In this document: positions 1-64,000 of the stretch, one piece after another
How positions within the stretch are numbered: the stretch's first letter is position 1
Layout: each line of letters starts with the position of its first letter
Source of the DNA: Ignavibacteriota bacterium
Lineage (GTDB): Bacteria > Bacteroidota > Ignavibacteria > UBA10030
Direction: 5' to 3'
Assembly: GCA_963701295.1 (NCBI GenBank)
Contig: OY969585.1
Span: forward strand, 3,579,694-3,643,693
Length of the DNA stretch: 64,000 nt
Notes under the pieces: generated by a model
What the model saw: the letters and a program-made list of their open reading frames with translations, nothing else
Database searches by the model: none
Told to the model about the DNA's origin: nothing
Position numbers and translations under genes: made by a program

Positions 1-1
1 G

Positions 2-649
2 AATAGTCGCCGAGCCATTTCTTGGCACTCCGCGTTGTATTTGACTGAACTGATCGGCAGGCTGGGAAATCGAATCATTCTCAGTTTTCTCTCCTTCCGT
101 CGTCGATCCGAAAATAACAATCATCTTTGATGGCAGCCAAAACTTCTCCTGCACAAATTCATAGGTAAAAACTATAGAAAGTGTTCGGCCTTCGCGCGGA
201 ATAGTTTCTATCTTTGCAATTGTCCAATGCGTAGAATCGATCCATGCGTACATCTGCCGTAAGCGTGTTTTCTTTTCCTTTGCAGCAAGCTGAAGTTTGT
301 ATAACATTCGGCCATCGAGAGTGTCTGTTCCAAGAAATGATGCATCGTAGCGTTCAAATAACACTGCTGGATTCAAAGTGACACCTTCGCGTGGTACGAA
401 CAAAAAACCCTGCGATGTAAAATGAACTTTATCCGGCCTCTTAAAATCCATCGTTGCATGCATCTTGGGAACTTGTACGCGCTCCATCTTAACTTCTGCA
501 TCGATAGTTGCTACAAAGTCATGGACCTCTGCGAATCCATTCACGACTCTCGCGAGAAGAGTGTCGGCATTTAGCGCTTCTGATAACTTTTGTGCACAAG
601 TCGTATTCAATACTAAACTGGTCATTAATGCTATTCTTACAATTTTCAT
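2..649 (-). CDS. LolA-like outer-membrane lipoprotein carrier/sorting family protein (3' end runs off the window)
   Basis: Not in the ORF track. Manual translation from ATG at 649 (RBS AAGAGGTG) gives MKIVRIALMTSLVLNTTCAQKLSEALNADTLLARVVNGFAEVHDFVATIDAEVKMERVQVPKMHATMDFKRPDKVHF..., open to the window edge. Signal peptide plus a LolA-like F-K-R-P-D-K motif. Confidence 0.65.
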   Translation of the reverse strand, partial: MKIVRIALMTSLVLNTTCAQKLSEALNADTLLARVVNGFAEVHDFVATIDAEVKMERVQVPKMHATMDFKRPDKVHFTSQGFLFVPREGVTLNPAVLFERYDASFLGTDTLDGRMLYKLQLAAKEKKTRLRQMYAWIDSTHWTIAKIETIPREGRTLSIVFTYEFVQEKFWLPSKMIVIFGSTTEGEKTENDSISQPADQFSQIQRGVPRNGSATI

Positions 650-714
650 TGTCACCTCTTTATTATTTCATAGGACAAGATGGCTCCCTATCCCATACTA
701 GATATAAACATATT

Positions 715-1986
715 TTAAATGGTTCTTGTTTCTTGAGCATGTACAAATTTATTATAGAGAACCATCAACAACGTACCAAGTGCGCCTATGCCTATGAGTG
801 CAAACCACACCATTTCCGGTTTGCCATTTGCTTTGGAAGTTTGATAGAGCCATCCGCCAAGGGGATCGCCGACAAATCTTGCTATGGCAATGGGCAAAAA
901 TGCATATCCCTGATACAATCCTTGCTGGCCTGGAGGAGCGATTTCTGAAATATACTCATAATATCGTGGTGCTTGGATCATTTCACCGATAGCGAATGCA
1001 ACGATGCCGGCTGCAATTGTTGGAATACTTGGATAGATGCCGATGATGAGCCAGATGAAACTCGATACCGCGAATCCAAGAACGATTGCAGTACGTGTCG
1101 GAATATTCTTCGTGACACGATTGAGCGGAATCTGAAAGAGAATAATCGCCCCGGCTCCAGCCCATGATTGAAGAATCTCATACGGCGCGTTTGCATTGAT
1201 GTAATCAGTGACATAATAGGGGACGATGATGAATTCCTGCCAAAAGATAATCCAGTAGAGAGAATAGATAAGCAGAAAGATCATGAATTTGAAATTTGCC
1301 AGTACCACAAACAGATTGGTGATCTTTTTCCCAAGAGATTCGATGACTTCCGTGCGTGCGCTCTTCACTTCCTTGTAGAGAATTAAATTGACAATGAGCA
1401 TTGCAAGGCAGCTGATCGACGAAACCACATAGACAAATTCATTCCCAAATTTGTCGCGCACAAAATAGGCGATTGTGGGTCCAAGTAATGCTCCGACATT
1501 GACTAACCAGTAGTACACCGCAAACCCCAGCGACTTTGTTTCCTCTTTCGATGTCACGGCAACCGTTCCAAGTACAGACGGTTTGATGAATGAACCGCCA
1601 AACGCCGTCAGGACTAGAAAAATCAGCAATAACCAGTACAGATTGAAATTACTATAAACACCGGCAAATGCACTCATTCCGACAGATCCGATTAAAAAAT
1701 ATCCGAGCGCCAGAATGGAAAAGGCAATATTAAATGCACGGCGAAATCCCCACTTATCTGCGAGCGTGCCTCCGAGGATCGGCAGCAAATAAATCAATCC
1801 ACCGAAGATTCCAGAAAGTTGTCCGGCTTCTGTCTCTGTGAATCCAAGTTTATTACGGAGGTAAATCATGAAAACAATTTGCTGTCCGTAATATGCCAGC
1901 CGCTCGAACAGCTCCATTCCGTTGGCGACCCAGAATGTCGGGTGAAAACCGTTGCGGATTTCTTGCGCTCTCGCTCGAATTTTCAA
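715..1986 (-). CDS. MFS transporter, POT/PTR oligopeptide:H+ symporter family
   Basis: ExxERxxYY motif (ELFERLAYYG), GGTLADKWGFRR loop, about 12 hydrophobic segments. Confidence 0.9.
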   Translation of the reverse strand: MKIRARAQEIRNGFHPTFWVANGMELFERLAYYGQQIVFMIYLRNKLGFTETEAGQLSGIFGGLIYLLPILGGTLADKWGFRRAFNIAFSILALGYFLIGSVGMSAFAGVYSNFNLYWLLLIFLVLTAFGGSFIKPSVLGTVAVTSKEETKSLGFAVYYWLVNVGALLGPTIAYFVRDKFGNEFVYVVSSISCLAMLIVNLILYKEVKSARTEVIESLGKKITNLFVVLANFKFMIFLLIYSLYWIIFWQEFIIVPYYVTDYINANAPYEILQSWAGAGAIILFQIPLNRVTKNIPTRTAIVLGFAVSSFIWLIIGIYPSIPTIAAGIVAFAIGEMIQAPRYYEYISEIAPPGQQGLYQGYAFLPIAIARFVGDPLGGWLYQTSKANGKPEMVWFALIGIGALGTLLMVLYNKFVHAQETRTI

Positions 1987-2032
1987 ATATCACCCTTCCT
2001 GCAATTTGAGAGATGAAATTTTACATTTTGTA

Positions 2033-2926
2033 TCAGATCGTACTTAATCCAGCTTCCTTGACGATGACTGGTGTTATGCTTTCCCACATAACAGGCATGA
2101 TATGGATGCCCCGTACTCCTTTTATCTTTTTGAGCGCTTTAATCATTTCAATCGCAATTTTTATTCCTTCTTCTTTTGGGTCGGAAGCGTTTTCCAAGCG
2201 GTTGATATACTCGTCATTTATTTTTACACCGGGAACTTCCTTTTTCATATGATGTAAAGCCTTTACAGATTTCACCGGCATAACGCCGGCAAGAATTGCG
2301 CATTTCTCATGCAGCCCCATCTCAACAACTTTTTCCATCCAGCGGGTAAAAATATCCATATCAAATACCGGCTGAGTCTGGATGAAACGTGCTCCTGTTT
2401 TTACTTTTTTATGTAAACGGATGAGCCGCATTTCAAACGGCTCGGCAAATGGATTCGCTGCAGCACCAACGAAAAAGTCGGGAGCTTTTTTCATTTCTTG
2501 TTCGGAAAGTAAAAAACCGCTGTTCATCTTAGCAACTGTAGCAATGAGCTGTATTGAATCTAAATCAAACACGCCTTTTGCTTCCGGCTGGTCGCCGAAT
2601 TTCTGGTAATCGCCGGTTAAACAGAGTAAGTTATGAATGCCAAGTGCAGCAGCCCCCAACAAATCGCTCTGAAGAGCAATCCTATTACGATCGCGGCATG
2701 TCATCTGCATAATCGGTTCGAGGCCTTCCTCCAACAATATTTTTGCTGAAGCTATGCTTGATAACCGAACAATAGCAGTCTGATTATCTGTTATATTCAC
2801 CGCGTCAACAACGCCTTTGAAATACTTGGATTTTTCCCTGATGACATTCCCGTCGCAGCTTTTTGGCGGACCAATCTCACCGCAAACGATAAACCTTCCT
2901 GATTCAATTTTTTCTTTGAGTGTCAT
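2033..2926 (-). CDS. metF: Methylenetetrahydrofolate reductase
   Basis: EIGPPK, NITDN, MTCRDRNRIALQSDLLGA, LTGD and IQTQPVFD motifs. Confidence 0.92.
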   Translation of the reverse strand: MTLKEKIESGRFIVCGEIGPPKSCDGNVIREKSKYFKGVVDAVNITDNQTAIVRLSSIASAKILLEEGLEPIMQMTCRDRNRIALQSDLLGAAALGIHNLLCLTGDYQKFGDQPEAKGVFDLDSIQLIATVAKMNSGFLLSEQEMKKAPDFFVGAAANPFAEPFEMRLIRLHKKVKTGARFIQTQPVFDMDIFTRWMEKVVEMGLHEKCAILAGVMPVKSVKALHHMKKEVPGVKINDEYINRLENASDPKEEGIKIAIEMIKALKKIKGVRGIHIMPVMWESITPVIVKEAGLSTI

Positions 2927-3362
2927 CGGATAGAATTTCCTTCACTTTCCGCTTATCGCCGCGAACAAACCAAATCGGTGCATCAATTCGTTTCATGAAT
3001 ACGTTGAGCCAGGCGGATGTGCCCTCTAAATTCCAGTTATGGATCTTATTTATTTTATATAACAAGTTTAAGCGATTCAACATTTTCGAACGATAATAGA
3101 TCCTATACCAAACACATTTTCGTTCTGGATATACTTCGCACGATCCTCCTGCGCCTGTTCCTCCACACGGCCCATTGCGTATCCTTTTGGGACATCTCTG
3201 ACTGCAGATGAAAGCTGTAGACGATAATATGCATTCGCCGCAGTGCTGACAACCGAAGACCGGCACTTTTACAATGTCTTCAAAAAGAAGTAGGAGGCGT
3301 GAGATTTTTTTTTCGCGCGGTGATATCGGAGGTTTTCCGGATGTAACAAAATCAATTGACAT
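2904..3362 (-). CDS. MTHFR C-terminal-like (MetV-type) Cys-rich zinc/Fe-S subunit
   Basis: CQHCGEC...CSQRCPKRIRNGPCGG...CEV...CVW pattern; overlaps the metF start. Confidence 0.85.
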   Translation of the reverse strand: MSIDFVTSGKPPISPREKKISRLLLLFEDIVKVPVFGCQHCGECILSSTAFICSQRCPKRIRNGPCGGTGAGGSCEVYPERKCVWYRIYYRSKMLNRLNLLYKINKIHNWNLEGTSAWLNVFMKRIDAPIWFVRGDKRKVKEILSDDTQRKN

Positions 3363-3398
3363 GTGATCTATTTCTCTTTTCTCTCAGAAATTTCTTTT

Positions 3399-4271
3399 CT
3401 AAGAATAGAAACCCATTACCCTCATAATTGCATCAAAACCATCCAATTGAAGTACATCTTTTAAGCATTGCATTGCAGGGTGATCCTCCGTCAGGATCGA
3501 ATAATTACGTTTGACAGAACCGATAATAGTATTCAATCCCATCGGCATCGCCATAGTTAAGAAAGCGCTCTCCAAAGGACCCTTTACCGGTGATCCGTCA
3601 GCCCGTTTGGAAGGAAGCATAACGGTAAAATTGCTTAACCCAACTGATATATTCACACTTTGAAGGTCCGCATCTTCATGAATCAATTTGATTGTATTTA
3701 TCAATCTCTTAAAATTTCCTTCCGAATCACTTCCAATCGGCACGATACCTGGATCAAGAATAACCTCACTGTTCTTTACACTGCTTATGCGCTCACGGGC
3801 GATATTCATCATAACTTTTGCCGTCGCATGCGTTTCTTCTGCTGTTTTATTCATTTTTAAATCGCCGCTTTGATCCGAACCTTCTGTAACAAGGAGGATC
3901 GGAATAAATGGCTGCTTTTTATAAATATCGAACATTTGCAGTCGCGCCTGAGAGATTGAATTTATGATCGGCTTTCTTTTTCCTGCACGTTCAGGATTGT
4001 ACGCTTCCAGCCCTGCGGTGGCTATTTCAGGATCAGGTGTATCGATCGAAAGAGGAAGTGCAATGTGCTCTTGAATTTTCGTTACAATATCTGCCATGAA
4101 TCCAGGGGAACGCAATCCTACATTTACATCTATATAGGCAGCGCCGCTTTCTGCCTGCGATTTTGCCAGCTCCACTATTCCAGCAATATCATTCTTTTCG
4201 AATAATGTATGGGTAGAAGGCACAGAATCATTTATTGATTCGCCGATAATCGTCAGGCCTGCAATGCTCAT
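3399..4271 (-). CDS. Pterin-binding methyltetrahydrofolate:corrinoid methyltransferase (AcsE/MetH pterin-domain-like)
   Basis: IIGESIN, GAAYIDVNVG, PLSIDT, IINSIS, ILDPG and VGLSN motifs. Confidence 0.85.
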   Translation of the reverse strand: MSIAGLTIIGESINDSVPSTHTLFEKNDIAGIVELAKSQAESGAAYIDVNVGLRSPGFMADIVTKIQEHIALPLSIDTPDPEIATAGLEAYNPERAGKRKPIINSISQARLQMFDIYKKQPFIPILLVTEGSDQSGDLKMNKTAEETHATAKVMMNIARERISSVKNSEVILDPGIVPIGSDSEGNFKRLINTIKLIHEDADLQSVNISVGLSNFTVMLPSKRADGSPVKGPLESAFLTMAMPMGLNTIIGSVKRNYSILTEDHPAMQCLKDVLQLDGFDAIMRVMGFYS

Positions 4272-4425
4272 AGACGTTCCTTTTTCGTTAAGACATTTTT
4301 ACAATAAAAAGAAAAATAGGAAAAATTAGCTTGATATGCATTTCATGAGCACGGAAAAAATAAAAAGGAATTACGCACTTTTCGGCTAATTGATACATCG
4401 GCAGGTTATTAGTAAGCTATGAAAA

Positions 4426-5262
4426 TTATGATAGAATATCTTTCCTTACAAACACTGCCCACGCGCTCAGTACAAATGCAAGTGTCCACGTTCCCATGAA
4501 GAGAATACCTGTTTTAATCTCATCCCAAGGAACCGGATCCTGAAACATTTTCTGCCACATATTGAGATATTTTGTGAAGAGAAATCTTTTCGGGACTTCA
4601 AACAAATCCACAGGAATGACACTGATGACAGCAAACACAATCAGTACTCCCATTGTTGCAACGATAGGCCCAATGGCATTCTCGACGAACGACGAAAAGA
4701 AAAATGAGAGCGATGCGATCGTGATCATCGTCCATGTGGCAAGAAGATATGCGATCAAAAAGCGCCATGCAACCTCCGCCTCCGGCAGAATGAGGATACC
4801 GCGAAGAATGACAATAAGATCACCGCGTCCAAGGAGAATCACTGCTAATCCGACACTTAAGCCTGCCAGAAAGAAAACGAAGACAATTGTGTAAATAAGA
4901 GTCGTTATGTACTTGGCAATAAAAATACGGGTACGTGATACAGGCCGGATAAGAATCAAACGGTACGTGCCCGCAGTAGCTTCTCCGGCAAGTTGATCTC
5001 CTGCAACAAACGAGATAAGGAGTGGAATGTGAAACCAGAGACTGTTCATAATTTGGTGAGCAACAAACCATCCGTTAAACAGATTTCCAAAGAAAAGAAA
5101 GTCTTGCGATAATCCACGTAATGCTATCGTCAAGAATCGACCGCCTTCCAGCTTCATGGCAACCTCTACTAACGGCACAAGCAGAAGAATAATTCCAAAG
5201 CCGATGTATGTCCGCTTCTTGAGGAAAAGCTTGATGAGTTCGCAATATATTAATCGAGTCAT
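4426..5262 (-). CDS. ABC-2 type transporter permease
   Basis: Six TM segments; AGEATAGTYRLILIRPVSRTRIFIAK motif; adjacent to an ATPase gene. Confidence 0.9.
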   Translation of the reverse strand: MTRLIYCELIKLFLKKRTYIGFGIILLLVPLVEVAMKLEGGRFLTIALRGLSQDFLFFGNLFNGWFVAHQIMNSLWFHIPLLISFVAGDQLAGEATAGTYRLILIRPVSRTRIFIAKYITTLIYTIVFVFFLAGLSVGLAVILLGRGDLIVILRGILILPEAEVAWRFLIAYLLATWTMITIASLSFFFSSFVENAIGPIVATMGVLIVFAVISVIPVDLFEVPKRFLFTKYLNMWQKMFQDPVPWDEIKTGILFMGTWTLAFVLSAWAVFVRKDILS

Positions 5263-5270
5263 GTGCAGTC

Positions 5271-6185
5271 CTATGTTGCACGTTCCGTCATCGACAGGAA
5301 GAGATCTTCCAGCGAACGACGCGGAATCAACGCACTCACCTGAACACCGCCACCTACAAGAGCTTTGTTCAATTCAGGAATAAGTGCAAAATCCATTGTC
5401 ACTTCAAATCTTCCTTCTTTCTCGGAAAAATTTTCCAGGATTCTTTTTTGACGCTTTAGAACAGAGAGAACCTTTTGCCGCGGTTCCGCTTGAAGAATCA
5501 CATACTTCTCCCCTTCATCTAATAACGTATTGACATCCCCCTGAACGACCAGTTCTCCGTTATGAATAATCGCCATACGGCTGGCAACCATTTCTATTTC
5601 GTTCAGCAGGTGCGAAGAGAGAATAATTGTTTTCTTCTGATCACGGGAGAGATGCACAATGAGATCGCGCACTTCCTTCATTCCCTGCGGATCAAGTCCG
5701 TTCGTGGGTTCATCAAGAATGACAAGTTCGGGATCGGAAATTAATGCTTGCGCAATACCAAGCCGTTGTTTCATTCCGTGCGAATATGTTTTAACACGAT
5801 CAGTCGCCCGGCCGCTCAAGCCAACAAGATCGAGCACTTCGAAGATTCTTTTACGGTTCACATCACCGGAAAGCGCACCGACAATTTCAAGATTTTTATA
5901 TGCAGAAAGATATTGATAGAAATCTGGTTTCTCAACAATTCCTCCAACACGACGGAGCGCCTCCGACCGATGCGATTTGAGGAAATGGCCAAAAATTTCC
6001 GTCGCACCCTCCGTTGGTTTGATGAGCGAGAGAATCATACGGATGGTCGTACTTTTTCCTGCACCATTCGGTCCCAGAAAACCAAAGACATCACTGCGGC
6101 GAACTTCAAGATTCAGATTCTTGACAGCCCAGCGCTTCCCATACCGCTTCCCGAGTTGCCGTGTTTGAAGTATAGTTTCTCTCAT
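5271..6185 (-). CDS. ABC transporter ATP-binding protein (BcrA-like)
   Basis: Walker A GPNGAGKST, YSHGMKQRLG signature, ILDEPTNGLD. Start taken at MRETILQ (6185); the ORF track extends to 6233. Confidence 0.93.
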   Translation of the reverse strand: MRETILQTRQLGKRYGKRWAVKNLNLEVRRSDVFGFLGPNGAGKSTTIRMILSLIKPTEGATEIFGHFLKSHRSEALRRVGGIVEKPDFYQYLSAYKNLEIVGALSGDVNRKRIFEVLDLVGLSGRATDRVKTYSHGMKQRLGIAQALISDPELVILDEPTNGLDPQGMKEVRDLIVHLSRDQKKTIILSSHLLNEIEMVASRMAIIHNGELVVQGDVNTLLDEGEKYVILQAEPRQKVLSVLKRQKRILENFSEKEGRFEVTMDFALIPELNKALVGGGVQVSALIPRRSLEDLFLSMTERAT

Positions 6186-6351
6186 AACAAATAATCGATC
6201 ATGGTGCTCCTGCCAATATACCAATGCCTTCATTCTTGTTCAACTGAAAACTATCGGCATCTCATGAAAGAATTTATTTGGAGAAAAGCATTGGAATCTG
6301 TATCTTAATAACAAAGTAAAGTATTATTCAACATTCGCATAAGCAAAAATA

Positions 6352-7350
6352 ATGAAGAAATTATATACCGTCGCTGTAGTAGGTGCAACCGGTTTAGTGG
6401 GTCGAACGATGATCACTGTTCTGGAAGAACTAAATTTTCCCGTTGAGCAGCTTGTTCCGCTCGCTTCCGCGCGATCCGCCGGAATGGAAGTGCCATTTAG
6501 AGGTAAACCCATAAAAGTCCAGACACTCACTGCCGAAAGCTTTACGGGCGTGGATTTTGCGCTCTTCTCAGCGGGCGCAACCGTGAGCAAAGAATTTGGA
6601 CCGAAAGCGATAGTACAAGGTGCTATTGTCATCGATAACAGCAGCGCATTCCGGATGGATCCGGATGTTCCGCTTATTGTTCCAGAGGTGAATCCAAAAG
6701 ATGCTTTCAAGCACCACGGTATTATTGCTAACCCGAATTGCTCCACGATCCAAATGGTGGTAGTATTGAAACCCCTGCACGATGCATTCGGCATCAAACG
6801 CGTTGTGGTCTCCACGTACCAATCAGTCACAGGCGCAGGAAAGAAAGGTATCAACCAGCTCGAAGATGAAATCGCCGAACAACCGCTGCGTGAAAAGAAA
6901 TTTCCACATCCGATCGCGTACAACGTACTGCCGCATATCGATGTTTTCCTTCCTGATGGCTACACGAAGGAAGAACAAAAAATGACGGATGAAACAAAAA
7001 AAATTATGTGTGCAGATATCCCGGTCACTGCTACGACAGTGCGCGTGCCGGTTATCGGCGGGCACAGTGAAGCAGTGAACATCGAGTTCGACCGTCCCTG
7101 CCCCATTGAAGACGTACGTGCAATTCTGAAACGGGCTCCCGGTATTATTGTCCAGGATGATCCTGCAACGAATCTGTATCCGCTTCCCATTCACGCATAT
7201 GGAAAGAACGATGTTTTCGTTGGCCGAATTCGAAAAGATTTCAGCATTCGCAATGGAATCAACCTTTGGATTGTCTCGGACAATGTTCGCAAAGGCGCAG
7301 CAACAAATGCAGTGCAAATTGCACAGCTGCTCATTTCACAAAAACAGTAA
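6352..7350 (+). CDS. asd: Aspartate-semialdehyde dehydrogenase
   Basis: VVGATGLVG, IANPNCST (catalytic Cys), STYQSVTGAG, DNVRKGAATNAVQIA. Confidence 0.97.
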   Translation: MKKLYTVAVVGATGLVGRTMITVLEELNFPVEQLVPLASARSAGMEVPFRGKPIKVQTLTAESFTGVDFALFSAGATVSKEFGPKAIVQGAIVIDNSSAFRMDPDVPLIVPEVNPKDAFKHHGIIANPNCSTIQMVVVLKPLHDAFGIKRVVVSTYQSVTGAGKKGINQLEDEIAEQPLREKKFPHPIAYNVLPHIDVFLPDGYTKEEQKMTDETKKIMCADIPVTATTVRVPVIGGHSEAVNIEFDRPCPIEDVRAILKRAPGIIVQDDPATNLYPLPIHAYGKNDVFVGRIRKDFSIRNGINLWIVSDNVRKGAATNAVQIAQLLISQKQ

Positions 7351-7360
7351 AAAGATGGAT

Positions 7361-7481
7361 AAATCTTAAATAACAATATTCAAAAAACAAACAGTATCAA
7401 ATGACTAAATTCCAATAACATAAATTTTGTTTTTAGATATTGTAATTTGTTTGATAATTAAATTTTGTGATTTTAAATTTT
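7361..7481. repeat. AT-rich imperfect palindrome built of ~7-nt A-rich then T-rich units
   Basis: aaatcttaaataacaatattcaaaaaacaaac... mirrored by ...ttgtaatttgtttgataattaaattttgtgattttaaattt between asd and lysC. A similar element lies at ~20929-21094. Confidence 0.55.
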
Positions 7482-7510
7482 CTCAACAGGCTGACAGAGG
7501 ATTCTAAAAA

Positions 7511-8905
7511 ATGATCGTTATGAAATTCGGTGGCACTTCCGTTGAAGATGCCAAGTCCATGCAAACTGTTATCCAAATCGTTCGAAAAGAGCAAACCCGA
7601 CAGCCTGTTGTCGTTCTCTCTGCCATTTCCGGTGCAACCAACACGCTTCTCAAAGCCGCACATATTGCACAAGAAGGCAAACTTGATGATGCTATTCTGC
7701 TCTTGAATGGGTTACTCGATCGACATGTGACAGTGATGGAGAATTTAATCGACGACCGCTCAACCGTCCAGCGGCTTATTGCATCATTTAAACCACGATT
7801 CGAAGAACTGCGGAATCTCTGCCAGGGCATTGCTATTCTTGGAGAGTTGACAAATCGTTCGCTCGATGCAATTGCATCGGTCGGTGAACTCCTTTCATCA
7901 CAGATTCTGAGCGAAGCGATGGATATTCAGGGTCTTCCGGCAAAATGGGTCGATGCACGAACTTATATCATAACGGATAACCAATTTGTGTCTGCAGTAC
8001 CGCAATTTGATCAGATCAATGTGAAAGTAAAACAGATTCTTACTCCTTTACTGGCATCAAAGACGATCATCGTTACACAGGGCTTCATTGGATCAAACTC
8101 GAAAGGAATTACAACTACTCTGGGCCGAGGAGGTTCTGATTACTCCGCGTCCATTATTGGCGCCGCATTGGATGCCGAAGAAATTCAGATCTGGACAGAC
8201 GTCGACGGTGTGCTTACAGCGGATCCGCGCATTGCTCCTGCAGCACAGAAGCTACGCATCATTTCATTCCGGGAAGCGGCAGAGCTCGCATATTTCGGAG
8301 CGAAAGTGCTGCACCCCAGCACCATCTTCCCTGCCGTAAAGAAAGAGATTCCGGTTGTTGTGCTGAATTCAAAACGTCCAGAGAATACCGGCACACGCAT
8401 CGTTTCCCATCCGCCGAAAACAAATGTTCCGGTAAAATCTATTGCCTGCAAACGCGGCATTACCGTTGTCAATGTTCAATCGCTGCGGATGTTGATGGCT
8501 TACGGCTTTTTGGAATCGATCTTTTCTGTGTTCAATAAATATGAGACATCTGTCGATCTTGTGAGCACTTCGGAAGTCGCTGTTTCGTTGACAATCGACA
8601 ACACCTCAACACTTGATATGATTATCGCAGAACTTTCGACATTTGCAGAGGTCTCCATTCTTGAGAAACAAGGAATTCTTTGTATTGTAGGCGATCAAAT
8701 GCGGTCAACTGCCGGAGTTGCCGATCAGATCTTTCACGCATTGCGGGAAATCAACTTAGTAATGATTTCTCAGGGAGCATCAGAAATCAATATGAGTATC
8801 GTCATCGAAGAATCGCAAATCGACGAAGCTGTACGACGGCTTCATAAACAATTTTTCGAATCTATTCCTGCCATTGATTTATTTGAACCGGTCGGAGGAA
8901 AATAG
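7511..8905 (+). CDS. lysC: Lysine-sensitive aspartokinase
   Basis: MKFGGTSV, TTLGRGGSDYSA, IWTDVDGVLTADPR, YFGAKVLHP, two C-terminal ACT domains. Confidence 0.96.
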   Translation: MIVMKFGGTSVEDAKSMQTVIQIVRKEQTRQPVVVLSAISGATNTLLKAAHIAQEGKLDDAILLLNGLLDRHVTVMENLIDDRSTVQRLIASFKPRFEELRNLCQGIAILGELTNRSLDAIASVGELLSSQILSEAMDIQGLPAKWVDARTYIITDNQFVSAVPQFDQINVKVKQILTPLLASKTIIVTQGFIGSNSKGITTTLGRGGSDYSASIIGAALDAEEIQIWTDVDGVLTADPRIAPAAQKLRIISFREAAELAYFGAKVLHPSTIFPAVKKEIPVVVLNSKRPENTGTRIVSHPPKTNVPVKSIACKRGITVVNVQSLRMLMAYGFLESIFSVFNKYETSVDLVSTSEVAVSLTIDNTSTLDMIIAELSTFAEVSILEKQGILCIVGDQMRSTAGVADQIFHALREINLVMISQGASEINMSIVIEESQIDEAVRRLHKQFFESIPAIDLFEPVGGK

Positions 8906-8910
8906 CCTTT

Positions 8911-9654
8911 ATGCGGATTGCTCTTGTAGGTTATGGAAAGATGGGAAAAGAGATCGAACGTCTCGCTCTCGAACGAGGCTGGAGTGTAGATCTCCGCGTC
9001 GATATCGACACGCCGCCGATTACATCTGCGCAGCGAACAAATATTGATGTTGTTATTCATTACGCTCAGGCCAATAGTATTGTTGATGACCTCACACCAT
9101 GGATAGAAGCACACAAATCGATCGTCGTCGGGACAACCGGTTGGCACGAACAAATGTCGAGAGTAGAAGCACTTGTGAAAAAAAATAATATTGGATTGAT
9201 TTACGCTTCTAACTTTTCGCTGGGCGTCAATATCTTCTTCCACCTTATTCGTACTGCAGCCCAAGCGATGGATCGATTTACAAACTATGATGCATTTATT
9301 CAAGAGATCCATCATAAGAATAAACTCGATAGCCCGAGCGGAACTGCATTGACGATGGGACAAATCGTTTTAAACCACTTTCGGCGAAAGAAAGAATTGC
9401 TCAACGAGACATCTCATGGAAAGATTCGTCCAGAGCAGCTGCATATTTCTTCAACACGAAGTGGTTCAGTGGTCGGCACACATATTCTTGCATTTGACTC
9501 AGCAGCGGACACAATCGAGTTAAAACATACTGCAAAAGACCGTTCCGGTTTTGCACTCGGTACATTGCTTGCAGCAGAATGGATTATCGGAAAAAAAGGA
9601 TTGTTTACAATGGACGATGTATTTCAAGATATTTTCAAACAAGGAGACCGTTAG
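8911..9654 (+). CDS. dapB: 4-hydroxy-tetrahydrodipicolinate reductase
   Basis: GYGKMG, VVGTTG, ASNFSLGVN, EIHHKNKLDSPSGTAL. Confidence 0.96.
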   Translation: MRIALVGYGKMGKEIERLALERGWSVDLRVDIDTPPITSAQRTNIDVVIHYAQANSIVDDLTPWIEAHKSIVVGTTGWHEQMSRVEALVKKNNIGLIYASNFSLGVNIFFHLIRTAAQAMDRFTNYDAFIQEIHHKNKLDSPSGTALTMGQIVLNHFRRKKELLNETSHGKIRPEQLHISSTRSGSVVGTHILAFDSAADTIELKHTAKDRSGFALGTLLAAEWIIGKKGLFTMDDVFQDIFKQGDR

Positions 9655-9657
9655 GTC

Positions 9658-10551
9658 ATGGCAGCACAGACAAAATTTCAAGGGACAGCAACAGCAATCG
9701 TCACGCCGTTTAAAAAAGACGGCACGATAGATGAAGCGGCATTAAGACGCTTCGTAGATTTTCAGATCAGCGGGGGTGTCGAAGCATTGGTACCCGTTGG
9801 GACAACAGGCGAGAATCCAACACTGAACGCAGACGAACAAAAGCGCGTCATCGAAATAGTCATTGAGCAGGCTAATAAACGGGTAAAAATCTTTGCCGGC
9901 GCCGGCAGCAATAACACTATTGAAGTGATTGAAAAAGCACGCTTTGCTAAAAGAGCTGGAGCAGATGCGGCATTGGTTGTCGGTCCTTACTATAATAGAC
10001 CGACACAGAATGGATACTTCCAACACTTTAGCGCTGTTGCCGATGCCGTGGATATTCCACTGATCATTTATAATGTGCCGGGGCGAACGGGTGGCAACAT
10101 CGAAGCTGCGACGATGTTACGGATGGCGGAAGAGATTCCCAATGTTGTGATGGTGAAAGAAGCATCCGGTAACATGACACAGATCATGGAAATAGCCCGC
10201 AACATGCCGAAGCATTTTTCTCTCCTCTCTGGGGACGATTCACTTGCATATTCTATTATCGCCCTCGGAGGCGACGGGTGTATTTCTGTGGTATCGAATG
10301 AATTGCCGAAAGAATATTCGAATTTGCTGCGGCTTTGCCTTAAAGGCAATTGGACAGAAGCACTTCAACTTCATTATCGCCTTCTGCCTTTAATGAATAT
10401 CAACTTTATCGAATCCAGCCCTACTCCTGTGAAAACTGCACTTGCAATGATGGGAATGATGGAGGAAACCCTCCGATTGCCATTGGTGCCCTTAACAGAG
10501 CCAAGCCGTGTAAAATTAAAGAATGCTTTGGCTGAACTGAAGCTGGTATGA
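9658..10551 (+). CDS. dapA: 4-hydroxy-tetrahydrodipicolinate synthase
   Basis: TAIVTPF, GTTGE, PYYN, YNVPGRTG, VKEASG, LSGDD. Confidence 0.97.
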   Translation: MAAQTKFQGTATAIVTPFKKDGTIDEAALRRFVDFQISGGVEALVPVGTTGENPTLNADEQKRVIEIVIEQANKRVKIFAGAGSNNTIEVIEKARFAKRAGADAALVVGPYYNRPTQNGYFQHFSAVADAVDIPLIIYNVPGRTGGNIEAATMLRMAEEIPNVVMVKEASGNMTQIMEIARNMPKHFSLLSGDDSLAYSIIALGGDGCISVVSNELPKEYSNLLRLCLKGNWTEALQLHYRLLPLMNINFIESSPTPVKTALAMMGMMEETLRLPLVPLTEPSRVKLKNALAELKLV

Positions 10552-10604
10552 GAATTGGTAAGGCAGAATTAGTTTCTTCTGGGAGGAAAAAAATGTAAAA
10601 ATCA

Positions 10605-10876
10605 TTGGCTATTGTCAAAGATTTTCTGTATTTTATTACTGTTAAATAACAGTACACCGTTATGGCTCCCTCGGGAGACCTTTTCTGTAGAGTAAGTCCT
10701 GTTATCGAGTCGTCTGCTGGTGGTTTGCTTCAATCTTTTAGTTTGAACACCTCCATAAAGATGTTACCGACTTCTTTGGGCCGTATCAATCCAGTAAAAG
10801 TGTTTTTGAGTAGAGTACGGCGTACACCCTGCCGGCGGTCGGCCGGTTTTACAATCTTTATGAAAGGATATGTTCC
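10605..10876 (+). promoter_or_regulatory. Probable promoter and long (~230 nt) 5' UTR of the cold-shock gene
   Basis: A TTGGCT-N18-TATTTT-like promoter near 10605-10634 is followed by a long non-coding leader, as is typical of csp mRNAs. Structure not verified. Confidence 0.45.
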
Positions 10877-11080
10877 ATGGAAAAAGGAACAGTCAAATGG
10901 TTTAATGGAGCCAAAGGTTTTGGTTTCATTTCACGTCCAAGCGGCGAAGATGTATTCGTCCACTTCAAAGCAATTACCAGCAATGGCTACAAGACACTCA
11001 ATGAGGGCGACAAAGTAGAGTTTGAAGTTCAGCAAGGACCGAAAGGCCTCCAAGCTGCAAACGTTTCTGTGGTTTCCTAA
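10877..11080 (+). CDS. cspA: Cold-shock protein (CspA family)
   Basis: [15 protein letters not shown] (RNP1), DVFVHF (RNP2), [10 protein letters not shown]. Confidence 0.96.
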
Positions 11081-11098
11081 GAAATCATTCAGCGTTGA

Positions 11099-11135
11099 AA
11101 AAAGAAACCCCGTCGATGAGATGGGGTTTTTTTTT
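11099..11135. terminator. Intrinsic, probably bidirectional terminator
   Basis: AAACCCCGTC-loop-GATGGGGTTT with a T9 run and an upstream A-run, between convergent genes. Confidence 0.88.
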
Positions 11136-11172
11136 GAGGTTCTACACTGCTTGAAGTGTATTGTTCAAATTC

Positions 11173-13686
11173 CTATTCTTTCCAATAGAGAAATTCCTTT
11201 ACACTTGCAATTTGTGTCGGATCTGCACCGCGGCGGCCGCCAAACACAAAACGGTTCTGCTCATTCTTGTATTTCTCTCGTACACGTTGTGCCTGTGTAA
11301 TGGATTTTTGTTTGTCTGGTATTTTTCTGAGAGATTGACTCAAGAGGTCAAACAAATCACTCTTAGAAACTTTCTGCTCAGATTGCTGTGCACCTTTCAT
11401 ACCGAGCGTTTCCTTGATGCGTCCAAGCCCCAGAATTTCGTACGCTTGTTCCACCGAATCAAACTTTGTTACTGCGACTTGAAACGCTTCCGCTGCGTCC
11501 TCTTTTGAACCGGATAAATATCGTGCGAGACCGAAGTTAAGATACACACCGCCATCGTCTTTATTTAATGCAAGACTCTTTTGATAATGCTCTTGTGCTG
11601 TATCAAGTTCATTCTTCAGCAAATAGATATTGCCAAGTGTATTCTCTGCTTGCCAAGTATTCACACCTGTCAACACAGCAATGGCAGCATCGTAACTTCC
11701 CTCTTTTGCTTGAATAATTGCCGATTTATTTTTTGCACTCGGCGTATTTTCAATTGCAAGGCTTGCAATTGCAGAACTAGAAAGTTGGTTTTGATGATAT
11801 ACATAATCTGCAAGATCTTGCAAAGCATAGGTTGCAATTTTTTCTGCCGACGGTGTTGCTACTGTTTTTGCCTGTAATGAAAGGTTTGCCGCAGGAAATG
11901 CAGCCATTGCTTTCCGTGAATCTATCACTTCGATCTTTTTCCCACTAACGGTGTACTTGTAATACTCTTCCGCACCCTTTGTCCATGCAGCCATAAAAGG
12001 CTGGTTGATCATCGTTGCTTCCAGCGGAATCCATACTTTTCCTTCATCAACAATGTATTCTTTTTCGTTCTGACTTACCATATACCCATTCTTTGGCAGC
12101 ACATCCGTATCAAACATAAGATAGATATGATCTTCGGTTGCAAGAAACTTTGTTTGAACACCAAGATTTTCAAGACATGATGCCATCAGTACAGAAGTTG
12201 CACTGCAGTTTCCTGTTCGCGATGCCAGTGTTTCCACAGGATATGCGACAAGATCGAGTATATCCTGCTCCGACGGCTTCCATGGACTGGAAATATAACT
12301 GTATCCATTCGCCCGGACTGCACTCCATACCGCGAGTGCATACGCAACATTCCGCGGAAGTTTTGCATTCAAGCTGTCATTATTCATAACACTGCCGACC
12401 ACATATCGAGAGAAATTCACTACCGCTTCGTCAGTGGGCGTAACAAATGCACCAACAGACTCGCCGCGTTTCCAGTTGATGGTATTGCGGCTGTAGAGTG
12501 TTACTGGTTTAATAAGACTCCGCGTTTGCGGTTGATTATCAAACAAATAACTCAATTCCACTTTTGCTTGCGCAGCGGCGTCGGCACTGAGCGTAAAGAG
12601 CTGCTTTGCATCGAGTGTAGCTGAGAGATTGAACGATTGCTTCTTTCCTGCATTGATTTGTGATACTATTTGCTCCGATGGTAATTTCATATAATCCGGA
12701 ATAAAAATGGAAACTTTGACATTTCGGATTTCTGTCTTTGCTGAGTTTTCTACTTCAATTTTCGCAAGTGGGTTGTATGCGTAATAATTGACCTGTGACG
12801 GAAAAATATTCTCTATCGTGAACTGTGTAATGTCCAACGGACTTGCTATGACCATATTTCCCTTTGCCTTCTCGGCAAAGTCAGGCGTGCTGAGATCGAG
12901 GCGGGTTCCGGTGAAACCGACAACAATGACATCTTGGCGTTTTGTAAATTCATCGCGCAGGTTGTCTATGGTACCGTTGATTGTCGCTTCAAACACTGCT
13001 GCGTCTTTTTCAAAGTACCGCAACTTCATCTGCTCAATTATAATGATTTCGTGCGGCAGATTCCGTTCATATTGAGCGATTGATTTCTGATCAAATCCGA
13101 TGAATGCAAGCTGGACAATGCGAGGCCCCGATGCTTCCTCGCTCATCTTTGTGCGAATCTTTACATATACGTCAGTCGCAAGCGCTTCGCCAAGAGTGGT
13201 CATGGTGAGATTCGCTGCTGAATTTGCTCCACCGGCAGATTTTTTTGTTGTCTTTGATGATGCAGCAATAAGTTCGCCCGTATCGGTAATGATTACCTTG
13301 CAGCTGCCCTTTGCTGCGTACTCAATATTTTTGACGCCATAGAACTCTTTCTCTGCTTCGAGATTTCCTTCAGCTTTCCCGACAATGATTAATTCAGCAC
13401 CATAACGCATGCCGATCTCCTTTGCGCGAGCAGGATTCCCCTCGGCAATGGCAATATCACGCATCTGAACATTTTCGAACTGCCCTTTATCAACCAGCCG
13501 GAAACCTTTATCGAGAAGTATTTCTTCGATTTTCGATGCAACAAGACGTGCATCGACAGCCATGCCGTCAACTTTTTCATCAAGAATCACCATGATGCGC
13601 GGCCACTCTCTTTTATCCTGTCCTGTGGAAATAACTAATGGAAGGATGAGCATCGCTCCAAGAAATACTGTTCTGATTATTTTCAT
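11173..13686 (-). CDS. Exported multidomain protein: CsgG/FlgT-like N-terminus, transglutaminase-like core, C-terminal TPRs
   Basis: Signal peptide; GFRLVD...GAELIIVG (CsgG/FlgT-like); YPVETLASRTGNCSATSVLMAS...DHIYLMFD...WIPLEAT (transglutaminase-like Cys/His); TPR-like LGNIYLLK...YQKSLAL. Confidence 0.65.
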   Translation of the reverse strand: MKIIRTVFLGAMLILPLVISTGQDKREWPRIMVILDEKVDGMAVDARLVASKIEEILLDKGFRLVDKGQFENVQMRDIAIAEGNPARAKEIGMRYGAELIIVGKAEGNLEAEKEFYGVKNIEYAAKGSCKVIITDTGELIAASSKTTKKSAGGANSAANLTMTTLGEALATDVYVKIRTKMSEEASGPRIVQLAFIGFDQKSIAQYERNLPHEIIIIEQMKLRYFEKDAAVFEATINGTIDNLRDEFTKRQDVIVVGFTGTRLDLSTPDFAEKAKGNMVIASPLDITQFTIENIFPSQVNYYAYNPLAKIEVENSAKTEIRNVKVSIFIPDYMKLPSEQIVSQINAGKKQSFNLSATLDAKQLFTLSADAAAQAKVELSYLFDNQPQTRSLIKPVTLYSRNTINWKRGESVGAFVTPTDEAVVNFSRYVVGSVMNNDSLNAKLPRNVAYALAVWSAVRANGYSYISSPWKPSEQDILDLVAYPVETLASRTGNCSATSVLMASCLENLGVQTKFLATEDHIYLMFDTDVLPKNGYMVSQNEKEYIVDEGKVWIPLEATMINQPFMAAWTKGAEEYYKYTVSGKKIEVIDSRKAMAAFPAANLSLQAKTVATPSAEKIATYALQDLADYVYHQNQLSSSAIASLAIENTPSAKNKSAIIQAKEGSYDAAIAVLTGVNTWQAENTLGNIYLLKNELDTAQEHYQKSLALNKDDGGVYLNFGLARYLSGSKEDAAEAFQVAVTKFDSVEQAYEILGLGRIKETLGMKGAQQSEQKVSKSDLFDLLSQSLRKIPDKQKSITQAQRVREKYKNEQNRFVFGGRRGADPTQIASVKEFLYWKE

Positions 13687-13769
13687 TACTATTTCTCCTC
13701 TTTTTTTAACATCCCCTCTATCCCCACCTCTATAAGAGAACAGGATGTGATTCTTCTTTTACCTTATTT

Positions 13770-16700
13770 TTATTTTATGAGTACCATTTTCTTAATATCC
13801 TGGAACGTTTTGCTGCCATTTGTTATTGAGAGTTGATAGAAGTATATACCGGAACTTTGTCGCACTGCATCCCATTTCACCTCGTAATATCCGGATGGTT
13901 TCCGCCCGTTCACAAGTGTTATGATTTCCTGTCCGAGCACATTGAAGATCTTCAGCGTTACAGTATACGATGCAGATGCATCAGGCACGGTGTACCGAAT
14001 TACTGTTTCGGGGTTGAATGGATTCGGATAATTAGCATAGAGTTTCATGCTTGATGGTGTCAATGCTATTCCGGCATTATTTCCTTCCACAAATGATTTT
14101 TTGCCGACAACCACACGGAAATTCCGCATACCATTACCGGAATTGATTTCCAGCGATTGAACCTCTTTGAGGTTATACGCCATCTTCTGATCGATGTCGA
14201 TAAGGTACGCTTCAAATACCGGATTGGGTAGACTGAGATGATCACCTAAAGTTAATTTTACATTCGCTCCTGCATCACCCGTTACGACGCACATTTCCCA
14301 CACGCCGCCTTCATCATTCAACGGACGTATATCACGCATCATTGCACCATCGGCATTCCTGAAATAAACAGCAACATTCTTGTCACCAACAATCGGTGGA
14401 ATGTATGAATCATACGGATCATCACCTTCATTAGCCCCTTGTGCCATACCAAGAGAACTCCCTTCACAGCGCATATCAATATCAGGACGATATGCATTTA
14501 TCGCAAGCGTCCAATTCTCAGCAGTCTCTTTTTCAACTGGTGGAAGAGAGGATACATGGCTCGTCTTCGGCAATCCGCTGCGCTGACCCGCCGAAGGAAA
14601 TTTTAGCGTTCCTGCACTGTTGACATACACTGCTATGCCTGACCACGGTTGTATTTGATTAACAGACACAGAAGATGTATCCCAGCCGCCAATGGAGCCG
14701 GCGCCAGTGAAATACGCACGCTGACGTATAGGCTGAGGCGCGGATGAGACGGTGGTATAAAATTCGAGACTATCAATCGGATATGGGATAGTGAATGGAT
14801 TCCCAACAAGATTCCATCCACTTTGCAGTGAAATACCAGTATTATACATAACATCCGATCGGACAACACTTGCCCCCTTAACAATAATAGACGGACCTTG
14901 ATCCCTGACAATAAAGAAAAATGCCGCACCCGGGGTAACCACATCTTCAGTACTGAACTGATCATAATCCTGATATTGTCCGTTGACGTACCGCTGGAAG
15001 CGCCATCGAGCATAGGAGATATTATTTTCCGAATGATTTCCAAAATTGCTTAAGAGGTCCACTGGTTTTTTATCCGGCAGATCATACGGTACCGAGATCA
15101 TTCGATAGGCAAGTGTTTTATTTTTACTCTGCTGGGAGGCTGCAGGCATACTATTTGACTGGTCGGTGGCCTGCGGCCCTAATTGGACATCGATGGAATT
15201 ATATGGAGACCATGCCACATTTCCCGCATTATCCCAGGCACCAATGCGGTAGTTCACGCCGATAGGTTCATTGCTATAGACAAATTCATTTTGGGGAATC
15301 GAAAAACTGATTGAAGCAGCAGACACGTACTGCGAGTACAGACCAACTCTGTTCTGATGTATTCCGATAAGCAACTCGCATACGCGAAATTCCCGATCCT
15401 GCATCGGATGCTGAAGCACTCACTTGCGGCGATGAACTGACCTGTCCATTAGCACTTACAATTACCGGTGTACCGGTAGGAGTATTGACACTAATAATCG
15501 GCGGTGTGTTATCTACTACTGCACTTGGTGTTGCATTCACCTCATTACTAAACCCACTTTCCAATCCCGCACTATCTATTGCTGTGATACGGAAGTAATA
15601 TATTGTTCCGTTGGTAAGCCCTGAAATAGTCTTTGTTGTATCGGAGGAACCTCCAATAGTTGAATCAATTTTTATCGTGGGATTCGATGAAGTGCCACCG
15701 TAAATGCGATAGCGGAGAAAATCGGATTCAGTGTTTCTATTCCATGTCAATTTCACTTGACTATTGCCGACGGTAGCGGTAAGATTCGATGGAGCGGCAG
15801 GAGGTGTATTTGGATTCCATCCACCTTCGTGATACAAATCGGCAATCTCTGCATCACTCAATGCGCGATTATAGATGCGAATACCATCGATTGCTCCTGA
15901 CCACACTCCGTTGACTGGAGTGGTGTTAGAAAAAGAACCGATTGTCATTTTTCCTCCAGACTCAATACTTCCAGCGGTGCCTCCAGCATCTACAGAGTTA
16001 GAGAGCTGGTTATCAAGGTAGACTTTCCAAATGTTACCTGATCGTTGCCCTACAATGAAGTGCCATTGATTATCTGCAAAAGCAGCTGATGAATTACTCC
16101 TTAGTGTAAACGTGCCACCACGACCATCTCGCCCTTCCATCATTGCCCCTCCATCTGTATATGTATCGAGCAACCATCCATGGTCATTTTGTGTTCCGCT
16201 ATAGTATTTCTCAATGATACCTTTGGTGAATTGTGGAGTCGAAGTCTTCACCCAAGCGCAAACCGTAATATCACCAGTTATTTTAAGCGAAGAACTATTT
16301 GGAACAGAAATATAACTTGAAGAGCCATCGAAGCTATAGGCTCCATCAGCACTTCCTAATCTACCTGTTGTCAGTGTGGCCCCGTAATTCGTACCATTAT
16401 TACCATTACCACTTTCATCATTCGCATTACCATTAAATGGATAGAACGCCACAAGACCGTTCGCAAGTGTGGAAGATGGCATCGCATTCACTTCATTTGA
16501 GAATCCGCTCTCAGCACCAGTATTATTTACAGCTGTTATGCGGAAATAGTATATCGTACCATTCGTAAGGCCGGAGATTACTCTTACTGTATCTGTGATC
16601 CCGCCGGATGTGGAATCAATTTTTTTTGTTGGATTTGATGATATTCCGCTATAGATACGATAGAGGAGAAAATCGGATTCGGTGTTTTTGTTCCACGTGA

Positions 16701-19266
16701 GCGTGACTTGACCATTGCCGGCAGTCGCGGTAAGATTTTGTGGAGCAGCTGGAGCGGAATATCCCATCCATCCGCTCGAAAATGATTTGGCATAGATATC
16801 ATATCCCTTAGAACGGCGATTATCCTGCCATGTACATACAAGATTTTGGCCAGAGGCAGCAAGCCGAGGTACCATTTCTAAATGATTTACACCGTCATGG
16901 ACAATAAGAACATTACCACCATTGGCAATTCCACTTGCTGAATACCATTGTCCAATAATATCAGGTTGTCCGTTTCGGTAATCTTGCCATGCAACAAGAA
17001 AATTACTATTTCCATCGAACACCACGGAAGGCCAATATCGCTCTGATGTTCCCCCATTATCATTGACTTTTGTGTTTATACCGACAGGATTCCCGCTTGC
17101 ATCGAATCGTTGTAGATAAATATCATCGCCGTTCCGATAATCTTCCCAAACGATAACACTTGCGCCGCTGCTTGTTACAGCAATAGTTGGAGAATATTGC
17201 TCCGAGGGCACATTATCTCCTATTCGAATATTCGCTCCATTCGTGCCTCCGCTGGCATAATATCGTTGGACATAGATATGGTTACTACCATCTCTGTTGT
17301 CATACCATGTTACAATAATATTGCCGCCGCCATCAACTCCAACCGAAGGTTGATTATGGACATACGTATATGCAGCATCATCGTTAACCCTTGTATTTGA
17401 ACCTACCGGTGTACCGCTTGAATTGTAGCGCTGCATATAAATATCATAATTACTGCCATTCCGATCATCTTCCCACACAACAACACTATTGCCGCTGCCG
17501 TCCATCGCCGCTGTAAGACAGTTATCGTAAGGACTTGCTGAGGTTGAGACATCATTTACTTTTACATTCGAACCAATTGCTGAACCGCTCGTATTGTAGT
17601 ATTGAAGGTACACATCATAATACCCATTACGACTATCTTTCCATACAACAACACCGTTGCCGCTCGTGTTCACGGCTACAAACGGAAAATAGTGATATGC
17701 CCCGATATTATCATCGTTGACTTTGATATTTGATCCAAGAACAGCACCGCTTGCGTTTAGATGTTGCATATAGATATCATAATTTCCATTGCGCTGATCT
17801 TCCCACACGATAATACTATTATTATTGCCATCCATACCTACAGAGGGTGCCCATTGAGATGCATCGTTCACATCGCTATTCACTTTAACATTGCTCCCTA
17901 AAAAAGCTCCACTTGTATTTATGCGCTGGTGATAAATATTCTCTCCGTCGCTAATTCGATAATCCTCCCATGAGATAACGCCAACGCCGGTACTATTAAT
18001 AGAAACCCAGGGATAGTATTGATTCGCAGCTACGGCATTACTATTGACTTTGACATTCGAGCCCTGTGCTACTCCGCTGGCATTATACCGTTGAAGATAA
18101 ATATCGATATCTGTGTTACGGTAATCATACCAAGTGATGATGCTATTACCTGTGAGATCGATACCAACTGTCGGATAGTATTGAGATGCTGTTCCTGCAT
18201 CATCATTCACCATTACATTACTGCCCTGGGCTGTGCCAGAAGCAGAATACCTCTGCATATAAATATCTCTATTCCCATTTCGTAAATCGTGCCAAGTTAT
18301 AATCTCTGCACCACTATTGTTTATTGCGATTGTCGGAGCAGCTTGATCAGTTGTTCCTCCATCGTCGTTCACTTCGATATTCACACCAAGTGAAGCGCCA
18401 GTGCCATCGTACCGCTGAAGATAGATATCATAATTTCCATTTCGATAATCCTGCCATACAATTACACTATTGCCACTGCCATCGACTCCAATTGCCGGTC
18501 TGAAATGATACGTTGTGCCACTGGCATCGTCATTCACCTGAATATTTACTCCTTGTGCAACTCCACTTGAATTGAACCGTTGAAGGTAGAGATCAAAGTA
18601 CCCATTCGTCACTTTCACCCAAACAACAATAGTATTCCCATTGCCATCTACAGCAACTGCGACCGAATGGATAGCAGAATAAACCGTTCCCGTGTTATCA
18701 TTCACTTGAATATTTGTACCATTTCGTGTACCGCTTGCATCGAACCACTGAAGATAGATATCTGATGAACCGCTCCGTTCATCTACCCATGCTACAGCAG
18801 TCTTGCCTGTACTATTAGAAGCTATAGCTGGATAGTAATGATCGATACCTTGACCGTCGTCGTTAACCCTAATATTTGTACCAACTATCGTACCAGATGA
18901 ATTATACTGTTGAAGATAGATATCACTATTTCCAGTCCTATAATCTTCCCATACGACAGTATAATTACCGCTTCCATCCATGGCACAACCTGAATTTTCG
19001 TGCAGGCAAACTCCCGAAGCATCATCATTCACTAATTGATCATCCCATAGAATTGTGGAAACAGCTAAGGATGATAATTTGTTATTCACGTTTTTATTGA
19101 GATTCGTAACATTGAGGAGATGGGCCTTTGAGGTTTTTACAAGATGTTGTTCATGTGTTCTTTTCGGGAGAATAAGGTCGTCTTTTAGTAATCTATTAGG
19201 AATTCCTTGTGCATAGGCGATGAATGGCATGAGTATGCATAAAAAGATAATTACCTTTATACGCAT
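13770..19266 (-). CDS. Large secreted T9SS-type cargo protein (14 beta-propeller repeats, FN3, LamG, FN3, C-terminal sorting domain), interrupted by one frameshift at ~15340
   Basis: ORFs 15286-19332 and 13770-15419 overlap and join seamlessly (...TSEQSW|YSQYVSAAS...). Signal peptide MRIKVIIFLCILMPFIAYAQ at 19266; 14 repeats of WxDxRNGxxDIY; two near-identical FN3 domains; LamG (WHFIVG, IDGIRIYNRALS); C-terminal NYPNPFNPET...KKMVLIK. Confidence 0.8.
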
Positions 19267-19572
19267 ATGATGTAAAATTGAAAGAGTATTTATATCGTCT
19301 CTGTTTAATAAATTTATTATAATCTGTAGCATTACATTACTCCTTCTAACGAAGTGTTAGATTCCCGATATCCCTTGTTCCACACTTAAAAGAATATTGC
19401 GAGAATCCTTCTATTATTTTCTACACATGAATAAAAGTATGTCTATTGTCTCGGTCATTATTAAATTCTTTATCGTGTACGTCACGATGACGTTCAAATT
19501 TCATTTGTCTTTGGTACACCCGTAAAGATTTATTATGCAGTTGACCAAGAGCAATTTTTCAGAGTTCTATGT

Positions 19573-20274
19573 CTACGGGAAACCTGGAGCACCTGGCAAT
19601 TGCTGTGTCTGTGACGAGCTGCTGCTGTTTTCTTTCTTTTGCGATAATAAAACGGCCGCTACACCGCCTGCAACAGCTACCCCTCCAAGTGTATACCATA
19701 TCCACGAAGAGGAACCACCCGTTGTACCGGTCGACACTTTTACATCTTTGCCGGTTAATCCCTTCGCCATCTCGGCAGCTAATTCAGGAATTATATCTGT
19801 CAACAAATCTTCAATAGCGCCTTCATGGCGGCGGCTTTTGTTTTGTTCAATCTGAGCTGTGGCAATATCGATCACTTGTATATTGATTGTATAGATTTTT
19901 CCAACCTTTCCGATCGTTCCGGCAAACATTTTTTCCACTTTCAAGATTTTACCGACTTCCACAATACATTCTACCTGTGAGCATGCTTCCGATTGTTGAA
20001 ATCCCTGCTCTTGAAGAATAGATTTGATCCGGTTGCGGTCAACGACAATAAATTCTCCTGTTTCAATAATTTGTCCTTGGAAGGCATCGGATAGCGATGC
20101 TGCATCTTCCTTTGACACGCCGCCGCGTGCCTCAAATTCGAGTACGGCGATATTGAGCTTCTTCTTCTGAAGTTTATTGTCTTGACTCACTGCGGCAGGA
20201 GCCACAATCGAAATTAAAAAAATAAGTAAAACGAAACGGATAAGAGAAGGATGTAGGAATATACGTAAACACAT
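19573..20274 (-). CDS. CsgG/HfaB-like exported protein with C-terminal glycine-rich membrane segment
   Basis: IAVLEFE, FIVVDRNRIKSILQEQGFQ, VGKILKVEKMFAGTIGK; RBS GCAGGAGG before ATG 20274. Confidence 0.75.
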   Translation of the reverse strand: MCLRIFLHPSLIRFVLLIFLISIVAPAAVSQDNKLQKKKLNIAVLEFEARGGVSKEDAASLSDAFQGQIIETGEFIVVDRNRIKSILQEQGFQQSEACSQVECIVEVGKILKVEKMFAGTIGKVGKIYTINIQVIDIATAQIEQNKSRRHEGAIEDLLTDIIPELAAEMAKGLTGKDVKVSTGTTGGSSSWIWYTLGGVAVAGGVAAVLLSQKKENSSSSSQTQQLPGAPGFP

Positions 20275-20377
20275 GTGAACCTCCTGCATTAAAATATTTT
20301 AAATTCCGCTGATTTTTCGCATCCGGCAGGTATATCAGCATCATATTCATACTACAGCTCAAAAAAACTACAAACAG

Positions 20378-20878
20378 TCATTTCTTCAGCGTGCTATCAA
20401 GACTCTTTATAAATTCCTGAACTAATTTCGGCAAGAACTTTTCACCAATATTTTCCAGATTGTCATCATACGTCCATACATGAGCATACTCTACGCGTGA
20501 AGTTTCCACATCGATCATTTTTAGATTTACAATGTATTTTTCTCCCAACATACCGATGGAACCTGAGAACATTTTTCGTACAGAAAGTATTTTCCCGGCT
20601 TTCACCGCATCTTCCCCGTCTTGAGTTGCTTGGAATCCTTGTTCTTGCAACACAGCGTTCAATTTATTCCGTTCGACTATAGTGAATCGTCCAGTATTCT
20701 GCAACGCGGATGAGAACATATCTGTTACACTCTCAGCTTCGCCTGCTTTCATACCGGCTCGTGATTCGAGTGAAAGAATACTGCAAAGAATAGGTGGCGA
20801 AGGTGGGATTTTACCTGTTGAACTGCAGCCAATGAGAAGAATAATACTACTTACGCAACAGAAAATCCTTTGCCACAT
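20378..20878 (-). CDS. CsgG/HfaB-like lipoprotein
   Basis: Lipobox LLIGC; FTIVERNKLNAVLQEQGFQ, AGKILSVRKMFSGSIG; paralogous to the downstream gene; RBS AAGAGG before ATG 20878. Confidence 0.75.
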   Translation of the reverse strand: MWQRIFCCVSSIILLIGCSSTGKIPPSPPILCSILSLESRAGMKAGEAESVTDMFSSALQNTGRFTIVERNKLNAVLQEQGFQATQDGEDAVKAGKILSVRKMFSGSIGMLGEKYIVNLKMIDVETSRVEYAHVWTYDDNLENIGEKFLPKLVQEFIKSLDSTLKK

Positions 20879-20928
20879 CAGACACCTCTTAGTCGATAGA
20901 GTTCTATGGATTTCGGATTTTAGTATAT

Positions 20929-21094
20929 CTCTAAAATCTAAAGCTTCAAATATCAAACAATGTCCAAATTCCGAATGTACAATGATTGATAAAATGGGTT
21001 CTGTGTGTTTTGTTTTTTATCGTTGAAATTCTCCCGCTTTTCAGGATCCCGTACAGCGGGATTTGCTATTTGTAATTTGAGGTTTTAGATATTC
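20929..21094. repeat. Second AT-rich heptad-type palindromic element, with an inner CCCGC...GCGGG hairpin
   Basis: tctaaaatctaaagcttcaaatatcaaac...gctatttgtaatttgaggttttagat, interrupted by cccgcttttcaggatcccgtacagcggg. Confidence 0.5.
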
Positions 21095-21127
21095 CATAAG
21101 CAGGAACATGCAAACACTTTTTGCTGG

Positions 21128-21723
21128 CTACTTCTTCACAGATTCTTCTTCTTTCAGGAGCTCCTTTATTAATTTTTCTAGTTCAATTTGAAAATTCTCA
21201 TGGTAGCCACGGTTGATTCTACGCACAATCCCAAATCTATCAATTACCACCAAGACCGGTAGCCCATGGATGGAATATAGACTTGCATATCTGCCCGATG
21301 GATCAACTAAACATGGTAATATATAGCCGCGATTCTTGTACGCATCGCGTACTGAGTCTTCTGTCGATTCAGCTTTCTCCATGGTATTGACAAGAAAGAA
21401 TTTCACATTTTGATCTTTATAATCAGCTGCAAGTTTTGTAAGAATTGGGATCTCATTCTTACAGGGCTGACACCATGTTGCCCAGAAACTTAAAACGACT
21501 ACTTGCCGTTCTTTTTTTTCCACGGCTCTCGCAATGTCTTTCCTGTAAAATCACGAAGAAAGACACCTGTATTTGTTATGAGATTGCGCATCACAAACTG
21601 GGGCGCATCATCTCCAATATTTAATGTATCAGATTTGAAAATCAAGTTCGCTTCGGCATTGTTCCCCGTTGGGAAAACAAGCATCGAAAAGAAAAGAATG
21701 GCAAAAAACTTGAATAGGTTCAT
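21128..21723 (-). pseudogene. TlpA-family thiol:disulfide oxidoreductase split by a frameshift in an A8 run
   Basis: N-terminal part has a signal peptide and IGDDAPQF; C-terminal part has FWATWCQPC. The frames join at TGG AAA AAA AAG (T8 at 21512-21519). Confidence 0.8.
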
Positions 21724-21896
21724 ATGTTTTCCAGTATGAATGGGATAGCTACAAAATCATAACAAGAATTTACACCTTTGTCAATATCAACGCCACAATA
21801 TTTATACCGAACGATAAGGTATCCTTGCATTTTGCGTGCCTCCTTGTTAGATTAGCACCAGTTTTGCCGTCTGTTCTTTACTTCACCACACCAAGG

Positions 21897-24098
21897 ATGA
21901 ATGTCATGACACCAACTGAAGAAAAGAGATTCCATTTGAAACGTTTCGCAGGCATTATCATTGCCCTGGCAACTGTGCTCCTCGTCGAACTTCTATTTCA
22001 TACATCCTTGATTCCCGACACGTTAGGAACGAACATCTTTCAATCTATGGAACGGCGCAGCTTAGATATGTTAATGCGGTTTCGCGGTGAGCGTGCAAAT
22101 GCCGAGAATGTTATGATGATCAAGATCGATGATTACACTGACAAACAGCTCGGTTGGCCGATTCCGCGCGATCAATATGGTGCAGTGATGACGCTCCTGA
22201 GCAACTCCGGCGCGAAAGCTGTTGCGCTTGACGTGTTCCTTACCGCCAAACAGGATATCGACAGTACAGAGAACGCGCTCCTTGTTCAATATTTGTCACA
22301 AACACAAAACACGTATCAGGTCATTGGTCCATTCATCCCCTCAAAGACGGAACGCGAACAAGTCAGCCGCAGAAACGTCGATAGCACTGCACATTTTGTG
22401 ATTGGGAAATTTGGAGTCCCTGCGCCGAGTCAGCATCATTTCCCCCGCGCACCATTCATTAGCGATTTTCCATTCCCTGAGTTGGCTAACGTCTCGACGG
22501 GAGTGGGTCACGCACTGCTCATTCCCGATGAATTAGGCGGTGTCATCCGCTCTATGCCGCTATATATAGAGTATGCCGGACGTCTATATCCATCGATCGG
22601 TTTTACACTCGCACTCAAAGCACTCAACATCGAACCGAAACAGGTACGGTTTGAAGACACAGATGAAGGTACGATCGTCTATGCCGGTTCACTTGTCATC
22701 CATACCGGTCTGTGGGGTGAAGTATTGATAAACTATATCGGCAAAAACGAATTGTTTCCATCGGTTTCCTTTTATGATGTACTTTCAGCCGCTAAACAGC
22801 GCGATGAAAAATTCTTTGAACAATTTAATGGAAAGGTATGCATCATAGGTCCGACAATTCGTTCCATCGGCGATTACTATGCCACTCCATTTGAAGAATC
22901 ATCGGCTGGATTTATGACGCACGCAAATGTGTACGATATGGTAGTCACAAACTCATTCATTACTCAGGCACCTGCGTGGATCCAATTCCTCCTTCTTCTG
23001 GTTATCACACTTGCCGTTGGATTCATGACACACACACGGCATATGAAAATCGGAATTCTTGTCCTTGTCGTGGTGACATTTCTCTTCCTGACTTGCGCTA
23101 TTGTCGCTTTCAATTCTGCATATTTCTGGTTAAACTTGGCAGCCCCACTGAGCGCACTTCTCATCTGTTTTGTTACGACCGTTGCTTACAAAGCCGCTAC
23201 AGAAGGCCGCCAGCGTAAGTTGATTACGAGCATGTTTGGAACGTATGTCGATAGCAATGTTGTCCGAATTCTTATTAATAATCCAAGTCTCGCAAAATTA
23301 GGCGGCGAAAAACATGAGATCACGATCCTCTTTACCGATATCAAAGGCTTCTCGAGTATTTCGGAAAAAGTGAGCGAGGATGTTCTCGTCAAACTTCTCA
23401 ATATTTACTTCACTGATATGACGAATGTCGTTTTAGCAAACGGCGGTGCAGTGGACAAATTTATCGGCGATTCCATTATGGCATTCTGGGGTGCACCGTT
23501 GCCTGATTCCGATTCTGCGTACCATGCCTGTGTTACTGCCGTGCACATGCAATCACAATTAGATAAACTTCAAACACGGTTACTAAAAATTGGCGGCATA
23601 GGAATCAAGCAGCGAATCGGTGTGAATACGGGATTGTGTATTGTCGGGAATATGGGATCCGAACAGAAAAAAAACTACACTGTGACAGGAGACCCGGTCA
23701 ATCTCGCTTCTCGTCTTGAAGGAGTGAATAAACAATACGGTACCGGTATACTCATCTCAGAGTTTACCCATAAAAAAGCTGGGAAACGCTTGGTCACTCG
23801 CATAGTTGACCGTGTGCAAGTTGTAGGCAAATCCGAACCCGTGCAGATCTACGAACTCATAGACATCGCCAATAAACCATTGGATGATAAAATGAAATAC
23901 TTTCTCGATATCTATGGACAAGGACTCAAAGCATATCAAGAGCGCCGATGGGATGAGGGCATTGCGTTCATGGCACACGCAATGGAGAAAGTGCCAGACG
24001 ATTCTGTCTGCCAACTCTACATCGAACGGATGAAGTTATATCAGATCACGCCGCCGTCCGATAACTGGAACGGTGTATTTGTCCTGCAGTCGAAATAA
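21897..24098 (+). CDS. CHASE2-domain membrane adenylate/guanylate cyclase (class III)
   Basis: CHASE2 (IKIDD...GWPIPR...GAKAVALDV), three TMs, ILFTDIKGFS, DKFIGDSIMAFWGAP, GDPVNLASRLEG. Confidence 0.92.
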   Translation: MNVMTPTEEKRFHLKRFAGIIIALATVLLVELLFHTSLIPDTLGTNIFQSMERRSLDMLMRFRGERANAENVMMIKIDDYTDKQLGWPIPRDQYGAVMTLLSNSGAKAVALDVFLTAKQDIDSTENALLVQYLSQTQNTYQVIGPFIPSKTEREQVSRRNVDSTAHFVIGKFGVPAPSQHHFPRAPFISDFPFPELANVSTGVGHALLIPDELGGVIRSMPLYIEYAGRLYPSIGFTLALKALNIEPKQVRFEDTDEGTIVYAGSLVIHTGLWGEVLINYIGKNELFPSVSFYDVLSAAKQRDEKFFEQFNGKVCIIGPTIRSIGDYYATPFEESSAGFMTHANVYDMVVTNSFITQAPAWIQFLLLLVITLAVGFMTHTRHMKIGILVLVVVTFLFLTCAIVAFNSAYFWLNLAAPLSALLICFVTTVAYKAATEGRQRKLITSMFGTYVDSNVVRILINNPSLAKLGGEKHEITILFTDIKGFSSISEKVSEDVLVKLLNIYFTDMTNVVLANGGAVDKFIGDSIMAFWGAPLPDSDSAYHACVTAVHMQSQLDKLQTRLLKIGGIGIKQRIGVNTGLCIVGNMGSEQKKNYTVTGDPVNLASRLEGVNKQYGTGILISEFTHKKAGKRLVTRIVDRVQVVGKSEPVQIYELIDIANKPLDDKMKYFLDIYGQGLKAYQERRWDEGIAFMAHAMEKVPDDSVCQLYIERMKLYQITPPSDNWNGVFVLQSK

Positions 24099-24223
24099 CG
24101 ACAAAGAGACATCTCTTTGAGAAAAGCTACCCACAAAGGAATGGACAGAACATTGCAACTCTATTAAAGCGCGGAATATTCGGGAAAACTAAGCTGATGT
24201 AACATGAAGAACTAAGAGGTTTG

Positions 24224-24297
24224 TGGGCCCTGCTGGACTCGAACCAGCGACCCGCAGATTATGAGTCTGCTGCTCTAACCAACTGAGCTAAGGGCCC
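24224..24297 (-). tRNA. tRNA-Ile2 (anticodon CAT, lysidine type); CCA not encoded
   Basis: Reverse complement GGGCCCTTAGCTCAGTTGGTTAGAGCAGCAGACTCATAATCTGCGGGTCGCTGGTTCGAGTCCAGCAGGGCCCA folds as a cloverleaf. Sequence is Ile2-like rather than Met-like. Confidence 0.92.
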
Positions 24298-24301
24298 GTG
24301 T
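24259..24301. repeat. att direct repeat (left copy, within the intact tRNA)
   Basis: ttatgagtctgctgctctaaccaactgagctaagggcccgtgt. Confidence 0.95.
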
Positions 24302-24440
24302 TTTTAAATTAAAAACCGCATTTACCTGTTACTTTTTTTCTCAAAATCTCCCAAGTAAACCTTAAACCTCGATCGACAGGTTACAAATTGGTAACACTTA
24401 GTATCAAGTGTCATCCAATAGTAACGGCTTCAGTAACATA

Positions 24441-24469
24441 AAAGTAGCACAAAATTCAAAGATAATCAA
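24441..24469 (-). promoter_or_regulatory. Island-encoded sigma70-type promoter facing the intact tRNA
   Basis: Minus strand TTGATT-N17-TACTTT with an extended -10 TG, ~140 nt upstream of the tRNA 5' end. Confidence 0.55.
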
Positions 24470-24573
24470 GACGGATATTTTTGATCCTTTTTTCAAAATG
24501 TTCCTTGCTGGATGAAACGATAATAATCTATGCTCATAAATATAATATTAATTAGGAAATAATTGTGAAGCAC

Positions 24574-24599
24574 GTGCAGCAGATCAAATTCTGCTGCAC
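24574..24599. repeat. 10-bp inverted repeat upstream of the first island gene
   Basis: GTGCAGCAGA-tcaaat-TCTGCTGCAC in an AT-rich context. Confidence 0.6.
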
Positions 24600-24656
24600 A
24601 GTTGTAAGTTTATATAAATTAAATAATTAGAAACAATTTGTGTATGTGAGGAACAA

Positions 24657-25865
24657 ATGGAACAACAATGCAATGCTATAGGAAACACGGACTACAAAAA
24701 ATATATTTTCCCTATATGTCCAGTTAATGGAAATAGTATATGCAAGTTTATCAGTCACGGAGTGGCTCGTGGAGAGAAACTATCTCCTGAAAAAGTCAAA
24801 GAATTGGTAAAAAACCTTTTAATTCTCTTCCAGGAGGGTTTCGGTCCAGAGCATAATTTATGGAGCCTTCTTTTGACAGTAATTGTCATTAGCACATATT
24901 GCGCAGTGGAATTTATTAGCATACCACTTATATGGCTTCATTTACCAAAAGAGTTCAAAAGAGAATGGTTACTTCATCTCTTAGCGGCAGTCAGCAGTGA
25001 ACCATTTTTGGCAAGGAATTATTTTAGCTTTGATGAACTTAAAAAGATGATAAAAGGATCTTGGTATACTCCCGTGATATTCTTCGTTGATCCGAAGTCA
25101 TATGATAAAAGCGTCCAAAAATGCTATCTCGAAAATCCATCGGAAAGAACACAGTTTCTTTATGATAAATTCAATGATAAGGCAAGTTTATATTCATATC
25201 GTATCGTATTAGCAGATTATCCTCCGAATTCTAATTGTAGTCGACATACGCTTTGTTGTGATCTTCCTAGGATTCATAACTACCCCAATTGTGATAGCGA
25301 TCGTATTGAGGCGATTCGAACCGATTGCGATAAATTATATTCGACTCTGCAACAGCCATTGTGTTCGGCGATTGCTGAATTAGGAAAGAAAGCACCAGTA
25401 TACAGTCCATCTTTCAGCTTATATGCATTGTCTATAGTATTAAAGGAATTTGATGCGTTAGAAGAGTCTGAATTAAAGTCTGTTTGTGAATTACTCGAAA
25501 AACTCGAAATACGTTCAAAGAAAAACTATGGGTATGACGAAGACAAGGATGTCTTATGGTTGGTATGGGATTATTTAGCGGAACATTCAGCGGAAGAAAC
25601 CACTCCTGGAGATATTGTCGATGGATATATTATTCTCGAAAGGTTAACAAGTTTTATGGCATTCACGACACACGGACAGGTTCTGGTTGCCCCCCAGAGG
25701 ATCAGTGAAATTCTAAACCAATATAATTTAATACTGGATCGGAAACGACTTGATCTTGAGACACCTCCTGAGATAGAAAAACACGGCCATTCAATGCGGC
25801 GCATTCAACGAACTGGTGTTATTATCGATAAAGAAGCGTTGAGTGTGGCTATTTCTGGATACTAA
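24657..25865 (+). CDS. Hypothetical protein (402 aa)
   Basis: Long ORF with RBS GAGG; no motif recognised. Confidence 0.7.
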   Translation: MEQQCNAIGNTDYKKYIFPICPVNGNSICKFISHGVARGEKLSPEKVKELVKNLLILFQEGFGPEHNLWSLLLTVIVISTYCAVEFISIPLIWLHLPKEFKREWLLHLLAAVSSEPFLARNYFSFDELKKMIKGSWYTPVIFFVDPKSYDKSVQKCYLENPSERTQFLYDKFNDKASLYSYRIVLADYPPNSNCSRHTLCCDLPRIHNYPNCDSDRIEAIRTDCDKLYSTLQQPLCSAIAELGKKAPVYSPSFSLYALSIVLKEFDALEESELKSVCELLEKLEIRSKKNYGYDEDKDVLWLVWDYLAEHSAEETTPGDIVDGYIILERLTSFMAFTTHGQVLVAPQRISEILNQYNLILDRKRLDLETPPEIEKHGHSMRRIQRTGVIIDKEALSVAISGY

Positions 25866-25939
25866 ATCGTTATAGTCAAACCAAGACACGCTATTATCCT
25901 TCTCGTTAAAAGAAATTTATTAAATAAATTTGCCTAACT

Positions 25940-26593
25940 ATGACTTCATTCAATAAAGATCTTGCAGCATTAGGGCTGTCACCATTTCATCTCCAATGGC
26001 TTATATCTGAGTTCGCCAGATCAAATTCTGAATATTACGTAAGATATGGCGACAATCATCAATTTATCCACGCTATGGATATTAATACAGGTTCGTATCT
26101 CAAACTAAGTCAGGATAATTTATTAGATCATTTAATTGGGCGTAATCGGATTGCCGTTCCTCCAGGATTAATGATGAAATTTTTCTCTATCAATTTGTTA
26201 TGTCCAAAAGAGCAGGTGTCGGCATATCTCAAGATCATCATAGAGGGTTTTGGCATACCATTGATCGTAGTTACCAAGAATAGCAGAATTTATTCCTGCT
26301 GTTATTTCCTTCGAACACTTGAAGAGAAGGCAAATATCGTTAAAGCAATTGATTATAGCCTTGAGAAGATATTGAATCCTGAGGCTCTCCAATTCTTTAA
26401 GACATTCCCAGGATCAGCTAAATGGTTTGAATTACCCTTTGGAAGGGGAAGTTCTTTGATTAATCCGATCACATTGCAGCCGATGAAAATGAATAAACGA
26501 ACAATGATAGAATATTGTATTCGATATCAACAAAATACAAATCTAACCCTTGATAAATTATTGCATAACGTTGAAGGATTATCCTATGAGTAA
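25940..26593 (+). CDS. Hypothetical protein, possibly a degenerate AEP/primase-like replication protein
   Basis: DHLIGRNRIAV...FFSINL...FKTFP...ELPFG echoes AEP-primase layout, but the DxD and His catalytic residues are absent. Confidence 0.45.
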   Translation: MTSFNKDLAALGLSPFHLQWLISEFARSNSEYYVRYGDNHQFIHAMDINTGSYLKLSQDNLLDHLIGRNRIAVPPGLMMKFFSINLLCPKEQVSAYLKIIIEGFGIPLIVVTKNSRIYSCCYFLRTLEEKANIVKAIDYSLEKILNPEALQFFKTFPGSAKWFELPFGRGSSLINPITLQPMKMNKRTMIEYCIRYQQNTNLTLDKLLHNVEGLSYE

Positions 26594-27029
26594 GTTAATT
26601 CTACCATCACAGCTTACCGTTGAAGATGTGCGCTCTATTCTTGAAATTACAGAAAGATTGAAAGTTGATGGACAATTCGGTCGGGAAGGATTTCAATCTC
26701 AACAGTTTATTTTTACGTTACTAAACTTCTTTAAGAACAAAAAAACGGACGTATTGGTCATTCCAACTACTACGCTTACAAGATTTCCAGGTGCTTCTAA
26801 GAAAACGTCAAGGTTGAGGCGCACATTTTGTTTGGGTAGTGGAATAATGGTGATTGCCCGATCAGCAAGCATAGAAGAACAGCGAGCTACTACTTACAGA
26901 TTGAATTACCAATTCAAACAAGGCCAACTGGTAAAATACTTCATTGAAGGGTTATCTATACTCTATACAGGAAAGCAGTTACAAGAATTATACACAGAAT
27001 GGATATATAAAAAACACATTGCCAATTAA
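26586..27029 (+). CDS. Hypothetical protein, possibly winged-helix DNA-binding
   Basis: ATG overlaps the upstream stop; basic, with ATTYRLNY at the end of a wHTH-like segment. Confidence 0.5.
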   Translation: MSKLILPSQLTVEDVRSILEITERLKVDGQFGREGFQSQQFIFTLLNFFKNKKTDVLVIPTTTLTRFPGASKKTSRLRRTFCLGSGIMVIARSASIEEQRATTYRLNYQFKQGQLVKYFIEGLSILYTGKQLQELYTEWIYKKHIAN

Positions 27030-27266
27030 TCACATACAATCAGCGCGAACACATAATGACCACCACAATGTCTAAGGGGTGCGTCTATCCGGTAGGTTAT
27101 AAAAAAAAGGTAGAGTATTATATTAAGGAGAGAGCTTCAGATTAAGCTAATCAAGTGTAAGTCTCAAAGATCTAAAGAGTTTGACAGAGTTTCTGCATCA
27201 AGTCTGTGCATTCCTCAAACACTTCGGTAACATCTACGTTCTGTTTTTCCGTCAACCAATGAGATA

Positions 27267-27470
27267 TTACGACCTGAAGTTCCTTGTAAATAAATTCAAT
27301 GCCTCTTGTTTTGTCCTACGAATCGAAGCAAGCAAGAGTTGATCGTCAAACATAGATTCGCTCAGAGCAGATTCTACCGTCGTCTGAAGCAAATATCCTT
27401 TGTATTCCCTTATGACCATATCTTCGATATCATTATCTAAGCTATGCCGTTCCTTATTGATTTCGAACAT
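27267..27470 (-). CDS. Small hypothetical protein
   Basis: 67-aa ORF starting immediately after the upstream stop. Confidence 0.4.
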   Translation of the reverse strand: MFEINKERHSLDNDIEDMVIREYKGYLLQTTVESALSESMFDDQLLLASIRRTKQEALNLFTRNFRS

Positions 27471-27471
27471 T

Positions 27472-28065
27472 TTAATTCCAAGGTTTTCGTCTGATCTCCA
27501 ACCATTCGTTTTTTATGGATCTGTCGTTTTCAAGTTTAAGGATTATATTATCATAGACGTCTTTCATTTCTTTTCGCAAGAGGATAACACATACAGGGAA
27601 ATTATATGCCCCAGGTTGACCTCCTAAATATATCATCACACTTGCATCTGTTCTCCATCCCTGTGCATCCACAGGATAAATATAAGATTCGTCTGAAAAG
27701 AGACCACGACGTTTCTCAGTTAAATAATCTAATGGTTTTTGTTCCCGGTTCCCGAGGTCATATACAGCAATAAGACAAAGTGAGTTATCGATGATAATAC
27801 AAGAGTATGTAAGTTCATAATCACTTCTACTCACTACTGCATTAATGCGTTGAAATGTATGTTCAGCAAGTTTCCCGTTTTCCTTCGTTATTATACCATC
27901 GCGATATAGAACCTTCATACTTGAAATTGTATCAGTTGCGAGGACGATTTTTACCTAATTACTAGTCATATTCCATTTTAGATTATCATAACCCAATTCA
28001 TATTTCCCTTGTGAATACAAAATAGATGTAGATACCAAAATTAAAGTGATAAATAATTGTTTCAT
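27472..28065 (-). pseudogene. Exported hypothetical protein with one in-frame TAG
   Basis: AGGAGG-ATG at 28065 gives signal peptide MKQLFITLILVSTSILYSQ; TAG at 27955-27957; the same frame continues into ORF 27472-27918. Confidence 0.7.
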
Positions 28066-28131
28066 AAAACCTCCTTTGATATTATTAATTATGCCGCTTA
28101 TTAATTAGACTAAGCAGTTGTTGTAAATTCG

Positions 28132-28941
28132 TCAATGTATTTTCAGTTGATTTAAGCGATTCTTGAGACAACAATGAACCCACGCTTTGTGTATGCTACC
28201 CCAACTCTTTGATGCTGTTCCTAATTGCCCCGCTTGACGTGGATGAACCAATGGTAATACTTCGACTGAATATCCATCAATATTCATTGGTATTGTTTTT
28301 CCATAAAGCTTTCCGTTTTCTGTTATCTGTGATAGGCTTTTAATTCGATGATAATATTTAAGAAAATCTTCTATCGGCTTGTCGCCAAGTAGAATTAGTA
28401 ATTTAGCTTTCGATTCTTTTAACTCTTTTACAATTTCGTTTCTTCGCTGTTCATCAGCGAACACTTTAGGGACAGGAGGAAAATATATTGGAGGAAGTAT
28501 TCCCTTTTTAACGAATGGATTGTATGTTCGTTCAATTGCAGCAGCTTGGCTGGGATTCATTCGGCTTTTTGGTAAAAGATCGCAGAGCCAAACATCATCC
28601 CTAGTATATCCAAGAGGAAATAAATATAGATCGTCAAGAGTTCTTCCAGACGGTCCGTTGAAACTTATTCCTGCCGATATTAAGTGACCACAAGAAGGAG
28701 GAATGTTTATCTTTCCAATAATTTCCGAGGCATTTTCTCCACGCCAGAATATTTCAGGTTCACTCTCCACTGCCAACGCTTTAATCTGTCCTTTCGGCGA
28801 ATGCCAAAATGCGTGAACAGCGCTTGCATAAACTCCAAGCACAAAAGCCTTCTTTACTTTTCTATCACGTTGTTGTAAAGTTTGAATCGGCTTGCCGAAT
28901 GGAAACGTTTCTGACAGTGTTGAGGTAGATGTGTTTGACAT
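28132..28941 (-). CDS. Uracil-DNA glycosylase superfamily protein (divergent)
   Basis: NGPSGRTLD, VWLCDL, LLILLGD and PLVHPRQ (UDG motif-B-like HP); strong RBS AAGGAGG. Confidence 0.72.
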   Translation of the reverse strand: MSNTSTSTLSETFPFGKPIQTLQQRDRKVKKAFVLGVYASAVHAFWHSPKGQIKALAVESEPEIFWRGENASEIIGKINIPPSCGHLISAGISFNGPSGRTLDDLYLFPLGYTRDDVWLCDLLPKSRMNPSQAAAIERTYNPFVKKGILPPIYFPPVPKVFADEQRRNEIVKELKESKAKLLILLGDKPIEDFLKYYHRIKSLSQITENGKLYGKTIPMNIDGYSVEVLPLVHPRQAGQLGTASKSWGSIHKAWVHCCLKNRLNQLKIH

Positions 28942-28977
28942 CAAGTGGTTCCTCCTTTATAATTTGTTTGAGAGCAT

Positions 28978-29126
28978 AAAAAAAAGGGCGCAATCCAAAT
29001 ACGTCCCCTTCTGAGGCACCGCTAAGCGCCCACCAGGAAAACGTAAAGGATGCGCCCTTTTAATTGGGCGCAGTCCTCGAATACGGTTCCTGGTTTAGAA
29101 AATTAGCGGTTTTCAGAAGGAACGCA
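28978..29126 (-). promoter_or_regulatory. Structured RNA leader with mutually exclusive long hairpin and terminator
   Basis: Nested pairings CCTTCTGA/TCAGAAGG, ACCGCTAA/TTAGCGGT, ACCAGGAA/TTCCTGGT and TGCGCCC/GGGCGCA; alternative AAAAGGGCGCATCC...GGATTGCGCCC followed by T8. Confidence 0.75.
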
Positions 29127-29438
29127 GTCGTAACTACGCGATATTTATTATTGCTATATTTTTATGTTTTAGTCGATGTTCTCCAAAATGATAATTTCTC
29201 TATACAATATAACACCAGACCCTACCGATCTCCAAATGGTGTCAGTAACGTATTGATTTATAATGACTTGTTCAAGCAGGTTTGGCTTTTTGTTGTTTGA
29301 AACTTATCTGCATACAAACGAAATCACAATATCTATTTCACCAGTATTTTTCTTACCACCCTGCACACATTCACATCAATCTTCTTTGAATCCAGATAGA
29401 CAAAGACTCCCATTTGGTTCAGTTTTCGTGACGTTTCC

Positions 29439-30377
29439 TTAGATCATATACCTCTCAGTAAGCCACATAGCATAAGACTTATTGAATTTTCCGAAGACTT
29501 CAATAACATCTTCTAAGTAGATCTGAGTGAGATAGGTTGGATCTTTCAGAAAGCTCTTCGTTAGATTGATTTGTTCATCCATAAATTTATTAGCCCGTGG
29601 GAAGATAATCATCGGCTTCCACATTTCGGTATCTATAGTCTTTAGATGGCACAAAAGTATATAGCGCATTATCTGATACTGCTCTCCATACAGAAAGGGA
29701 CAATCTTCATAATGACGCTCGAACTTCTCAAGGTTATAAGGGCTATTACTGCTTCGCAGTATTGGATAATAAAGTGTGCCATAAGCTTTTTCAAGTGGAC
29801 ATCTTAACGTGGCCATCGGTTTATTACATTCACTATCACGTTTGGTTGATCCACAAGGAGCATCAGTATGTTCTGTAAATTTCATCTCAACTAAGTATTT
29901 GTATTTGCCACAGTCTATCAATAAATCGTGGTTGGATCGCTTTCCTCTTTGTTGAAGAGAATTCAATTTATCAATCCACTCGAATTGAAATTCTTCTTGA
30001 TGGATATCTGGATTGCCCAGTAACACTTGAACCAAACCTACTTCACATCGCTTGGCAAGAGAAAAGAGGTTCAGAGCCAGTAACTGAGAACTTTTAGGGT
30101 TGTTACGAGAGTGGAATTGGATATTGAGAGACTCGACTTCAGACTGAATATCTGGATGAATTATTTCTTGCTGCCGATCTTTTGCTACTATATATGAATG
30201 ACTTTCGTCAGTAGGGATTTGTAGGTATTTCCAAAGAGAAGAATAATGGTTTTCAAGATTTTCTATCCAAGTCAGTGTATCCAACTCAAAGAATCCTTTC
30301 ACGCAACCATACAAACATCGACTGAATACGATTCCTCTGAAGTGACTAACATCCGTAATCTTTAGCTCTTATTCCAT
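29439..30377 (-). CDS. PD-(D/E)XK nuclease, PGN_0703-like putative restriction endonuclease; TAA at codon 3 of the coupled start
   Basis: SSQLLALNLF, FEW, NHDLLI, LVEMKFTE, YQIMR and Cys residues. ATG 30377 overlaps the upstream TAA but reads ATG GAA TAA; the ORF track starts at TTG 30314. Confidence 0.7.
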
Positions 30378-31045
30378 TATCCGCAGGAATTTCTTCCTTT
30401 TGTGTTTAAATGGATTTCACAAGAATTTGGTTTAATTATTTTGCATTGAGATGGTGAAACACCCCCGAGGCACTTCAAAAAGCTTTTATATGTTTTTCTT
30501 CTGTTTTTATCAATGACTGGTGGAGGGTAAGGAAGTGCATCTATATAAGTGTTAGCAAGACCTAATCGTTTGCATTTGCGAATGCCACCATAGATACGAG
30601 TAAGTGCATCAGATTCTTCTGGTGAAAGTGGAGTCGCTCTGGACCGAAACTTTGACGCAAATTTTCCCATCGAAGTTTTACGTTCAACATTCGAAATTAT
30701 ATTCTTAATAAAAGGAAAATCTGTGTTGCCCTTGTTATCTATCAATAAAGGCGCTGTTAAGTATCTAAAGGGCATCGATATCGGTTTCCATTTAACTTCA
30801 ACTATTCGATTATGAAGGATTGGATTTAATCGTGGAGTAAGATATACAAGCTTAAACCCATTTTGACCTCCTTGAGCAAACGCAAACCTGGCCCCATAAA
30901 GTTTCTCATATGAATTTGAACTCATAAGGTTACGTTCGTGACATCTCGTAAGGCCAAAACTTCCATATTCCCAAAAGGGATCTGTTCTCATTTCATCTGA
31001 TTCAGATTTAGGACGACGTAAAAGGACAACAAACACACGTTCCAT
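30377..31045 (-). CDS. Hypothetical protein, Nmad2-like partner of Nmad3
   Basis: DPFWEYGSFGLTRCH...FAFAQGG...LVYLTP loosely parallels the Nmad2 NPF...CTLxxCK...LIY pattern; operonic with Nmad3. Confidence 0.5.
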   Translation of the reverse strand: MERVFVVLLRRPKSESDEMRTDPFWEYGSFGLTRCHERNLMSSNSYEKLYGARFAFAQGGQNGFKLVYLTPRLNPILHNRIVEVKWKPISMPFRYLTAPLLIDNKGNTDFPFIKNIISNVERKTSMGKFASKFRSRATPLSPEESDALTRIYGGIRKCKRLGLANTYIDALPYPPPVIDKNRRKTYKSFLKCLGGVSPSQCKIIKPNSCEIHLNTKGRNSCG

Positions 31046-31051
31046 CTTTAA

Positions 31052-31792
31052 TCAATTATTCCTTTCAATCACTTCATAGTTTTGTTTCTCCAGCCAACTC
31101 AAAAATTGTTTTGGGTTTGAAAAATGTGGGGGTATAGCACTTCTTTGAATATATCCATCTTTAACTGAAAGCCCACCCCATTTCTTAAGCAAATCCTTTG
31201 TTACGCGATATGCTCGATTTCGATATTCTCCCACTAAAATGCTAGATTTTAATCTTCCCGATATCCCTCTTTGAGCACGAACTACGATATCCTGCATCCC
31301 TATTTCAATTTTCCTCGTATGAGCATTCTCAATATACAAATTTCGATGAATGTTTTTTACACTCACCACTTGCTCGACAAAATAAATTCCAACAAGTCCA
31401 TACCATAATGGATATTTAAATTCCTCAACAGGCCTAAGACCTGCGTAGAAAACTATAAAATCATCTTTCTGCAGCTTTGCAATACCCGATCCTCTGCGAT
31501 TTCCATTGTCACCATATGTGAGAAAAGAAAAATCTGGATCGAGATGAATAGCTTGACCATTTAATCTTTTCTCAGGACAATGTATGTCATCAAATGATAT
31601 TAAATGACTTTTGCAAAATACTTTTAATGGTTCTTTGAATTCTGTATAAGTTTTTCTCATACCTTTTCGAAAAGCGAACCGTGGATTTTCCGGAATTGGG
31701 AAATACACAAACTCTCCTGATTGTTTAGATACTGGAGCATTCCAGCCACCAAATGACCGATCGATTCCAATTCTGACCAAGATTGCATTCAT
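31052..31792 (-). CDS. Nucleotide modification-associated domain 3 (Nmad3) protein
   Basis: VRIGIDRSFGG, FVYFPIPE, HLDPDF, TYGD, DFIVFYAGL, ENAH; RBS GAGGG before ATG 31792. Confidence 0.8.
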   Translation of the reverse strand: MNAILVRIGIDRSFGGWNAPVSKQSGEFVYFPIPENPRFAFRKGMRKTYTEFKEPLKVFCKSHLISFDDIHCPEKRLNGQAIHLDPDFSFLTYGDNGNRRGSGIAKLQKDDFIVFYAGLRPVEEFKYPLWYGLVGIYFVEQVVSVKNIHRNLYIENAHTRKIEIGMQDIVVRAQRGISGRLKSSILVGEYRNRAYRVTKDLLKKWGGLSVKDGYIQRSAIPPHFSNPKQFLSWLEKQNYEVIERNN

Positions 31793-31930
31793 TTTTCCCT
31801 CGTGCAATCTTTTATTAGTAGATACGATCCGAATACCACTATATCTATTTTGCAATTGAAACTTCCATTGCATATTTCCGACATATTCACTTTTTGCTTC
31901 GATTATGGCTTTACACAACTTATAAATGGC

Positions 31931-33850
31931 TCAACTCAAGTGCGTAGAATCGTGAATGTCATAATTTGGATCACTTTCCAGTTTAGTGAAATATAACTCA
32001 TTGATGATTTTCGAGCGGACTAAAATATCGTCTATGTTTCTTTCTGGAAAATATTGTAGATAAAACATAACATACTGAAGAACCGAATCAACAATCTCGT
32101 TTAATCGCATCCCATAATGCACATTGTATTCGTGATCATATTCGGCGCTATGAACGATTTTATTTCTGAATCTATAGATAGTAGTCAACTCAAATTTCAA
32201 TCTCTCTTTTTCCTTTAAAAGCAGTTTTAAGAGTGCCTTTTTGTTTTGACTAAGCATTAGAATCTCATTTGCTCTTTCAACAACATACCGGTCACGCACA
32301 TACTTTGTTATCTCAGGAATATCTTTACAAAACATCTTATAGCTCCAATGATATACACCTATATTATAGTCTAAACCATATTTTGAGGCTAACTTTTCGT
32401 CATCTATTTTTAAATACCCGTTAGCGACCTGACTTTGTAGTAGTGCGAATAAATTGCCCTGCAATTCATCAAAATATTTATTTAAACAAATTGCGGGAAT
32501 ATATTTCAGAATTGCATCTATTACTTTATCTCCCTTCCTTCGGACCAAATATTCTAAGGCAATCCACAAACTCATAAAATGTTCTTCAAAATGTTTCGCC
32601 TCTTTCGCTTTATGAACCCAATGCAAAGCCTGATAGATCCTATTGTTTGATAATACTTCAGACTTTAATCCATAATTTTTACCTTGCTGCTCAACGAATT
32701 CAATATCATCCTTGTGGAGAGCGACTATATCAACGCCCTCATAATAAGATTTGTATTTTGGCAATCCTTCCCAAAGATCAGGCATTTGATGGATTGCCTG
32801 ATCCGAAGTGTTTAATAGTGCCCAAGATTTTGATACATCAATTTTTCCAGAATTAGTGTTTGAATAATTGTATCGATATTTCAGGAAGTCAGTAGATTTA
32901 TAGATCTCACGTTTTGCCTCGGAGAGAATATTAAAACAGTCGATACCCTCGCCAACAAATGACGCTCGTAAAAAGGGTTTATTGCGCTCTTCTTTCTCTA
33001 AAGATGTAAACACCCAAATCACCTTATCATCTTCTGATTTTCCTTCTATATCAAGAGGCGGATGAAAATCCACGTCACCAATTCTTATTTGTTCATTTTG
33101 CTTTGCAGATGCACCCAGGATTAAAAACATTGCTTTTGCCTTAAATCTTGGTGCATTGTAGAGACGCAATAGATAATCGAATCTTGCTGCTACCGGTGTG
33201 TTTTCTTCTATGTCATAATCAAGATTTGTCCCCCAATATTTTCCTTTGAAAACCGGCAGACTCTGATTGTTTGATATCCGTCCCTTGTTAAAAAGGTTGT
33301 TTGGAATGTTGATAATAGTGTCAATAGTGAATCCTTTTTCGACTAACTCAACAATCATAAGTTGACTAAGAATTTTCAATTCTTGTATTGACGGGTTCGG
33401 ACTTTGAAAAACTATATTTCTGAGTTTAACAAATATTTCTGTAAAGTATTTTTCTTCGCTTAGTTTGTCTAGTAAGTATTTTGAGAGTAGAATAATCTCA
33501 GTGTGGTTTGTCTCGTTTTTTGTTGTTGTATTTATTGATTTGACCAGTTGACCAAGTTCAGTGTTGAACATTTTCATTGCAATTGAATCGAAAGATTTTG
33601 CATAATTGAGTTTAAGATTCAATTGCTCTTTGATACCAACAATAGATTTTTCCTTGGATGTTGAAAAACAGACATCTTCAATGATCTGTTTCAGAACTAT
33701 CCTAAGACTTATCGGTTCAAAGCGGTAGAAATAATGATTTCGTTCATCTTCCCAAAGATTTGACCATACTTTTGACCACAATTTGAGATTGCTAGGAGCC
33801 TCGACTGTTTTGTAGCCATCCCAGATGTATGGAGAATTTCTTGACCACAT
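31931..33850 (-). CDS. HEPN-domain protein (ApeA-like), predicted RNase effector
   Basis: ALHW...FMSLWIALEYL helix and RxxxxH motif (YRFRNKIVHSA) near the C-terminus. Confidence 0.75.
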   Translation of the reverse strand: MWSRNSPYIWDGYKTVEAPSNLKLWSKVWSNLWEDERNHYFYRFEPISLRIVLKQIIEDVCFSTSKEKSIVGIKEQLNLKLNYAKSFDSIAMKMFNTELGQLVKSINTTTKNETNHTEIILLSKYLLDKLSEEKYFTEIFVKLRNIVFQSPNPSIQELKILSQLMIVELVEKGFTIDTIINIPNNLFNKGRISNNQSLPVFKGKYWGTNLDYDIEENTPVAARFDYLLRLYNAPRFKAKAMFLILGASAKQNEQIRIGDVDFHPPLDIEGKSEDDKVIWVFTSLEKEERNKPFLRASFVGEGIDCFNILSEAKREIYKSTDFLKYRYNYSNTNSGKIDVSKSWALLNTSDQAIHQMPDLWEGLPKYKSYYEGVDIVALHKDDIEFVEQQGKNYGLKSEVLSNNRIYQALHWVHKAKEAKHFEEHFMSLWIALEYLVRRKGDKVIDAILKYIPAICLNKYFDELQGNLFALLQSQVANGYLKIDDEKLASKYGLDYNIGVYHWSYKMFCKDIPEITKYVRDRYVVERANEILMLSQNKKALLKLLLKEKERLKFELTTIYRFRNKIVHSAEYDHEYNVHYGMRLNEIVDSVLQYVMFYLQYFPERNIDDILVRSKIINELYFTKLESDPNYDIHDSTHLS

Positions 33851-33949
33851 ACTCTATCTACTTACCCTAAAAATTCTTTTATATTTTCCCCATATCCACT
33901 ATGCTTTGTGGTTGAATGATGGAGATGAAATAACGCATTGAATTAAATG

Positions 33950-34636
33950 TTATGCAATCGGAATCACCTTAACAAGTATATTGGAATAATCAATTAAATA
34001 TATCTCTTTAAACCTTTTCTGCTGATTTGTTACTCTATCCAACTGAACCACTAGTCTGCTTATTAATTTACTGTAATAATCTTTTATGGTTTTGTTAAAT
34101 CTTGATTCGGTAACGACCAATAAAACATCGATATTAATGTAATTAATGTTTTTCGTTTTCTTTTCAATTGCTTTGATTATTTGGTCACTTTCTTCGTGCA
34201 AAGCACTATCCTCAGACCGCAGTCCTCTTTTTTGCGATATAGAACCATCTTTATTTCTTTCAAAACGACCGACACCTAGAGAGAATCCTTCTTTTATAAG
34301 CTTTTCTTTTTGAAGTGCGGAATTATAACTAAACGATGCCGTGGTAATCTGAATTGTTTCTATGCAATTATCGTTGCAATCCACTATTTCAGCGTCTATT
34401 TTTCTTCCGTTTTCGCATAGAAATATTAAATAGTTATTGCCAGGATATTTTAAGGAAGAATACAAAGATAAGGGGTAATACTCATCCCAAAAATCTTTAA
34501 AAAATCTATCTTTCCCTTTCTTTAAGACAAAACTTTCATACTCTTCTCTTGGCACTGAATTAAATATTTCATCGCAAAACAACTTCGCTTCGTTAATATC
34601 CCTTTTTACTCTTAAAATATTTGCTGAATATTTCAT
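33950..34636 (-). CDS. Hypothetical protein, restriction-endonuclease-fold-like
   Basis: IDAEIV...IQITTA (D...QxT variant), AIEKKTK...Y...LLVV and FKEIYLID patterns. Confidence 0.5.
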   Translation of the reverse strand: MKYSANILRVKRDINEAKLFCDEIFNSVPREEYESFVLKKGKDRFFKDFWDEYYPLSLYSSLKYPGNNYLIFLCENGRKIDAEIVDCNDNCIETIQITTASFSYNSALQKEKLIKEGFSLGVGRFERNKDGSISQKRGLRSEDSALHEESDQIIKAIEKKTKNINYINIDVLLVVTESRFNKTIKDYYSKLISRLVVQLDRVTNQQKRFKEIYLIDYSNILVKVIPIA

Positions 34637-34667
34637 CTAACCTGTAAGTTTGGTAGTTTAAAAATAT

Positions 34668-35495
34668 TCACGACGAAGAAACGTTTTTCGTGAATTTATC
34701 TAAAAGATCATTGTAATCTCGATGTTTGAGCAATGTCTCTACAAGCTCTATCTTTCCTTGACTCTTTCTGTATGATGTAATTAGCTCTCTCCAAGAATCA
34801 TCGTTATACGCTCTGAAAAATGGATTTGCTAGTTCTATCTGTTGGGTCAAAGAACTCATTTCCAACAAATGTGGTTTTACGAAATCTGGAAATGTGCGCC
34901 GCTTCAGATTATCCGTGAAGAACTCAAACGATCTTATATGAATTGAATGTTCATCAGAAAAATGATTTCTTCTCTCTAACCATTGGTGACTGTTTTTTCT
35001 TGTTCCTATAATAACCGTAAATGTTAATCTTTCAGATGGTATAATGCCACGATTATAAAATGGAAATATTTTATGGAATTCATTTCTGTTCTCTTTGATC
35101 CAATCTCTCCAATTGTCAATCTGTTGAACAGCAGCCATAAGTCTCGCAGAAGGATTCCCCCTTTTGGTATATGGAGGCGTTCCAGGTGTTTCAATCTCTA
35201 TGAATTCATACTGAATGCCTGCGCTTAGGCGATCATAGGTTTTAACAAAATCAACAATAAAATCTGAACCAAGTCTGAGCTTGGAGATGACTATACTTTC
35301 ATCATCAAATAACCGCGCTAAGAAGAATCCGGCGTGCTTTGAAAGGAAGCTATGATACACTTCCTCTTTAGCGTTTTCACTCAAGAGTCTGTTCCATTCG
35401 TTTTCAAGTTTTATTACAATGTCCCTTTTTTCACGATGTAGTAGTGACCAAGAATAATAATTATTGTCGGTAGAGCAAGGATTTTTCAATTTCAC
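34668..35495 (-). CDS. Shedu (SduA/DUF4263) anti-phage nuclease domain protein
   Basis: EEVYHSFL, KLRLGSDFIVDFV, FIEIETP, AAVQQIDNW, VIIGTR, IRSFE; GTG start overlaps the RM gene stop. Confidence 0.82.
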   Translation of the reverse strand: MKLKNPCSTDNNYYSWSLLHREKRDIVIKLENEWNRLLSENAKEEVYHSFLSKHAGFFLARLFDDESIVISKLRLGSDFIVDFVKTYDRLSAGIQYEFIEIETPGTPPYTKRGNPSARLMAAVQQIDNWRDWIKENRNEFHKIFPFYNRGIIPSERLTFTVIIGTRKNSHQWLERRNHFSDEHSIHIRSFEFFTDNLKRRTFPDFVKPHLLEMSSLTQQIELANPFFRAYNDDSWRELITSYRKSQGKIELVETLLKHRDYNDLLDKFTKNVSSS

Positions 35496-38383
35496 TATTC
35501 CTCCACAATCTTTATCTCTTCTTCCGTCAAGTCGTATAGCTCATACACACGTTCATCGATTTGACGGTTTAAGGTTTCGCATTGCATTTCGAGACGATTT
35601 GCTTCTGCTTCGGTTTTGGCATTCGATAATTTCTCTTTTGCATCCAACATCTGTTCGACAAATCTCACGATGTGATCGTGGCGAGACTTGTCTTGTGAAT
35701 CTTTAAAGTTGATTGTGCGGATGGGAAGCAGTTTAAGATCACCCACTGAAAGCCGCGGGAAGTTATCCTTCACAATTTTATTAGACACTAAAGGATATAG
35801 AAAAGAAAGTAATTTTGAGTTCAAGACACCAAGTAAATATTTTATCGAATAGCTCTCACCATTGATACAAATAATATTTAGAATTGTTTTGTAATTACAA
35901 TAAGTTTCTTCTACATAAGTTGCACATATTTTATAATCTCCCTTTCCAGTTATTTCTCTGATTAGGATTCGTGGACCAGACAACCATTCCATTGTTCTAT
36001 AATCGTGCAACCAAGGACCATATTTAATCCACTCGCGCTTTTGCCATTGTAGAGTATATCTACCCACATCGCTCCCGGATAATTCCATCAAATATTCCTT
36101 ACTCAGCCTTTTGGTTGAATGGAATATACGATCTTCAATTTGTTGCTTTGTATGTTTGCTACTATTATAAGCTTGAGTTCCTAATGATGCTCTTGCTATT
36201 TGGCCTAATGGCTTTGCTTTTGAGGATATTGACTGAAGTAAAGATTCAATTTTACCCGCTATTCGAGTCTCAAATCGAAACAAGGGATTTATTTCCCATA
36301 TTTTCTGATTAAATAAAACAGGTTCAACAGAATTCAACATATCAATAGCAAATTCTTTGGGAAACGTCCATACAAATACTGTGTTATCGTTTTTATTGTT
36401 GATACTTTTTCTTTTTAATATTGTAACAGAAGTATCAACATTGGCTGCTTCAAAGACCTTATGATTAAAGATTAATAGCTTGCCTAATGCAGTATTCGCA
36501 AGAACGTATTCTCTGAGTTTATCTGTAAATTGAAGGGTATACCAAGTATTCGGTGTGATATAACCCAAATATCCATTTTCCTTAAGTAATGATATAGCCT
36601 TTTCGATGAAGAGATGGAATAGATCTGCCTTATATTTAAAACTTGAATACTTCTTTTCAAGATATTCAATAGCACTGTCCTCAAAATCATCCTTTAGAAT
36701 AATCCGATACGGCGGATTTCCTACCACTGAATCAAATCCTCCACGCTTCATCACAGCAGAGAACGCATCTTCAAAATTCATCGGCTTCAACTTGTTTTCA
36801 TCTACATCAGCAAAGAGTTGACCATCAATAATATCACGAGCTATAAGCGAATTACCGTTGATGATGTTATTCCGCAAGTCCGGCAAGATCGTTTCCTTAA
36901 ACATCCCAAATTGGTGCGCATCGTGCATCGTTACATCTTCCAACAATTTGAGATAAAGTGAAAGCTGAGTTACTTCCGTTGCCTGAAAGTCGATATCAAC
37001 TCCATACACATTGTTCAGCAGTATCTCTTTTTTCTTCTTTAAGGTCAGGTGCAGTTTGCCATCCCGTTCAAAGACATCTGCTTCCTTCTGCTTTTCGGGA
37101 TGCGCAACATAATAGCGGGTATGATACTCTAAAAGCTGATTATACACTTCAATCAAGAAAGATCCGCTTCCGCAGGCAATATCGGCAAATGTCATCTCTG
37201 TAATTTCTTTAGGAGTTTTCCCCTCTATGAGTTTCCCTACCGTTTCACTTACGATATACCGAACAATATACTCCGGTGTATAATACACACCGCCGGCTTT
37301 ACGCACTTCCGGTTTCTCTTCTACCTTCACACGCTTGTCTGTGGCGTGCACTACCTTGCCAAGAAATCTTTCGTAGATACTGCCAAGAATAGAAATAGGA
37401 ATTTGATCGAAATTGTAAGGTGAATGAGGATCCGATAATTCACGGCAGATATCGCCAAACTCTTCATCATCCGGTGGAACAAACTCTTTTTCATCCAGCA
37501 CTTTATGCGGTTTGAAAACGAGTCCGTTATACTTTGGATCCAACTGTTTACAAAGTTCAAGAAATCCTTTCCACGCAGACTTCTTTGAGGCCAGTTGAAT
37601 AATTACAGGTTCTTCTATCTGCTTATCTTCAAGAAAACGGATAAAGACTAACCGATCAATAATCCGCTGGACAGCTTCTGTGAGTTCTTCGCTTTGGAGA
37701 TTAGGATTGGATTTCTTAAATGCTTTCGCTAACACTTCTCGGTATTTATCTAACTCTTCTAAGAACGCCTCATCGACCGGTTGATAGCCGCCTTTGATAG
37801 CTTTTCCTCTTAGCTTTGGCAGTTCGGCTACACGTTTTTCAATAGAACCACTTGCTACTGCTTCGCGTGAAAAGAGCCAATAGATACGAGAGAACTTTTC
37901 CTCATTTGCATAATCGCTGTAATGGAAGTATTCGATCTTATGAATCATCACATTTTTGATGTTTGGCTTAAAGCGGCAATCAAGGATGTGGAATTCTTCG
38001 AAGTCCGTAAGTATTGCGATGGGAGTATTGGCATTCCATCCATAGCGAATGGTTTGATAGTAATCATCAGGATTGGCGAGGTTGCGAGATGGTTTTTTCG
38101 CTTCGACAAAGAATTTTGGATCGCGGAAATTCGGTGCAAGAAAGAATGCATAATCGGAACGGCGCTGTGAACCTGCCATATGCACTTTGTTCTCGATATG
38201 AACCTCCTGCTGATATGGATTCATTTGAACATTGTGTGTTACGTCCCATCCGAGGGCAGTAAAAAATTTATCAATAAAGTCCTGCCGTATCTGGCTTTCC
38301 TGATACCCAGGAGAGAGATAGGCTGATTCTTGCGCTTTGAAGTTTGCAACGAGTTGCTTTATAGTATCGAATGCTTTATTCAT
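35495..38383 (-). CDS. Type IIG restriction-modification enzyme (Eco57I/TaqI-like fused REase-N6 adenine MTase-TRD)
   Basis: N-terminal SDY...VEAKKP nuclease; GVYYTPEYIV; DIACGSGSFL (SAM binding); GNPPY; TaqI_C-like tail. Confidence 0.92.
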   Translation of the reverse strand: MNKAFDTIKQLVANFKAQESAYLSPGYQESQIRQDFIDKFFTALGWDVTHNVQMNPYQQEVHIENKVHMAGSQRRSDYAFFLAPNFRDPKFFVEAKKPSRNLANPDDYYQTIRYGWNANTPIAILTDFEEFHILDCRFKPNIKNVMIHKIEYFHYSDYANEEKFSRIYWLFSREAVASGSIEKRVAELPKLRGKAIKGGYQPVDEAFLEELDKYREVLAKAFKKSNPNLQSEELTEAVQRIIDRLVFIRFLEDKQIEEPVIIQLASKKSAWKGFLELCKQLDPKYNGLVFKPHKVLDEKEFVPPDDEEFGDICRELSDPHSPYNFDQIPISILGSIYERFLGKVVHATDKRVKVEEKPEVRKAGGVYYTPEYIVRYIVSETVGKLIEGKTPKEITEMTFADIACGSGSFLIEVYNQLLEYHTRYYVAHPEKQKEADVFERDGKLHLTLKKKKEILLNNVYGVDIDFQATEVTQLSLYLKLLEDVTMHDAHQFGMFKETILPDLRNNIINGNSLIARDIIDGQLFADVDENKLKPMNFEDAFSAVMKRGGFDSVVGNPPYRIILKDDFEDSAIEYLEKKYSSFKYKADLFHLFIEKAISLLKENGYLGYITPNTWYTLQFTDKLREYVLANTALGKLLIFNHKVFEAANVDTSVTILKRKSINNKNDNTVFVWTFPKEFAIDMLNSVEPVLFNQKIWEINPLFRFETRIAGKIESLLQSISSKAKPLGQIARASLGTQAYNSSKHTKQQIEDRIFHSTKRLSKEYLMELSGSDVGRYTLQWQKREWIKYGPWLHDYRTMEWLSGPRILIREITGKGDYKICATYVEETYCNYKTILNIICINGESYSIKYLLGVLNSKLLSFLYPLVSNKIVKDNFPRLSVGDLKLLPIRTINFKDSQDKSRHDHIVRFVEQMLDAKEKLSNAKTEAEANRLEMQCETLNRQIDERVYELYDLTEEEIKIVEE

Positions 38384-38458
38384 AGGTTTTCATAATAGCT
38401 TATGCTACCCATCTGTCATATCGATAACAACTAACTCAAGCCACTCCATTTAAAGTTG

Positions 38459-39391
38459 TTATTGCCAATAATCTTCGGGGTAAGGAAAATCAGAATCATA
38501 ATCTTGTTCAAAACTATGATATTTACTAAAACCATCAATTTCAGGAAACAACGTTGCAACAGAATATCCAAAAAGACCATTCCAATAGTCTGATTCCATT
38601 GAATTCATATCTTCTTTCAATTCCGGAGTTATAGCAATCGGAACAAGACCATATTGGAAATCCCAAATTTTAGGACTAGGAATACCAACACTTTTAACTG
38701 GCACACTTCCCCATTTTTCTGCAATCGGTTCGCAGATTAAGAAAATACCTTGCTGAACTTTCATCCTCTGGAAAATATGGATTGGTTCCCAAAAACATAT
38801 CCGATTCTTATACTTTTTCAAAAATTCACCAATTGGAAGCATTATATCGCTGTAATTGATAATTCTTTTTGCCTTTTGCATTTGTGTGATTAGTCGACCA
38901 GTAAAAACCACGCCAACTTCATCTTTATGTGATTGACAAGCAAACCATAGGGCTACAAATGCATTTTTTGTGAAATCTAATAAACGAGTTGCAGCACCAT
39001 AATGTTGGAGGACTGAAAGTAATTCCAGATCATATAATCTTCGCCCATTTTGATAGTCATAACCCATTCTCCGAGCTTCATTTAACAACCGCTGTTCATA
39101 TTGATTTATTGAGGACTGCAAAACATTGGTTTTATATGAAATTGGTGCAGGAGTGCTATTAATCCCTCCTTTATCTGCCCAGCCATAATTAAGTAATCGT
39201 CGGACACCCGAAGGGTGTAACGCCCAATTTATTTTAGATTGACCACGCCATATGGCATTACCACCGATTACGTCTGCCAAGTAAGAGACAAACTTTGAGT
39301 ATTGACCAAAATCCTTCGGAGCCCAAACTTTTCCGTAAAGTTTTGTTTCCACTTTTGGTAATATTTTATAATCAATTTTATTATCCCACAT
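38459..39391 (-). CDS. FRG domain protein
   Basis: WRGQS...LHPS...LQHYGAATRLLDFTKNAFVALWFAC...RMKVQQGIF. Confidence 0.9.
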   Translation of the reverse strand: MWDNKIDYKILPKVETKLYGKVWAPKDFGQYSKFVSYLADVIGGNAIWRGQSKINWALHPSGVRRLLNYGWADKGGINSTPAPISYKTNVLQSSINQYEQRLLNEARRMGYDYQNGRRLYDLELLSVLQHYGAATRLLDFTKNAFVALWFACQSHKDEVGVVFTGRLITQMQKAKRIINYSDIMLPIGEFLKKYKNRICFWEPIHIFQRMKVQQGIFLICEPIAEKWGSVPVKSVGIPSPKIWDFQYGLVPIAITPELKEDMNSMESDYWNGLFGYSVATLFPEIDGFSKYHSFEQDYDSDFPYPEDYWQ

Positions 39392-39501
39392 ATGATTTCA
39401 GCCTAACAATTAGGCTTCGATAACGCGAATATTCATATTGAACTACCAATCCCATTCCATATTAACATACTTCATCCAATATTTATTTCTCTTTGTTGTC
39501 T

Positions 39502-40380
39502 TTAATAATACGTATAATCAAATTTCAAGAATTCAATTGGTTCATTCGAAGAGGAAAAAGATCTCAATTCAATCAACATCCCGTCCATTGCATACTTAAA
39601 GGTTGTAGTCTTGGCTAATTTATTTGAATATTGTAAATATTCTCTGACCTCCACGATGAACCTGTTGCTATCATAAACCGATACAGTTGTAAGAGCAGGT
39701 ATATCGCTTATATCATCAAAAGTTTGTTTAGTTGATTCAATTATCTTTCCATAGTCATCATATCTGAAAGTAATTGTGACCTTTGTCCATCTGTGCGCAC
39801 GGGTTCTTTCCTCAATACCAGTTGAGTCAACAACAAGCCCCTTTCCATTAAATTTAACTGTCCATTTGAAGTCGTCTTCCTCGATTAGATCTCCAAACTT
39901 GTCACATTTAAAAGTTTTTTGCCTATTTAAATCCACGGTGTTTCCATTCCGATACTCGGTGATTTGAACGTTTCCCACATTATCATATAGAAATATTTGC
40001 TTGATCTTAAAAGGAACGCTTTGAAGTTGTTCATCCTTACAAACGGTAACTACTATTCGTCCCAGATTATCGTATTCCATATGCCAGTGATCTGACATAT
40101 CGCCGCTTTCAGTGTAAAGCATTTCTTCAATCCTATTACCGTGCTGATCAAATTGACTAAATGTAGATTTCTTCGCTATAGAATCGACTACACCATATCT
40201 AACTTCATAATTCCATTTGGTCATTGTCTTTACCTTGGCAGATTCCATCTTAATTTTAATCGATTTTCTATCGCCCTGCTTCAATTTAGCCATTAGAAGA
40301 TCGTTCAAATCTCTTGTTTGACTGAAGAGGCTGGTTGAAAGTAGGCTGAATCCAAAAATAATAAAAAGAAATTTACCCAT
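39502..40380 (-). CDS. Exported hypothetical protein with YD-like beta-hairpin repeats
   Basis: Signal peptide; repeated (F/Y)DxxGxxIE motifs; ends YTYY; RBS AAGGAG. Confidence 0.7.
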   Translation of the reverse strand: MGKFLFIIFGFSLLSTSLFSQTRDLNDLLMAKLKQGDRKSIKIKMESAKVKTMTKWNYEVRYGVVDSIAKKSTFSQFDQHGNRIEEMLYTESGDMSDHWHMEYDNLGRIVVTVCKDEQLQSVPFKIKQIFLYDNVGNVQITEYRNGNTVDLNRQKTFKCDKFGDLIEEDDFKWTVKFNGKGLVVDSTGIEERTRAHRWTKVTITFRYDDYGKIIESTKQTFDDISDIPALTTVSVYDSNRFIVEVREYLQYSNKLAKTTTFKYAMDGMLIELRSFSSSNEPIEFLKFDYTYY

Positions 40381-40563
40381 ATTTAATCTCCTTAATAGAA
40401 ATCTTATAAACGGCATCTTGCCTTTATAATGACCTTCCAAATATTATATTTCTTTTTTTGCATCAACTAAGTTTATTACTTTTGGGCGGCCTTCTTTTGT
40501 TGGCGTAGAGCTACAACGTCGGCAGCATTTGCTATAAAGGTAATTAAATGGTGCATAAGACAC

Positions 40564-40637
40564 AAAAATAAAAATCCTCGACGCACTACCAGACGCCGAG
40601 GATTAGGGAGGCTAACGCGTTGTTGGGGAAACAACGC
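40564..40637 (-). ncRNA. Candidate ~75-nt sRNA (island copy)
   Basis: GCGTTGTT-TCCCC-AACAACGC, GTTAGCCTCCCT, a 12-bp stem with loop CTGGTAGT, then a T-run; homologous to 61549-61623. Confidence 0.8.
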
Positions 40638-40643
40638 AGGGCT

Positions 40644-40672
40644 ATTGTAAGAATTGTTCGGCTCTTTGTCAA
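40644..40672 (-). promoter_or_regulatory. Consensus sigma70 promoter of the island sRNA
   Basis: TTGACA-N17-TACAAT, 6 nt upstream of the first hairpin. Confidence 0.85.
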
Positions 40673-40687
40673 TTACAATTTTAGCTG

Positions 40688-40870
40688 AATAATAAAGAAC
40701 CCCGATATCATAACAGATATCGGGGTCTAAAGGGGAATGGGAGTAAATAAACACCGCGCGCCAACACAGTGATGCTACTGAAAAATAGCCGATGATATCG
40801 AAGGGGAACCGATATCAACTACTCCCATTATTATTTTTGATTCGTAAACTTTTATTGTAAGCGTAGTGAT
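40688..40870 (-). ncRNA. Second candidate structured sRNA with two UUCCCCUU motifs
   Basis: AATGGGAGTA/TACTCCCATT closing stem, inner TGATATCG-GTTCCCCTT-CGATATCA hairpin, final ACCCCGATATC/GATATCGGGGT hairpin. Confidence 0.55.
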
Positions 40871-41032
40871 ATTTACAAAAAATAGTTTGAAGAGTCAATT
40901 TCTACCACAAAGCACCCACGCATAATATTCATATTGTCTGATCAATCTTCTTGCCATCCAGTAGTTCAATGCTTATTAATATTCTCGATTGAATTGAACA
41001 GTCATTAATAATTCAAACGAGGCATCCCTCAT

Positions 41033-41887
41033 ATGGTAATTTGGAGTCCTTCAAGTTGGGCTTTATTTAAGCAATGTCCTTACAAGTATAAAATCAAAGT
41101 AGTTGAACGATGGCAACATCCAGAAATTAAACTGGATCAAACTTTTGCGAAGCTTGCAATTCCCGGCCTTACAGTTGATCGCGTCCTTCAGTTTTGGATT
41201 CATCGGAATCAGTTTGACGACAAGAAATGGCTTCAAGACAATTTTGATATGTTTTGGAAAATGGTTCTAAACGAAATCAAACCTAAGTGGTCTGAGCTCG
41301 AATCCATTGCTATCAAAGAAGAGACCCAAGTCGGTCTGAGAACTGCAATCCAAATGCTCGAACAAATAAACTATTCGAATTATTCGTTGCAGGTTCAGCC
41401 TAATTTCTTTGAAAAGATTACGGATGATTTCTGTATTGCAGGCAGCGCGGATTTGGTTCTTGCTGAACCTGATTCTACCAACGCGATACTCATTGATTTT
41501 AAGAACTCGCATAGTCGTGAAAGACTCACAAAAGACCAACTTCTCTTCTATCAAATTGGCTTGAAGAAATGCACACCTTATCAGTTTAAACGGGCAGGAT
41601 TTCTAATGTTCAATCCTCGGCTTGAAGAATGGAAGTGGTTTAAGCTGGATGAGCGACACGAAAATAAATTGATTAAGAGCTTGAGTGAAGCAACAGCAAA
41701 AGTAAATAAAAGTGAATTCAATTATCGTTGGAATCATTTTTCCTGTGCAAGGTATTGTGAAGTCCGTTTTGGATGTCCGATGTTTCAGAAGCTTCTTGGC
41801 CGAAATCGTTTTCGAGAATTTGAAAAGGTAAGTAAAAATGAAGTATTGCCTGAGAACAGTAACGTGGAAATTCCGCGAAACAATTGA
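41033..41887 (+). CDS. PD-(D/E)XK nuclease, RecB/AddB/Cas4-like with probable Fe-S cysteines
   Basis: SPSS...QCP, GSADLV, LIDFK, QLLFY, C-terminal CARYCEVRFGC. Confidence 0.82.
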   Translation: MVIWSPSSWALFKQCPYKYKIKVVERWQHPEIKLDQTFAKLAIPGLTVDRVLQFWIHRNQFDDKKWLQDNFDMFWKMVLNEIKPKWSELESIAIKEETQVGLRTAIQMLEQINYSNYSLQVQPNFFEKITDDFCIAGSADLVLAEPDSTNAILIDFKNSHSRERLTKDQLLFYQIGLKKCTPYQFKRAGFLMFNPRLEEWKWFKLDERHENKLIKSLSEATAKVNKSEFNYRWNHFSCARYCEVRFGCPMFQKLLGRNRFREFEKVSKNEVLPENSNVEIPRNN

Positions 41888-42293
41888 GCTTGTTCCAGAA
41901 CTTGAAGGTAAGAAACGAGTGATAGTTCGGGAGCCGGAGGATATTTTCTCCAATTACGCTTCCATCTTTAAAGATCAAGTCCGTGAACGCTTCGTAGTGT
42001 TTTGGTTGGATAGTGCAAATAAGGTGTCAGGATTTGAGATTATCACAGAGGGGATTTTGAACTCCAGTCTTGCCCATCCCCGCGAAGTGTTTAGAGGTGC
42101 TATTGTTTCAAATGCAGCAGCGATAATTCTAGCACATAATCATCCATCTGAAAATTTAGAGCCTTCTCAGGAAGACATTTCAATTACAAAACAGATTGTT
42201 GAAGCTGGAAAAATAATCGGTATACCAGTGCACGATCATATTATTTTCGCCAGTGAGTCATTTACATCACTGGCATCCAGAAGAATGATTTAA
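41838..42293 (+). CDS. RadC-like JAB/MPN domain protein
   Basis: ERFVVFWLD, HPREVF, ILAHNHPS...PSQED, DHII. Confidence 0.92.
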   Translation: MKYCLRTVTWKFRETIELVPELEGKKRVIVREPEDIFSNYASIFKDQVRERFVVFWLDSANKVSGFEIITEGILNSSLAHPREVFRGAIVSNAAAIILAHNHPSENLEPSQEDISITKQIVEAGKIIGIPVHDHIIFASESFTSLASRRMI

Positions 42294-42309
42294 ATGGAAA
42301 GGCTGTGTT

Positions 42310-43275
42310 ATGTCTCATAATCTCAATATTACAAATGGTAAAGTCTCAATGTTCTACGTGGGCGAGACACCCTGGCATAAGCTTGGCACAAGGCTGGATA
42401 ATCCGGCAACTTCAAAGGAGGCGATTGAAGCAGCTGGTTTGGATTATGCTGTAGAAAAAGTTTCGTTGGAAGCCGTAGTTAATTTGATTGACCGTAAACC
42501 TGTTAACAATCATTTCGCAACTGTCCGCACAGATACAAATGATGTGCTCGGTATCGTTGGCAATCGGTATTCTCCAATCCAAAACAAAGATGCATTCACA
42601 TTCTTTGACACACTTGTTGGACAGGATGAAGCAATTTATCATACAGCCGGAGTATTGGGAAAGGGAGAGCGTATTTGGATTCTGGCAAAGCTTCCAGACT
42701 ATATACGAATAGGCAAAGATGATTTAGTTGAAAAATACCTTTTACTCACAAATTCACACGATGGCTCTTCTCTTGCCTGTGCAAAACTCACACCGATACG
42801 CGTTGTTTGTCAAAATACTTTGTCAGTTGCTCTAGCGGGTTCAGATCAGGAAGTTCGCATTCGGCATACCGCAAATGCTCATACTCGGTTAGAACAAGCC
42901 TACAAACTTCTTGGTCTTTCCAATGTTTTGTTTCATCAGCTCCAAGCAATATTCAATCGTATGGCATTAACTCATATCTCCGATAAGGAGCTTATGGATT
43001 ACGTCAAGGCGTTGATTCCTGACAACCCAGATGCAGAACATCAGACAAGGCGAGAGCGTATGCGAAGCACAATTCTCGAGCTTCACGAGAGCGGTAAGGG
43101 AGCCGAGATGAGCCGTGGAACGCTTTGGGGCGCTTACAACGCAATTGCGGAATATACTGACCACATTCAACGGACCAAAGACACTTCAGCACATCTTCGT
43201 AGTATTTGGTTTGGCAGTGGAGAACGGTTTAAAGTGCGGGCATTTGCCTTAGCCGGAAGTCTGATACGAAATTAA
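42310..43275 (+). CDS. DUF932 family phage/plasmid protein
   Basis: ETPWHKLG, QNKDAFTFFD, TAGVLGKG, NSHDGS, TPIRVVCQNTL, GTLWGAYNAIAEY. Confidence 0.88.
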   Translation: MSHNLNITNGKVSMFYVGETPWHKLGTRLDNPATSKEAIEAAGLDYAVEKVSLEAVVNLIDRKPVNNHFATVRTDTNDVLGIVGNRYSPIQNKDAFTFFDTLVGQDEAIYHTAGVLGKGERIWILAKLPDYIRIGKDDLVEKYLLLTNSHDGSSLACAKLTPIRVVCQNTLSVALAGSDQEVRIRHTANAHTRLEQAYKLLGLSNVLFHQLQAIFNRMALTHISDKELMDYVKALIPDNPDAEHQTRRERMRSTILELHESGKGAEMSRGTLWGAYNAIAEYTDHIQRTKDTSAHLRSIWFGSGERFKVRAFALAGSLIRN

Positions 43276-43290
43276 CAGGAGTGCAGAAAT

Positions 43291-43881
43291 ATGAACTTTA
43301 TGGATGAGCTGCTTGCTGAGGTTGAAGAAAAAGAGGAAAAAAGAAAACTTGAATTAGATCGCTTACGTGCTGATCAATTACTAGCTGCAATAGGAACATT
43401 GGAAAAACGTGCTGATGAAATTAATGAGCTTGCTGATAATGAAGTCAAACTAATTGAAGAATATCGCAGCGTTGAGCTAACAAAGATTCAAAAGAAGATA
43501 TCTTGGCTTGCCTGGAATCTCGACCAGTTCATCCGATCTGCGGGAGAGAAGACGATTAACTTGCCACACGGCAGTCTCAAATTAAGGCTCGGACGTGATA
43601 AGGTGACTATTACGGAACTTCAGCAATTTCTTGACGTTCCATCCAATCATAAATATTTAAAGACAATTCCAGAATCCTACGAACCAGATATTCAAGCAAT
43701 ACACGACCACATCAAAGCGACAGGACATATTCCTGATGGTGTAGATATGAAACCAGCAGAAACTAAATTTTCTTACATAACAAAAAGGAGCAATGGCGAT
43801 GGAAAAGAACAATGGCAACGGACGAGCGAAGATAGAACTGAATCTGAATCAGTCGGTAAAAGTGCGCCTACTGAAGAATAA
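43291..43881 (+). CDS. Mu Gam-like host-nuclease inhibitor family protein
   Basis: Long coiled-coil N-terminus followed by KTINLPHGSLKLR...IPDGV. Confidence 0.7.
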   Translation: MNFMDELLAEVEEKEEKRKLELDRLRADQLLAAIGTLEKRADEINELADNEVKLIEEYRSVELTKIQKKISWLAWNLDQFIRSAGEKTINLPHGSLKLRLGRDKVTITELQQFLDVPSNHKYLKTIPESYEPDIQAIHDHIKATGHIPDGVDMKPAETKFSYITKRSNGDGKEQWQRTSEDRTESESVGKSAPTEE

Positions 43882-44257
43882 ACCTTACGAAGGGAAAAGC
43901 GAATATTTTGGCCCCTACCTTCTCTATTCAGTTGAAGAAGGAGGCGAAGAAAAAGCTTTCTTCGCTGATCCCGAAGTTCACAAAAAAATCCAGTCGCTTG
44001 AAGTCAAGGCAGGAGATGAAGTCATTTTAAGGAAAATCGCTGTCCCTGACGGCAAAAAGGGGAAATCACAGATTATCGTGGAAGCAGTTGCTACCCAACC
44101 TCGAATAAATGATACCGTTTGTGGTGATAGGTTCAGAGAAATAATGGAACAATCTCTACGGGAGGCAATAGCCATAACCGGCACTATGAAAGGCGTGCCC
44201 TTCCAGAACGAAGATATTCAAAAGATTGCAAGTTGTCTGTTTATTGCAAGGACATAG
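43793..44257 (+). CDS. Hypothetical protein, possibly OB-fold/SSB-like
   Basis: Beta-rich N-terminus plus a short helical tail; RBS AAGGAG; sits in a recombination module. Confidence 0.5.
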   Translation: MAMEKNNGNGRAKIELNLNQSVKVRLLKNKPYEGKSEYFGPYLLYSVEEGGEEKAFFADPEVHKKIQSLEVKAGDEVILRKIAVPDGKKGKSQIIVEAVATQPRINDTVCGDRFREIMEQSLREAIAITGTMKGVPFQNEDIQKIASCLFIART

Positions 44258-44292
44258 CAATAGTATTTGTTCTAAGATTCTTAATTTTCCTC

Positions 44293-44338
44293 TTGACATT
44301 GATAAAAGACTCTTATACCTTGTATAGAGTCTTTTATC
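44293..44338 (+). promoter_or_regulatory. Promoter with an overlapping 13-bp perfect inverted repeat (probable operator) for the ZnF-ZnF-xis-int operon
   Basis: TTGACA(44293)-N17-TACCTT; GATAAAAGACTCT (44301-44313) and AGAGTCTTTTATC (44326-44338). Confidence 0.78.
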
Positions 44339-44359
44339 CTTTCATCAAAGGAGTATCTA

Positions 44360-45058
44360 ATGTCAGCAGGTCGCGAATCACTTATTCTTCAGTTGCTAAA
44401 CAAAGACGTCAATGAATCTCTACTCGCAGAGATAGAAAAGGATTACAAAGATATTCCCGACTGCTATCGGAAGTCATCTTTAAGTAAACGCATCGGACAT
44501 TTTAATAAACACAAAAGAAAGCTTCACAAAATATTCCATCGTGGTGAAGTTGAAAAGCACGTTAATGAGATGGAGGACTTATTAAATGTCTACTGCCGAC
44601 CAATATTCAAATTCAACGCCAATATTGATTTGAGAATTGTCCCATTTGATAAAGACGAGATATTCCGCGATTCAAAAACATTCGTTGAACGAATAGTTGG
44701 AGAGGCATTTTATTATTTATCCCTGCAGGGTAAAGTCTATAACGTTATTTCTTGTGCTCACTGCAATAAGTATTTCGTTGCCATTCGAAAAGATGCTCAA
44801 TTCTGCTCTACCACCTGTAAACGTCAAGCAGATTTTAAAAAGCGTAAGAAAATATACTACCAAACCTTTTTAAACCGACGCATAGACGGAAAGTATATTC
44901 CAGTTAATAATATCCATTGCTATAATTGTAGAACACCCATCCCTATTCCAAAACAACCAAATGGCAGAATAAATAAATCGATTGAGATTATAAAATGTTC
45001 GGCCTGCAAGACTGCTAATCGTAATCCCTGGGCGTCACAGAAACAAAAGAGTCGCTAA
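44360..45058 (+). CDS. CGNR-like zinc-finger protein with a second C4 finger
   Basis: CAHCNKYF...QFCSTTCKRQADFKKRK; CYNC...CSAC. Confidence 0.65.
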   Translation: MSAGRESLILQLLNKDVNESLLAEIEKDYKDIPDCYRKSSLSKRIGHFNKHKRKLHKIFHRGEVEKHVNEMEDLLNVYCRPIFKFNANIDLRIVPFDKDEIFRDSKTFVERIVGEAFYYLSLQGKVYNVISCAHCNKYFVAIRKDAQFCSTTCKRQADFKKRKKIYYQTFLNRRIDGKYIPVNNIHCYNCRTPIPIPKQPNGRINKSIEIIKCSACKTANRNPWASQKQKSR

Positions 45059-45081
45059 ATTCATTAATAGGAGCTAAGCAT

Positions 45082-45660
45082 ATGCTTGTAGTAGACTTAT
45101 TAAATTTTACTTCCAGTGATGAAGTTCAATGCGGTTGTTTAAATTCATATCCATTATTACGTTCTCAATTAAAAGGATCTGAAGATCAAATTCTTAATGC
45201 CCTTTTGAACATATGGGATATCGTTCGTAAGGATCTTTTAAAACCTGTATTTCTTGAAGGAAGTGAAAGCGCGTGGACACTTTCCTTTTTACACCATACA
45301 CTTCCAAACCCATCGGATTTAATAAACGAATCGGAAAAAGGAATACTTCGTCTGTGTAACAGTTACCTTCATAGAACCCTTGAAGCTAATATTGGAGGTT
45401 ATGTTGCGCGTGAAATTCAATTTTTATTTGACACAAAAGCTATCACTTCCATAAAAAGATGTTCTCATTGTTCAAATATATTTATCGCAAATCCAGCGGA
45501 CGATATGTGCTGTTCCAATCTTTGCTTATCGCTACTCTGCACAACAGATCAAATAAAATATCCTGAAACCAGAAAGTCGTTTTTTGATGACTTAAAATTA
45601 AGTAACCAGTTCATTTATTATGATGATTTTCTCAGTAACCCTAGATTTAATTTGAATTGA
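45082..45660 (+). CDS. CGNR-like zinc-finger protein (degenerate)
   Basis: IKRCSHCSNIF...CCSNLC. Confidence 0.55.
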   Translation: MLVVDLLNFTSSDEVQCGCLNSYPLLRSQLKGSEDQILNALLNIWDIVRKDLLKPVFLEGSESAWTLSFLHHTLPNPSDLINESEKGILRLCNSYLHRTLEANIGGYVAREIQFLFDTKAITSIKRCSHCSNIFIANPADDMCCSNLCLSLLCTTDQIKYPETRKSFFDDLKLSNQFIYYDDFLSNPRFNLN

Positions 45661-45696
45661 GATATTAGTTTCCAGACCGAGCTGAAAATAATTTAT

Positions 45697-45942
45697 ATGA
45701 AAACGCAGAAGGAAGTAATGAATATTGATGAAACCGCCGACTTTATAGGCGTCTCCCCAAGCAAGATACGTCAATTAGTCCGCGAAGGACGAATTCCTCA
45801 TATTAGGCTTGACGGAAGAATTTTATTTTTAACTGTTGAAATAATCGATTGGTTGAAAAGCAAACAGGTTGCTCCCGTAACAGAAAATATATCTGATAAA
45901 TTAACTGATGATGTGTTCAAGCGATTGAGGAAGGCCATCTAA
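45697..45942 (+). CDS. Excisionase-type HTH DNA-binding protein
   Basis: MNIDETADFIGVS...LVREGRIPHIRLDGRILF...WL (HTH_17 pattern); stop overlaps the int start. Confidence 0.88.
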   Translation: MKTQKEVMNIDETADFIGVSPSKIRQLVREGRIPHIRLDGRILFLTVEIIDWLKSKQVAPVTENISDKLTDDVFKRLRKAI

Positions 45943-47045
45943 TGGCAGCGCTCCGAAAACGTGGAAGAATATGGTATGTTGATTGTTATTATGAAGGCCG
46001 GCGGAGGCTTGTCTCAACTAAAACATCAAACTACGAAACAGCGAAAAAGATAAGAGATCGTATTGAAATAGAAATCGCACTTGGCATATTCCTGCCGGAT
46101 AAAGCCCGGGCAATCAAAATTACTTTTCAGGAATTCTTTGACGAGTATTTTAAAATTGTATCCAACCAAAAGGCAAAAAACACAATACGGAATGAGAAGC
46201 AATATGCAAGACAAGCGGTAGAGATAGTCGGGAACATCTTTCTAAAAGACATAACGACAAGGAAAATGGATGAATGGAAGGCAAGAATAATTAATGAAAC
46301 AAGCCCGACAACTTTCAATATTCGATATCGATTTCTCCACGCCGCTTTCAATCGTGCGATACGTTGGGGATATCTTGATAAAAATCCCTTAGCAAACGTC
46401 ACTAAGGTAAAAGTTGATGAACATAGACTGTATTTGACAAAAGAAGAAACTATAAAAGTATTCAATGCAATTGATAAGCGCCTCCTCCGGCTGCAATCGC
46501 GTAAACGCCATACCAAGATGCCCTTATTCAAAAAGTGTGCTGTGTTCTTGCTCAACACAGGGTTACGAATCGGTGAAGCTTGTCAGTTACAAATGAGAGA
46601 TGTCGACCTTAGCAACAAAGTCATACACGTCGAGAAAACAAAGACCTACCTTTCTCGAATTGTTCCGCTTACGCCTGATGCATTAGAGATCCTTAGTAGT
46701 TTAGATGACAGTCTATTCCAGAATCTAACTGAAGGATATGTAAGCCACGAATTCGGGCGCTCCTTAACAGAGGCTGGCCTTGTCGGATTTAAACAGCATT
46801 CTTTGCGTCACACATTTGCAACACGTTTAGTCGAATGTGGCGTTGATCTTTTCGTTATTAGTAAAATACTCGGGCATACCAGTATGAAGACAACTATGAT
46901 ATATGCGAAAGCCGGAGTAAATACTCTTCGGAGCGCAATAGGTCTGCTTGATGTAGGATTGCATAGTATACAAAATAGTGACACTAAAGATGGAAAGGAG
47001 GAAAATACCGTTATCAGACAAGGAGATTTAGAGACTGGTAAGTAG
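45942..47045 (+). CDS. int: Tyrosine recombinase/integrase
   Basis: TGLRIGEA, KTK, HSLRHTFAT, LGH, TTMIY catalytic set; N-terminal arm-binding segment; adjacent to att. Confidence 0.95.
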   Translation: MAALRKRGRIWYVDCYYEGRRRLVSTKTSNYETAKKIRDRIEIEIALGIFLPDKARAIKITFQEFFDEYFKIVSNQKAKNTIRNEKQYARQAVEIVGNIFLKDITTRKMDEWKARIINETSPTTFNIRYRFLHAAFNRAIRWGYLDKNPLANVTKVKVDEHRLYLTKEETIKVFNAIDKRLLRLQSRKRHTKMPLFKKCAVFLLNTGLRIGEACQLQMRDVDLSNKVIHVEKTKTYLSRIVPLTPDALEILSSLDDSLFQNLTEGYVSHEFGRSLTEAGLVGFKQHSLRHTFATRLVECGVDLFVISKILGHTSMKTTMIYAKAGVNTLRSAIGLLDVGLHSIQNSDTKDGKEENTVIRQGDLETGK

Positions 47046-47046
47046 C

Positions 47047-47089
47047 TTATGAGTCTGCTGCTCTAACCAACTGAGCTAAGGGCCCGTGT
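47047..47089. repeat. att direct repeat (right copy) = orphan 5' half of tRNA-Ile2
   Basis: Identical 43 bp to 24259-24301; covers the tRNA 5' end through the anticodon loop only. Confidence 0.95.
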
Positions 47090-47098
47090 AACGATATA

Positions 47099-47127
47099 AA
47101 AATACCCAAAATGAGTCCGAGAAGCAA
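47099..47127 (-). promoter_or_regulatory. Probable native tRNA promoter, now stranded upstream of the half-tRNA
   Basis: Minus strand TTGCTT-N17-TATTTT, 13 nt upstream of GGGCCC. Confidence 0.65.
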
Positions 47128-47152
47128 TACGCTGCCTCAGTGGCTGTCTTGA

Positions 47153-49621
47153 TTAAAAACGAGCGCTGAGCTCGTGTATTTTCTGTTTCACTTCGTTGTT
47201 CGTGGAATCGATTGTGAGAATTGTTTTATAACTTCGAAGCGCGGATTCATAACGACGTTTCATTTCGAACAATTCTGCGAGCAAGTGAAGTGCAGGTTGA
47301 TTCAAAGGAGCTAAACGCAAGAGTGCCTGTAAATCGTCGATCGCGTCCTCACGAAGCCCCATTGCAATATACGATTCAATAATTTTCAATCGCAATTCTA
47401 TTTGTCGTGAATGAACGATCGCAACCCGCAACGTATCGAGGTACTTTCGTACCGTAGTCAGGCCAGCCACAAAAATATTGCTCGAATCAAACGAACGTGC
47501 TTTGTCCAAAGAGATCCACGCCGATTCCGTATCGCCTTTCTCGAGCGAGAATATTGTTGAAACAATCAGTGCAGAATAAAACTGCGAATCTGCTTTAAGC
47601 GATTGAGACAGCATGTGCATAGCTCGTTCTCGATAACCCAGTTCCCAGTAGGTAATCGCAAGCGATTGGTACAGCGATGGACGCTGGACAGAAGCTATTG
47701 GATATAATGCCATCTTCAACTGTGAGATCAAATCAAGATGATACTGTGCCAACTGCAAGTACGACCCGGCTTGGCGTAAGGAACGAAAATTTTCGAATAT
47801 CGCAGCAGCAGAATCAAGCTGCCCGGCAAATTCCTTTGCCATGCCGATATGAAATGTCACCATCGTGTACCCTTCGTTTCCAGCAATTAGTTCTTTCAAT
47901 ATCCCTTCAGATTTGAGCGGTTCATCTTCCAACACTCTTAGGGCTTGATCATATGACGAACGAATACTGGAATTCGGCAGTGCAATTCCCTGCTCTCCGG
48001 ACGAAATCTCTTTCAATTGAACTTCGTACACATCGACATTTTCAATAGTGTATACCGGAATAAACACAAATCGATCCGATTGAACAAATAATGTCTCATA
48101 CTCTTGTATGGGCGCCCGCCATCTCACGGCAACAATGTACTTCACACCATAATCACGCAATTGATAGTAAAACAGATCGCGCATAAGCCGCGGATTGCTT
48201 TCGACGAGCTTCCTCCCTTGCAGCCATATTGCAAGTTCCTTCCAGCGGCTCAAAATCACGGCCGAAGAATCCGAATGCTGCACAATCCACGTTGCCGCAA
48301 GATGGAGGGGCTTTATGAACATTTCAGGAGGCTTTTTCTCCTCTCTGAGTTTTTCATAAAATGTTTCTGGTGATTGTGCATACTGCCAGTTATTCCACAC
48401 ATAACTCTGCAACCAGACCATATTCGGCAGCACCAGCAATACTAGGAAAACGAAAGTCGTGTTCCGGATCACCCTATATTTTTCACTCGCACGCCATCGA
48501 TCGATGAATACGTCGACACCAACAACGGAAAGATACATCAGTATCACGGCGAGAGGAAAGAGAAATCGAATATCATTGACGGGATACAAGAGTATTGGAA
48601 TGAAATACCACATGAGAAAGATGACCATACATGAAAATAACGTGGAACCTTTTACCCGCCATATGCCGATCGCTGAGAATCCAATCGTAGCTGCTATCAG
48701 AATGTATTTTTCCACGGGAAGAATTGTTAACAAAAAAGCGACGAGCGGATTAGCTGTTGAGATAACCATATATGACTGTGACGAAAAATCCGGCATCAAG
48801 AGTAATTTCCCAACAAGATTTTTATATACGTTGAGATTACTCCACAGCCGCTGTCCAAGTTCTTCAAGGAGACTCGCTTGACTTGACGTGTAAAGATGCA
48901 TAAAAAGGGTTTGTGTGTTGCGCTCCGGAGGATTCTCGGCGCCAGCAACAATGACTTCATTTCGAATGAACCACAAGAGATAGAATACCAACGATATGAG
49001 AAAAATACGAACTGCACGTCGATACTGTTTCTTCCAGACCAAGTAGGCCGTTGCAGTAAGCAGAAGCGTAAGGCCGACATCACGAAGAGACGCGGCAGCT
49101 ACAAGCACGGCTATGAATACGGCCTCCGTTTTCCATTCGACCTGTTCCACGAACACCTTCTCCACTAAAAAGAAAAAAAGAATCAAGCATACTGCGAACG
49201 GAATATCAGAAAGAATTTGCGTTGAGTAGAGTACCATCAACGGATTGAAAGCAAGGAGGATGGATCCGGCGAGAGCATAGATTTCTCCTACTTTTTGCTT
49301 CAGCCACCAGTAGAAAAATACTATTGCAAAGCAACCGATGAGAAGCGTTGTCACCTTTGCTGCGACGACACTATTGGGGAAAAAGAAAGCACCTGGAGCC
49401 AACAAGATCGGATAGAGCGGTGCGTGAACTACATATCGAGTCGGCTCAGGGGTTGTCGCATCCTTAAAGCCTTCTGCCTTCGCTAATGAATTCGCCCAGA
49501 TAAGATAGCGTGCACTATCCGGCGTATAGACGGACATTTGATTTAAAGACAATAAACCTATAAGAAAGAAAATGCCGCATACCAATGATATACTAATGTA
49601 TGGACGTAATTTTATTCTCAT
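47153..49621 (-). CDS. GT-C/ArnT-PMT-like membrane glycosyltransferase with C-terminal TPRs
   Basis: PDSARY, HAPLYPILLA, ILSDIPF, many TMs, RFLFPL, TPR helices. Confidence 0.8.
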   Translation of the reverse strand: MRIKLRPYISISLVCGIFFLIGLLSLNQMSVYTPDSARYLIWANSLAKAEGFKDATTPEPTRYVVHAPLYPILLAPGAFFFPNSVVAAKVTTLLIGCFAIVFFYWWLKQKVGEIYALAGSILLAFNPLMVLYSTQILSDIPFAVCLILFFFLVEKVFVEQVEWKTEAVFIAVLVAAASLRDVGLTLLLTATAYLVWKKQYRRAVRIFLISLVFYLLWFIRNEVIVAGAENPPERNTQTLFMHLYTSSQASLLEELGQRLWSNLNVYKNLVGKLLLMPDFSSQSYMVISTANPLVAFLLTILPVEKYILIAATIGFSAIGIWRVKGSTLFSCMVIFLMWYFIPILLYPVNDIRFLFPLAVILMYLSVVGVDVFIDRWRASEKYRVIRNTTFVFLVLLVLPNMVWLQSYVWNNWQYAQSPETFYEKLREEKKPPEMFIKPLHLAATWIVQHSDSSAVILSRWKELAIWLQGRKLVESNPRLMRDLFYYQLRDYGVKYIVAVRWRAPIQEYETLFVQSDRFVFIPVYTIENVDVYEVQLKEISSGEQGIALPNSSIRSSYDQALRVLEDEPLKSEGILKELIAGNEGYTMVTFHIGMAKEFAGQLDSAAAIFENFRSLRQAGSYLQLAQYHLDLISQLKMALYPIASVQRPSLYQSLAITYWELGYRERAMHMLSQSLKADSQFYSALIVSTIFSLEKGDTESAWISLDKARSFDSSNIFVAGLTTVRKYLDTLRVAIVHSRQIELRLKIIESYIAMGLREDAIDDLQALLRLAPLNQPALHLLAELFEMKRRYESALRSYKTILTIDSTNNEVKQKIHELSARF

Positions 49622-49696
49622 AAACTAGTGTTTTCATTGGCTGAAGCACTCAACAATTGCATCACTCCATTCCTCGATAGCTCAAAGCTCTATTCT

Positions 49697-50857
49697 CTAA
49701 TTTTCAAACTTCAATTTCACATTTACTACTTCCGGCCGATTACCGGTTCGCATCGGCGGGCCCCACGTTCCAACGCCACACGAAACATAAAAATGCGTGT
49801 TGCCTTTCTTCTTATATCCCCAGCTCAGTTCATACACTGCCTCCGAGATATAATTGAAGGGCCAAAGTTGTCCGTGGTGAGTATGCCCCGAGAGCTGAAG
49901 ATCGACTCCATGATTGACAACATCATCCAATCGCAGCGGTTGATGATCCATGAGAATCACAGGAAGAGATGTATCCACGCCGTTCATTAACTCACTAAGT
50001 TGTTTTCGCTTCTTCCCATTGAATTGCCGAATACTGAAATCCTCTCTTCCAACCAATGTAAACGCATCCGCGACTTTTGCAACGCTGTCTCTCAGCATAG
50101 TAACACCATGCTCGGTAAGATATTTGCATGCGGGCTCAACTCCGCCGATATATTCATGATTACCGGTAATTCCATAGATTCCGTACTTTGATTTGATTTG
50201 CCGAAGTGTCTCTCCAAGATTTTCACGAATCACGGGTTCTATATCCTCGTCCACTAAATCGCCTGCGAATAATACAATATCTGGATGTATTGAATTAATT
50301 TTTTCTACAATACGTGTAAAATGACTGTTACAGATGATCGTTCCGAGATGAACATCAGTCACAAGCGCGACATTCAATTCCTTCAGCGGAGAATTCTTAT
50401 GAATCGTCAATTCCAGAGTTTGAATTCGTGGGAACATTGCATTCACACGTGCACCAATAACAGTTAGGAAAACAATTCCAACAACAATAAGAGCTACAAC
50501 TTGTTTCGTGTATCGAAGATTTCGTGTCAGGAAATACGGAAAGAATGGGACGATGTAGTTCACAAGTCTCAGAAGATCAATTGCTATGAGAATAATAAGA
50601 AAATATGCCATTGCTCCCATCCAGAAAGAACCTATCCAGACCAATCCATCCGTTAACCACGAAAGGGCAATACGCTCAAGTAATCGCGCTGCGATGTATG
50701 ATAGTGAAAGAAACCAAAAGACCACCATAAACCATATCCGCAGGGGAGAGCCATGGGAAATCGCTTGCAAGCCGCGGAGAAAAATATATGTATTGATCAA
50801 TCCATAGAGAACAATAACGATAGAAAAGAATATTATGAATGTTTGTGTCCTTGTCAT
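49697..50857 (-). CDS. Membrane-anchored metallophosphoesterase (YkuE-like)
   Basis: DVHLG, GDLVD, GNHE, DHQP, SGHTHHGQ. Confidence 0.93.
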   Translation of the reverse strand: MTRTQTFIIFFSIVIVLYGLINTYIFLRGLQAISHGSPLRIWFMVVFWFLSLSYIAARLLERIALSWLTDGLVWIGSFWMGAMAYFLIILIAIDLLRLVNYIVPFFPYFLTRNLRYTKQVVALIVVGIVFLTVIGARVNAMFPRIQTLELTIHKNSPLKELNVALVTDVHLGTIICNSHFTRIVEKINSIHPDIVLFAGDLVDEDIEPVIRENLGETLRQIKSKYGIYGITGNHEYIGGVEPACKYLTEHGVTMLRDSVAKVADAFTLVGREDFSIRQFNGKKRKQLSELMNGVDTSLPVILMDHQPLRLDDVVNHGVDLQLSGHTHHGQLWPFNYISEAVYELSWGYKKKGNTHFYVSCGVGTWGPPMRTGNRPEVVNVKLKFEN

Positions 50858-51013
50858 AGATCTCCTAATTATTCAATAATCATACTTCTATAGGATAGAA
50901 CAATAGAACCGAAAATTCAAGCTGTATTCCATTTCAAACTCATTTCTTTATTGAATCTTATTCCGATAATCCATAGAATAAGACTGCATATTGGAATATT
51001 TCCGGAGAATATC

Positions 51014-51448
51014 ATGGAAGAATTTATGAGTGCTGCCATCAAAGAAGCCAAGCTTGGCTTACAGGAAGGCGGAATTCCCATCGGTTCGGTGCTGGTGCGG
51101 GACGATAAGATCATCGGGCGAGGACGCAACCGCCGTGTTCAGAACAATGATCCGCTTGCACATGCCGAGATTGAGTGCCTTCGCAATGCAGGACGCATCG
51201 GTACATACACAAACACAATTCTCTTTAGTACTCTCACGCCATGTTATCTTTGTTCCGGTGCAATTGTCCAATTTGGAATCGAGAAAGTGATCGTAGGAGA
51301 TTCGAGAAGTTTCAAAGGAGATATAGAATTTCTGAAAGATCATTGGGTCACTGTTGATGATTGGGACTGGGAGGAATGCAATGATCTGATGAAGGAATTC
51401 ATAGAAAAGAATCCAACTCTCTGGAATGAAGACATCGGGAAGCTCTGA
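51014..51448 (+). CDS. Cytosine/nucleoside deaminase (FCY1-like, CDA superfamily)
   Basis: GGIPIGSVLV, HAE, PCYLC, WNEDIG C-terminus typical of yeast-type cytosine deaminase. Confidence 0.85.
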   Translation: MEEFMSAAIKEAKLGLQEGGIPIGSVLVRDDKIIGRGRNRRVQNNDPLAHAEIECLRNAGRIGTYTNTILFSTLTPCYLCSGAIVQFGIEKVIVGDSRSFKGDIEFLKDHWVTVDDWDWEECNDLMKEFIEKNPTLWNEDIGKL

Positions 51449-51453
51449 CCATT

Positions 51454-51927
51454 ATGACAAATCAACAACTCTTTATAAGGAAAGCGATTAAACTCTCTTT
51501 AGAAAATGTCCAAACGGGAAAAGGCGGGCCATTTGCTGCTCTCATAGTAAAGGACAACAACATCATCGCAAGCGGAACAAATCTTGTTACATCCTTGAAC
51601 GATCCTACAGCACATGCAGAAATCATTGCCATTCGCGAAGCATGCAAAATACTCAGAACCTTTCAACTGGAAGGATGCGAGATGTATTCTTCCTGCGAAC
51701 CATGCCCTATGTGTCTCGGCGCTATTTATTGGGCACACTTGGAAAAAATATTCATCGCCTCAATCATGAAAGACGCTGCCGATGTTGGCTTTGACGATGC
51801 ATATATTTATTCAGAATTTTTCAAACAGATTAGTGAACGAAAAATACCGATGGTCCTGATGCCTCAAAATGAAGCTCTCGCGGTATTCAAAGAATGGAAG
51901 GAAAAGGGAGACAAAATCAGATATTAA
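51454..51927 (+). CDS. guaD: Guanine deaminase (Bacillus GuaD type)
   Basis: GGPFAA, DPTAHAE, SCEPCPMCLGAIYW, GFDDAYIY, terminal Tyr. Confidence 0.85.
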   Translation: MTNQQLFIRKAIKLSLENVQTGKGGPFAALIVKDNNIIASGTNLVTSLNDPTAHAEIIAIREACKILRTFQLEGCEMYSSCEPCPMCLGAIYWAHLEKIFIASIMKDAADVGFDDAYIYSEFFKQISERKIPMVLMPQNEALAVFKEWKEKGDKIRY

Positions 51928-52233
51928 GGAACAAGAAAACCCGACTACCTCTTGATTGAGATTAAAAAATTTCACCGGTCTCCTCCTCTTGAATGAAATC
52001 CCAGGTACCAACGAGAGTCAACAATTCTGTTCTTTGCATGTAATAGATGGTATGGAATGGAAAAGATAATGATAGGGGATAAAAAAAGGAAAACAATCAA
52101 ACAACAAAAATAGAATTTTCGTTTGGGCACTATTTATGTAAGTATTTATGCGAAATGTTTCTTTTATTGTAATAGAGGATATTGAAATCAAACAATCAAC
52201 TATTCACCTTGTATTTATAACGAAGGAGCGGAA

Positions 52234-53694
52234 ATGGAACAAGAAGCAACCTCAAAAAACGTTGTAAACAGCATTCGGGACCGCATACCCGTCTTTACAA
52301 AAATGTCGTACGGACTTGGAACCGCCCTCGATATGTGGGGATTCTGGCTCTATCCCGGAGTTGCATTTGCGGTTTTCAATATCTACCTAGGCGTTGATCC
52401 GTGGCTTGTCGGTCTTGCACTTACATTGATTAGAATTTATGATGCGATCTCTGATCCCATTGCAGGATGGATATCAGACAATTTCCGCTCCAAGTTTGGA
52501 CGAAGGCGTCCATTCATTCTTGTTGCAGGAGTACTCGCGGGACTCGGACTCCCGGCACTGTTCATGGTTTCCCCTTCTTGGGTTAACCACTCCTTTCTTG
52601 GCCTGTCTGCCATCTTCTGGTATATGATGGGATCATCATTGGTTTATATCCCTATCATGGCCATGTATACAGTACCATATAATAGTCTCGGAGCAGAGAT
52701 GACTCCCGACTATGAGGAACGAACATCAGTAATGACTTATAAGGGATCGATGCAGAAAATTTTTGAAGTGGCAAATTTTTACGCACTGCGCTTCACCAAC
52801 CTCTCATGGTTCCTTCTTCCGGGAACAGTTGTAGGCAAAAATACACTGGCAGGCATGCAGGTGTACTCCTGTATCCTCGGCTCGTTGATGGCGATCTTTT
52901 CCATCACTATATTTTTTAGGGTCAAAGAACGGTATTACGAAAAAGTTGTCGTGAAAACGAAAGAACGCATTTCTCTGAAAGCATCATTGTATGAGACCTT
53001 GAAGTGTAAACCATTCAGGGTCATCATGGGTTATGGCGCTATGTTCACCTTAAGTACAAGCATGGTGGGTTCTCTGGGATACTATGCCACCGTTTATTAT
53101 GTTTGTGGCGGCAACACCATCAATGGAGATAACTGGAACTTTTGGATGGGTGTTGCTTTCATGATTGGCGGTTTTTTTGGCGCACCGCTTCTGGGGCAAG
53201 TGGCACGTGCAACACAAAAGAAGACCGCCGTTATGGTGGCCGCTTCCATAGGCATATTGGGATATGGCGGTTCATGGTTCCTCTACACACCAGCTATTCC
53301 CTGGCTGCAGACAATCGCTTCCGGAACGATGGGACTCGCGGCTGCCGGCCTCTGGATGCTGCACGGTTCCATCGGGGCAGATGTTATCGACTATGATGAG
53401 CTAACGATGGGCATACGCAGAGAAGGCTCCTTTACAGCATGTGGATCATACGTCTTAAAACTTGGAAATTCTATGGGTGGATTCGTCGCAGGCCTCATCC
53501 TTGGTTGGGCCGGATTCAATTCCATCCTTGGCGCTCAATTACCGAATACAATATTTTGGATCCGGTCAATGCTGGCAAGTATTCCCGTTGTCGGGCTGCT
53601 TGGAGTAATAATAATTATTTCAAGACTCGATCTAACAAAAAAACGATGTGAAGAAATCCGCACCGTGCTCGAATCACGAAGAGGAAACGTCTAA
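52234..53694 (+). CDS. Glycoside-pentoside-hexuronide (MFS_2) sugar:cation symporter
   Basis: YDAISDPIAGWISD...FGRRRPF, PYNSLGAEMTPDYEERT, ADVIDYDEL...RREG. Confidence 0.9.
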   Translation: MEQEATSKNVVNSIRDRIPVFTKMSYGLGTALDMWGFWLYPGVAFAVFNIYLGVDPWLVGLALTLIRIYDAISDPIAGWISDNFRSKFGRRRPFILVAGVLAGLGLPALFMVSPSWVNHSFLGLSAIFWYMMGSSLVYIPIMAMYTVPYNSLGAEMTPDYEERTSVMTYKGSMQKIFEVANFYALRFTNLSWFLLPGTVVGKNTLAGMQVYSCILGSLMAIFSITIFFRVKERYYEKVVVKTKERISLKASLYETLKCKPFRVIMGYGAMFTLSTSMVGSLGYYATVYYVCGGNTINGDNWNFWMGVAFMIGGFFGAPLLGQVARATQKKTAVMVAASIGILGYGGSWFLYTPAIPWLQTIASGTMGLAAAGLWMLHGSIGADVIDYDELTMGIRREGSFTACGSYVLKLGNSMGGFVAGLILGWAGFNSILGAQLPNTIFWIRSMLASIPVVGLLGVIIIISRLDLTKKRCEEIRTVLESRRGNV

Positions 53695-53781
53695 AATTAT
53701 TTCAGAATTTAAAAATGGCACACTGTGTTTTTTCCCGGGTATTTTGAATAATCTGCAGTGCGTTATTTTTTTAATATTATT

Positions 53782-54825
53782 ATGACCGATTTTCCAAAAA
53801 CCATATCATTCACAATAACAAACGCGTGCAATTTGAAATGCAAGATGTGCGGACAGTGGAGCGAAGAAGGATATATCCGCAGTGCAAAAGAAAATTTGCA
53901 ACACTCGTTGAAACTGGCAGATTGGAAAAAGCTTACGGATGAACTTGCTGCTCATCAAATTTCTTCGGTTATCCTTAGGGGTGGCGAACCATTCCTTTTC
54001 CCGGACATCATCGAGCTTCTAGGATATATCAATAGTAAAGGAATTTTTATTTCGCTCGACACGAACGGAACAATGTTGAAAAAATATGCGGCCGACCTTG
54101 TCCGGATCGGGAACATTCATATTACAATTTCAGTTGACGGGCCTGAAGAGATCCATGATAAAGTCCGCGGAATGAAGGGATGCTTTCGCAGGATAAAGGA
54201 AGGTGTTGACCAGCTGATTGAAGTCGAAAAGAACACTGGCAGAAATATAAGTAGGTCAATTTGTTTTACCATCAGCCCATATTCTGTGAGCGGACTTGGG
54301 AAAATGCCGGATGTTGCCAGAAGTTTATCCATAAACACACTTGTAATTGTTCCCTACAATTACATTCCCAGCACGATGGGGAACAACTACGCGAAAGAGC
54401 TGAACGACCATTTTAAAACTATCTCGTTCTCCTGGGTCGGTTTCCATCATGAAAACTCAGGTATCGATTTCGACGAATTCCAAAAAGAATACAGACAATA
54501 CATCGCTGACCTCAATGATATACGCAATTATCCCTATATGGTTCTTTCGGAGGAAGACTACCGGACATGGTTCGAAAATTCCACCATGCAGATAGGTTCG
54601 CCACAGTGTACAAACATTGAAAAACTGATAGATATTCAGCCCGATGGAAACGCAAACTTCTGCGTAGATAATCCGGATTATTCTTTCGGCAATGTAAAAG
54701 ATTCGACTATTAACGCGGTATGGAACAGCGAAAAAGCATCCCGCTTTCGCGAATATAGGCGTAAAAATCCTCTTTCCGTGTGCTACCGTTGCGTATCAAA
54801 ACATATGTCGGAGAATTCAGCATGA
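53782..54825 (+). CDS. Radical SAM protein with SPASM/twitch domain
   Basis: CNLKCKMC, GGEP, DTNG, ISVDG; C-terminal C...C...FGNV...CYRC. Confidence 0.9.
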   Translation: MTDFPKTISFTITNACNLKCKMCGQWSEEGYIRSAKENLQHSLKLADWKKLTDELAAHQISSVILRGGEPFLFPDIIELLGYINSKGIFISLDTNGTMLKKYAADLVRIGNIHITISVDGPEEIHDKVRGMKGCFRRIKEGVDQLIEVEKNTGRNISRSICFTISPYSVSGLGKMPDVARSLSINTLVIVPYNYIPSTMGNNYAKELNDHFKTISFSWVGFHHENSGIDFDEFQKEYRQYIADLNDIRNYPYMVLSEEDYRTWFENSTMQIGSPQCTNIEKLIDIQPDGNANFCVDNPDYSFGNVKDSTINAVWNSEKASRFREYRRKNPLSVCYRCVSKHMSENSA

Positions 54826-56726
54826 AACATCATTTAAAATCTATTTATTTCAAAGAGATGATATTTATTTGCATACTTTACTTGCTTGGGTGTATCAAAG
54901 TTTTTGCAGCCGGCATTATAAACGAAGATTCTCTCTATTTTGTTGAGAATTATAAAAAGTCGGAGTATCAAATTCCGATGAGAGATGGAGTTAAACTCTA
55001 TACCATCGTTTACTCCCCAAAAGATACTACAAAGAAATATCCGATTCTCCTTTTCAGGACACCTTATAATATAGCACCTTATGGAACAGACATGGGATTT
55101 TCCCCCAGAAAAGGAATGTCATCTGCATTCATGCGTGAAGGATATATTTTTGTACTTCAGGATGTGCGAGGAAGATTTATGTCGGAAGGAGTATTTCAGC
55201 ATATGACTCCTTTTATCGATGAAAAAAAGACGGATAAAGATATAGATGAAAGTTCCGACACTTACGACACCGTCGAATGGTTGATAAAGAATCTGAATAA
55301 TCACAATAATAGGGTTGGAATGTGGGGAATTTCATATCCCGGATTTTACACGTCTTACGCGGCTATCAATGCACATCCAGCTCTGAAGTGTGTATCGCCG
55401 CAAGCTCCTATAGGAGATTGGTTTTTTGACGATATTCATCATCATGGAGCTTTCTTCCTTGCACCTAACTACGACTTTATTTCGACAATGGATCTGCCAA
55501 GACACGGTTTGACCAAAGATTGGATTTTTGCATACAACTGGAAAACGCCGGATGGATATAACTTTTTCTTGCATTTGGAACCTTTACAAAATGCAAAAAC
55601 CAGATATTTCGGTGACACTATCGCTTTTTGGAACGATATTGTAGCTCATCCGAATTATGATGAATTCTGGCAGAAAAGGAACATCCTTCCCCATCTGAAA
55701 AATATAAGACCCGCAGTACTTGTTGTTGGCGGTTGGTATGACGCTGAGGATCTTTATGGGACATTTAAAACCTACAAAAGCATAGAAAAAAATAATCCCG
55801 GAATTAATAACTCATTAGTGATCGGCCCATGGATACACGGTGGATGGGCAAGAACAGATGGTTCATTCCTCGGGAATATATCTTTTGGTAGTAAAACATC
55901 TTTGTATTATCGCGACAGCATCGAACTTCCTTTTTTTAATTATTATTTAAAAGATAAAGGCTCATTGAATTTACCAGAAGCCGTGATGTTTATGACCGGA
56001 AATAACGAATGGAAAAAATTTGATAGATGGCCACCGGAAAATTTGATTGCAAGAAAATTATATTTTCACGCAAACAGGAAACTAACATTTGATCCTCCTC
56101 AATCGTCCGAATCTTCCTTCGATGAATTCATAAGCGATCCGTACAAACCAGTCCCATATACCGAAGACATTGCTTTTGGTATGACAAAGGAATACATGAC
56201 AGACGATCAACGTTTTGCTGCCAGAAGGCCCGATGTACTTCTATATGAAACAGATGTATTAAATGAAGACATTATTCTAGCGGGACCATCACTGGCCCAT
56301 CTGAAAGTATCTACAACGGGAAGTGATGCCGACTGGGTAGTAAAACTCATAGATGTATATCCTGAAGAGGCGCCGGACAACCCCACGACTCGCAGTGGAA
56401 AGAAAATGGGAGAATATCAGCAAATGGTGAGAAGCGAGGTTATCAGGGGCAGATATAGAAATAGCTATGAAGATCCAACTCCATTTCAGCCCGATAAAAT
56501 AGAAAAAGTGAACCTCGAACTACAGGATGTTCTCCATTGTTTCAAAAAAGGGCATAAGATTATGGTGCAGATACAAAGTACATGGTTCCCCCTGATAGAT
56601 TTGAATCCCCAGAAGTACGTAGAGAATATTTTTAAAGCTAAAAGTGAAGATTTTATTAAAGCAACTCACCGTGTTTACCACCAGCCAAAAAAAGAATCGT
56701 TTATCGAGGTAAGTGTTTTAAAGTGA
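54822..56726 (+). CDS. CocE/NonD family serine hydrolase (alpha-amino acid ester hydrolase/glutaryl-7-ACA acylase-like)
   Basis: IPMRDGVKL, RTPY, QDVRG, WGISYPG nucleophile, GWYDAED, GPWIHG; signal peptide. Confidence 0.92.
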   Translation: MKHHLKSIYFKEMIFICILYLLGCIKVFAAGIINEDSLYFVENYKKSEYQIPMRDGVKLYTIVYSPKDTTKKYPILLFRTPYNIAPYGTDMGFSPRKGMSSAFMREGYIFVLQDVRGRFMSEGVFQHMTPFIDEKKTDKDIDESSDTYDTVEWLIKNLNNHNNRVGMWGISYPGFYTSYAAINAHPALKCVSPQAPIGDWFFDDIHHHGAFFLAPNYDFISTMDLPRHGLTKDWIFAYNWKTPDGYNFFLHLEPLQNAKTRYFGDTIAFWNDIVAHPNYDEFWQKRNILPHLKNIRPAVLVVGGWYDAEDLYGTFKTYKSIEKNNPGINNSLVIGPWIHGGWARTDGSFLGNISFGSKTSLYYRDSIELPFFNYYLKDKGSLNLPEAVMFMTGNNEWKKFDRWPPENLIARKLYFHANRKLTFDPPQSSESSFDEFISDPYKPVPYTEDIAFGMTKEYMTDDQRFAARRPDVLLYETDVLNEDIILAGPSLAHLKVSTTGSDADWVVKLIDVYPEEAPDNPTTRSGKKMGEYQQMVRSEVIRGRYRNSYEDPTPFQPDKIEKVNLELQDVLHCFKKGHKIMVQIQSTWFPLIDLNPQKYVENIFKAKSEDFIKATHRVYHQPKKESFIEVSVLK

Positions 56727-56797
56727 TTGTTATTTTTGGTCATACCTTATCACCAACACCAAACTATTTGTCATCTCGCTATTTTAATATCTTGCAT

Positions 56798-57799
56798 TTA
56801 GGGATGTGCCACACGGTTTCTACCGCTGTGCTGCGCATGATAAAGCGCTTCTTTTGAGGCAAGCAACAGATCTTTTTCTGATTCGGCATTCCCGGGAAAC
56901 GCGGCCACACCGATGCTTACTGTAGTTCGGATTTTTTCCTGTGTAAACTCCGTCTCCTCAATCATTTTCCTTAATTCCTCGGCAAATGCGACTCCATTAT
57001 CAAGCAAGCTGTTCTCACGCAGGATAATTAATTCATCAAATCCGTAGCGGCTGGCTGCATCCATCGGCCGTAAACGAGACTTGATGATACCAGCGATTCC
57101 TTTCAGCAGCCGCTTTGATGCTTCATAGCCGTAGGTACCGCCAATTTGCTTATAATTGTCAATATCCAAAATAAAGAGTGATAAACTTTCGCGATTCGCT
57201 TCGGCACGCGATAGACTTGTGCTGAGTCGTTCAAGAAACGGTGCATATTTTTCTAAGTCAGTTTCGGGATCAACCGGGTCGAGTCGAAGATTTTTTTCAT
57301 ACAGATATGATTTGTTAAGCGCGATACTTGTTAGATCGGCAAAACTCTGAAGTATGCGAAGATCATTCATAGAAAAGACGTTCGAGTCACGTGCATCAGC
57401 ATGAAGGTAGCCTAGTGTGCGGTGTTCTGCAACAATTTGCATACATACAGCAGAACGGAATGGATGTTCGAGCTGAACTTCGCGTGCAATCTGCGGTTCT
57501 TGTTCTCCATCGGCAATCAGAATCGGAAGTCCGGTAGAGAGCATACGCGCAATAGCACCGGTGCCGAGTGAACGTCGGAATTCTTTCACATAGAGATGGG
57601 ATAAATTATGATTTGTAAAAACGCGAAGATATTCCGTTGCCGGATCGATAATGATGACTGCACAAGTCTGACAGCCATACATACGCACAATCCGATCGAC
57701 AATAAGCGAGAGCACACGTTCCGGTTCATGGGTAGCTTTGAGAATACCCAATACTTCTGAAAAGAAGCTGAGGCAGTCTTCTGGTTTCAAGTGAGACAT
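56798..57799 (-). CDS. GAF-GGDEF protein with degenerate active site (GFDEL)
   Basis: GAF N-terminus; LDIDNYK, SRYGFDEL, TVSIGVA, ALYHAQHSGRN. Confidence 0.85.
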   Translation of the reverse strand: MSHLKPEDCLSFFSEVLGILKATHEPERVLSLIVDRIVRMYGCQTCAVIIIDPATEYLRVFTNHNLSHLYVKEFRRSLGTGAIARMLSTGLPILIADGEQEPQIAREVQLEHPFRSAVCMQIVAEHRTLGYLHADARDSNVFSMNDLRILQSFADLTSIALNKSYLYEKNLRLDPVDPETDLEKYAPFLERLSTSLSRAEANRESLSLFILDIDNYKQIGGTYGYEASKRLLKGIAGIIKSRLRPMDAASRYGFDELIILRENSLLDNGVAFAEELRKMIEETEFTQEKIRTTVSIGVAAFPGNAESEKDLLLASKEALYHAQHSGRNRVAHP

Positions 57800-57930
57800 A
57801 GCGTTCTCCTTTTCTTTGATGGGACACTATTTACGCTGCCATGATAGCTTATCGGTAATCATTTATCCGATTATCTTAACAACAACTCACTACCTGCTTT
57901 AAGGATACAACCACTATTCTCTCATATGTA

Positions 57931-59382
57931 TTACTCTTTTCCAACCCGCTGATTTCCTATGCCCTTTTTCTTCATGAGCGTTTCAATATCTGCTACAGAC
58001 TGCGGTGCAAAGGCAGAAAGCACACTCCTTCCTTCATCTGTTACCACCACATCATCTTCAATCCGTATTCCGATATTCCAAAATTTTTGATGACAATTAC
58101 TGCCTTCCGGAATATAAATACCGGACTCCACGGTCAAAACCATGCCTGGTATAAGTTTTCCAATCGGTCTGCCATCATGCACATCCAGTCCAATGAAATG
58201 ACTTATCTTATGCGGATAGTATTTTTTCACGTCATCAGAATCCTTGGCAATTCCCAGTCGGCTCAATCCTTCGGCAATAACCTTCATTGTTGTCTTTTCG
58301 ACATCCGTCATCATTACCCCAGGAGAAATAGTGTCAATCGCTGCTTGCTGCGCATGAAGAACAAGTTCATAAATTTCTTTCTGCGCAAGAGTGAACTTTC
58401 CATTGATTGGAATAGTGCGCGTAATATCTGCAGAATATCCATGATATTCAGCGCCGATATCTATAACCACAAGTTCACCGCTTTGCATTTTGCGCCTGTT
58501 TGCATCATAATGGTACGATTGGGTGTTGGGTCCGGAGCCTATGATAGATGGAAAACCGGTATATTCTGCACCTGCCTGCGTAAAACAATATTCGACAACC
58601 GCCTGTAATTGGTACTCAAACATTCCGGGTTCACAACTCTTCATGGCTTCAATGTGTGCAGCGATGGTAGCATCAGCAGCTTTCTGAAGAAGTTCAATTT
58701 CTGCGGGTGATTTGACAACACGCATTTCTCCAACTATGGTGCTTATTCCTTTTACATTGAGATTGGGATATTTTTCCTGCAGATTCTTCATCGATTCTCG
58801 CCAACTGATAAAACGTATATCCGAGACCGGATCAATAAGCGTCTCTACGAGGGAGGGCGTGTAATACAAAGTGTGCGTATTCGAAAGAAGCGATACGAGA
58901 ATTTCATTCAGCCGGTCGTTTGTGAGAGCAATGCTTTGAGTTCCTTCGGATCCAAATCCAAGAATTTCACGGGCACCTTCGGTTCCAAGGTTCTCCCCTG
59001 TCCAATCTTTTGTTTTAGGAGCGAGAAAAAGAATTTCTTTCACGAGGATTCCATTGTCCATCACAAAACCACGTGGAATGAGAACGAGCGTACTGTTCGA
59101 TTCATTACATCCTGTGAAATAGAGAAAATTGCTGTTCTGTCGAAAGCGATAATCAACATCTCCTGATCGATTTGCATATTCTTGCGCCCTGAAGATGGCT
59201 ATAGAAATTGAATCCATTTTCGCTATCACCATAGAACGCCGCTGACGGTATTCTTCAGGCCTGATGCGATCTATATCGTAAATACCATACTTCGTATACG
59301 GCACACCGGCCGTAGATTGACCTACAGAGAAAGATATACAAAGAACTATTAGGACCAGAGAAAAAGAAGAACGTTGCATCAT
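57931..59382 (-). CDS. pepP: Xaa-Pro aminopeptidase (M24B), exported
   Basis: FRQNSNFLYFTG, IDIGAEYHGYSADITRT, HFIGLDVHD, GIRIEDD. Confidence 0.9.
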   Translation of the reverse strand: MMQRSSFSLVLIVLCISFSVGQSTAGVPYTKYGIYDIDRIRPEEYRQRRSMVIAKMDSISIAIFRAQEYANRSGDVDYRFRQNSNFLYFTGCNESNSTLVLIPRGFVMDNGILVKEILFLAPKTKDWTGENLGTEGAREILGFGSEGTQSIALTNDRLNEILVSLLSNTHTLYYTPSLVETLIDPVSDIRFISWRESMKNLQEKYPNLNVKGISTIVGEMRVVKSPAEIELLQKAADATIAAHIEAMKSCEPGMFEYQLQAVVEYCFTQAGAEYTGFPSIIGSGPNTQSYHYDANRRKMQSGELVVIDIGAEYHGYSADITRTIPINGKFTLAQKEIYELVLHAQQAAIDTISPGVMMTDVEKTTMKVIAEGLSRLGIAKDSDDVKKYYPHKISHFIGLDVHDGRPIGKLIPGMVLTVESGIYIPEGSNCHQKFWNIGIRIEDDVVVTDEGRSVLSAFAPQSVADIETLMKKKGIGNQRVGKE

Positions 59383-59658
59383 ATTATCTCCTGCTGAATA
59401 AAAAGAAAGAAATTGAAATATTTTACGTTGAAGAGCTCTTCAATGCATACAGAATATCTTAAAATGAATATACAATGAAATCGACCTTTGTTCACCTCTC
59501 CAGACACACGATGGAAAACAATGGAATACGAGACTTCATTTATTGGAGCATGGTAGGAATATTTTGAATTGTCCGCAAGTGAAACAATGGGAAGAGATGA
59601 ACTTTGGAATTGTCCATTTTCTTCTTACTTTTAAACGAATATTTCAGAAAGATGAAGT

Positions 59659-61374
59659 ATGTTTTCTCAGCATGGAACACGAACCGAACGCCAGCAGTTC
59701 ACTTTACAGCACGTTATAGAAGACAGCTGCCGGAAGAATTCATCAAACATTGCTCTTACTTTTATAGACGATGAGCCAATCAGCTATTCCGATTTAAAAC
59801 GACAGATAGATCATCTTTCCGTCTTTCTAAAAAATCAAGGGGTAATGCATGGCGACCATATTGCAATTCTTGGCGAAAACAGCCCTCAATGGGGGATCGC
59901 TTATTTCGCGATCACCACGATGGGTGCTGTCGCAGTTCCCATTCTCCCGGACTTTCATGCTTCCGAAATTCACCATATTCTTCGGCACTCCGGCAGTAAA
60001 GTCATTTTCATCTCCGAACGCTTCTTTCATAAAATTGAAGATCTCGATTTTACGGAATTCAACAGCATCATTTTAATGAACGATTTTTCCATCATCAATC
60101 CCACAACATCGAAAGCAACATTGCGCCAATTGATTGCAGAAGGAAGCAAGGAACTACGGAAAATCAAGAATCTCGTCCTGAGTCTTGCAGGATTGATTCA
60201 GGGAGAGGTTACCGAAGATGACATTGCATCCATCATTTATACTTCAGGAACCACGGGGCACTCCAAAGGTGTCATGCTCACACATAAGAATATTATCTGG
60301 AATGCCAATGCATCCTCCAAAATACCGGACATCAACGAGAAGGACCGAATGCTCTCCGTCCTTCCGCTTGCCCATGTGTATGAGTGCACATTAGGACTGA
60401 TCCTTCCAATGATGTTCGGTGCATCTGTCTACTATGTAAAAAAACTTCCTACAGCTGCTGTTCTTCTTCCAGCATTAGAAAAAGTAAAACCCACGATGAT
60501 GCTCACAGTCCCCTTAATCATCGAGAAGATGTATAAGACGCGAATCATGCCTGAAATCAAAAAACGAAAAATCGTACGCCTCATCTATAAATTTCCGATG
60601 ATTCGCAAGCGCATTCACAAACTAACCGGCAAAAAACTAATGGAGACATTTGGCGAAGCATTGAGGTTTTTTGGAATTGGAGGAGCGGCACTCTCTCCTG
60701 AAATTGAGCGGTTTCTACTCGAAGCAGAATTCCCTTATGCCATCGGGTACGGGTTAACAGAGACGTCGCCCCTCATTGCCGGAGCAAATGCAGAAAAAAC
60801 AAAATATCGATCCACCGGTCCTGTTGTCCCCGGACTCGAGGTGCGTATCGAAAACCCTGATCCAAAATCCGGTATTGGTGAAATTGTTGTACGCGGACCA
60901 AGCGTTATGAAGGGGTACTATCGCGATTCAGAGCGTACGGAAGAAGTGCTCTCACGTGAAGGCTGGTTTCACACAGGCGACCTCGGCAGTTTTGATAAGA
61001 ATAGTTATCTCTACATCAATGGACGCATGAAAAATGTTATTCTCGGTCCGAGTGGCGAAAATATTTATCCCGAAGCTATAGAGTCTGTGATTAACCGATC
61101 AGATACCGTACTCGAATCGCTAACTTATCAAGACGAAGGACAGCTTGTTGCACGTATCTACCTCGACTACGAAAAGCTCGATGTTGAATTTTCCCGTATG
61201 GGCTTGACTGAATCACAGGCACGGGAACGGATTGTCCAATTATTGGAAGATATACGAAAACAGGTCAATGAACAAGTTTCATCTTTTTCACGCATTAGTC
61301 GTGTTATTGAACAAACTGAGCCATTTGAAAAGACACCAACACAGAAAATCAAACGATATCTTTACACTAACTGA
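59659..61374 (+). CDS. Long-chain fatty acid--CoA ligase (AMP-binding)
   Basis: YTSGTTGHSKG, GYGLTETSP, VMKGYY, WFHTGDLG, GENIYPE. Confidence 0.92.
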   Translation: MFSQHGTRTERQQFTLQHVIEDSCRKNSSNIALTFIDDEPISYSDLKRQIDHLSVFLKNQGVMHGDHIAILGENSPQWGIAYFAITTMGAVAVPILPDFHASEIHHILRHSGSKVIFISERFFHKIEDLDFTEFNSIILMNDFSIINPTTSKATLRQLIAEGSKELRKIKNLVLSLAGLIQGEVTEDDIASIIYTSGTTGHSKGVMLTHKNIIWNANASSKIPDINEKDRMLSVLPLAHVYECTLGLILPMMFGASVYYVKKLPTAAVLLPALEKVKPTMMLTVPLIIEKMYKTRIMPEIKKRKIVRLIYKFPMIRKRIHKLTGKKLMETFGEALRFFGIGGAALSPEIERFLLEAEFPYAIGYGLTETSPLIAGANAEKTKYRSTGPVVPGLEVRIENPDPKSGIGEIVVRGPSVMKGYYRDSERTEEVLSREGWFHTGDLGSFDKNSYLYINGRMKNVILGPSGENIYPEAIESVINRSDTVLESLTYQDEGQLVARIYLDYEKLDVEFSRMGLTESQARERIVQLLEDIRKQVNEQVSSFSRISRVIEQTEPFEKTPTQKIKRYLYTN

Positions 61375-61514
61375 TCGGAACAACCGATAATCTTCGCATA
61401 AAGCAGCTTTAGTACCGCTCTCTCCATTGGGCAGAACATTTTTGAATAGCTTTTTTACATTCAGTAAAATAAGCTCCCCAGAATTACTTTTATAAAATTA
61501 ATTTTTACAACCAC

Positions 61515-61543
61515 TTGACATTCACGTGTCCAGAATTTATCTT
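61515..61543 (+). promoter_or_regulatory. Sigma70 promoter of the chromosomal sRNA
   Basis: TTGACA-N17-TATCTT with no downstream plus-strand CDS. Confidence 0.82.
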
Positions 61544-61548
61544 GTGTC

Positions 61549-61623
61549 GTGTCGTCTCCCCGACGACACATAGTTAGCCTCCCTATACTCCGGCGTCTGG
61601 TAGTACGTCGGGGTATTTTTTTT
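61549..61623 (+). ncRNA. Candidate ~75-nt sRNA (chromosomal copy)
   Basis: GTGTCGTC-TCCCC-GACGACAC, GTTAGCCTCCCT, ATACTCCGGCGT-CTGGTAGT-ACGTCGGGGTAT plus a T-run; lies between convergent genes. Confidence 0.82.
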
Positions 61624-61822
61624 ACTACTCTCTTTTTTTATTGACCGACTAAAGGAACCCTCTTGACCAATTCCCATTTCTCATTGATGTACGCCATAAA
61701 TATTCGATTTAAAAAACCATACTTTTTAATTTCAAGTTGGGCGTGCGTCTGAGAAACTCGCAAGACTGAAGAGTCTATAACTCAATACACATGAATAATT
61801 GAGGATTGTATATTTTTCGTCA

Positions 61823-62731
61823 TTAGAACAATCCTTCAACCGACAAGTACCGTTCACCTGTGTCGTAGCAGAAGGTGATGATCTTTCCATTCTTTGGAAG
61901 ATCTGGAAGTTTCTTCGCCACAGCTGCAAGTGACGCGCCGGAAGAAATACCGACAAGAATTCCTTCCTCACGTGCACAACGTTGTGCGTATTCAAATGCT
62001 TCCTCTTTCGTAATTTGAATAACACCATTAAGTATTTCGGTGTGTAGATTTTTAGGAATGAAGCCTGCGCCAAGCCCTTGTAAAGGATGCGGTCCTGGCT
62101 GCCCACCGCTAATCACAGGAGAAAGGCTGGGTTCAACAGCAAAGATTTTGAGTTTGGGAAATTTCTTTTTGAGCACTTCGGCAACACCAGTAATATGTCC
62201 GCCAGTACCGACGCCAGTAATCAACATATCGAACCCTTGTGGAAAATCTCGGAAAATTTCTTCAGCTGTCGTCTTCCGATGGATTTCAATATTCGCCTCA
62301 TTCTCAAACTGTTGAGGGATCCATGAATTCTTTGTTGCTGCTGCAAGTTCGTTTGCTTTTTCAATAGCTCCCTTCATTCCTTTTTCACGAGGAGTAAGTT
62401 CCAGATGCGCTCCATATGCAGCCATGAGCCGCCGTCGTTCGACGGACATCGAATCGGGCATAACGAGAATGAGTTTGTATTTTTTCACTGCCGCAACCAA
62501 AGCAAGACCAATACCTGTATTTCCGGATGTCGGTTCGATGATGACAGTGTCTGGCTTCAATACACCGCGACGCTCAGCATCCTCGATCATGGAGAGCCCA
62601 ATACGATCTTTAATACTGCCGCCGGGATTTGCACGTTCTAATTTGATCCAGACTTCATGATCACCAAAGAGTCGACGAATACGAACATGAGGGGTGTTAC
62701 CTATTGTTTCCAGAACAGAGTTTGCTTTCAT
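61823..62731 (-). CDS. cysK: Cysteine synthase A
   Basis: [14 protein letters not shown] (PLP Lys), [32 protein letters not shown]. Confidence 0.96.
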
Positions 62732-62750
62732 GATTATTTCCTTTATGTAG

Positions 62751-63608
62751 TTAGATACTAAAATCAATTGGTGCACCCGTCATTTCTTTGGGGCGCACTG
62801 TTACTTTGCTTTCTTGATACACAGAGGAAAACGGCGGCACACTCATAGTAAGCCAGACATTTCCTCCGATAACACTATGATGACCGACAATAGTCTCACC
62901 GCCAAGAATGATCGCCTGCGCGTAGATAACAACACCATCTTCGATGGTCGGATGGCGTTTAGATTTCGCTAATTTCTTATCCACACTCAGAGCCCCAAGT
63001 GTAACTCCTTGGTACATCTTTACATCTTTTCCGATAATGGCAGACTCACCAATAACGATACCGGTTCCATGATCAATAGCGAATGATGTTCCGATTTGAG
63101 CTCCGGGATGAATATCAATTCCTGTTATTTGATGTGCATATTCCGTAACGAGACGTGAGAAAATAGGAACATGCATTACATAGAATTCATGCGCGATACG
63201 ATAGATTGCGATAGCTAAAAAACCGGGATATGCCAGAATCACTTCGTCAACACTCTCCGCCGCCGGATCTCCACTGGTAATAGCTTCGGCATCCAGCCAG
63301 AGTCTATCATGTAAATCCGGAAGTGTTTGCATAAAATGTTTAACTATATCTTCCAGATTCAAGGATGTGTCTTTTAAAAGTGAAATAAGCAGACGCTTTA
63401 AATCACGCTCCAAGAGTACAAGACGCGATTCTATTTCCTCTTTTGTATAGAACATCTCCTTACAAAAATGCGGAAATAAAATGGCAAGCAAGTTCTCTAC
63501 AAATTCTTGCGTTCCCTTCTTGAGCTGAAACCCAAGTGAATGATCATCACGACGTTCTTTCAGTGTTTGAGCAAATCCATGATAAAGTGTCTCATGAGTC
63601 ATTTTCAT
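62751..63608 (-). CDS. cysE: Serine O-acetyltransferase (EpsC type)
   Basis: [40 protein letters not shown] hexapeptide repeats. Confidence 0.95.
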
Positions 63609-63676
63609 TCTCCGTGTTCAAATTGTTTATCCAATACTATAATAATGCGTTCTTTCTTAAATAGGTTCCCACAAAT

Positions 63677-63704
63677 AAAAAAAGCTCAGCATCGCCGAGC
63701 CTTT
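63677..63704 (-). terminator. Attenuator terminator upstream of cysE
   Basis: AAAGGCTCGGC-GAT-GCTGAGC followed by T7, ~70 nt before the cysE start. Confidence 0.8.
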
Positions 63705-63732
63705 CGTCAAGAAACTACTTACATCATCAAAA

Positions 63733-63837
63733 TTATCTCTTGAGTACTTCGCTCGCAATTCGTTTAGAACAGCGACAACAGAAACCCAAAACTGCCTGAG
63801 ATTCGTGTCTTGCTTTGCGAATAATGTTGATCTGCAT
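63733..63837 (-). CDS. Cys-rich leader peptide (34 aa)
   Basis: MQINIIRKARHESQAVLGFCCRCSKRIASEVLKR*, with GAGTG upstream; three Cys codons within four codons; precedes the terminator and cysE-cysK. Confidence 0.72.
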   Translation of the reverse strand: MQINIIRKARHESQAVLGFCCRCSKRIASEVLKR

Positions 63838-64000
63838 AGTCACTCTGTTAGAAATACTAATGATTTTATGCTAATTAATTTTTCTCTATATATAATATCT
63901 GAAAACAACTTGTCTAATTCAAGCCCAATTCTCAATTATGACTGCCCTTTTTGTCTGACTCCTTTTTCTTTCCAGATTCAGCTTCTCTTTTGGTTCCACC

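Follow-up and report, generated by a model that had tools for sequence, protein, structure and literature searches.

Do four neighbouring genes at the edge of a defence array in an Ignavibacteriota bacterium form one antiviral system or several? The genes lie on the minus strand at 28132..31792 of the window, the whole 64,000-nt stretch of DNA that was analysed. A sequence-only reading had interpreted them as a single reader/excision/cleavage system against modified or uracil-containing phage DNA, composed of Nmad3, an Nmad2-like protein, a PGN_0703-like nuclease and a UDG-like glycosylase. All four ORFs are present where that reading put them, at the distal end of an array whose upstream defence cargo contains a type IIG RM enzyme (35495-38383, minus strand; PADLOC REase_MTase_IIG, E 1.4e-185), an SduA-type nuclease (34668-35495, minus strand; PADLOC SduA, E 3.4e-16) and FRG/PDC-S15. 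PADLOC (library of 2023) contains no family that matches any of the four genes at E<=0.1, so the check for an already-named system came back empty. All four are genuine, unbroken genes, and very probably they represent three separately travelling units packed in one mobile island.

The island is an integrative element of 22.8 kb at tRNA-Met (24256..47085), defined by direct repeats and an integrase. Specifically, a 42-bp stretch from the 5' half of tRNA-Met is directly repeated at its ends (24256-24297 and 47044-47085), and its genes include a tyrosine integrase (45942-47045), RadC, DUF932, a Gam-like protein and PDDEXK_1. Another genome of the same genus (G001) has a copy of the element whose backbone matches this one (80% over 6.1 kb) and which includes the UDG-like gene and its leader but neither Nmad3 nor the middle gene.

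The identity of Nmad3 (31052..31792, minus strand) is confirmed by PF18754, which matches with 67.3 bits against a cut-off of 27 (E 2.2e-18) and spans residues 45-223 of the long ORF. The ORF finder lengthens this ORF to a TTG at 31918; the 246-aa protein starts at ATG 31792, and its alignment with 39 relatives begins at M1. H83, D85 and H158 are invariant polar residues, and a G-D-hydrophobic-FY stretch may resemble EVE. The Nmad3 profile gives nothing significant against PDB sequences, and its hhalign probabilities are 0.8% against the middle protein and 6.8% against Nmad2. Matches in the ESM Atlas, which are leads only, score 0.86-0.88 for clusters without a name and 0.77 for a cluster that bears Nmad2. 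The papers searched give no function for Nmad3 and include no study of the Nmad3/partner pair, the nuclease or the glycosylase.

The stop codon of Nmad3 (31052) and the ATG of the middle gene (31045) are separated by a 6-bp gap, as had been described. The middle gene (30377..31045, minus strand) encodes a protein of 222 aa that is not Nmad2. Neither the window protein nor four homologues match PF18753 (E<=1), the window's own genome contains no PF18753 match, and profile-profile comparison with the Nmad2 alignment, which is shallow (6 sequences), gives an hhalign probability of 0.16%. The protein has no match in Pfam, NCBIfam, PADLOC or PHROGs and only unrelated matches, at 0.83 or less, in the ESM Atlas. 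It belongs to a family of 358 clusters at 50% identity with invariant polar residues D22, E26, T33, C35, H36 and E83. In comparison of its predicted model (pLDDT 89.9) with known structures, the top 18 VIA rows are all of YTH/EVE/ASCH type, with Z from 7.9 to 4.7; the best row (rmsd 3.2, 126 aligned) is below the tool's 'clear' level, and VcaM4I appears at Z 6.0. Foldseek gives nothing at E<=0.001, and its listed rows are weak and of YTH/EVE type (best E 0.015). A PUA superfamily (YTH/EVE/ASCH) fold is thus predicted for the protein with moderate support.

The middle protein is an obligate-looking partner of Nmad3. An Nmad3-family sequence is present at 63 of the 80 middle-gene loci: upstream of the partner at 42, downstream at 10, in the same ORF at 10 and convergent at one. 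Nine of the ten same-ORF cases are full-length fusions. Among the 17 loci without Nmad3, three end less than 400 bp downstream. Protein distances of Nmad3 and partner correlate (Spearman 0.40, n=58, uncorrected for kinship of the genomes), with a top value of 0.11 in 500 shuffles. A Pfam scan of 145 chosen neighbouring ORFs, rather than of every ORF, reveals no common third gene. The conserved unit is the two-gene pair of the middle gene and Nmad3. The pair resembles the canonical Nmad2-Nmad3 pairs (PF18753 + PF18754), which we found in G156 and G220, in that Nmad3 is tightly coupled to one partner of ~200 aa; it differs in that its partner fails the Nmad2 profile and usually follows Nmad3 in gene order, and in that fusions of the two are frequent. 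Because of the nine natural fusions, the two proteins may well work as one complex, and because there is usually no effector alongside and both proteins have invariant polar residues, this complex may have an activity of its own.

Many pairs sit amid housekeeping genes, and the proteins scanned include a neighbour linked to defence or mobile elements at only ~20 of the 80 partner loci. At eight loci, all of them lacking Nmad3, the partner follows a methyltransferase gene; seven of these also have a GNAT gene, and one protein (P0333) is a partner-GNAT fusion. The methyltransferase and GNAT contexts therefore indicate modification or turnover rather than defence, and the pair could be a non-defensive enzyme, carried on mobile DNA, that erases or salvages modified nucleosides or RNA in the manner of the ASCH-fold amidohydrolase YqfB; hydrolases do exist among ASCH-fold proteins, according to PMC6972931. 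We consider this unlikely. The partner is patchily distributed over many phyla, occurs in four viral contigs, and at some loci lies in RM, CBASS-like and GmrSD islands. Moreover, in G156 and G220 the place of the partner next to Nmad3 is taken by Nmad2, and that family belongs to DS-4 (working name NTTI), a validated five-gene defence system that, according to the DefensePredictor paper (PMC13092281), consists of thymidylate synthase, a kinase, a hypermodification protein, a TIR protein and Nmad2. DS-4 is comparable as a validated defence operon with an Nmad-family gene, but none of its five components was detected among the four genes here, and PF18754 is absent from the paper's 10 supplementary files. 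A search of plasmids with the partner gave no match, one query for Nmad2 relatives in viral contigs found none, and Foldseek against viral models gave nothing at E<=0.001. Overall, the pair likely acts against foreign DNA, and the more specific proposal that it is a modified-base defence module stands at an even balance.

The third gene (29439..30302, minus strand) encodes an intact PD-(D/E)XK nuclease of REase-ARP/PDDEXK_13 type, in agreement with the PGN_0703-like assignment (PF22558 REase-ARP, E 1.9e-14; PF20796 PDDEXK_13, E 7.7e-8; 54.4 and 32.5 bits against a cut-off of 27). D130, E143 and K145 are invariant in nine sequences, and the profile gives nothing significant against PDB sequences. 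The gene had been described as coupled to the middle gene through a TAATG overlap and broken by a stop at codon 3. TAATG is present, but its ATG reads M-E-stop and provides no coupling. The start is GTG 30302 or TTG 30284, both downstream of the stop: the three closest homologues (85-95%) start at the GTG, and three further homologues start near the TTG, which has AAAGGA 9 nt upstream. A contig of sequencing run X4 over 30100-30407 has five differences, and none of the four listed falls in the codon-3 stop. The broken nuclease is therefore rejected, and there is nothing to repair.

The nuclease starts 74-92 bp after the pair, and near-identical strains, including the independent strain represented by the X4 contig, retain the partner-nuclease order, which counts against separate units. 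The pair might recruit any nuclease at hand, with REase-ARP newly captured as effector to give a type IV-like restriction system of three genes at this locus; PUA-nuclease fusions are known modification-dependent enzymes (PMC6765204). This is quite unlikely, as descent alone predicts a common order in strains that are 85-98% identical, the nucleases next to other pairs are sporadic, and the long partner-containing proteins scanned have no nuclease domain. In type IV systems the reader is joined to a nuclease, by fusion or by regular linkage, and the genes here do not fit this pattern: the REase-ARP family was found at one of the 80 partner loci, 6.7 kb away. Whole-genome checks, which took in 50 of the 80 partner genomes, found REase-ARP in six, once inside a partner locus. 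A survey of 251 genomes of the order gave 20 REase-ARP loci; of these, only the one in the window has the pair within 1.5 kb, and only those in the window and G001 have the UDG-like gene. Three metagenome loci (1.2-4.3 kb) of close nuclease relatives have no Nmad3, partner or UDG ORF. VcaM4I-type EVE nucleases, McrB N-domains and Metis/PUA-Cal-HAD likewise have a PUA-type domain as predicted reader, but their effector is fused or fixed, whereas the pair is without one in the loci examined.

The last gene (28132..28941, minus strand; 269 aa) belongs to a large uncharacterised family of the UDG superfamily, with 2937 proteins at E<=1e-3. The UDG-like call is upheld by PF03167 (26.7 bits against 24.3) and by the predicted model (pLDDT 95.2), which has a UDG-superfamily fold: VIA gives Z 11.6 and rmsd 3.4 to UdgX and family-4 UDG, and those listed among 33 Foldseek matches at E<=0.001 are UdgX or family 4. 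The profile gives nothing significant against PDB sequences. Family-4 UDGs are marked by four Fe-S cysteines and a GE(A/G)PG motif. In the alignment of the window family, LGVYASA, one conserved Cys and HPRQ are seen, and TIGR00758 scores 12.5 bits against a cut-off of 125.3. Membership of the uracil-specific family 4 is thus rejected, and uracil as the proposed substrate is unsupported. The family also occurs on plasmids (four Variovorax records), and six other bacterial loci adjoin type I/III RM, McrBC-like, HNH or toxin-antitoxin-like ORFs, partly as read from sequence.

With these data, the theme of mobile defence cargo and modified-base recognition survives in the predicted folds of the middle protein and the last gene, but the single system does not. 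A joint pathway, with recognition of a modified base by the pair, its excision by the glycosylase and cleavage by the nuclease, is favoured by co-orientation and plausible chemistry. In both element copies the UDG-like gene adjoins a PDDEXK_13/REase-ARP nuclease, though these nucleases are only distantly related and lie on opposite sides. In G317, one of six other genomes with the UDG-like family, this gene lies directly upstream of an Nmad3 gene, with ~0.08 shared genomes expected from 6 and 4 in 300. Both observations speak against three separate units. In addition, the legend of Fig. 6F in the DefensePredictor paper names NMAD and UDG domains in its list of predicted systems. Against this, the UDG profile is found at 0 of 80 partner loci and in one of 50 partner genomes, apart from the pair; within the order, the window's own genome is the only one of 251 in which the middle gene was found; and the UDG-like gene is co-oriented, but a structured leader sets it ~497 bp downstream. 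Because the genes fail to co-occur as a set elsewhere, the four-gene system is not supported. It is very unlikely, and is most likely a chance packing within a variable cargo array.

The leader (28945..29438, minus strand) shares 92% identity with its G001 counterpart over 456 nt and matches nothing in Rfam. Its last 170 nt have two mutually exclusive predicted folds (-63.5 and -50.9 kcal/mol; z -5.5), one of which forms a terminator-type 84-nt hairpin and U run (29061-28978). Facing it, over the UDG start, is a predicted antisense sigma-70-type promoter (28935..28963, plus strand) with a 12/12 consensus match, 10/12 at the same offset in G001, and a predicted RNA of ~95 nt. Such a conserved two-state leader with an antisense promoter on a glycosylase gene, as predicted in these two genomes, appears to be new. 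The comparison extended to 13 other UDG leaders, with start positions approximate for three (L103-L105), and to sequencing runs, covered as contigs only, with less than one tenth of the words and the UDG coding region barely included. A 16-base leader pattern in viruses was attributed to chance, as in none of the 30 viral stretches hit does the match exceed 24 bases. Antisense-RNA-driven transcription attenuation is known from pT181 and pIP501. It also operates in RnaG/icsA, as described in PMC2879508, where a leader that folds either as terminator or as anti-terminator likewise has an antisense promoter opposite; unlike that case, the arrangement here is purely predicted, in two genomes, and precedes a glycosylase-like gene.

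The closest known glycosylase systems are Brig1 (PMC11078745), which has 42 homologues and removes alpha-glucosyl-hmC, and Brig3 (10.64898/2026.02.25.707755). Brig1 shares with the UDG-like protein its superfamily, its defence islands and a model best matching family-4 UDG; the family here is far larger. No Brig chain is among the listed fold matches of the UDG-like model, which excludes nothing.

Our preferred explanation, which we consider probable, is that three separately inherited units, the Nmad3/partner pair, the nuclease and the UDG-fold enzyme, share the tRNA-Met integrative element. Nmad3 and its partner would be a self-contained two-subunit module that recognises chemically modified bases of invading nucleic acid, and the nuclease and UDG-fold enzyme would be stand-alone defence genes. 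Like Brig1, the glycosylase may act on phage DNA by excising a non-canonical base, and it may be held down here through antisense-driven premature termination. A bolder reading, which we regard as doubtful, is that the element holds two undescribed answers to base-modified phages: a PUA-type heterodimer that itself destroys or strips the modified base without an effector, and a widespread antiviral glycosylase family whose gene is silenced here by an unstable antisense RNA until infection or transfer halts production of that RNA.

The targets for cloning are accordingly the pair by itself and, as a separate construct, the glycosylase gene in versions that include or lack its leader; no repair is needed for any of them. 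As a small and often fused two-gene unit, Nmad3 and its partner make the question of function directly testable, and the unnamed partner would add a family to the predicted modified-base-reader fold. The UDG-like family has thousands of sequences, often in defence islands and prophages, and is a promising candidate to add a substrate class to those of the Brig and Dag enzymes.

Pfam assigns Nmad3 (31052-31792), a PGN_0703-like REase-ARP/PDDEXK_13 nuclease (29439-30314), and a UDG-superfamily glycosylase (28132-28944), as the sequence-only reading had done, and gives nothing for the open reading frame between the first two (30377-31045, hereinafter the middle gene). All four genes lie on the minus strand. 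PADLOC names none of them, and it names their upstream neighbours as type IIG RM, SduA, and PDC-S15 genes. The four genes are cargo of a 22.8-kb element, which carries an integrase (45942-47045) and has at each end a 42-bp repeat matching the 5' half of tRNA-Met. Specifically, the repeat copies (24256-24297 and 47044-47085) duplicate the 5' half up to the anticodon loop, with an identical core in the same-genus genome G001, whereas most tRNA-integrating elements duplicate the tRNA 3' end. The element genes beside the tRNA (24657-27918; 402, 217, 159, and 148 aa) have no Pfam, PADLOC, or NCBIfam match, and two array genes (31931-33850, 639 aa; 33950-34636, 228 aa) have no significant family match in four libraries. 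A contig of sequencing run X1 joins the 3' end of the 639-aa gene to Nmad3.

The middle gene, previously labelled Nmad2-like, is not Nmad2. PF18753 (Nmad2) matches neither its protein nor four homologues and is absent from the whole source genome by profile search, and profile-profile comparison with Nmad2 (six sequences) gives 0.16%. The middle gene defines a family of its own, with 358 clusters. The top 18 structural matches of the protein model (pLDDT 89.9) are all YTH, EVE, ASCH, and McrB-N domains (best Z 7.9), and Foldseek returns weak matches of the same kind, pointing to a predicted fold of this type. Nmad2 lies behind a TIR-like gene in two genomes of the phylum (L131, L132), with putative hypermodification- or thymidylate-synthase-like genes upstream; this arrangement appears to resemble the validated defence system DS-4, to which Nmad2 belongs (PMC13092281). 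PF18754 (Nmad3) does not occur in the supplements of that paper.

The middle gene is paired with Nmad3. Among the best 80 of 137 middle-gene loci, 63 contain an Nmad3-family sequence (10/10 assignments checked against Pfam were confirmed), placed upstream in 42, downstream in 10, in a single ORF in 10, and convergently in 1. Nine full-length fusions fall into at least two sequence groups (grouped without a tree). No recurrent third gene was found among 145 neighbours scanned. Of the 17 loci without Nmad3, 3 end near the middle gene; at 8, a methyltransferase gene (~510 aa) precedes it, and at 7 of those 8 a GNAT gene follows. These eight loci (L025, L026, L037, L038, L040, L047, L059, L073) belong to Melainabacteria-labelled and related genomes, and protein P0333 fuses the unnamed partner with GNAT. 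Because the pair usually stands alone and keeps its invariant polar residues, it probably acts by itself: the two proteins would form a single complex, recognise a modified base, and carry out the activity themselves. The neighbourhoods include RM, GmrSD, CBASS-like, and prophage genes at some loci and housekeeping operons at others. That the pair is an eraser with no defensive role is unlikely.

The four genes make up three separate units, and the four-gene module proposed earlier is not supported. The UDG profile is found at 0/80 middle-gene loci and the nuclease profile at one, 6.7 kb away; whole-genome search of 50 middle-gene genomes found the UDG family in 1 and REase-ARP in 6. The pair was not found at three short loci around close relatives of the nuclease, at 19 other REase-ARP loci of the order, or in the G001 copy of the element. 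That copy does carry the UDG gene (76%) and its leader, preceded by another UDG-like gene and followed by a distantly related PDDEXK_13 nuclease. The UDG family occurs in 7/301 genomes of the phylum and 8 viral contigs, with varied neighbouring genes. In two genomes (L096:10499-11218, L120:7199-7858), a further UDG-like protein, distinct from this family and with a weak PF03167 match, is encoded close to it. In six prophage-like contigs related to one another (L107-L112), the UDG gene of this family occupies a variable position for accessory genes. Two observations count against independence: in genome G317 the UDG gene immediately precedes an Nmad3 gene (~0.08 expected at genome level), and a PDDEXK_13-type nuclease adjoins UDG in both element copies. 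Both are most simply explained, though not proven, as defence-island clustering. A single system of all four genes is very improbable, and local capture of the nuclease by the pair is improbable; the nuclease would function alone.

The nuclease gene is unbroken, and neither the disabling codon-3 stop nor the TAATG coupling once ascribed to it holds. The overlap ATG reads only M-E-stop, and six full-length homologues (282-296 aa) start downstream, three at GTG 30302 and three near TTG 30284; a purine-rich site precedes this TTG by 9 nt. A run X4 contig crosses the junction with the middle gene, the stop being unaltered among the differences listed, and X1 and X2 contig ends retain it after a short insertion.

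The glycosylase model (pLDDT 95.2) matches UdgX and family-4 UDG (Z 11.6), consistent with a predicted UDG fold. Uracil, the other target once suggested, is unsupported as a substrate because the protein fails the family-4 profile and its family's conserved motifs differ. By analogy, it may act as the anti-phage enzyme Brig1 does (PMC11078745).

The glycosylase leader is 92% identical between the window and G001, above the 82% of the gene region. In both genomes its last 170 nt have two alternative folds, one being a long hairpin with a U run that ends ~35 nt before the UDG start. The opposite strand carries a consensus promoter that overlaps this start, matching 12/12 in the window, where it is the sole perfect match of a scan that found 12 sites (13.8 expected), and 10/12 at the same offset in G001. 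The two-state leader and conserved antisense promoter (28935-29110) are candidates for an antisense attenuator and a small RNA of 95 nt, suggesting from two genomes' sequences that antisense RNA attenuates the UDG gene. At 13 other UDG loci, a comparable structured leader is missing (z -2.1 to 1.4), and one has a 10/12 antisense site. Another, short part of the leader (29228-29298) is also present in several metagenome contigs whose flanking sequences differ, and may therefore be a promoter or site common to related elements.

The literature consulted also includes PMC7641849, PMC11846954, 10.1101/2025.11.05.686725, 10.1101/2025.10.29.685425, 10.64898/2026.02.25.707755, PMC6972931, PMC6765204, and PMC2879508. 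The pair and the putatively regulated glycosylase each separately merit simple phage screening.

Follow-up and report, generated by a model that had tools for sequence, protein, structure and literature searches.

The island copy and the conserved copy

The 64,000-nt stretch of DNA analysed here (the window) carries two genes of a small RNA called sRNA1, denoted copy A and copy B; coordinates are given in Table 1. Copy A resides in an island of 22.8 kb bounded by a 46-nt direct repeat (repeat family D1), which corresponds to the 5' part of tRNA-Met. Pfam matches mark a backbone-like block (PD-(D/E)XK, RadC, DUF932, Gam-like) and a string of cargo genes co-directional with copy A; additional cargo on the minus strand includes Nmad3, REase-ARP and UDG-like genes. 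Copy A is found at the joint of the backbone and cargo blocks, at the head of the cargo string. The tRNA-Met repeat, the integrase, and the SduA_C and Eco57I/MmeI-type genes confirm that the DNA around copy A is an integrative island at tRNA-Met with defence cargo; the first-pass annotation of the window had spoken of a mobile defence island.

Table 1. Features of the window, by position
Feature	Position	Strand	Details and basis
Left direct repeat	24256..24301		overlaps 5' part of tRNA-Met (24224-24297, minus)
Gene string downstream of copy A, co-directional	34668..40440	minus	Pfam; 312-aa ORF (no Pfam match), FRG-domain protein, Eco57I/MmeI-type restriction-modification enzyme (35495-38383), Shedu SduA_C (34668-35495)
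sRNA1 copy A (island copy)	40563..40640	minus	sequence, fold, R1 match, terminator scan
Copy A terminator	40604-40573	minus	12-bp stem: AAUCCUCGGCGU/CUGGUAGU/GCGUCGAGGAUU; U-run to ~40564
Copy A linker	40616-40605	minus	GUUAGCCUCCCU; sequence
Copy A hairpin 1	about 40637-40617	minus	GCGUUGUU/UCCCC/AACAACGC; sequence
Copy A promoter	40644..40672	minus	TTGACA 40672-40667, 17-nt spacer, TACAAT 40649-40644
sRNA2 core, directly upstream of copy A	40682..40789	minus	R2 match 98.8 bits, terminator scan; terminator stem 40727-40698
sRNA2 putative 5' part and promoter	40790..40898	minus	TTGACT 40898-40893, 17-nt spacer, TAAATA 40875-40870; sequence, same layout at 546 kb in the source genome
HTH_17 (excisionase-like) gene	45697-45942		precedes integrase gene; E 1.2e-11
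Tyrosine integrase	45942..47045	plus	Phage_integrase E 3.3e-28
Right direct repeat	47044..47089		partial tRNA-Met 5' copy, abuts integrase gene
Copy B promoter	61515..61543	plus	TTGACA 61515-61520, 17-nt spacer, TATCTT 61538-61543
sRNA1 copy B (conserved syntenic copy)	61546..61626	plus	sequence, fold, R1 match, terminator scan
Copy B hairpin 1, linker, terminator	61549-61569, 61573-61584, 61585-61616	plus	terminator followed by U8

The two copies have the same architecture, already recognised in the first-pass annotation, and all its parts are present in the sequence: a promoter, two hairpins separated by a linker, an 8-nt loop in the second hairpin, which is the terminator, and a U-run. The promoter of copy A matches the consensus at 11 of 12 positions; that of copy B is preceded by an A/T-rich stretch. 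Consensus scans returned promoter and terminator matches at both copies, so that A and B both feature what is generally asked of an sRNA gene, an own promoter and a Rho-independent terminator in intergenic DNA. Linker and terminator loop are identical in A and B. The promoter spacers and the flanks could not be aligned, as had been noted before. Overall identity is 72% (71 columns), and scores with the covariance model R1 described below are 89.2 bits for copy A and 102.8 bits for copy B. The loop of hairpin 1, UCUCCCC-like in most sRNA1 copies, is UCCCC in copy A.

For both A (z-score -5.7) and B (z-score -4.4) the prediction is a fold of exactly two hairpins. None of 200 shuffled sequences was as stable, and the antisense strands are less stable. 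The C-rich segments are single-stranded in the minimum free energy folds of both copies, in keeping with the exposure claimed for them earlier. sRNA1 is not protein-coding: no ATG-led frame is present, linker and stems vary by 1-2-nt indels among copies, and substitutions in the stems are compensatory.

The core of a second sRNA-like gene, sRNA2, is found directly upstream of copy A. It features an invariant hairpin, CAUCACUGUGUUGGCGCGCGGUG (CAYCACUGUGUUGGCGCGCRGUG), a C-rich linker, UUUACUCCCAUUCCCC (UUUACYCCC..UCCCC), and its own terminator, the stem of which varies by compensatory changes. The putative 5' part includes an A-rich leader, a G-rich GGGAG motif and a hairpin with a C-rich loop, UUGAUAUC[GGUUCCCCUUC]GAUAUCAU. 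This part and the promoter are listed as putative because the promoter was missed by the consensus scan. A small ORF within sRNA2 was discarded, its frame being broken by a 1-nt indel between copies. The covariance model R2, which represents the sRNA2 core, gave five matches above 70 bits in the source genome (546,789; the island copy; 2,761,219; 2,217,594; 2,381,205), and copies were found elsewhere in genomes G002, G003, G004, G009, G010 (two), G011, G019 and G054. The tandem sRNA2-sRNA1 arrangement (40565-40903 in the window) recurs at 77-80% identity at 546 kb in the source genome, in G011:C58, in G010:C2 and in G019:C1. In the island, paralogues of two sRNA families of the host are thus joined in a single module. 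The two elements are directly adjacent in G010 and G011; an integrase gene is located between them in G002.

A multicopy RNA family under selection for structure

Copies A and B are not a pair, but two of about ten paralogous sRNA1 genes in the source genome. For a core pattern made of the linker, 10-18 nt and the terminator loop, 34 occurrences were counted in 13 of 41 related genomes, source genome included, and 0 for the backward pattern used as a control; the likeness of the two copies exceeds chance. The covariance model R1 was built from 25 full-length copies, and in the source genome (3.64 Mb) identified 10 matches at E<=1, eight of which at E<=1e-5; weak, degenerate copies exist in the family. 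Thus both loci described in the first-pass annotation are real members of the family, but their number was underestimated. Across the loci examined, nhmmer and R1 together identified 73-75 distinct copies.

The 25 full-length copies were also aligned for structure statistics. RNAalifold found 2 helices with 20 pairs, and compensatory double changes are present in 17 of the 20. Paired cells make up 96.8% of the alignment vs 83.7% in shuffles, none of 500 shuffles reaching the observed value. Sliding the partners by 1-3 columns lowers the share to 32-41%. For covariation, the alignment scores 0.452 versus 0.205. sRNA1 is under selection for RNA structure, and this earlier claim, made on two copies, holds for the family. 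The invariant bases are those left unpaired: UAGCCUCCCU, the C-rich loop of hairpin 1, and the terminator loop together with the pairs that close it. Most full-length copies retain the TTGACA-N17-TAnnnT layout, their spacers being different.

In 19 of the 73 copies the match is confined to linker and terminator, corresponding to the 3' ~50 nt from GUUAGCC onwards. Some of these copies, in other genera, carry a different, longer 5' hairpin, and the G019 copy is a complete gene that has a promoter of its own and in which ~60 nt are inserted into hairpin 1. Reuse behind other 5' parts marks the linker-terminator module as the functional core of the element.

One member of the family is conserved in position. 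B-type copies mark 16 loci, one per genome, among the source genome, the set of 15 genus relatives and genome G082, and B orthologues are 87-97% identical to B. A gene encoding an AMP-binding enzyme is located upstream in all 16 loci. The downstream gene is convergent in all 15 loci which have a downstream ORF, the sixteenth being at a contig edge, and for this reason copy B cannot be a leader. The remaining copies are scattered, and the family is shown by these data to split into one conserved syntenic member and many variable-region members, A among them.

R1 matches were found throughout the genus (3-19 in each of 15 other genomes). In the taxonomic family as a whole, 40 of 86 genomes, in 16 of 33 genera, have matches, which are weaker outside the genus. 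Among 151 genomes sampled evenly across the class, matches at E<=1e-4 were restricted to 3, namely the source genome and two of its congeners, and no R1 match was found outside the taxonomic family. When genomes of 185,579 species, one for each, were scanned for the exact pattern, 37 stretches were returned. Most of them (33) are in metagenome-assembled genomes titled Ignavibacteria-type or 'Bacteroidota bacterium SPRUCE'. One lies on a 3-kb contig of a bin labelled Izemoplasmatales and matches R1 at 81 bits, probably through a binning error. The other 3, in assemblies labelled Desulfurococcaceae and Deltaproteobacteria, have no R1 match and were taken as chance occurrences. The core pattern has 0 matches in a viral contig collection. 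sRNA1 is thereby shown to be restricted to one family of Ignavibacteria-type bacteria.

Relation to known RNAs and a proposed mode of action

At gathering thresholds, tRNA-Met is the only Rfam 15 family found in the whole window. At E<=10 nothing was listed on copy A, and the best entries on copy B were below threshold: BjrC1505 (RF02356; 16.5 bits, cut-off 50) and anti-hemB (RF02837; 15.5 bits, cut-off 49.5), which have in common with copy B only the layout, namely a hairpin, a CCUCCC stretch and a terminator. Chlorobi-1 is absent from the scans of both copies even at E<=10. sRNA1 thus has no Rfam family; the first-pass annotation had not recognised one either.

Some known systems share single features with sRNA1. 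In RsaE/RoxS of Firmicutes, C-rich motifs target ribosome-binding sites and are followed by a terminator hairpin. Membership was ruled out, as the RsaE/RoxS model (RF01820) scores 17.8 bits on sRNA2, the gathering score being 79, and gives no signal on sRNA1. Enterobacteria have horizontally acquired sRNAs, such as IsrK, and island or prophage paralogues of core sRNAs, such as those of RyhB. As in these cases, an sRNA gene lies on an integrated mobile element beside core-genome sRNAs; unlike them, sRNA1 has about ten members, recurs before many unrelated defence cassettes, and is known from sequence alone. In type III toxin-antitoxin systems an RNA gene with a leaky terminator lies upstream of one dedicated toxin family. 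sRNA1 was rejected as such a system, since the genes downstream belong to many unrelated families (HsdR, SNF2/PLD, AbiEi, nSTAND1, methylases, GH26, DPPIV).

Two sRNA groups are closer in kind. The cuckoo / RSs0680 (CcsR) RNAs of alphaproteobacteria carry an anti-Shine-Dalgarno-like (aSD-like) CCUCCUCCC motif and are found in multiple copies on chromosome and megaplasmids (PMC4615179). sRNA1 resembles cuckoo as a short modular hairpin sRNA in which a C-rich aSD-like motif is fixed while the stems vary, and in having several paralogues per genome (on chromosome and accessory replicons in cuckoo) with fragmented synteny (PMC4615179). In cuckoo, CCUCCUCCC is placed in the loop of each of 2-4 adjacent hairpins (PMC4615179), an arrangement that sRNA1 does not have: CCUCCC is located in the single-stranded linker, hairpin 1 alone has a C-rich loop, and hairpin 2 is a terminator with the unrelated invariant loop CUGGUAGU. 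Cuckoo RNAs belong to another phylum and one member is described as Hfq-bound (PMC4615179), whereas the host genome of sRNA1 lacks Hfq. In the 6C sRNA of actinobacteria, C-rich loops are reported to bind mRNAs independently of chaperones (PMC6486639). A similar use of unpaired C-rich segments on G-rich mRNA sites, with no RNA chaperone, is proposed for sRNA1, which has no sequence or Rfam relationship to 6C. 6C is presented as a conserved gene for one sRNA (PMC6486639); sRNA1 is an expanded family in defence islands. Most likely, sRNA1 is a new, lineage-restricted C-rich sRNA of a known base-pairing kind.

The explanation that we regard as the best, and to which we would give an even chance, is that sRNA1 is a family of chaperone-independent, aSD-like trans-acting sRNAs, of which copy A would be an accessory paralogue. 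RNAs of 75-80 nt, with two covarying hairpins and an intrinsic terminator, would be transcribed from their own sigma-70-type promoters. The exposed C-rich stretches (UCUCCCC loop, CCUCCC linker) would pair in trans with G-rich, SD-like mRNA sites without Hfq, ProQ or CsrA, causing repression at ribosome-binding sites, and the island copy may contribute to a regulon in common with the other copies, by dosage or through a promoter under different control. Such pairing in trans is plausible given the invariance of the single-stranded segments, copy B not being a leader, the reuse of the linker-terminator module, the use of SD-like motifs by the genome (AGGA precedes 23% of crude starts vs 5% background), the lack of the three proteins, and the analogy to 6C and cuckoo (PMC6486639, PMC4615179). 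On these grounds we infer that a discrete RNA is transcribed, that its C-rich segments serve as seeds and that it represses mRNAs at their ribosome-binding sites.

Searches of the source genome for Hfq, ProQ and CsrA were negative, with positive results in control genomes. Literature searches found no paper on small RNAs in Ignavibacteria, and nothing relevant on sRNAs in defence islands. As neither the three proteins nor a paper on sRNAs of Ignavibacteria could be found, the well-supported, expanded sRNA1 family offers a first way into the study of post-transcriptional control in these bacteria.

Candidate targets were searched in the source genome. Duplex energies with sRNA1 are no better at translation starts than in gene interiors, and stable duplexes show no enrichment there; the top candidates include a 245-aa ORF at 1320856, a 116-aa ORF at 787823 and a recA-like ORF at 3245614. 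Complements of the linker, exact or with 1 mismatch, were confined to the sRNA genes and to one site resembling a ribosome-binding site, AGGAAGGCUAAC-C-AUG at 1345695. An ungapped scan for runs of at least 10 pairs gave nothing convincing, the long complements being again the antisense of the sRNA genes. Pairing of sRNA1 copies with the start region of their own downstream gene is unsupported, no excess being observed (p 0.11 and 0.89). A simple seed model does not account for the invariant terminator loop CUGGUAGU.

RNA data come from one peat metatranscriptome run, represented by contigs of relatives with 0.07 of words shared. Relatives of the flanking genes are found in these contigs at 85-95% identity. 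At the copy A locus only conserved cores are matched, as is the case for contigs of sRNA1 and sRNA2 paralogues. An 86-nt contig of a paralogue (depth 23.6) extends approximately from hairpin 1 to the U-tract and is a weak hint of a discrete RNA. The -10 box is part of another contig, and such contigs give no strand, starts or ends and may contain DNA.

Variable-region copies, defence genes and alternative readings

The 57 non-B copies are found at many different places. Copies at 3,016,944, 3,509,984 and 43,074 in the source genome are located among housekeeping genes; those at 546,667 (AbiEi_4 downstream) and 2,837,084 (integrase and ThsB_TIR nearby) reside in variable-looking DNA. The stretch following an Endonuclease_NS gene is a variable hotspot, and in six genomes an sRNA1 copy is found at its edge. 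Some loci feature multiple copies. In G005:C14 the order is Endonuclease_NS, DUF1648, sRNA, His_Phos, GT4-conflict/nSTAND1 and more, then sRNA and SNF2/PLD; in G005:C56 it is sRNA, sRNA, nSTAND1, Patatin, sRNA, D12 methylase; in G019:C1 it is sRNA2, sRNA, a 197-aa ORF, sRNA, AbiEi_2, HsdM, HsdS. The habit of many sRNA1 copies of preceding defence cassettes is unusual. If the copies are functional, their location before restriction, Abi/toxin-antitoxin, STAND and helicase-nuclease genes would link sRNA regulation to the organisation of defence islands.

Such arrangements may be taken to indicate a cis unit, in which promoter, structured leader and leaky terminator form a portable control cassette placed before genes, often of defence, and downstream expression is set by regulated read-through, with a factor binding, for example, the terminator loop or the C-rich linker. 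This is possible but unlikely. On crude calls of ORFs of at least 70 aa, the next ORF is co-directional in 47 of the 56 non-B copies which have a downstream ORF, usually at 50-450 nt. U-runs are shorter in non-B than in B-type copies (median longest run 5 vs 7.5) and more often interrupted, no consensus promoter was found by scan between the copy A terminator and the 312-aa ORF, and in arrays such as sRNA-nSTAND1-Patatin-sRNA-methylase (L082) and sRNA-GT4/STAND...-sRNA-SNF2/PLD (L086) each cassette seems to have a unit of its own. A hand tally of Pfam flanks found a defence-type or integrase family (restriction-modification, Abi/toxin-antitoxin, STAND NTPase, PLD-SNF2 helicase-nuclease, integrase) within the first three downstream ORFs of 23 of 46 annotated non-B copies. 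This share is inflated by the choice of several loci for their clusters of copies, and copies close to one another do not count as independent cases. However, copy B is the best-conserved member, and none of the 15 B-type loci that have an ORF downstream shows a co-directional gene there. The spacing between a copy and the next gene varies, and no antiterminator pairing is conserved, the CCCCGAC/GUCGGGG complementarity of copy B being absent in copy A.

It is also conceivable, though quite unlikely, that the element, often sRNA2 together with sRNA1, is a portable module of which each anti-phage defence cassette in Ignavibacteria has its own copy, the copies serving one RNA control circuit or acting as joints for cassette exchange. 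If this were true, the module would tie dozens of unrelated defence systems into one RNA-based circuit, and would be the RNA-gene counterpart of the recombination sites which punctuate integron arrays.

The first-pass annotation had favoured a single host sRNA, copy B, and one copy captured by the island to mimic, boost or titrate its circuit. A and B could address the same partners, since their single-stranded linker and terminator loop are identical; their promoters differ, and so may their regulation; and copy A lies on a bona fide integrative island. Capture is nevertheless improbable, as eight further sRNA1 matches reside in the genome and copy A is closer to copies in other genomes (85% in G014, 82% in G011, 80% in G002, G007 and G019, the last belonging to another genus) than to B, which in turn has orthologues at far higher identity. 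On these figures a recent capture from the host is unsupported. Outside islands as well, the A-type module is found together with sRNA2. The island backbone recurs in G001 at 83% identity, with homology ending at 41042, and no R1 match was found in that homologous locus, so that sRNA1 is not a fixed part of the element. On this reading copy A would be an accessory paralogue which arrived with variable DNA, rather than a fresh copy of the host gene.

A role at the DNA level, with copies functioning as homology anchors or as recombination or attachment sites for the insertion or swap of defence cassettes, and the RNA being secondary, is decidedly improbable. Copies occur at the edge between conserved flank and variable cargo by Endonuclease_NS in the six genomes mentioned (L005, L014/L070, L018, L024, L084, L086). 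Integrase genes abut copies in L015 (1 nt) and L014/L070 (35 nt), and one is near the copy at 2837 kb in the source genome. The copies keeping the 3' ~50 nt only, and the integrase gene which in G002 separates elements adjacent elsewhere, would fit the same role. Yet compensatory changes in the stems and retention of promoters point to selection on an RNA, and not on a DNA site, which makes this reading the weaker. No island was found in which a full copy and a matching partial copy flank an integrase, and the island in the window uses tRNA-Met, not sRNA1. Seeing the 3'-only copies as att-site duplicates could not be sustained, as the one in G019 turned out to be a complete gene interrupted by an insertion and the source genome has no such partial copy.

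That sRNA1 is a selfish or neutral repeat (REP- or MITE-like, or made of reused terminators) devoid of RNA function is scarcely credible: the copies are multiple and scattered, some degenerate, some without 5' hairpin or recognisable -35 box, but copy number is low, one copy is syntenic across the genus, the sequences read have no terminal inverted repeat or target duplication, and, in place of the promoterless REP-like repeat which the first-pass annotation had named as a refutation, the 10 matches of the genome belong to a family in which most full-length copies keep the promoter, stems covary and unpaired bases are invariant.

sRNA2 and its tandem association with sRNA1

A second element, sRNA2, is often found in tandem with a member of the C-rich sRNA1 family (hairpin 1, a linker with CCUCCC, a terminator hairpin), and then lies just upstream of it. 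sRNA2 is itself C-rich and sRNA-like, measures ~170 nt, and is longer than sRNA1. It features the invariant hairpin CAYCACUGUGUUGGCGCGCRGUG. Nothing in Rfam matched sRNA2 above threshold (RsaE scored 17.8 bits, against a gathering score of 79).

Coordinates of the features described (window positions, unless a genome is named; G000 is the genome of the window, G005 and G019 are related genomes)
Feature	Location	Strand	Remark
sRNA2, island copy	40682-40898	minus	
sRNA2, further copies	G000: 546789, 2761219, 2217594, 2381205		
AGGAAGGCUAAC-C-AUG	G000:C1:1345695	minus	11/12 complement of sRNA1 linker
Palindrome GTCATCCCGCAACGCGGGATGTC and variants	L003/L088 (G019:C1), about 3115-3160; L011/L089 (G005:C3)		
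312-aa ORF	39502-40440	minus	directly downstream of island sRNA1 copy
Island direct repeats	24256-24301, 47044-47089		
Deaminase-family gene pair	50951-51927	plus	

Candidate target and variant forms of sRNA1

The nearest approach to an sRNA1 target is a candidate site, AGGAAGGCUAAC-C-AUG, selected by complementarity to the linker, the position of which fits a Shine-Dalgarno site followed by a start codon.

In distant relatives of sRNA1 from other genera of the family (loci L061, L063, L064, L069), CAGCCUCCCU and the terminator are retained. The 5' hairpin is longer in these elements, and carries a G/A-rich, GAGGAG-like loop, which could pair with the CCUCCC linker of the same RNA.

Hairpin 1 of one sRNA1 copy holds an insertion of ~60 nt, within which lies the palindrome GTCATCCCGCAACGCGGGATGTC or a variant of it; the palindrome or its variants also adjoin other copies. 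A small mobile element, or one of REP-like type, may be represented by this palindrome.

Genomic settings

The 312-aa ORF, at the head of a string of FRG, restriction and Shedu genes, matched no Pfam family at E<=1e-5.

Island repeats of this type usually contain the 3' end of the tRNA. Here, in contrast, they correspond to the 5' part of tRNA-Met, from the anticodon arm to the 5' end plus 4 nt, and the integrase gene adjoins the displaced partial tRNA-Met copy. Just beyond the island boundary reside two neighbouring cytidine/deoxycytidylate deaminase-family genes (dCMP_cyt_deam_1 and MafB19-deam matches).

In six genomes of the genus (L005, L014/L070, L018, L024, L084, L086), a conserved Endonuclease_NS gene is followed by a hypervariable hotspot, which hosts AbiEii/DUF6577, GT4-conflict/nSTAND1, SNF2/PLD and integrase genes, and is edged by a copy of sRNA1, in some cases by sRNA2 and sRNA1.
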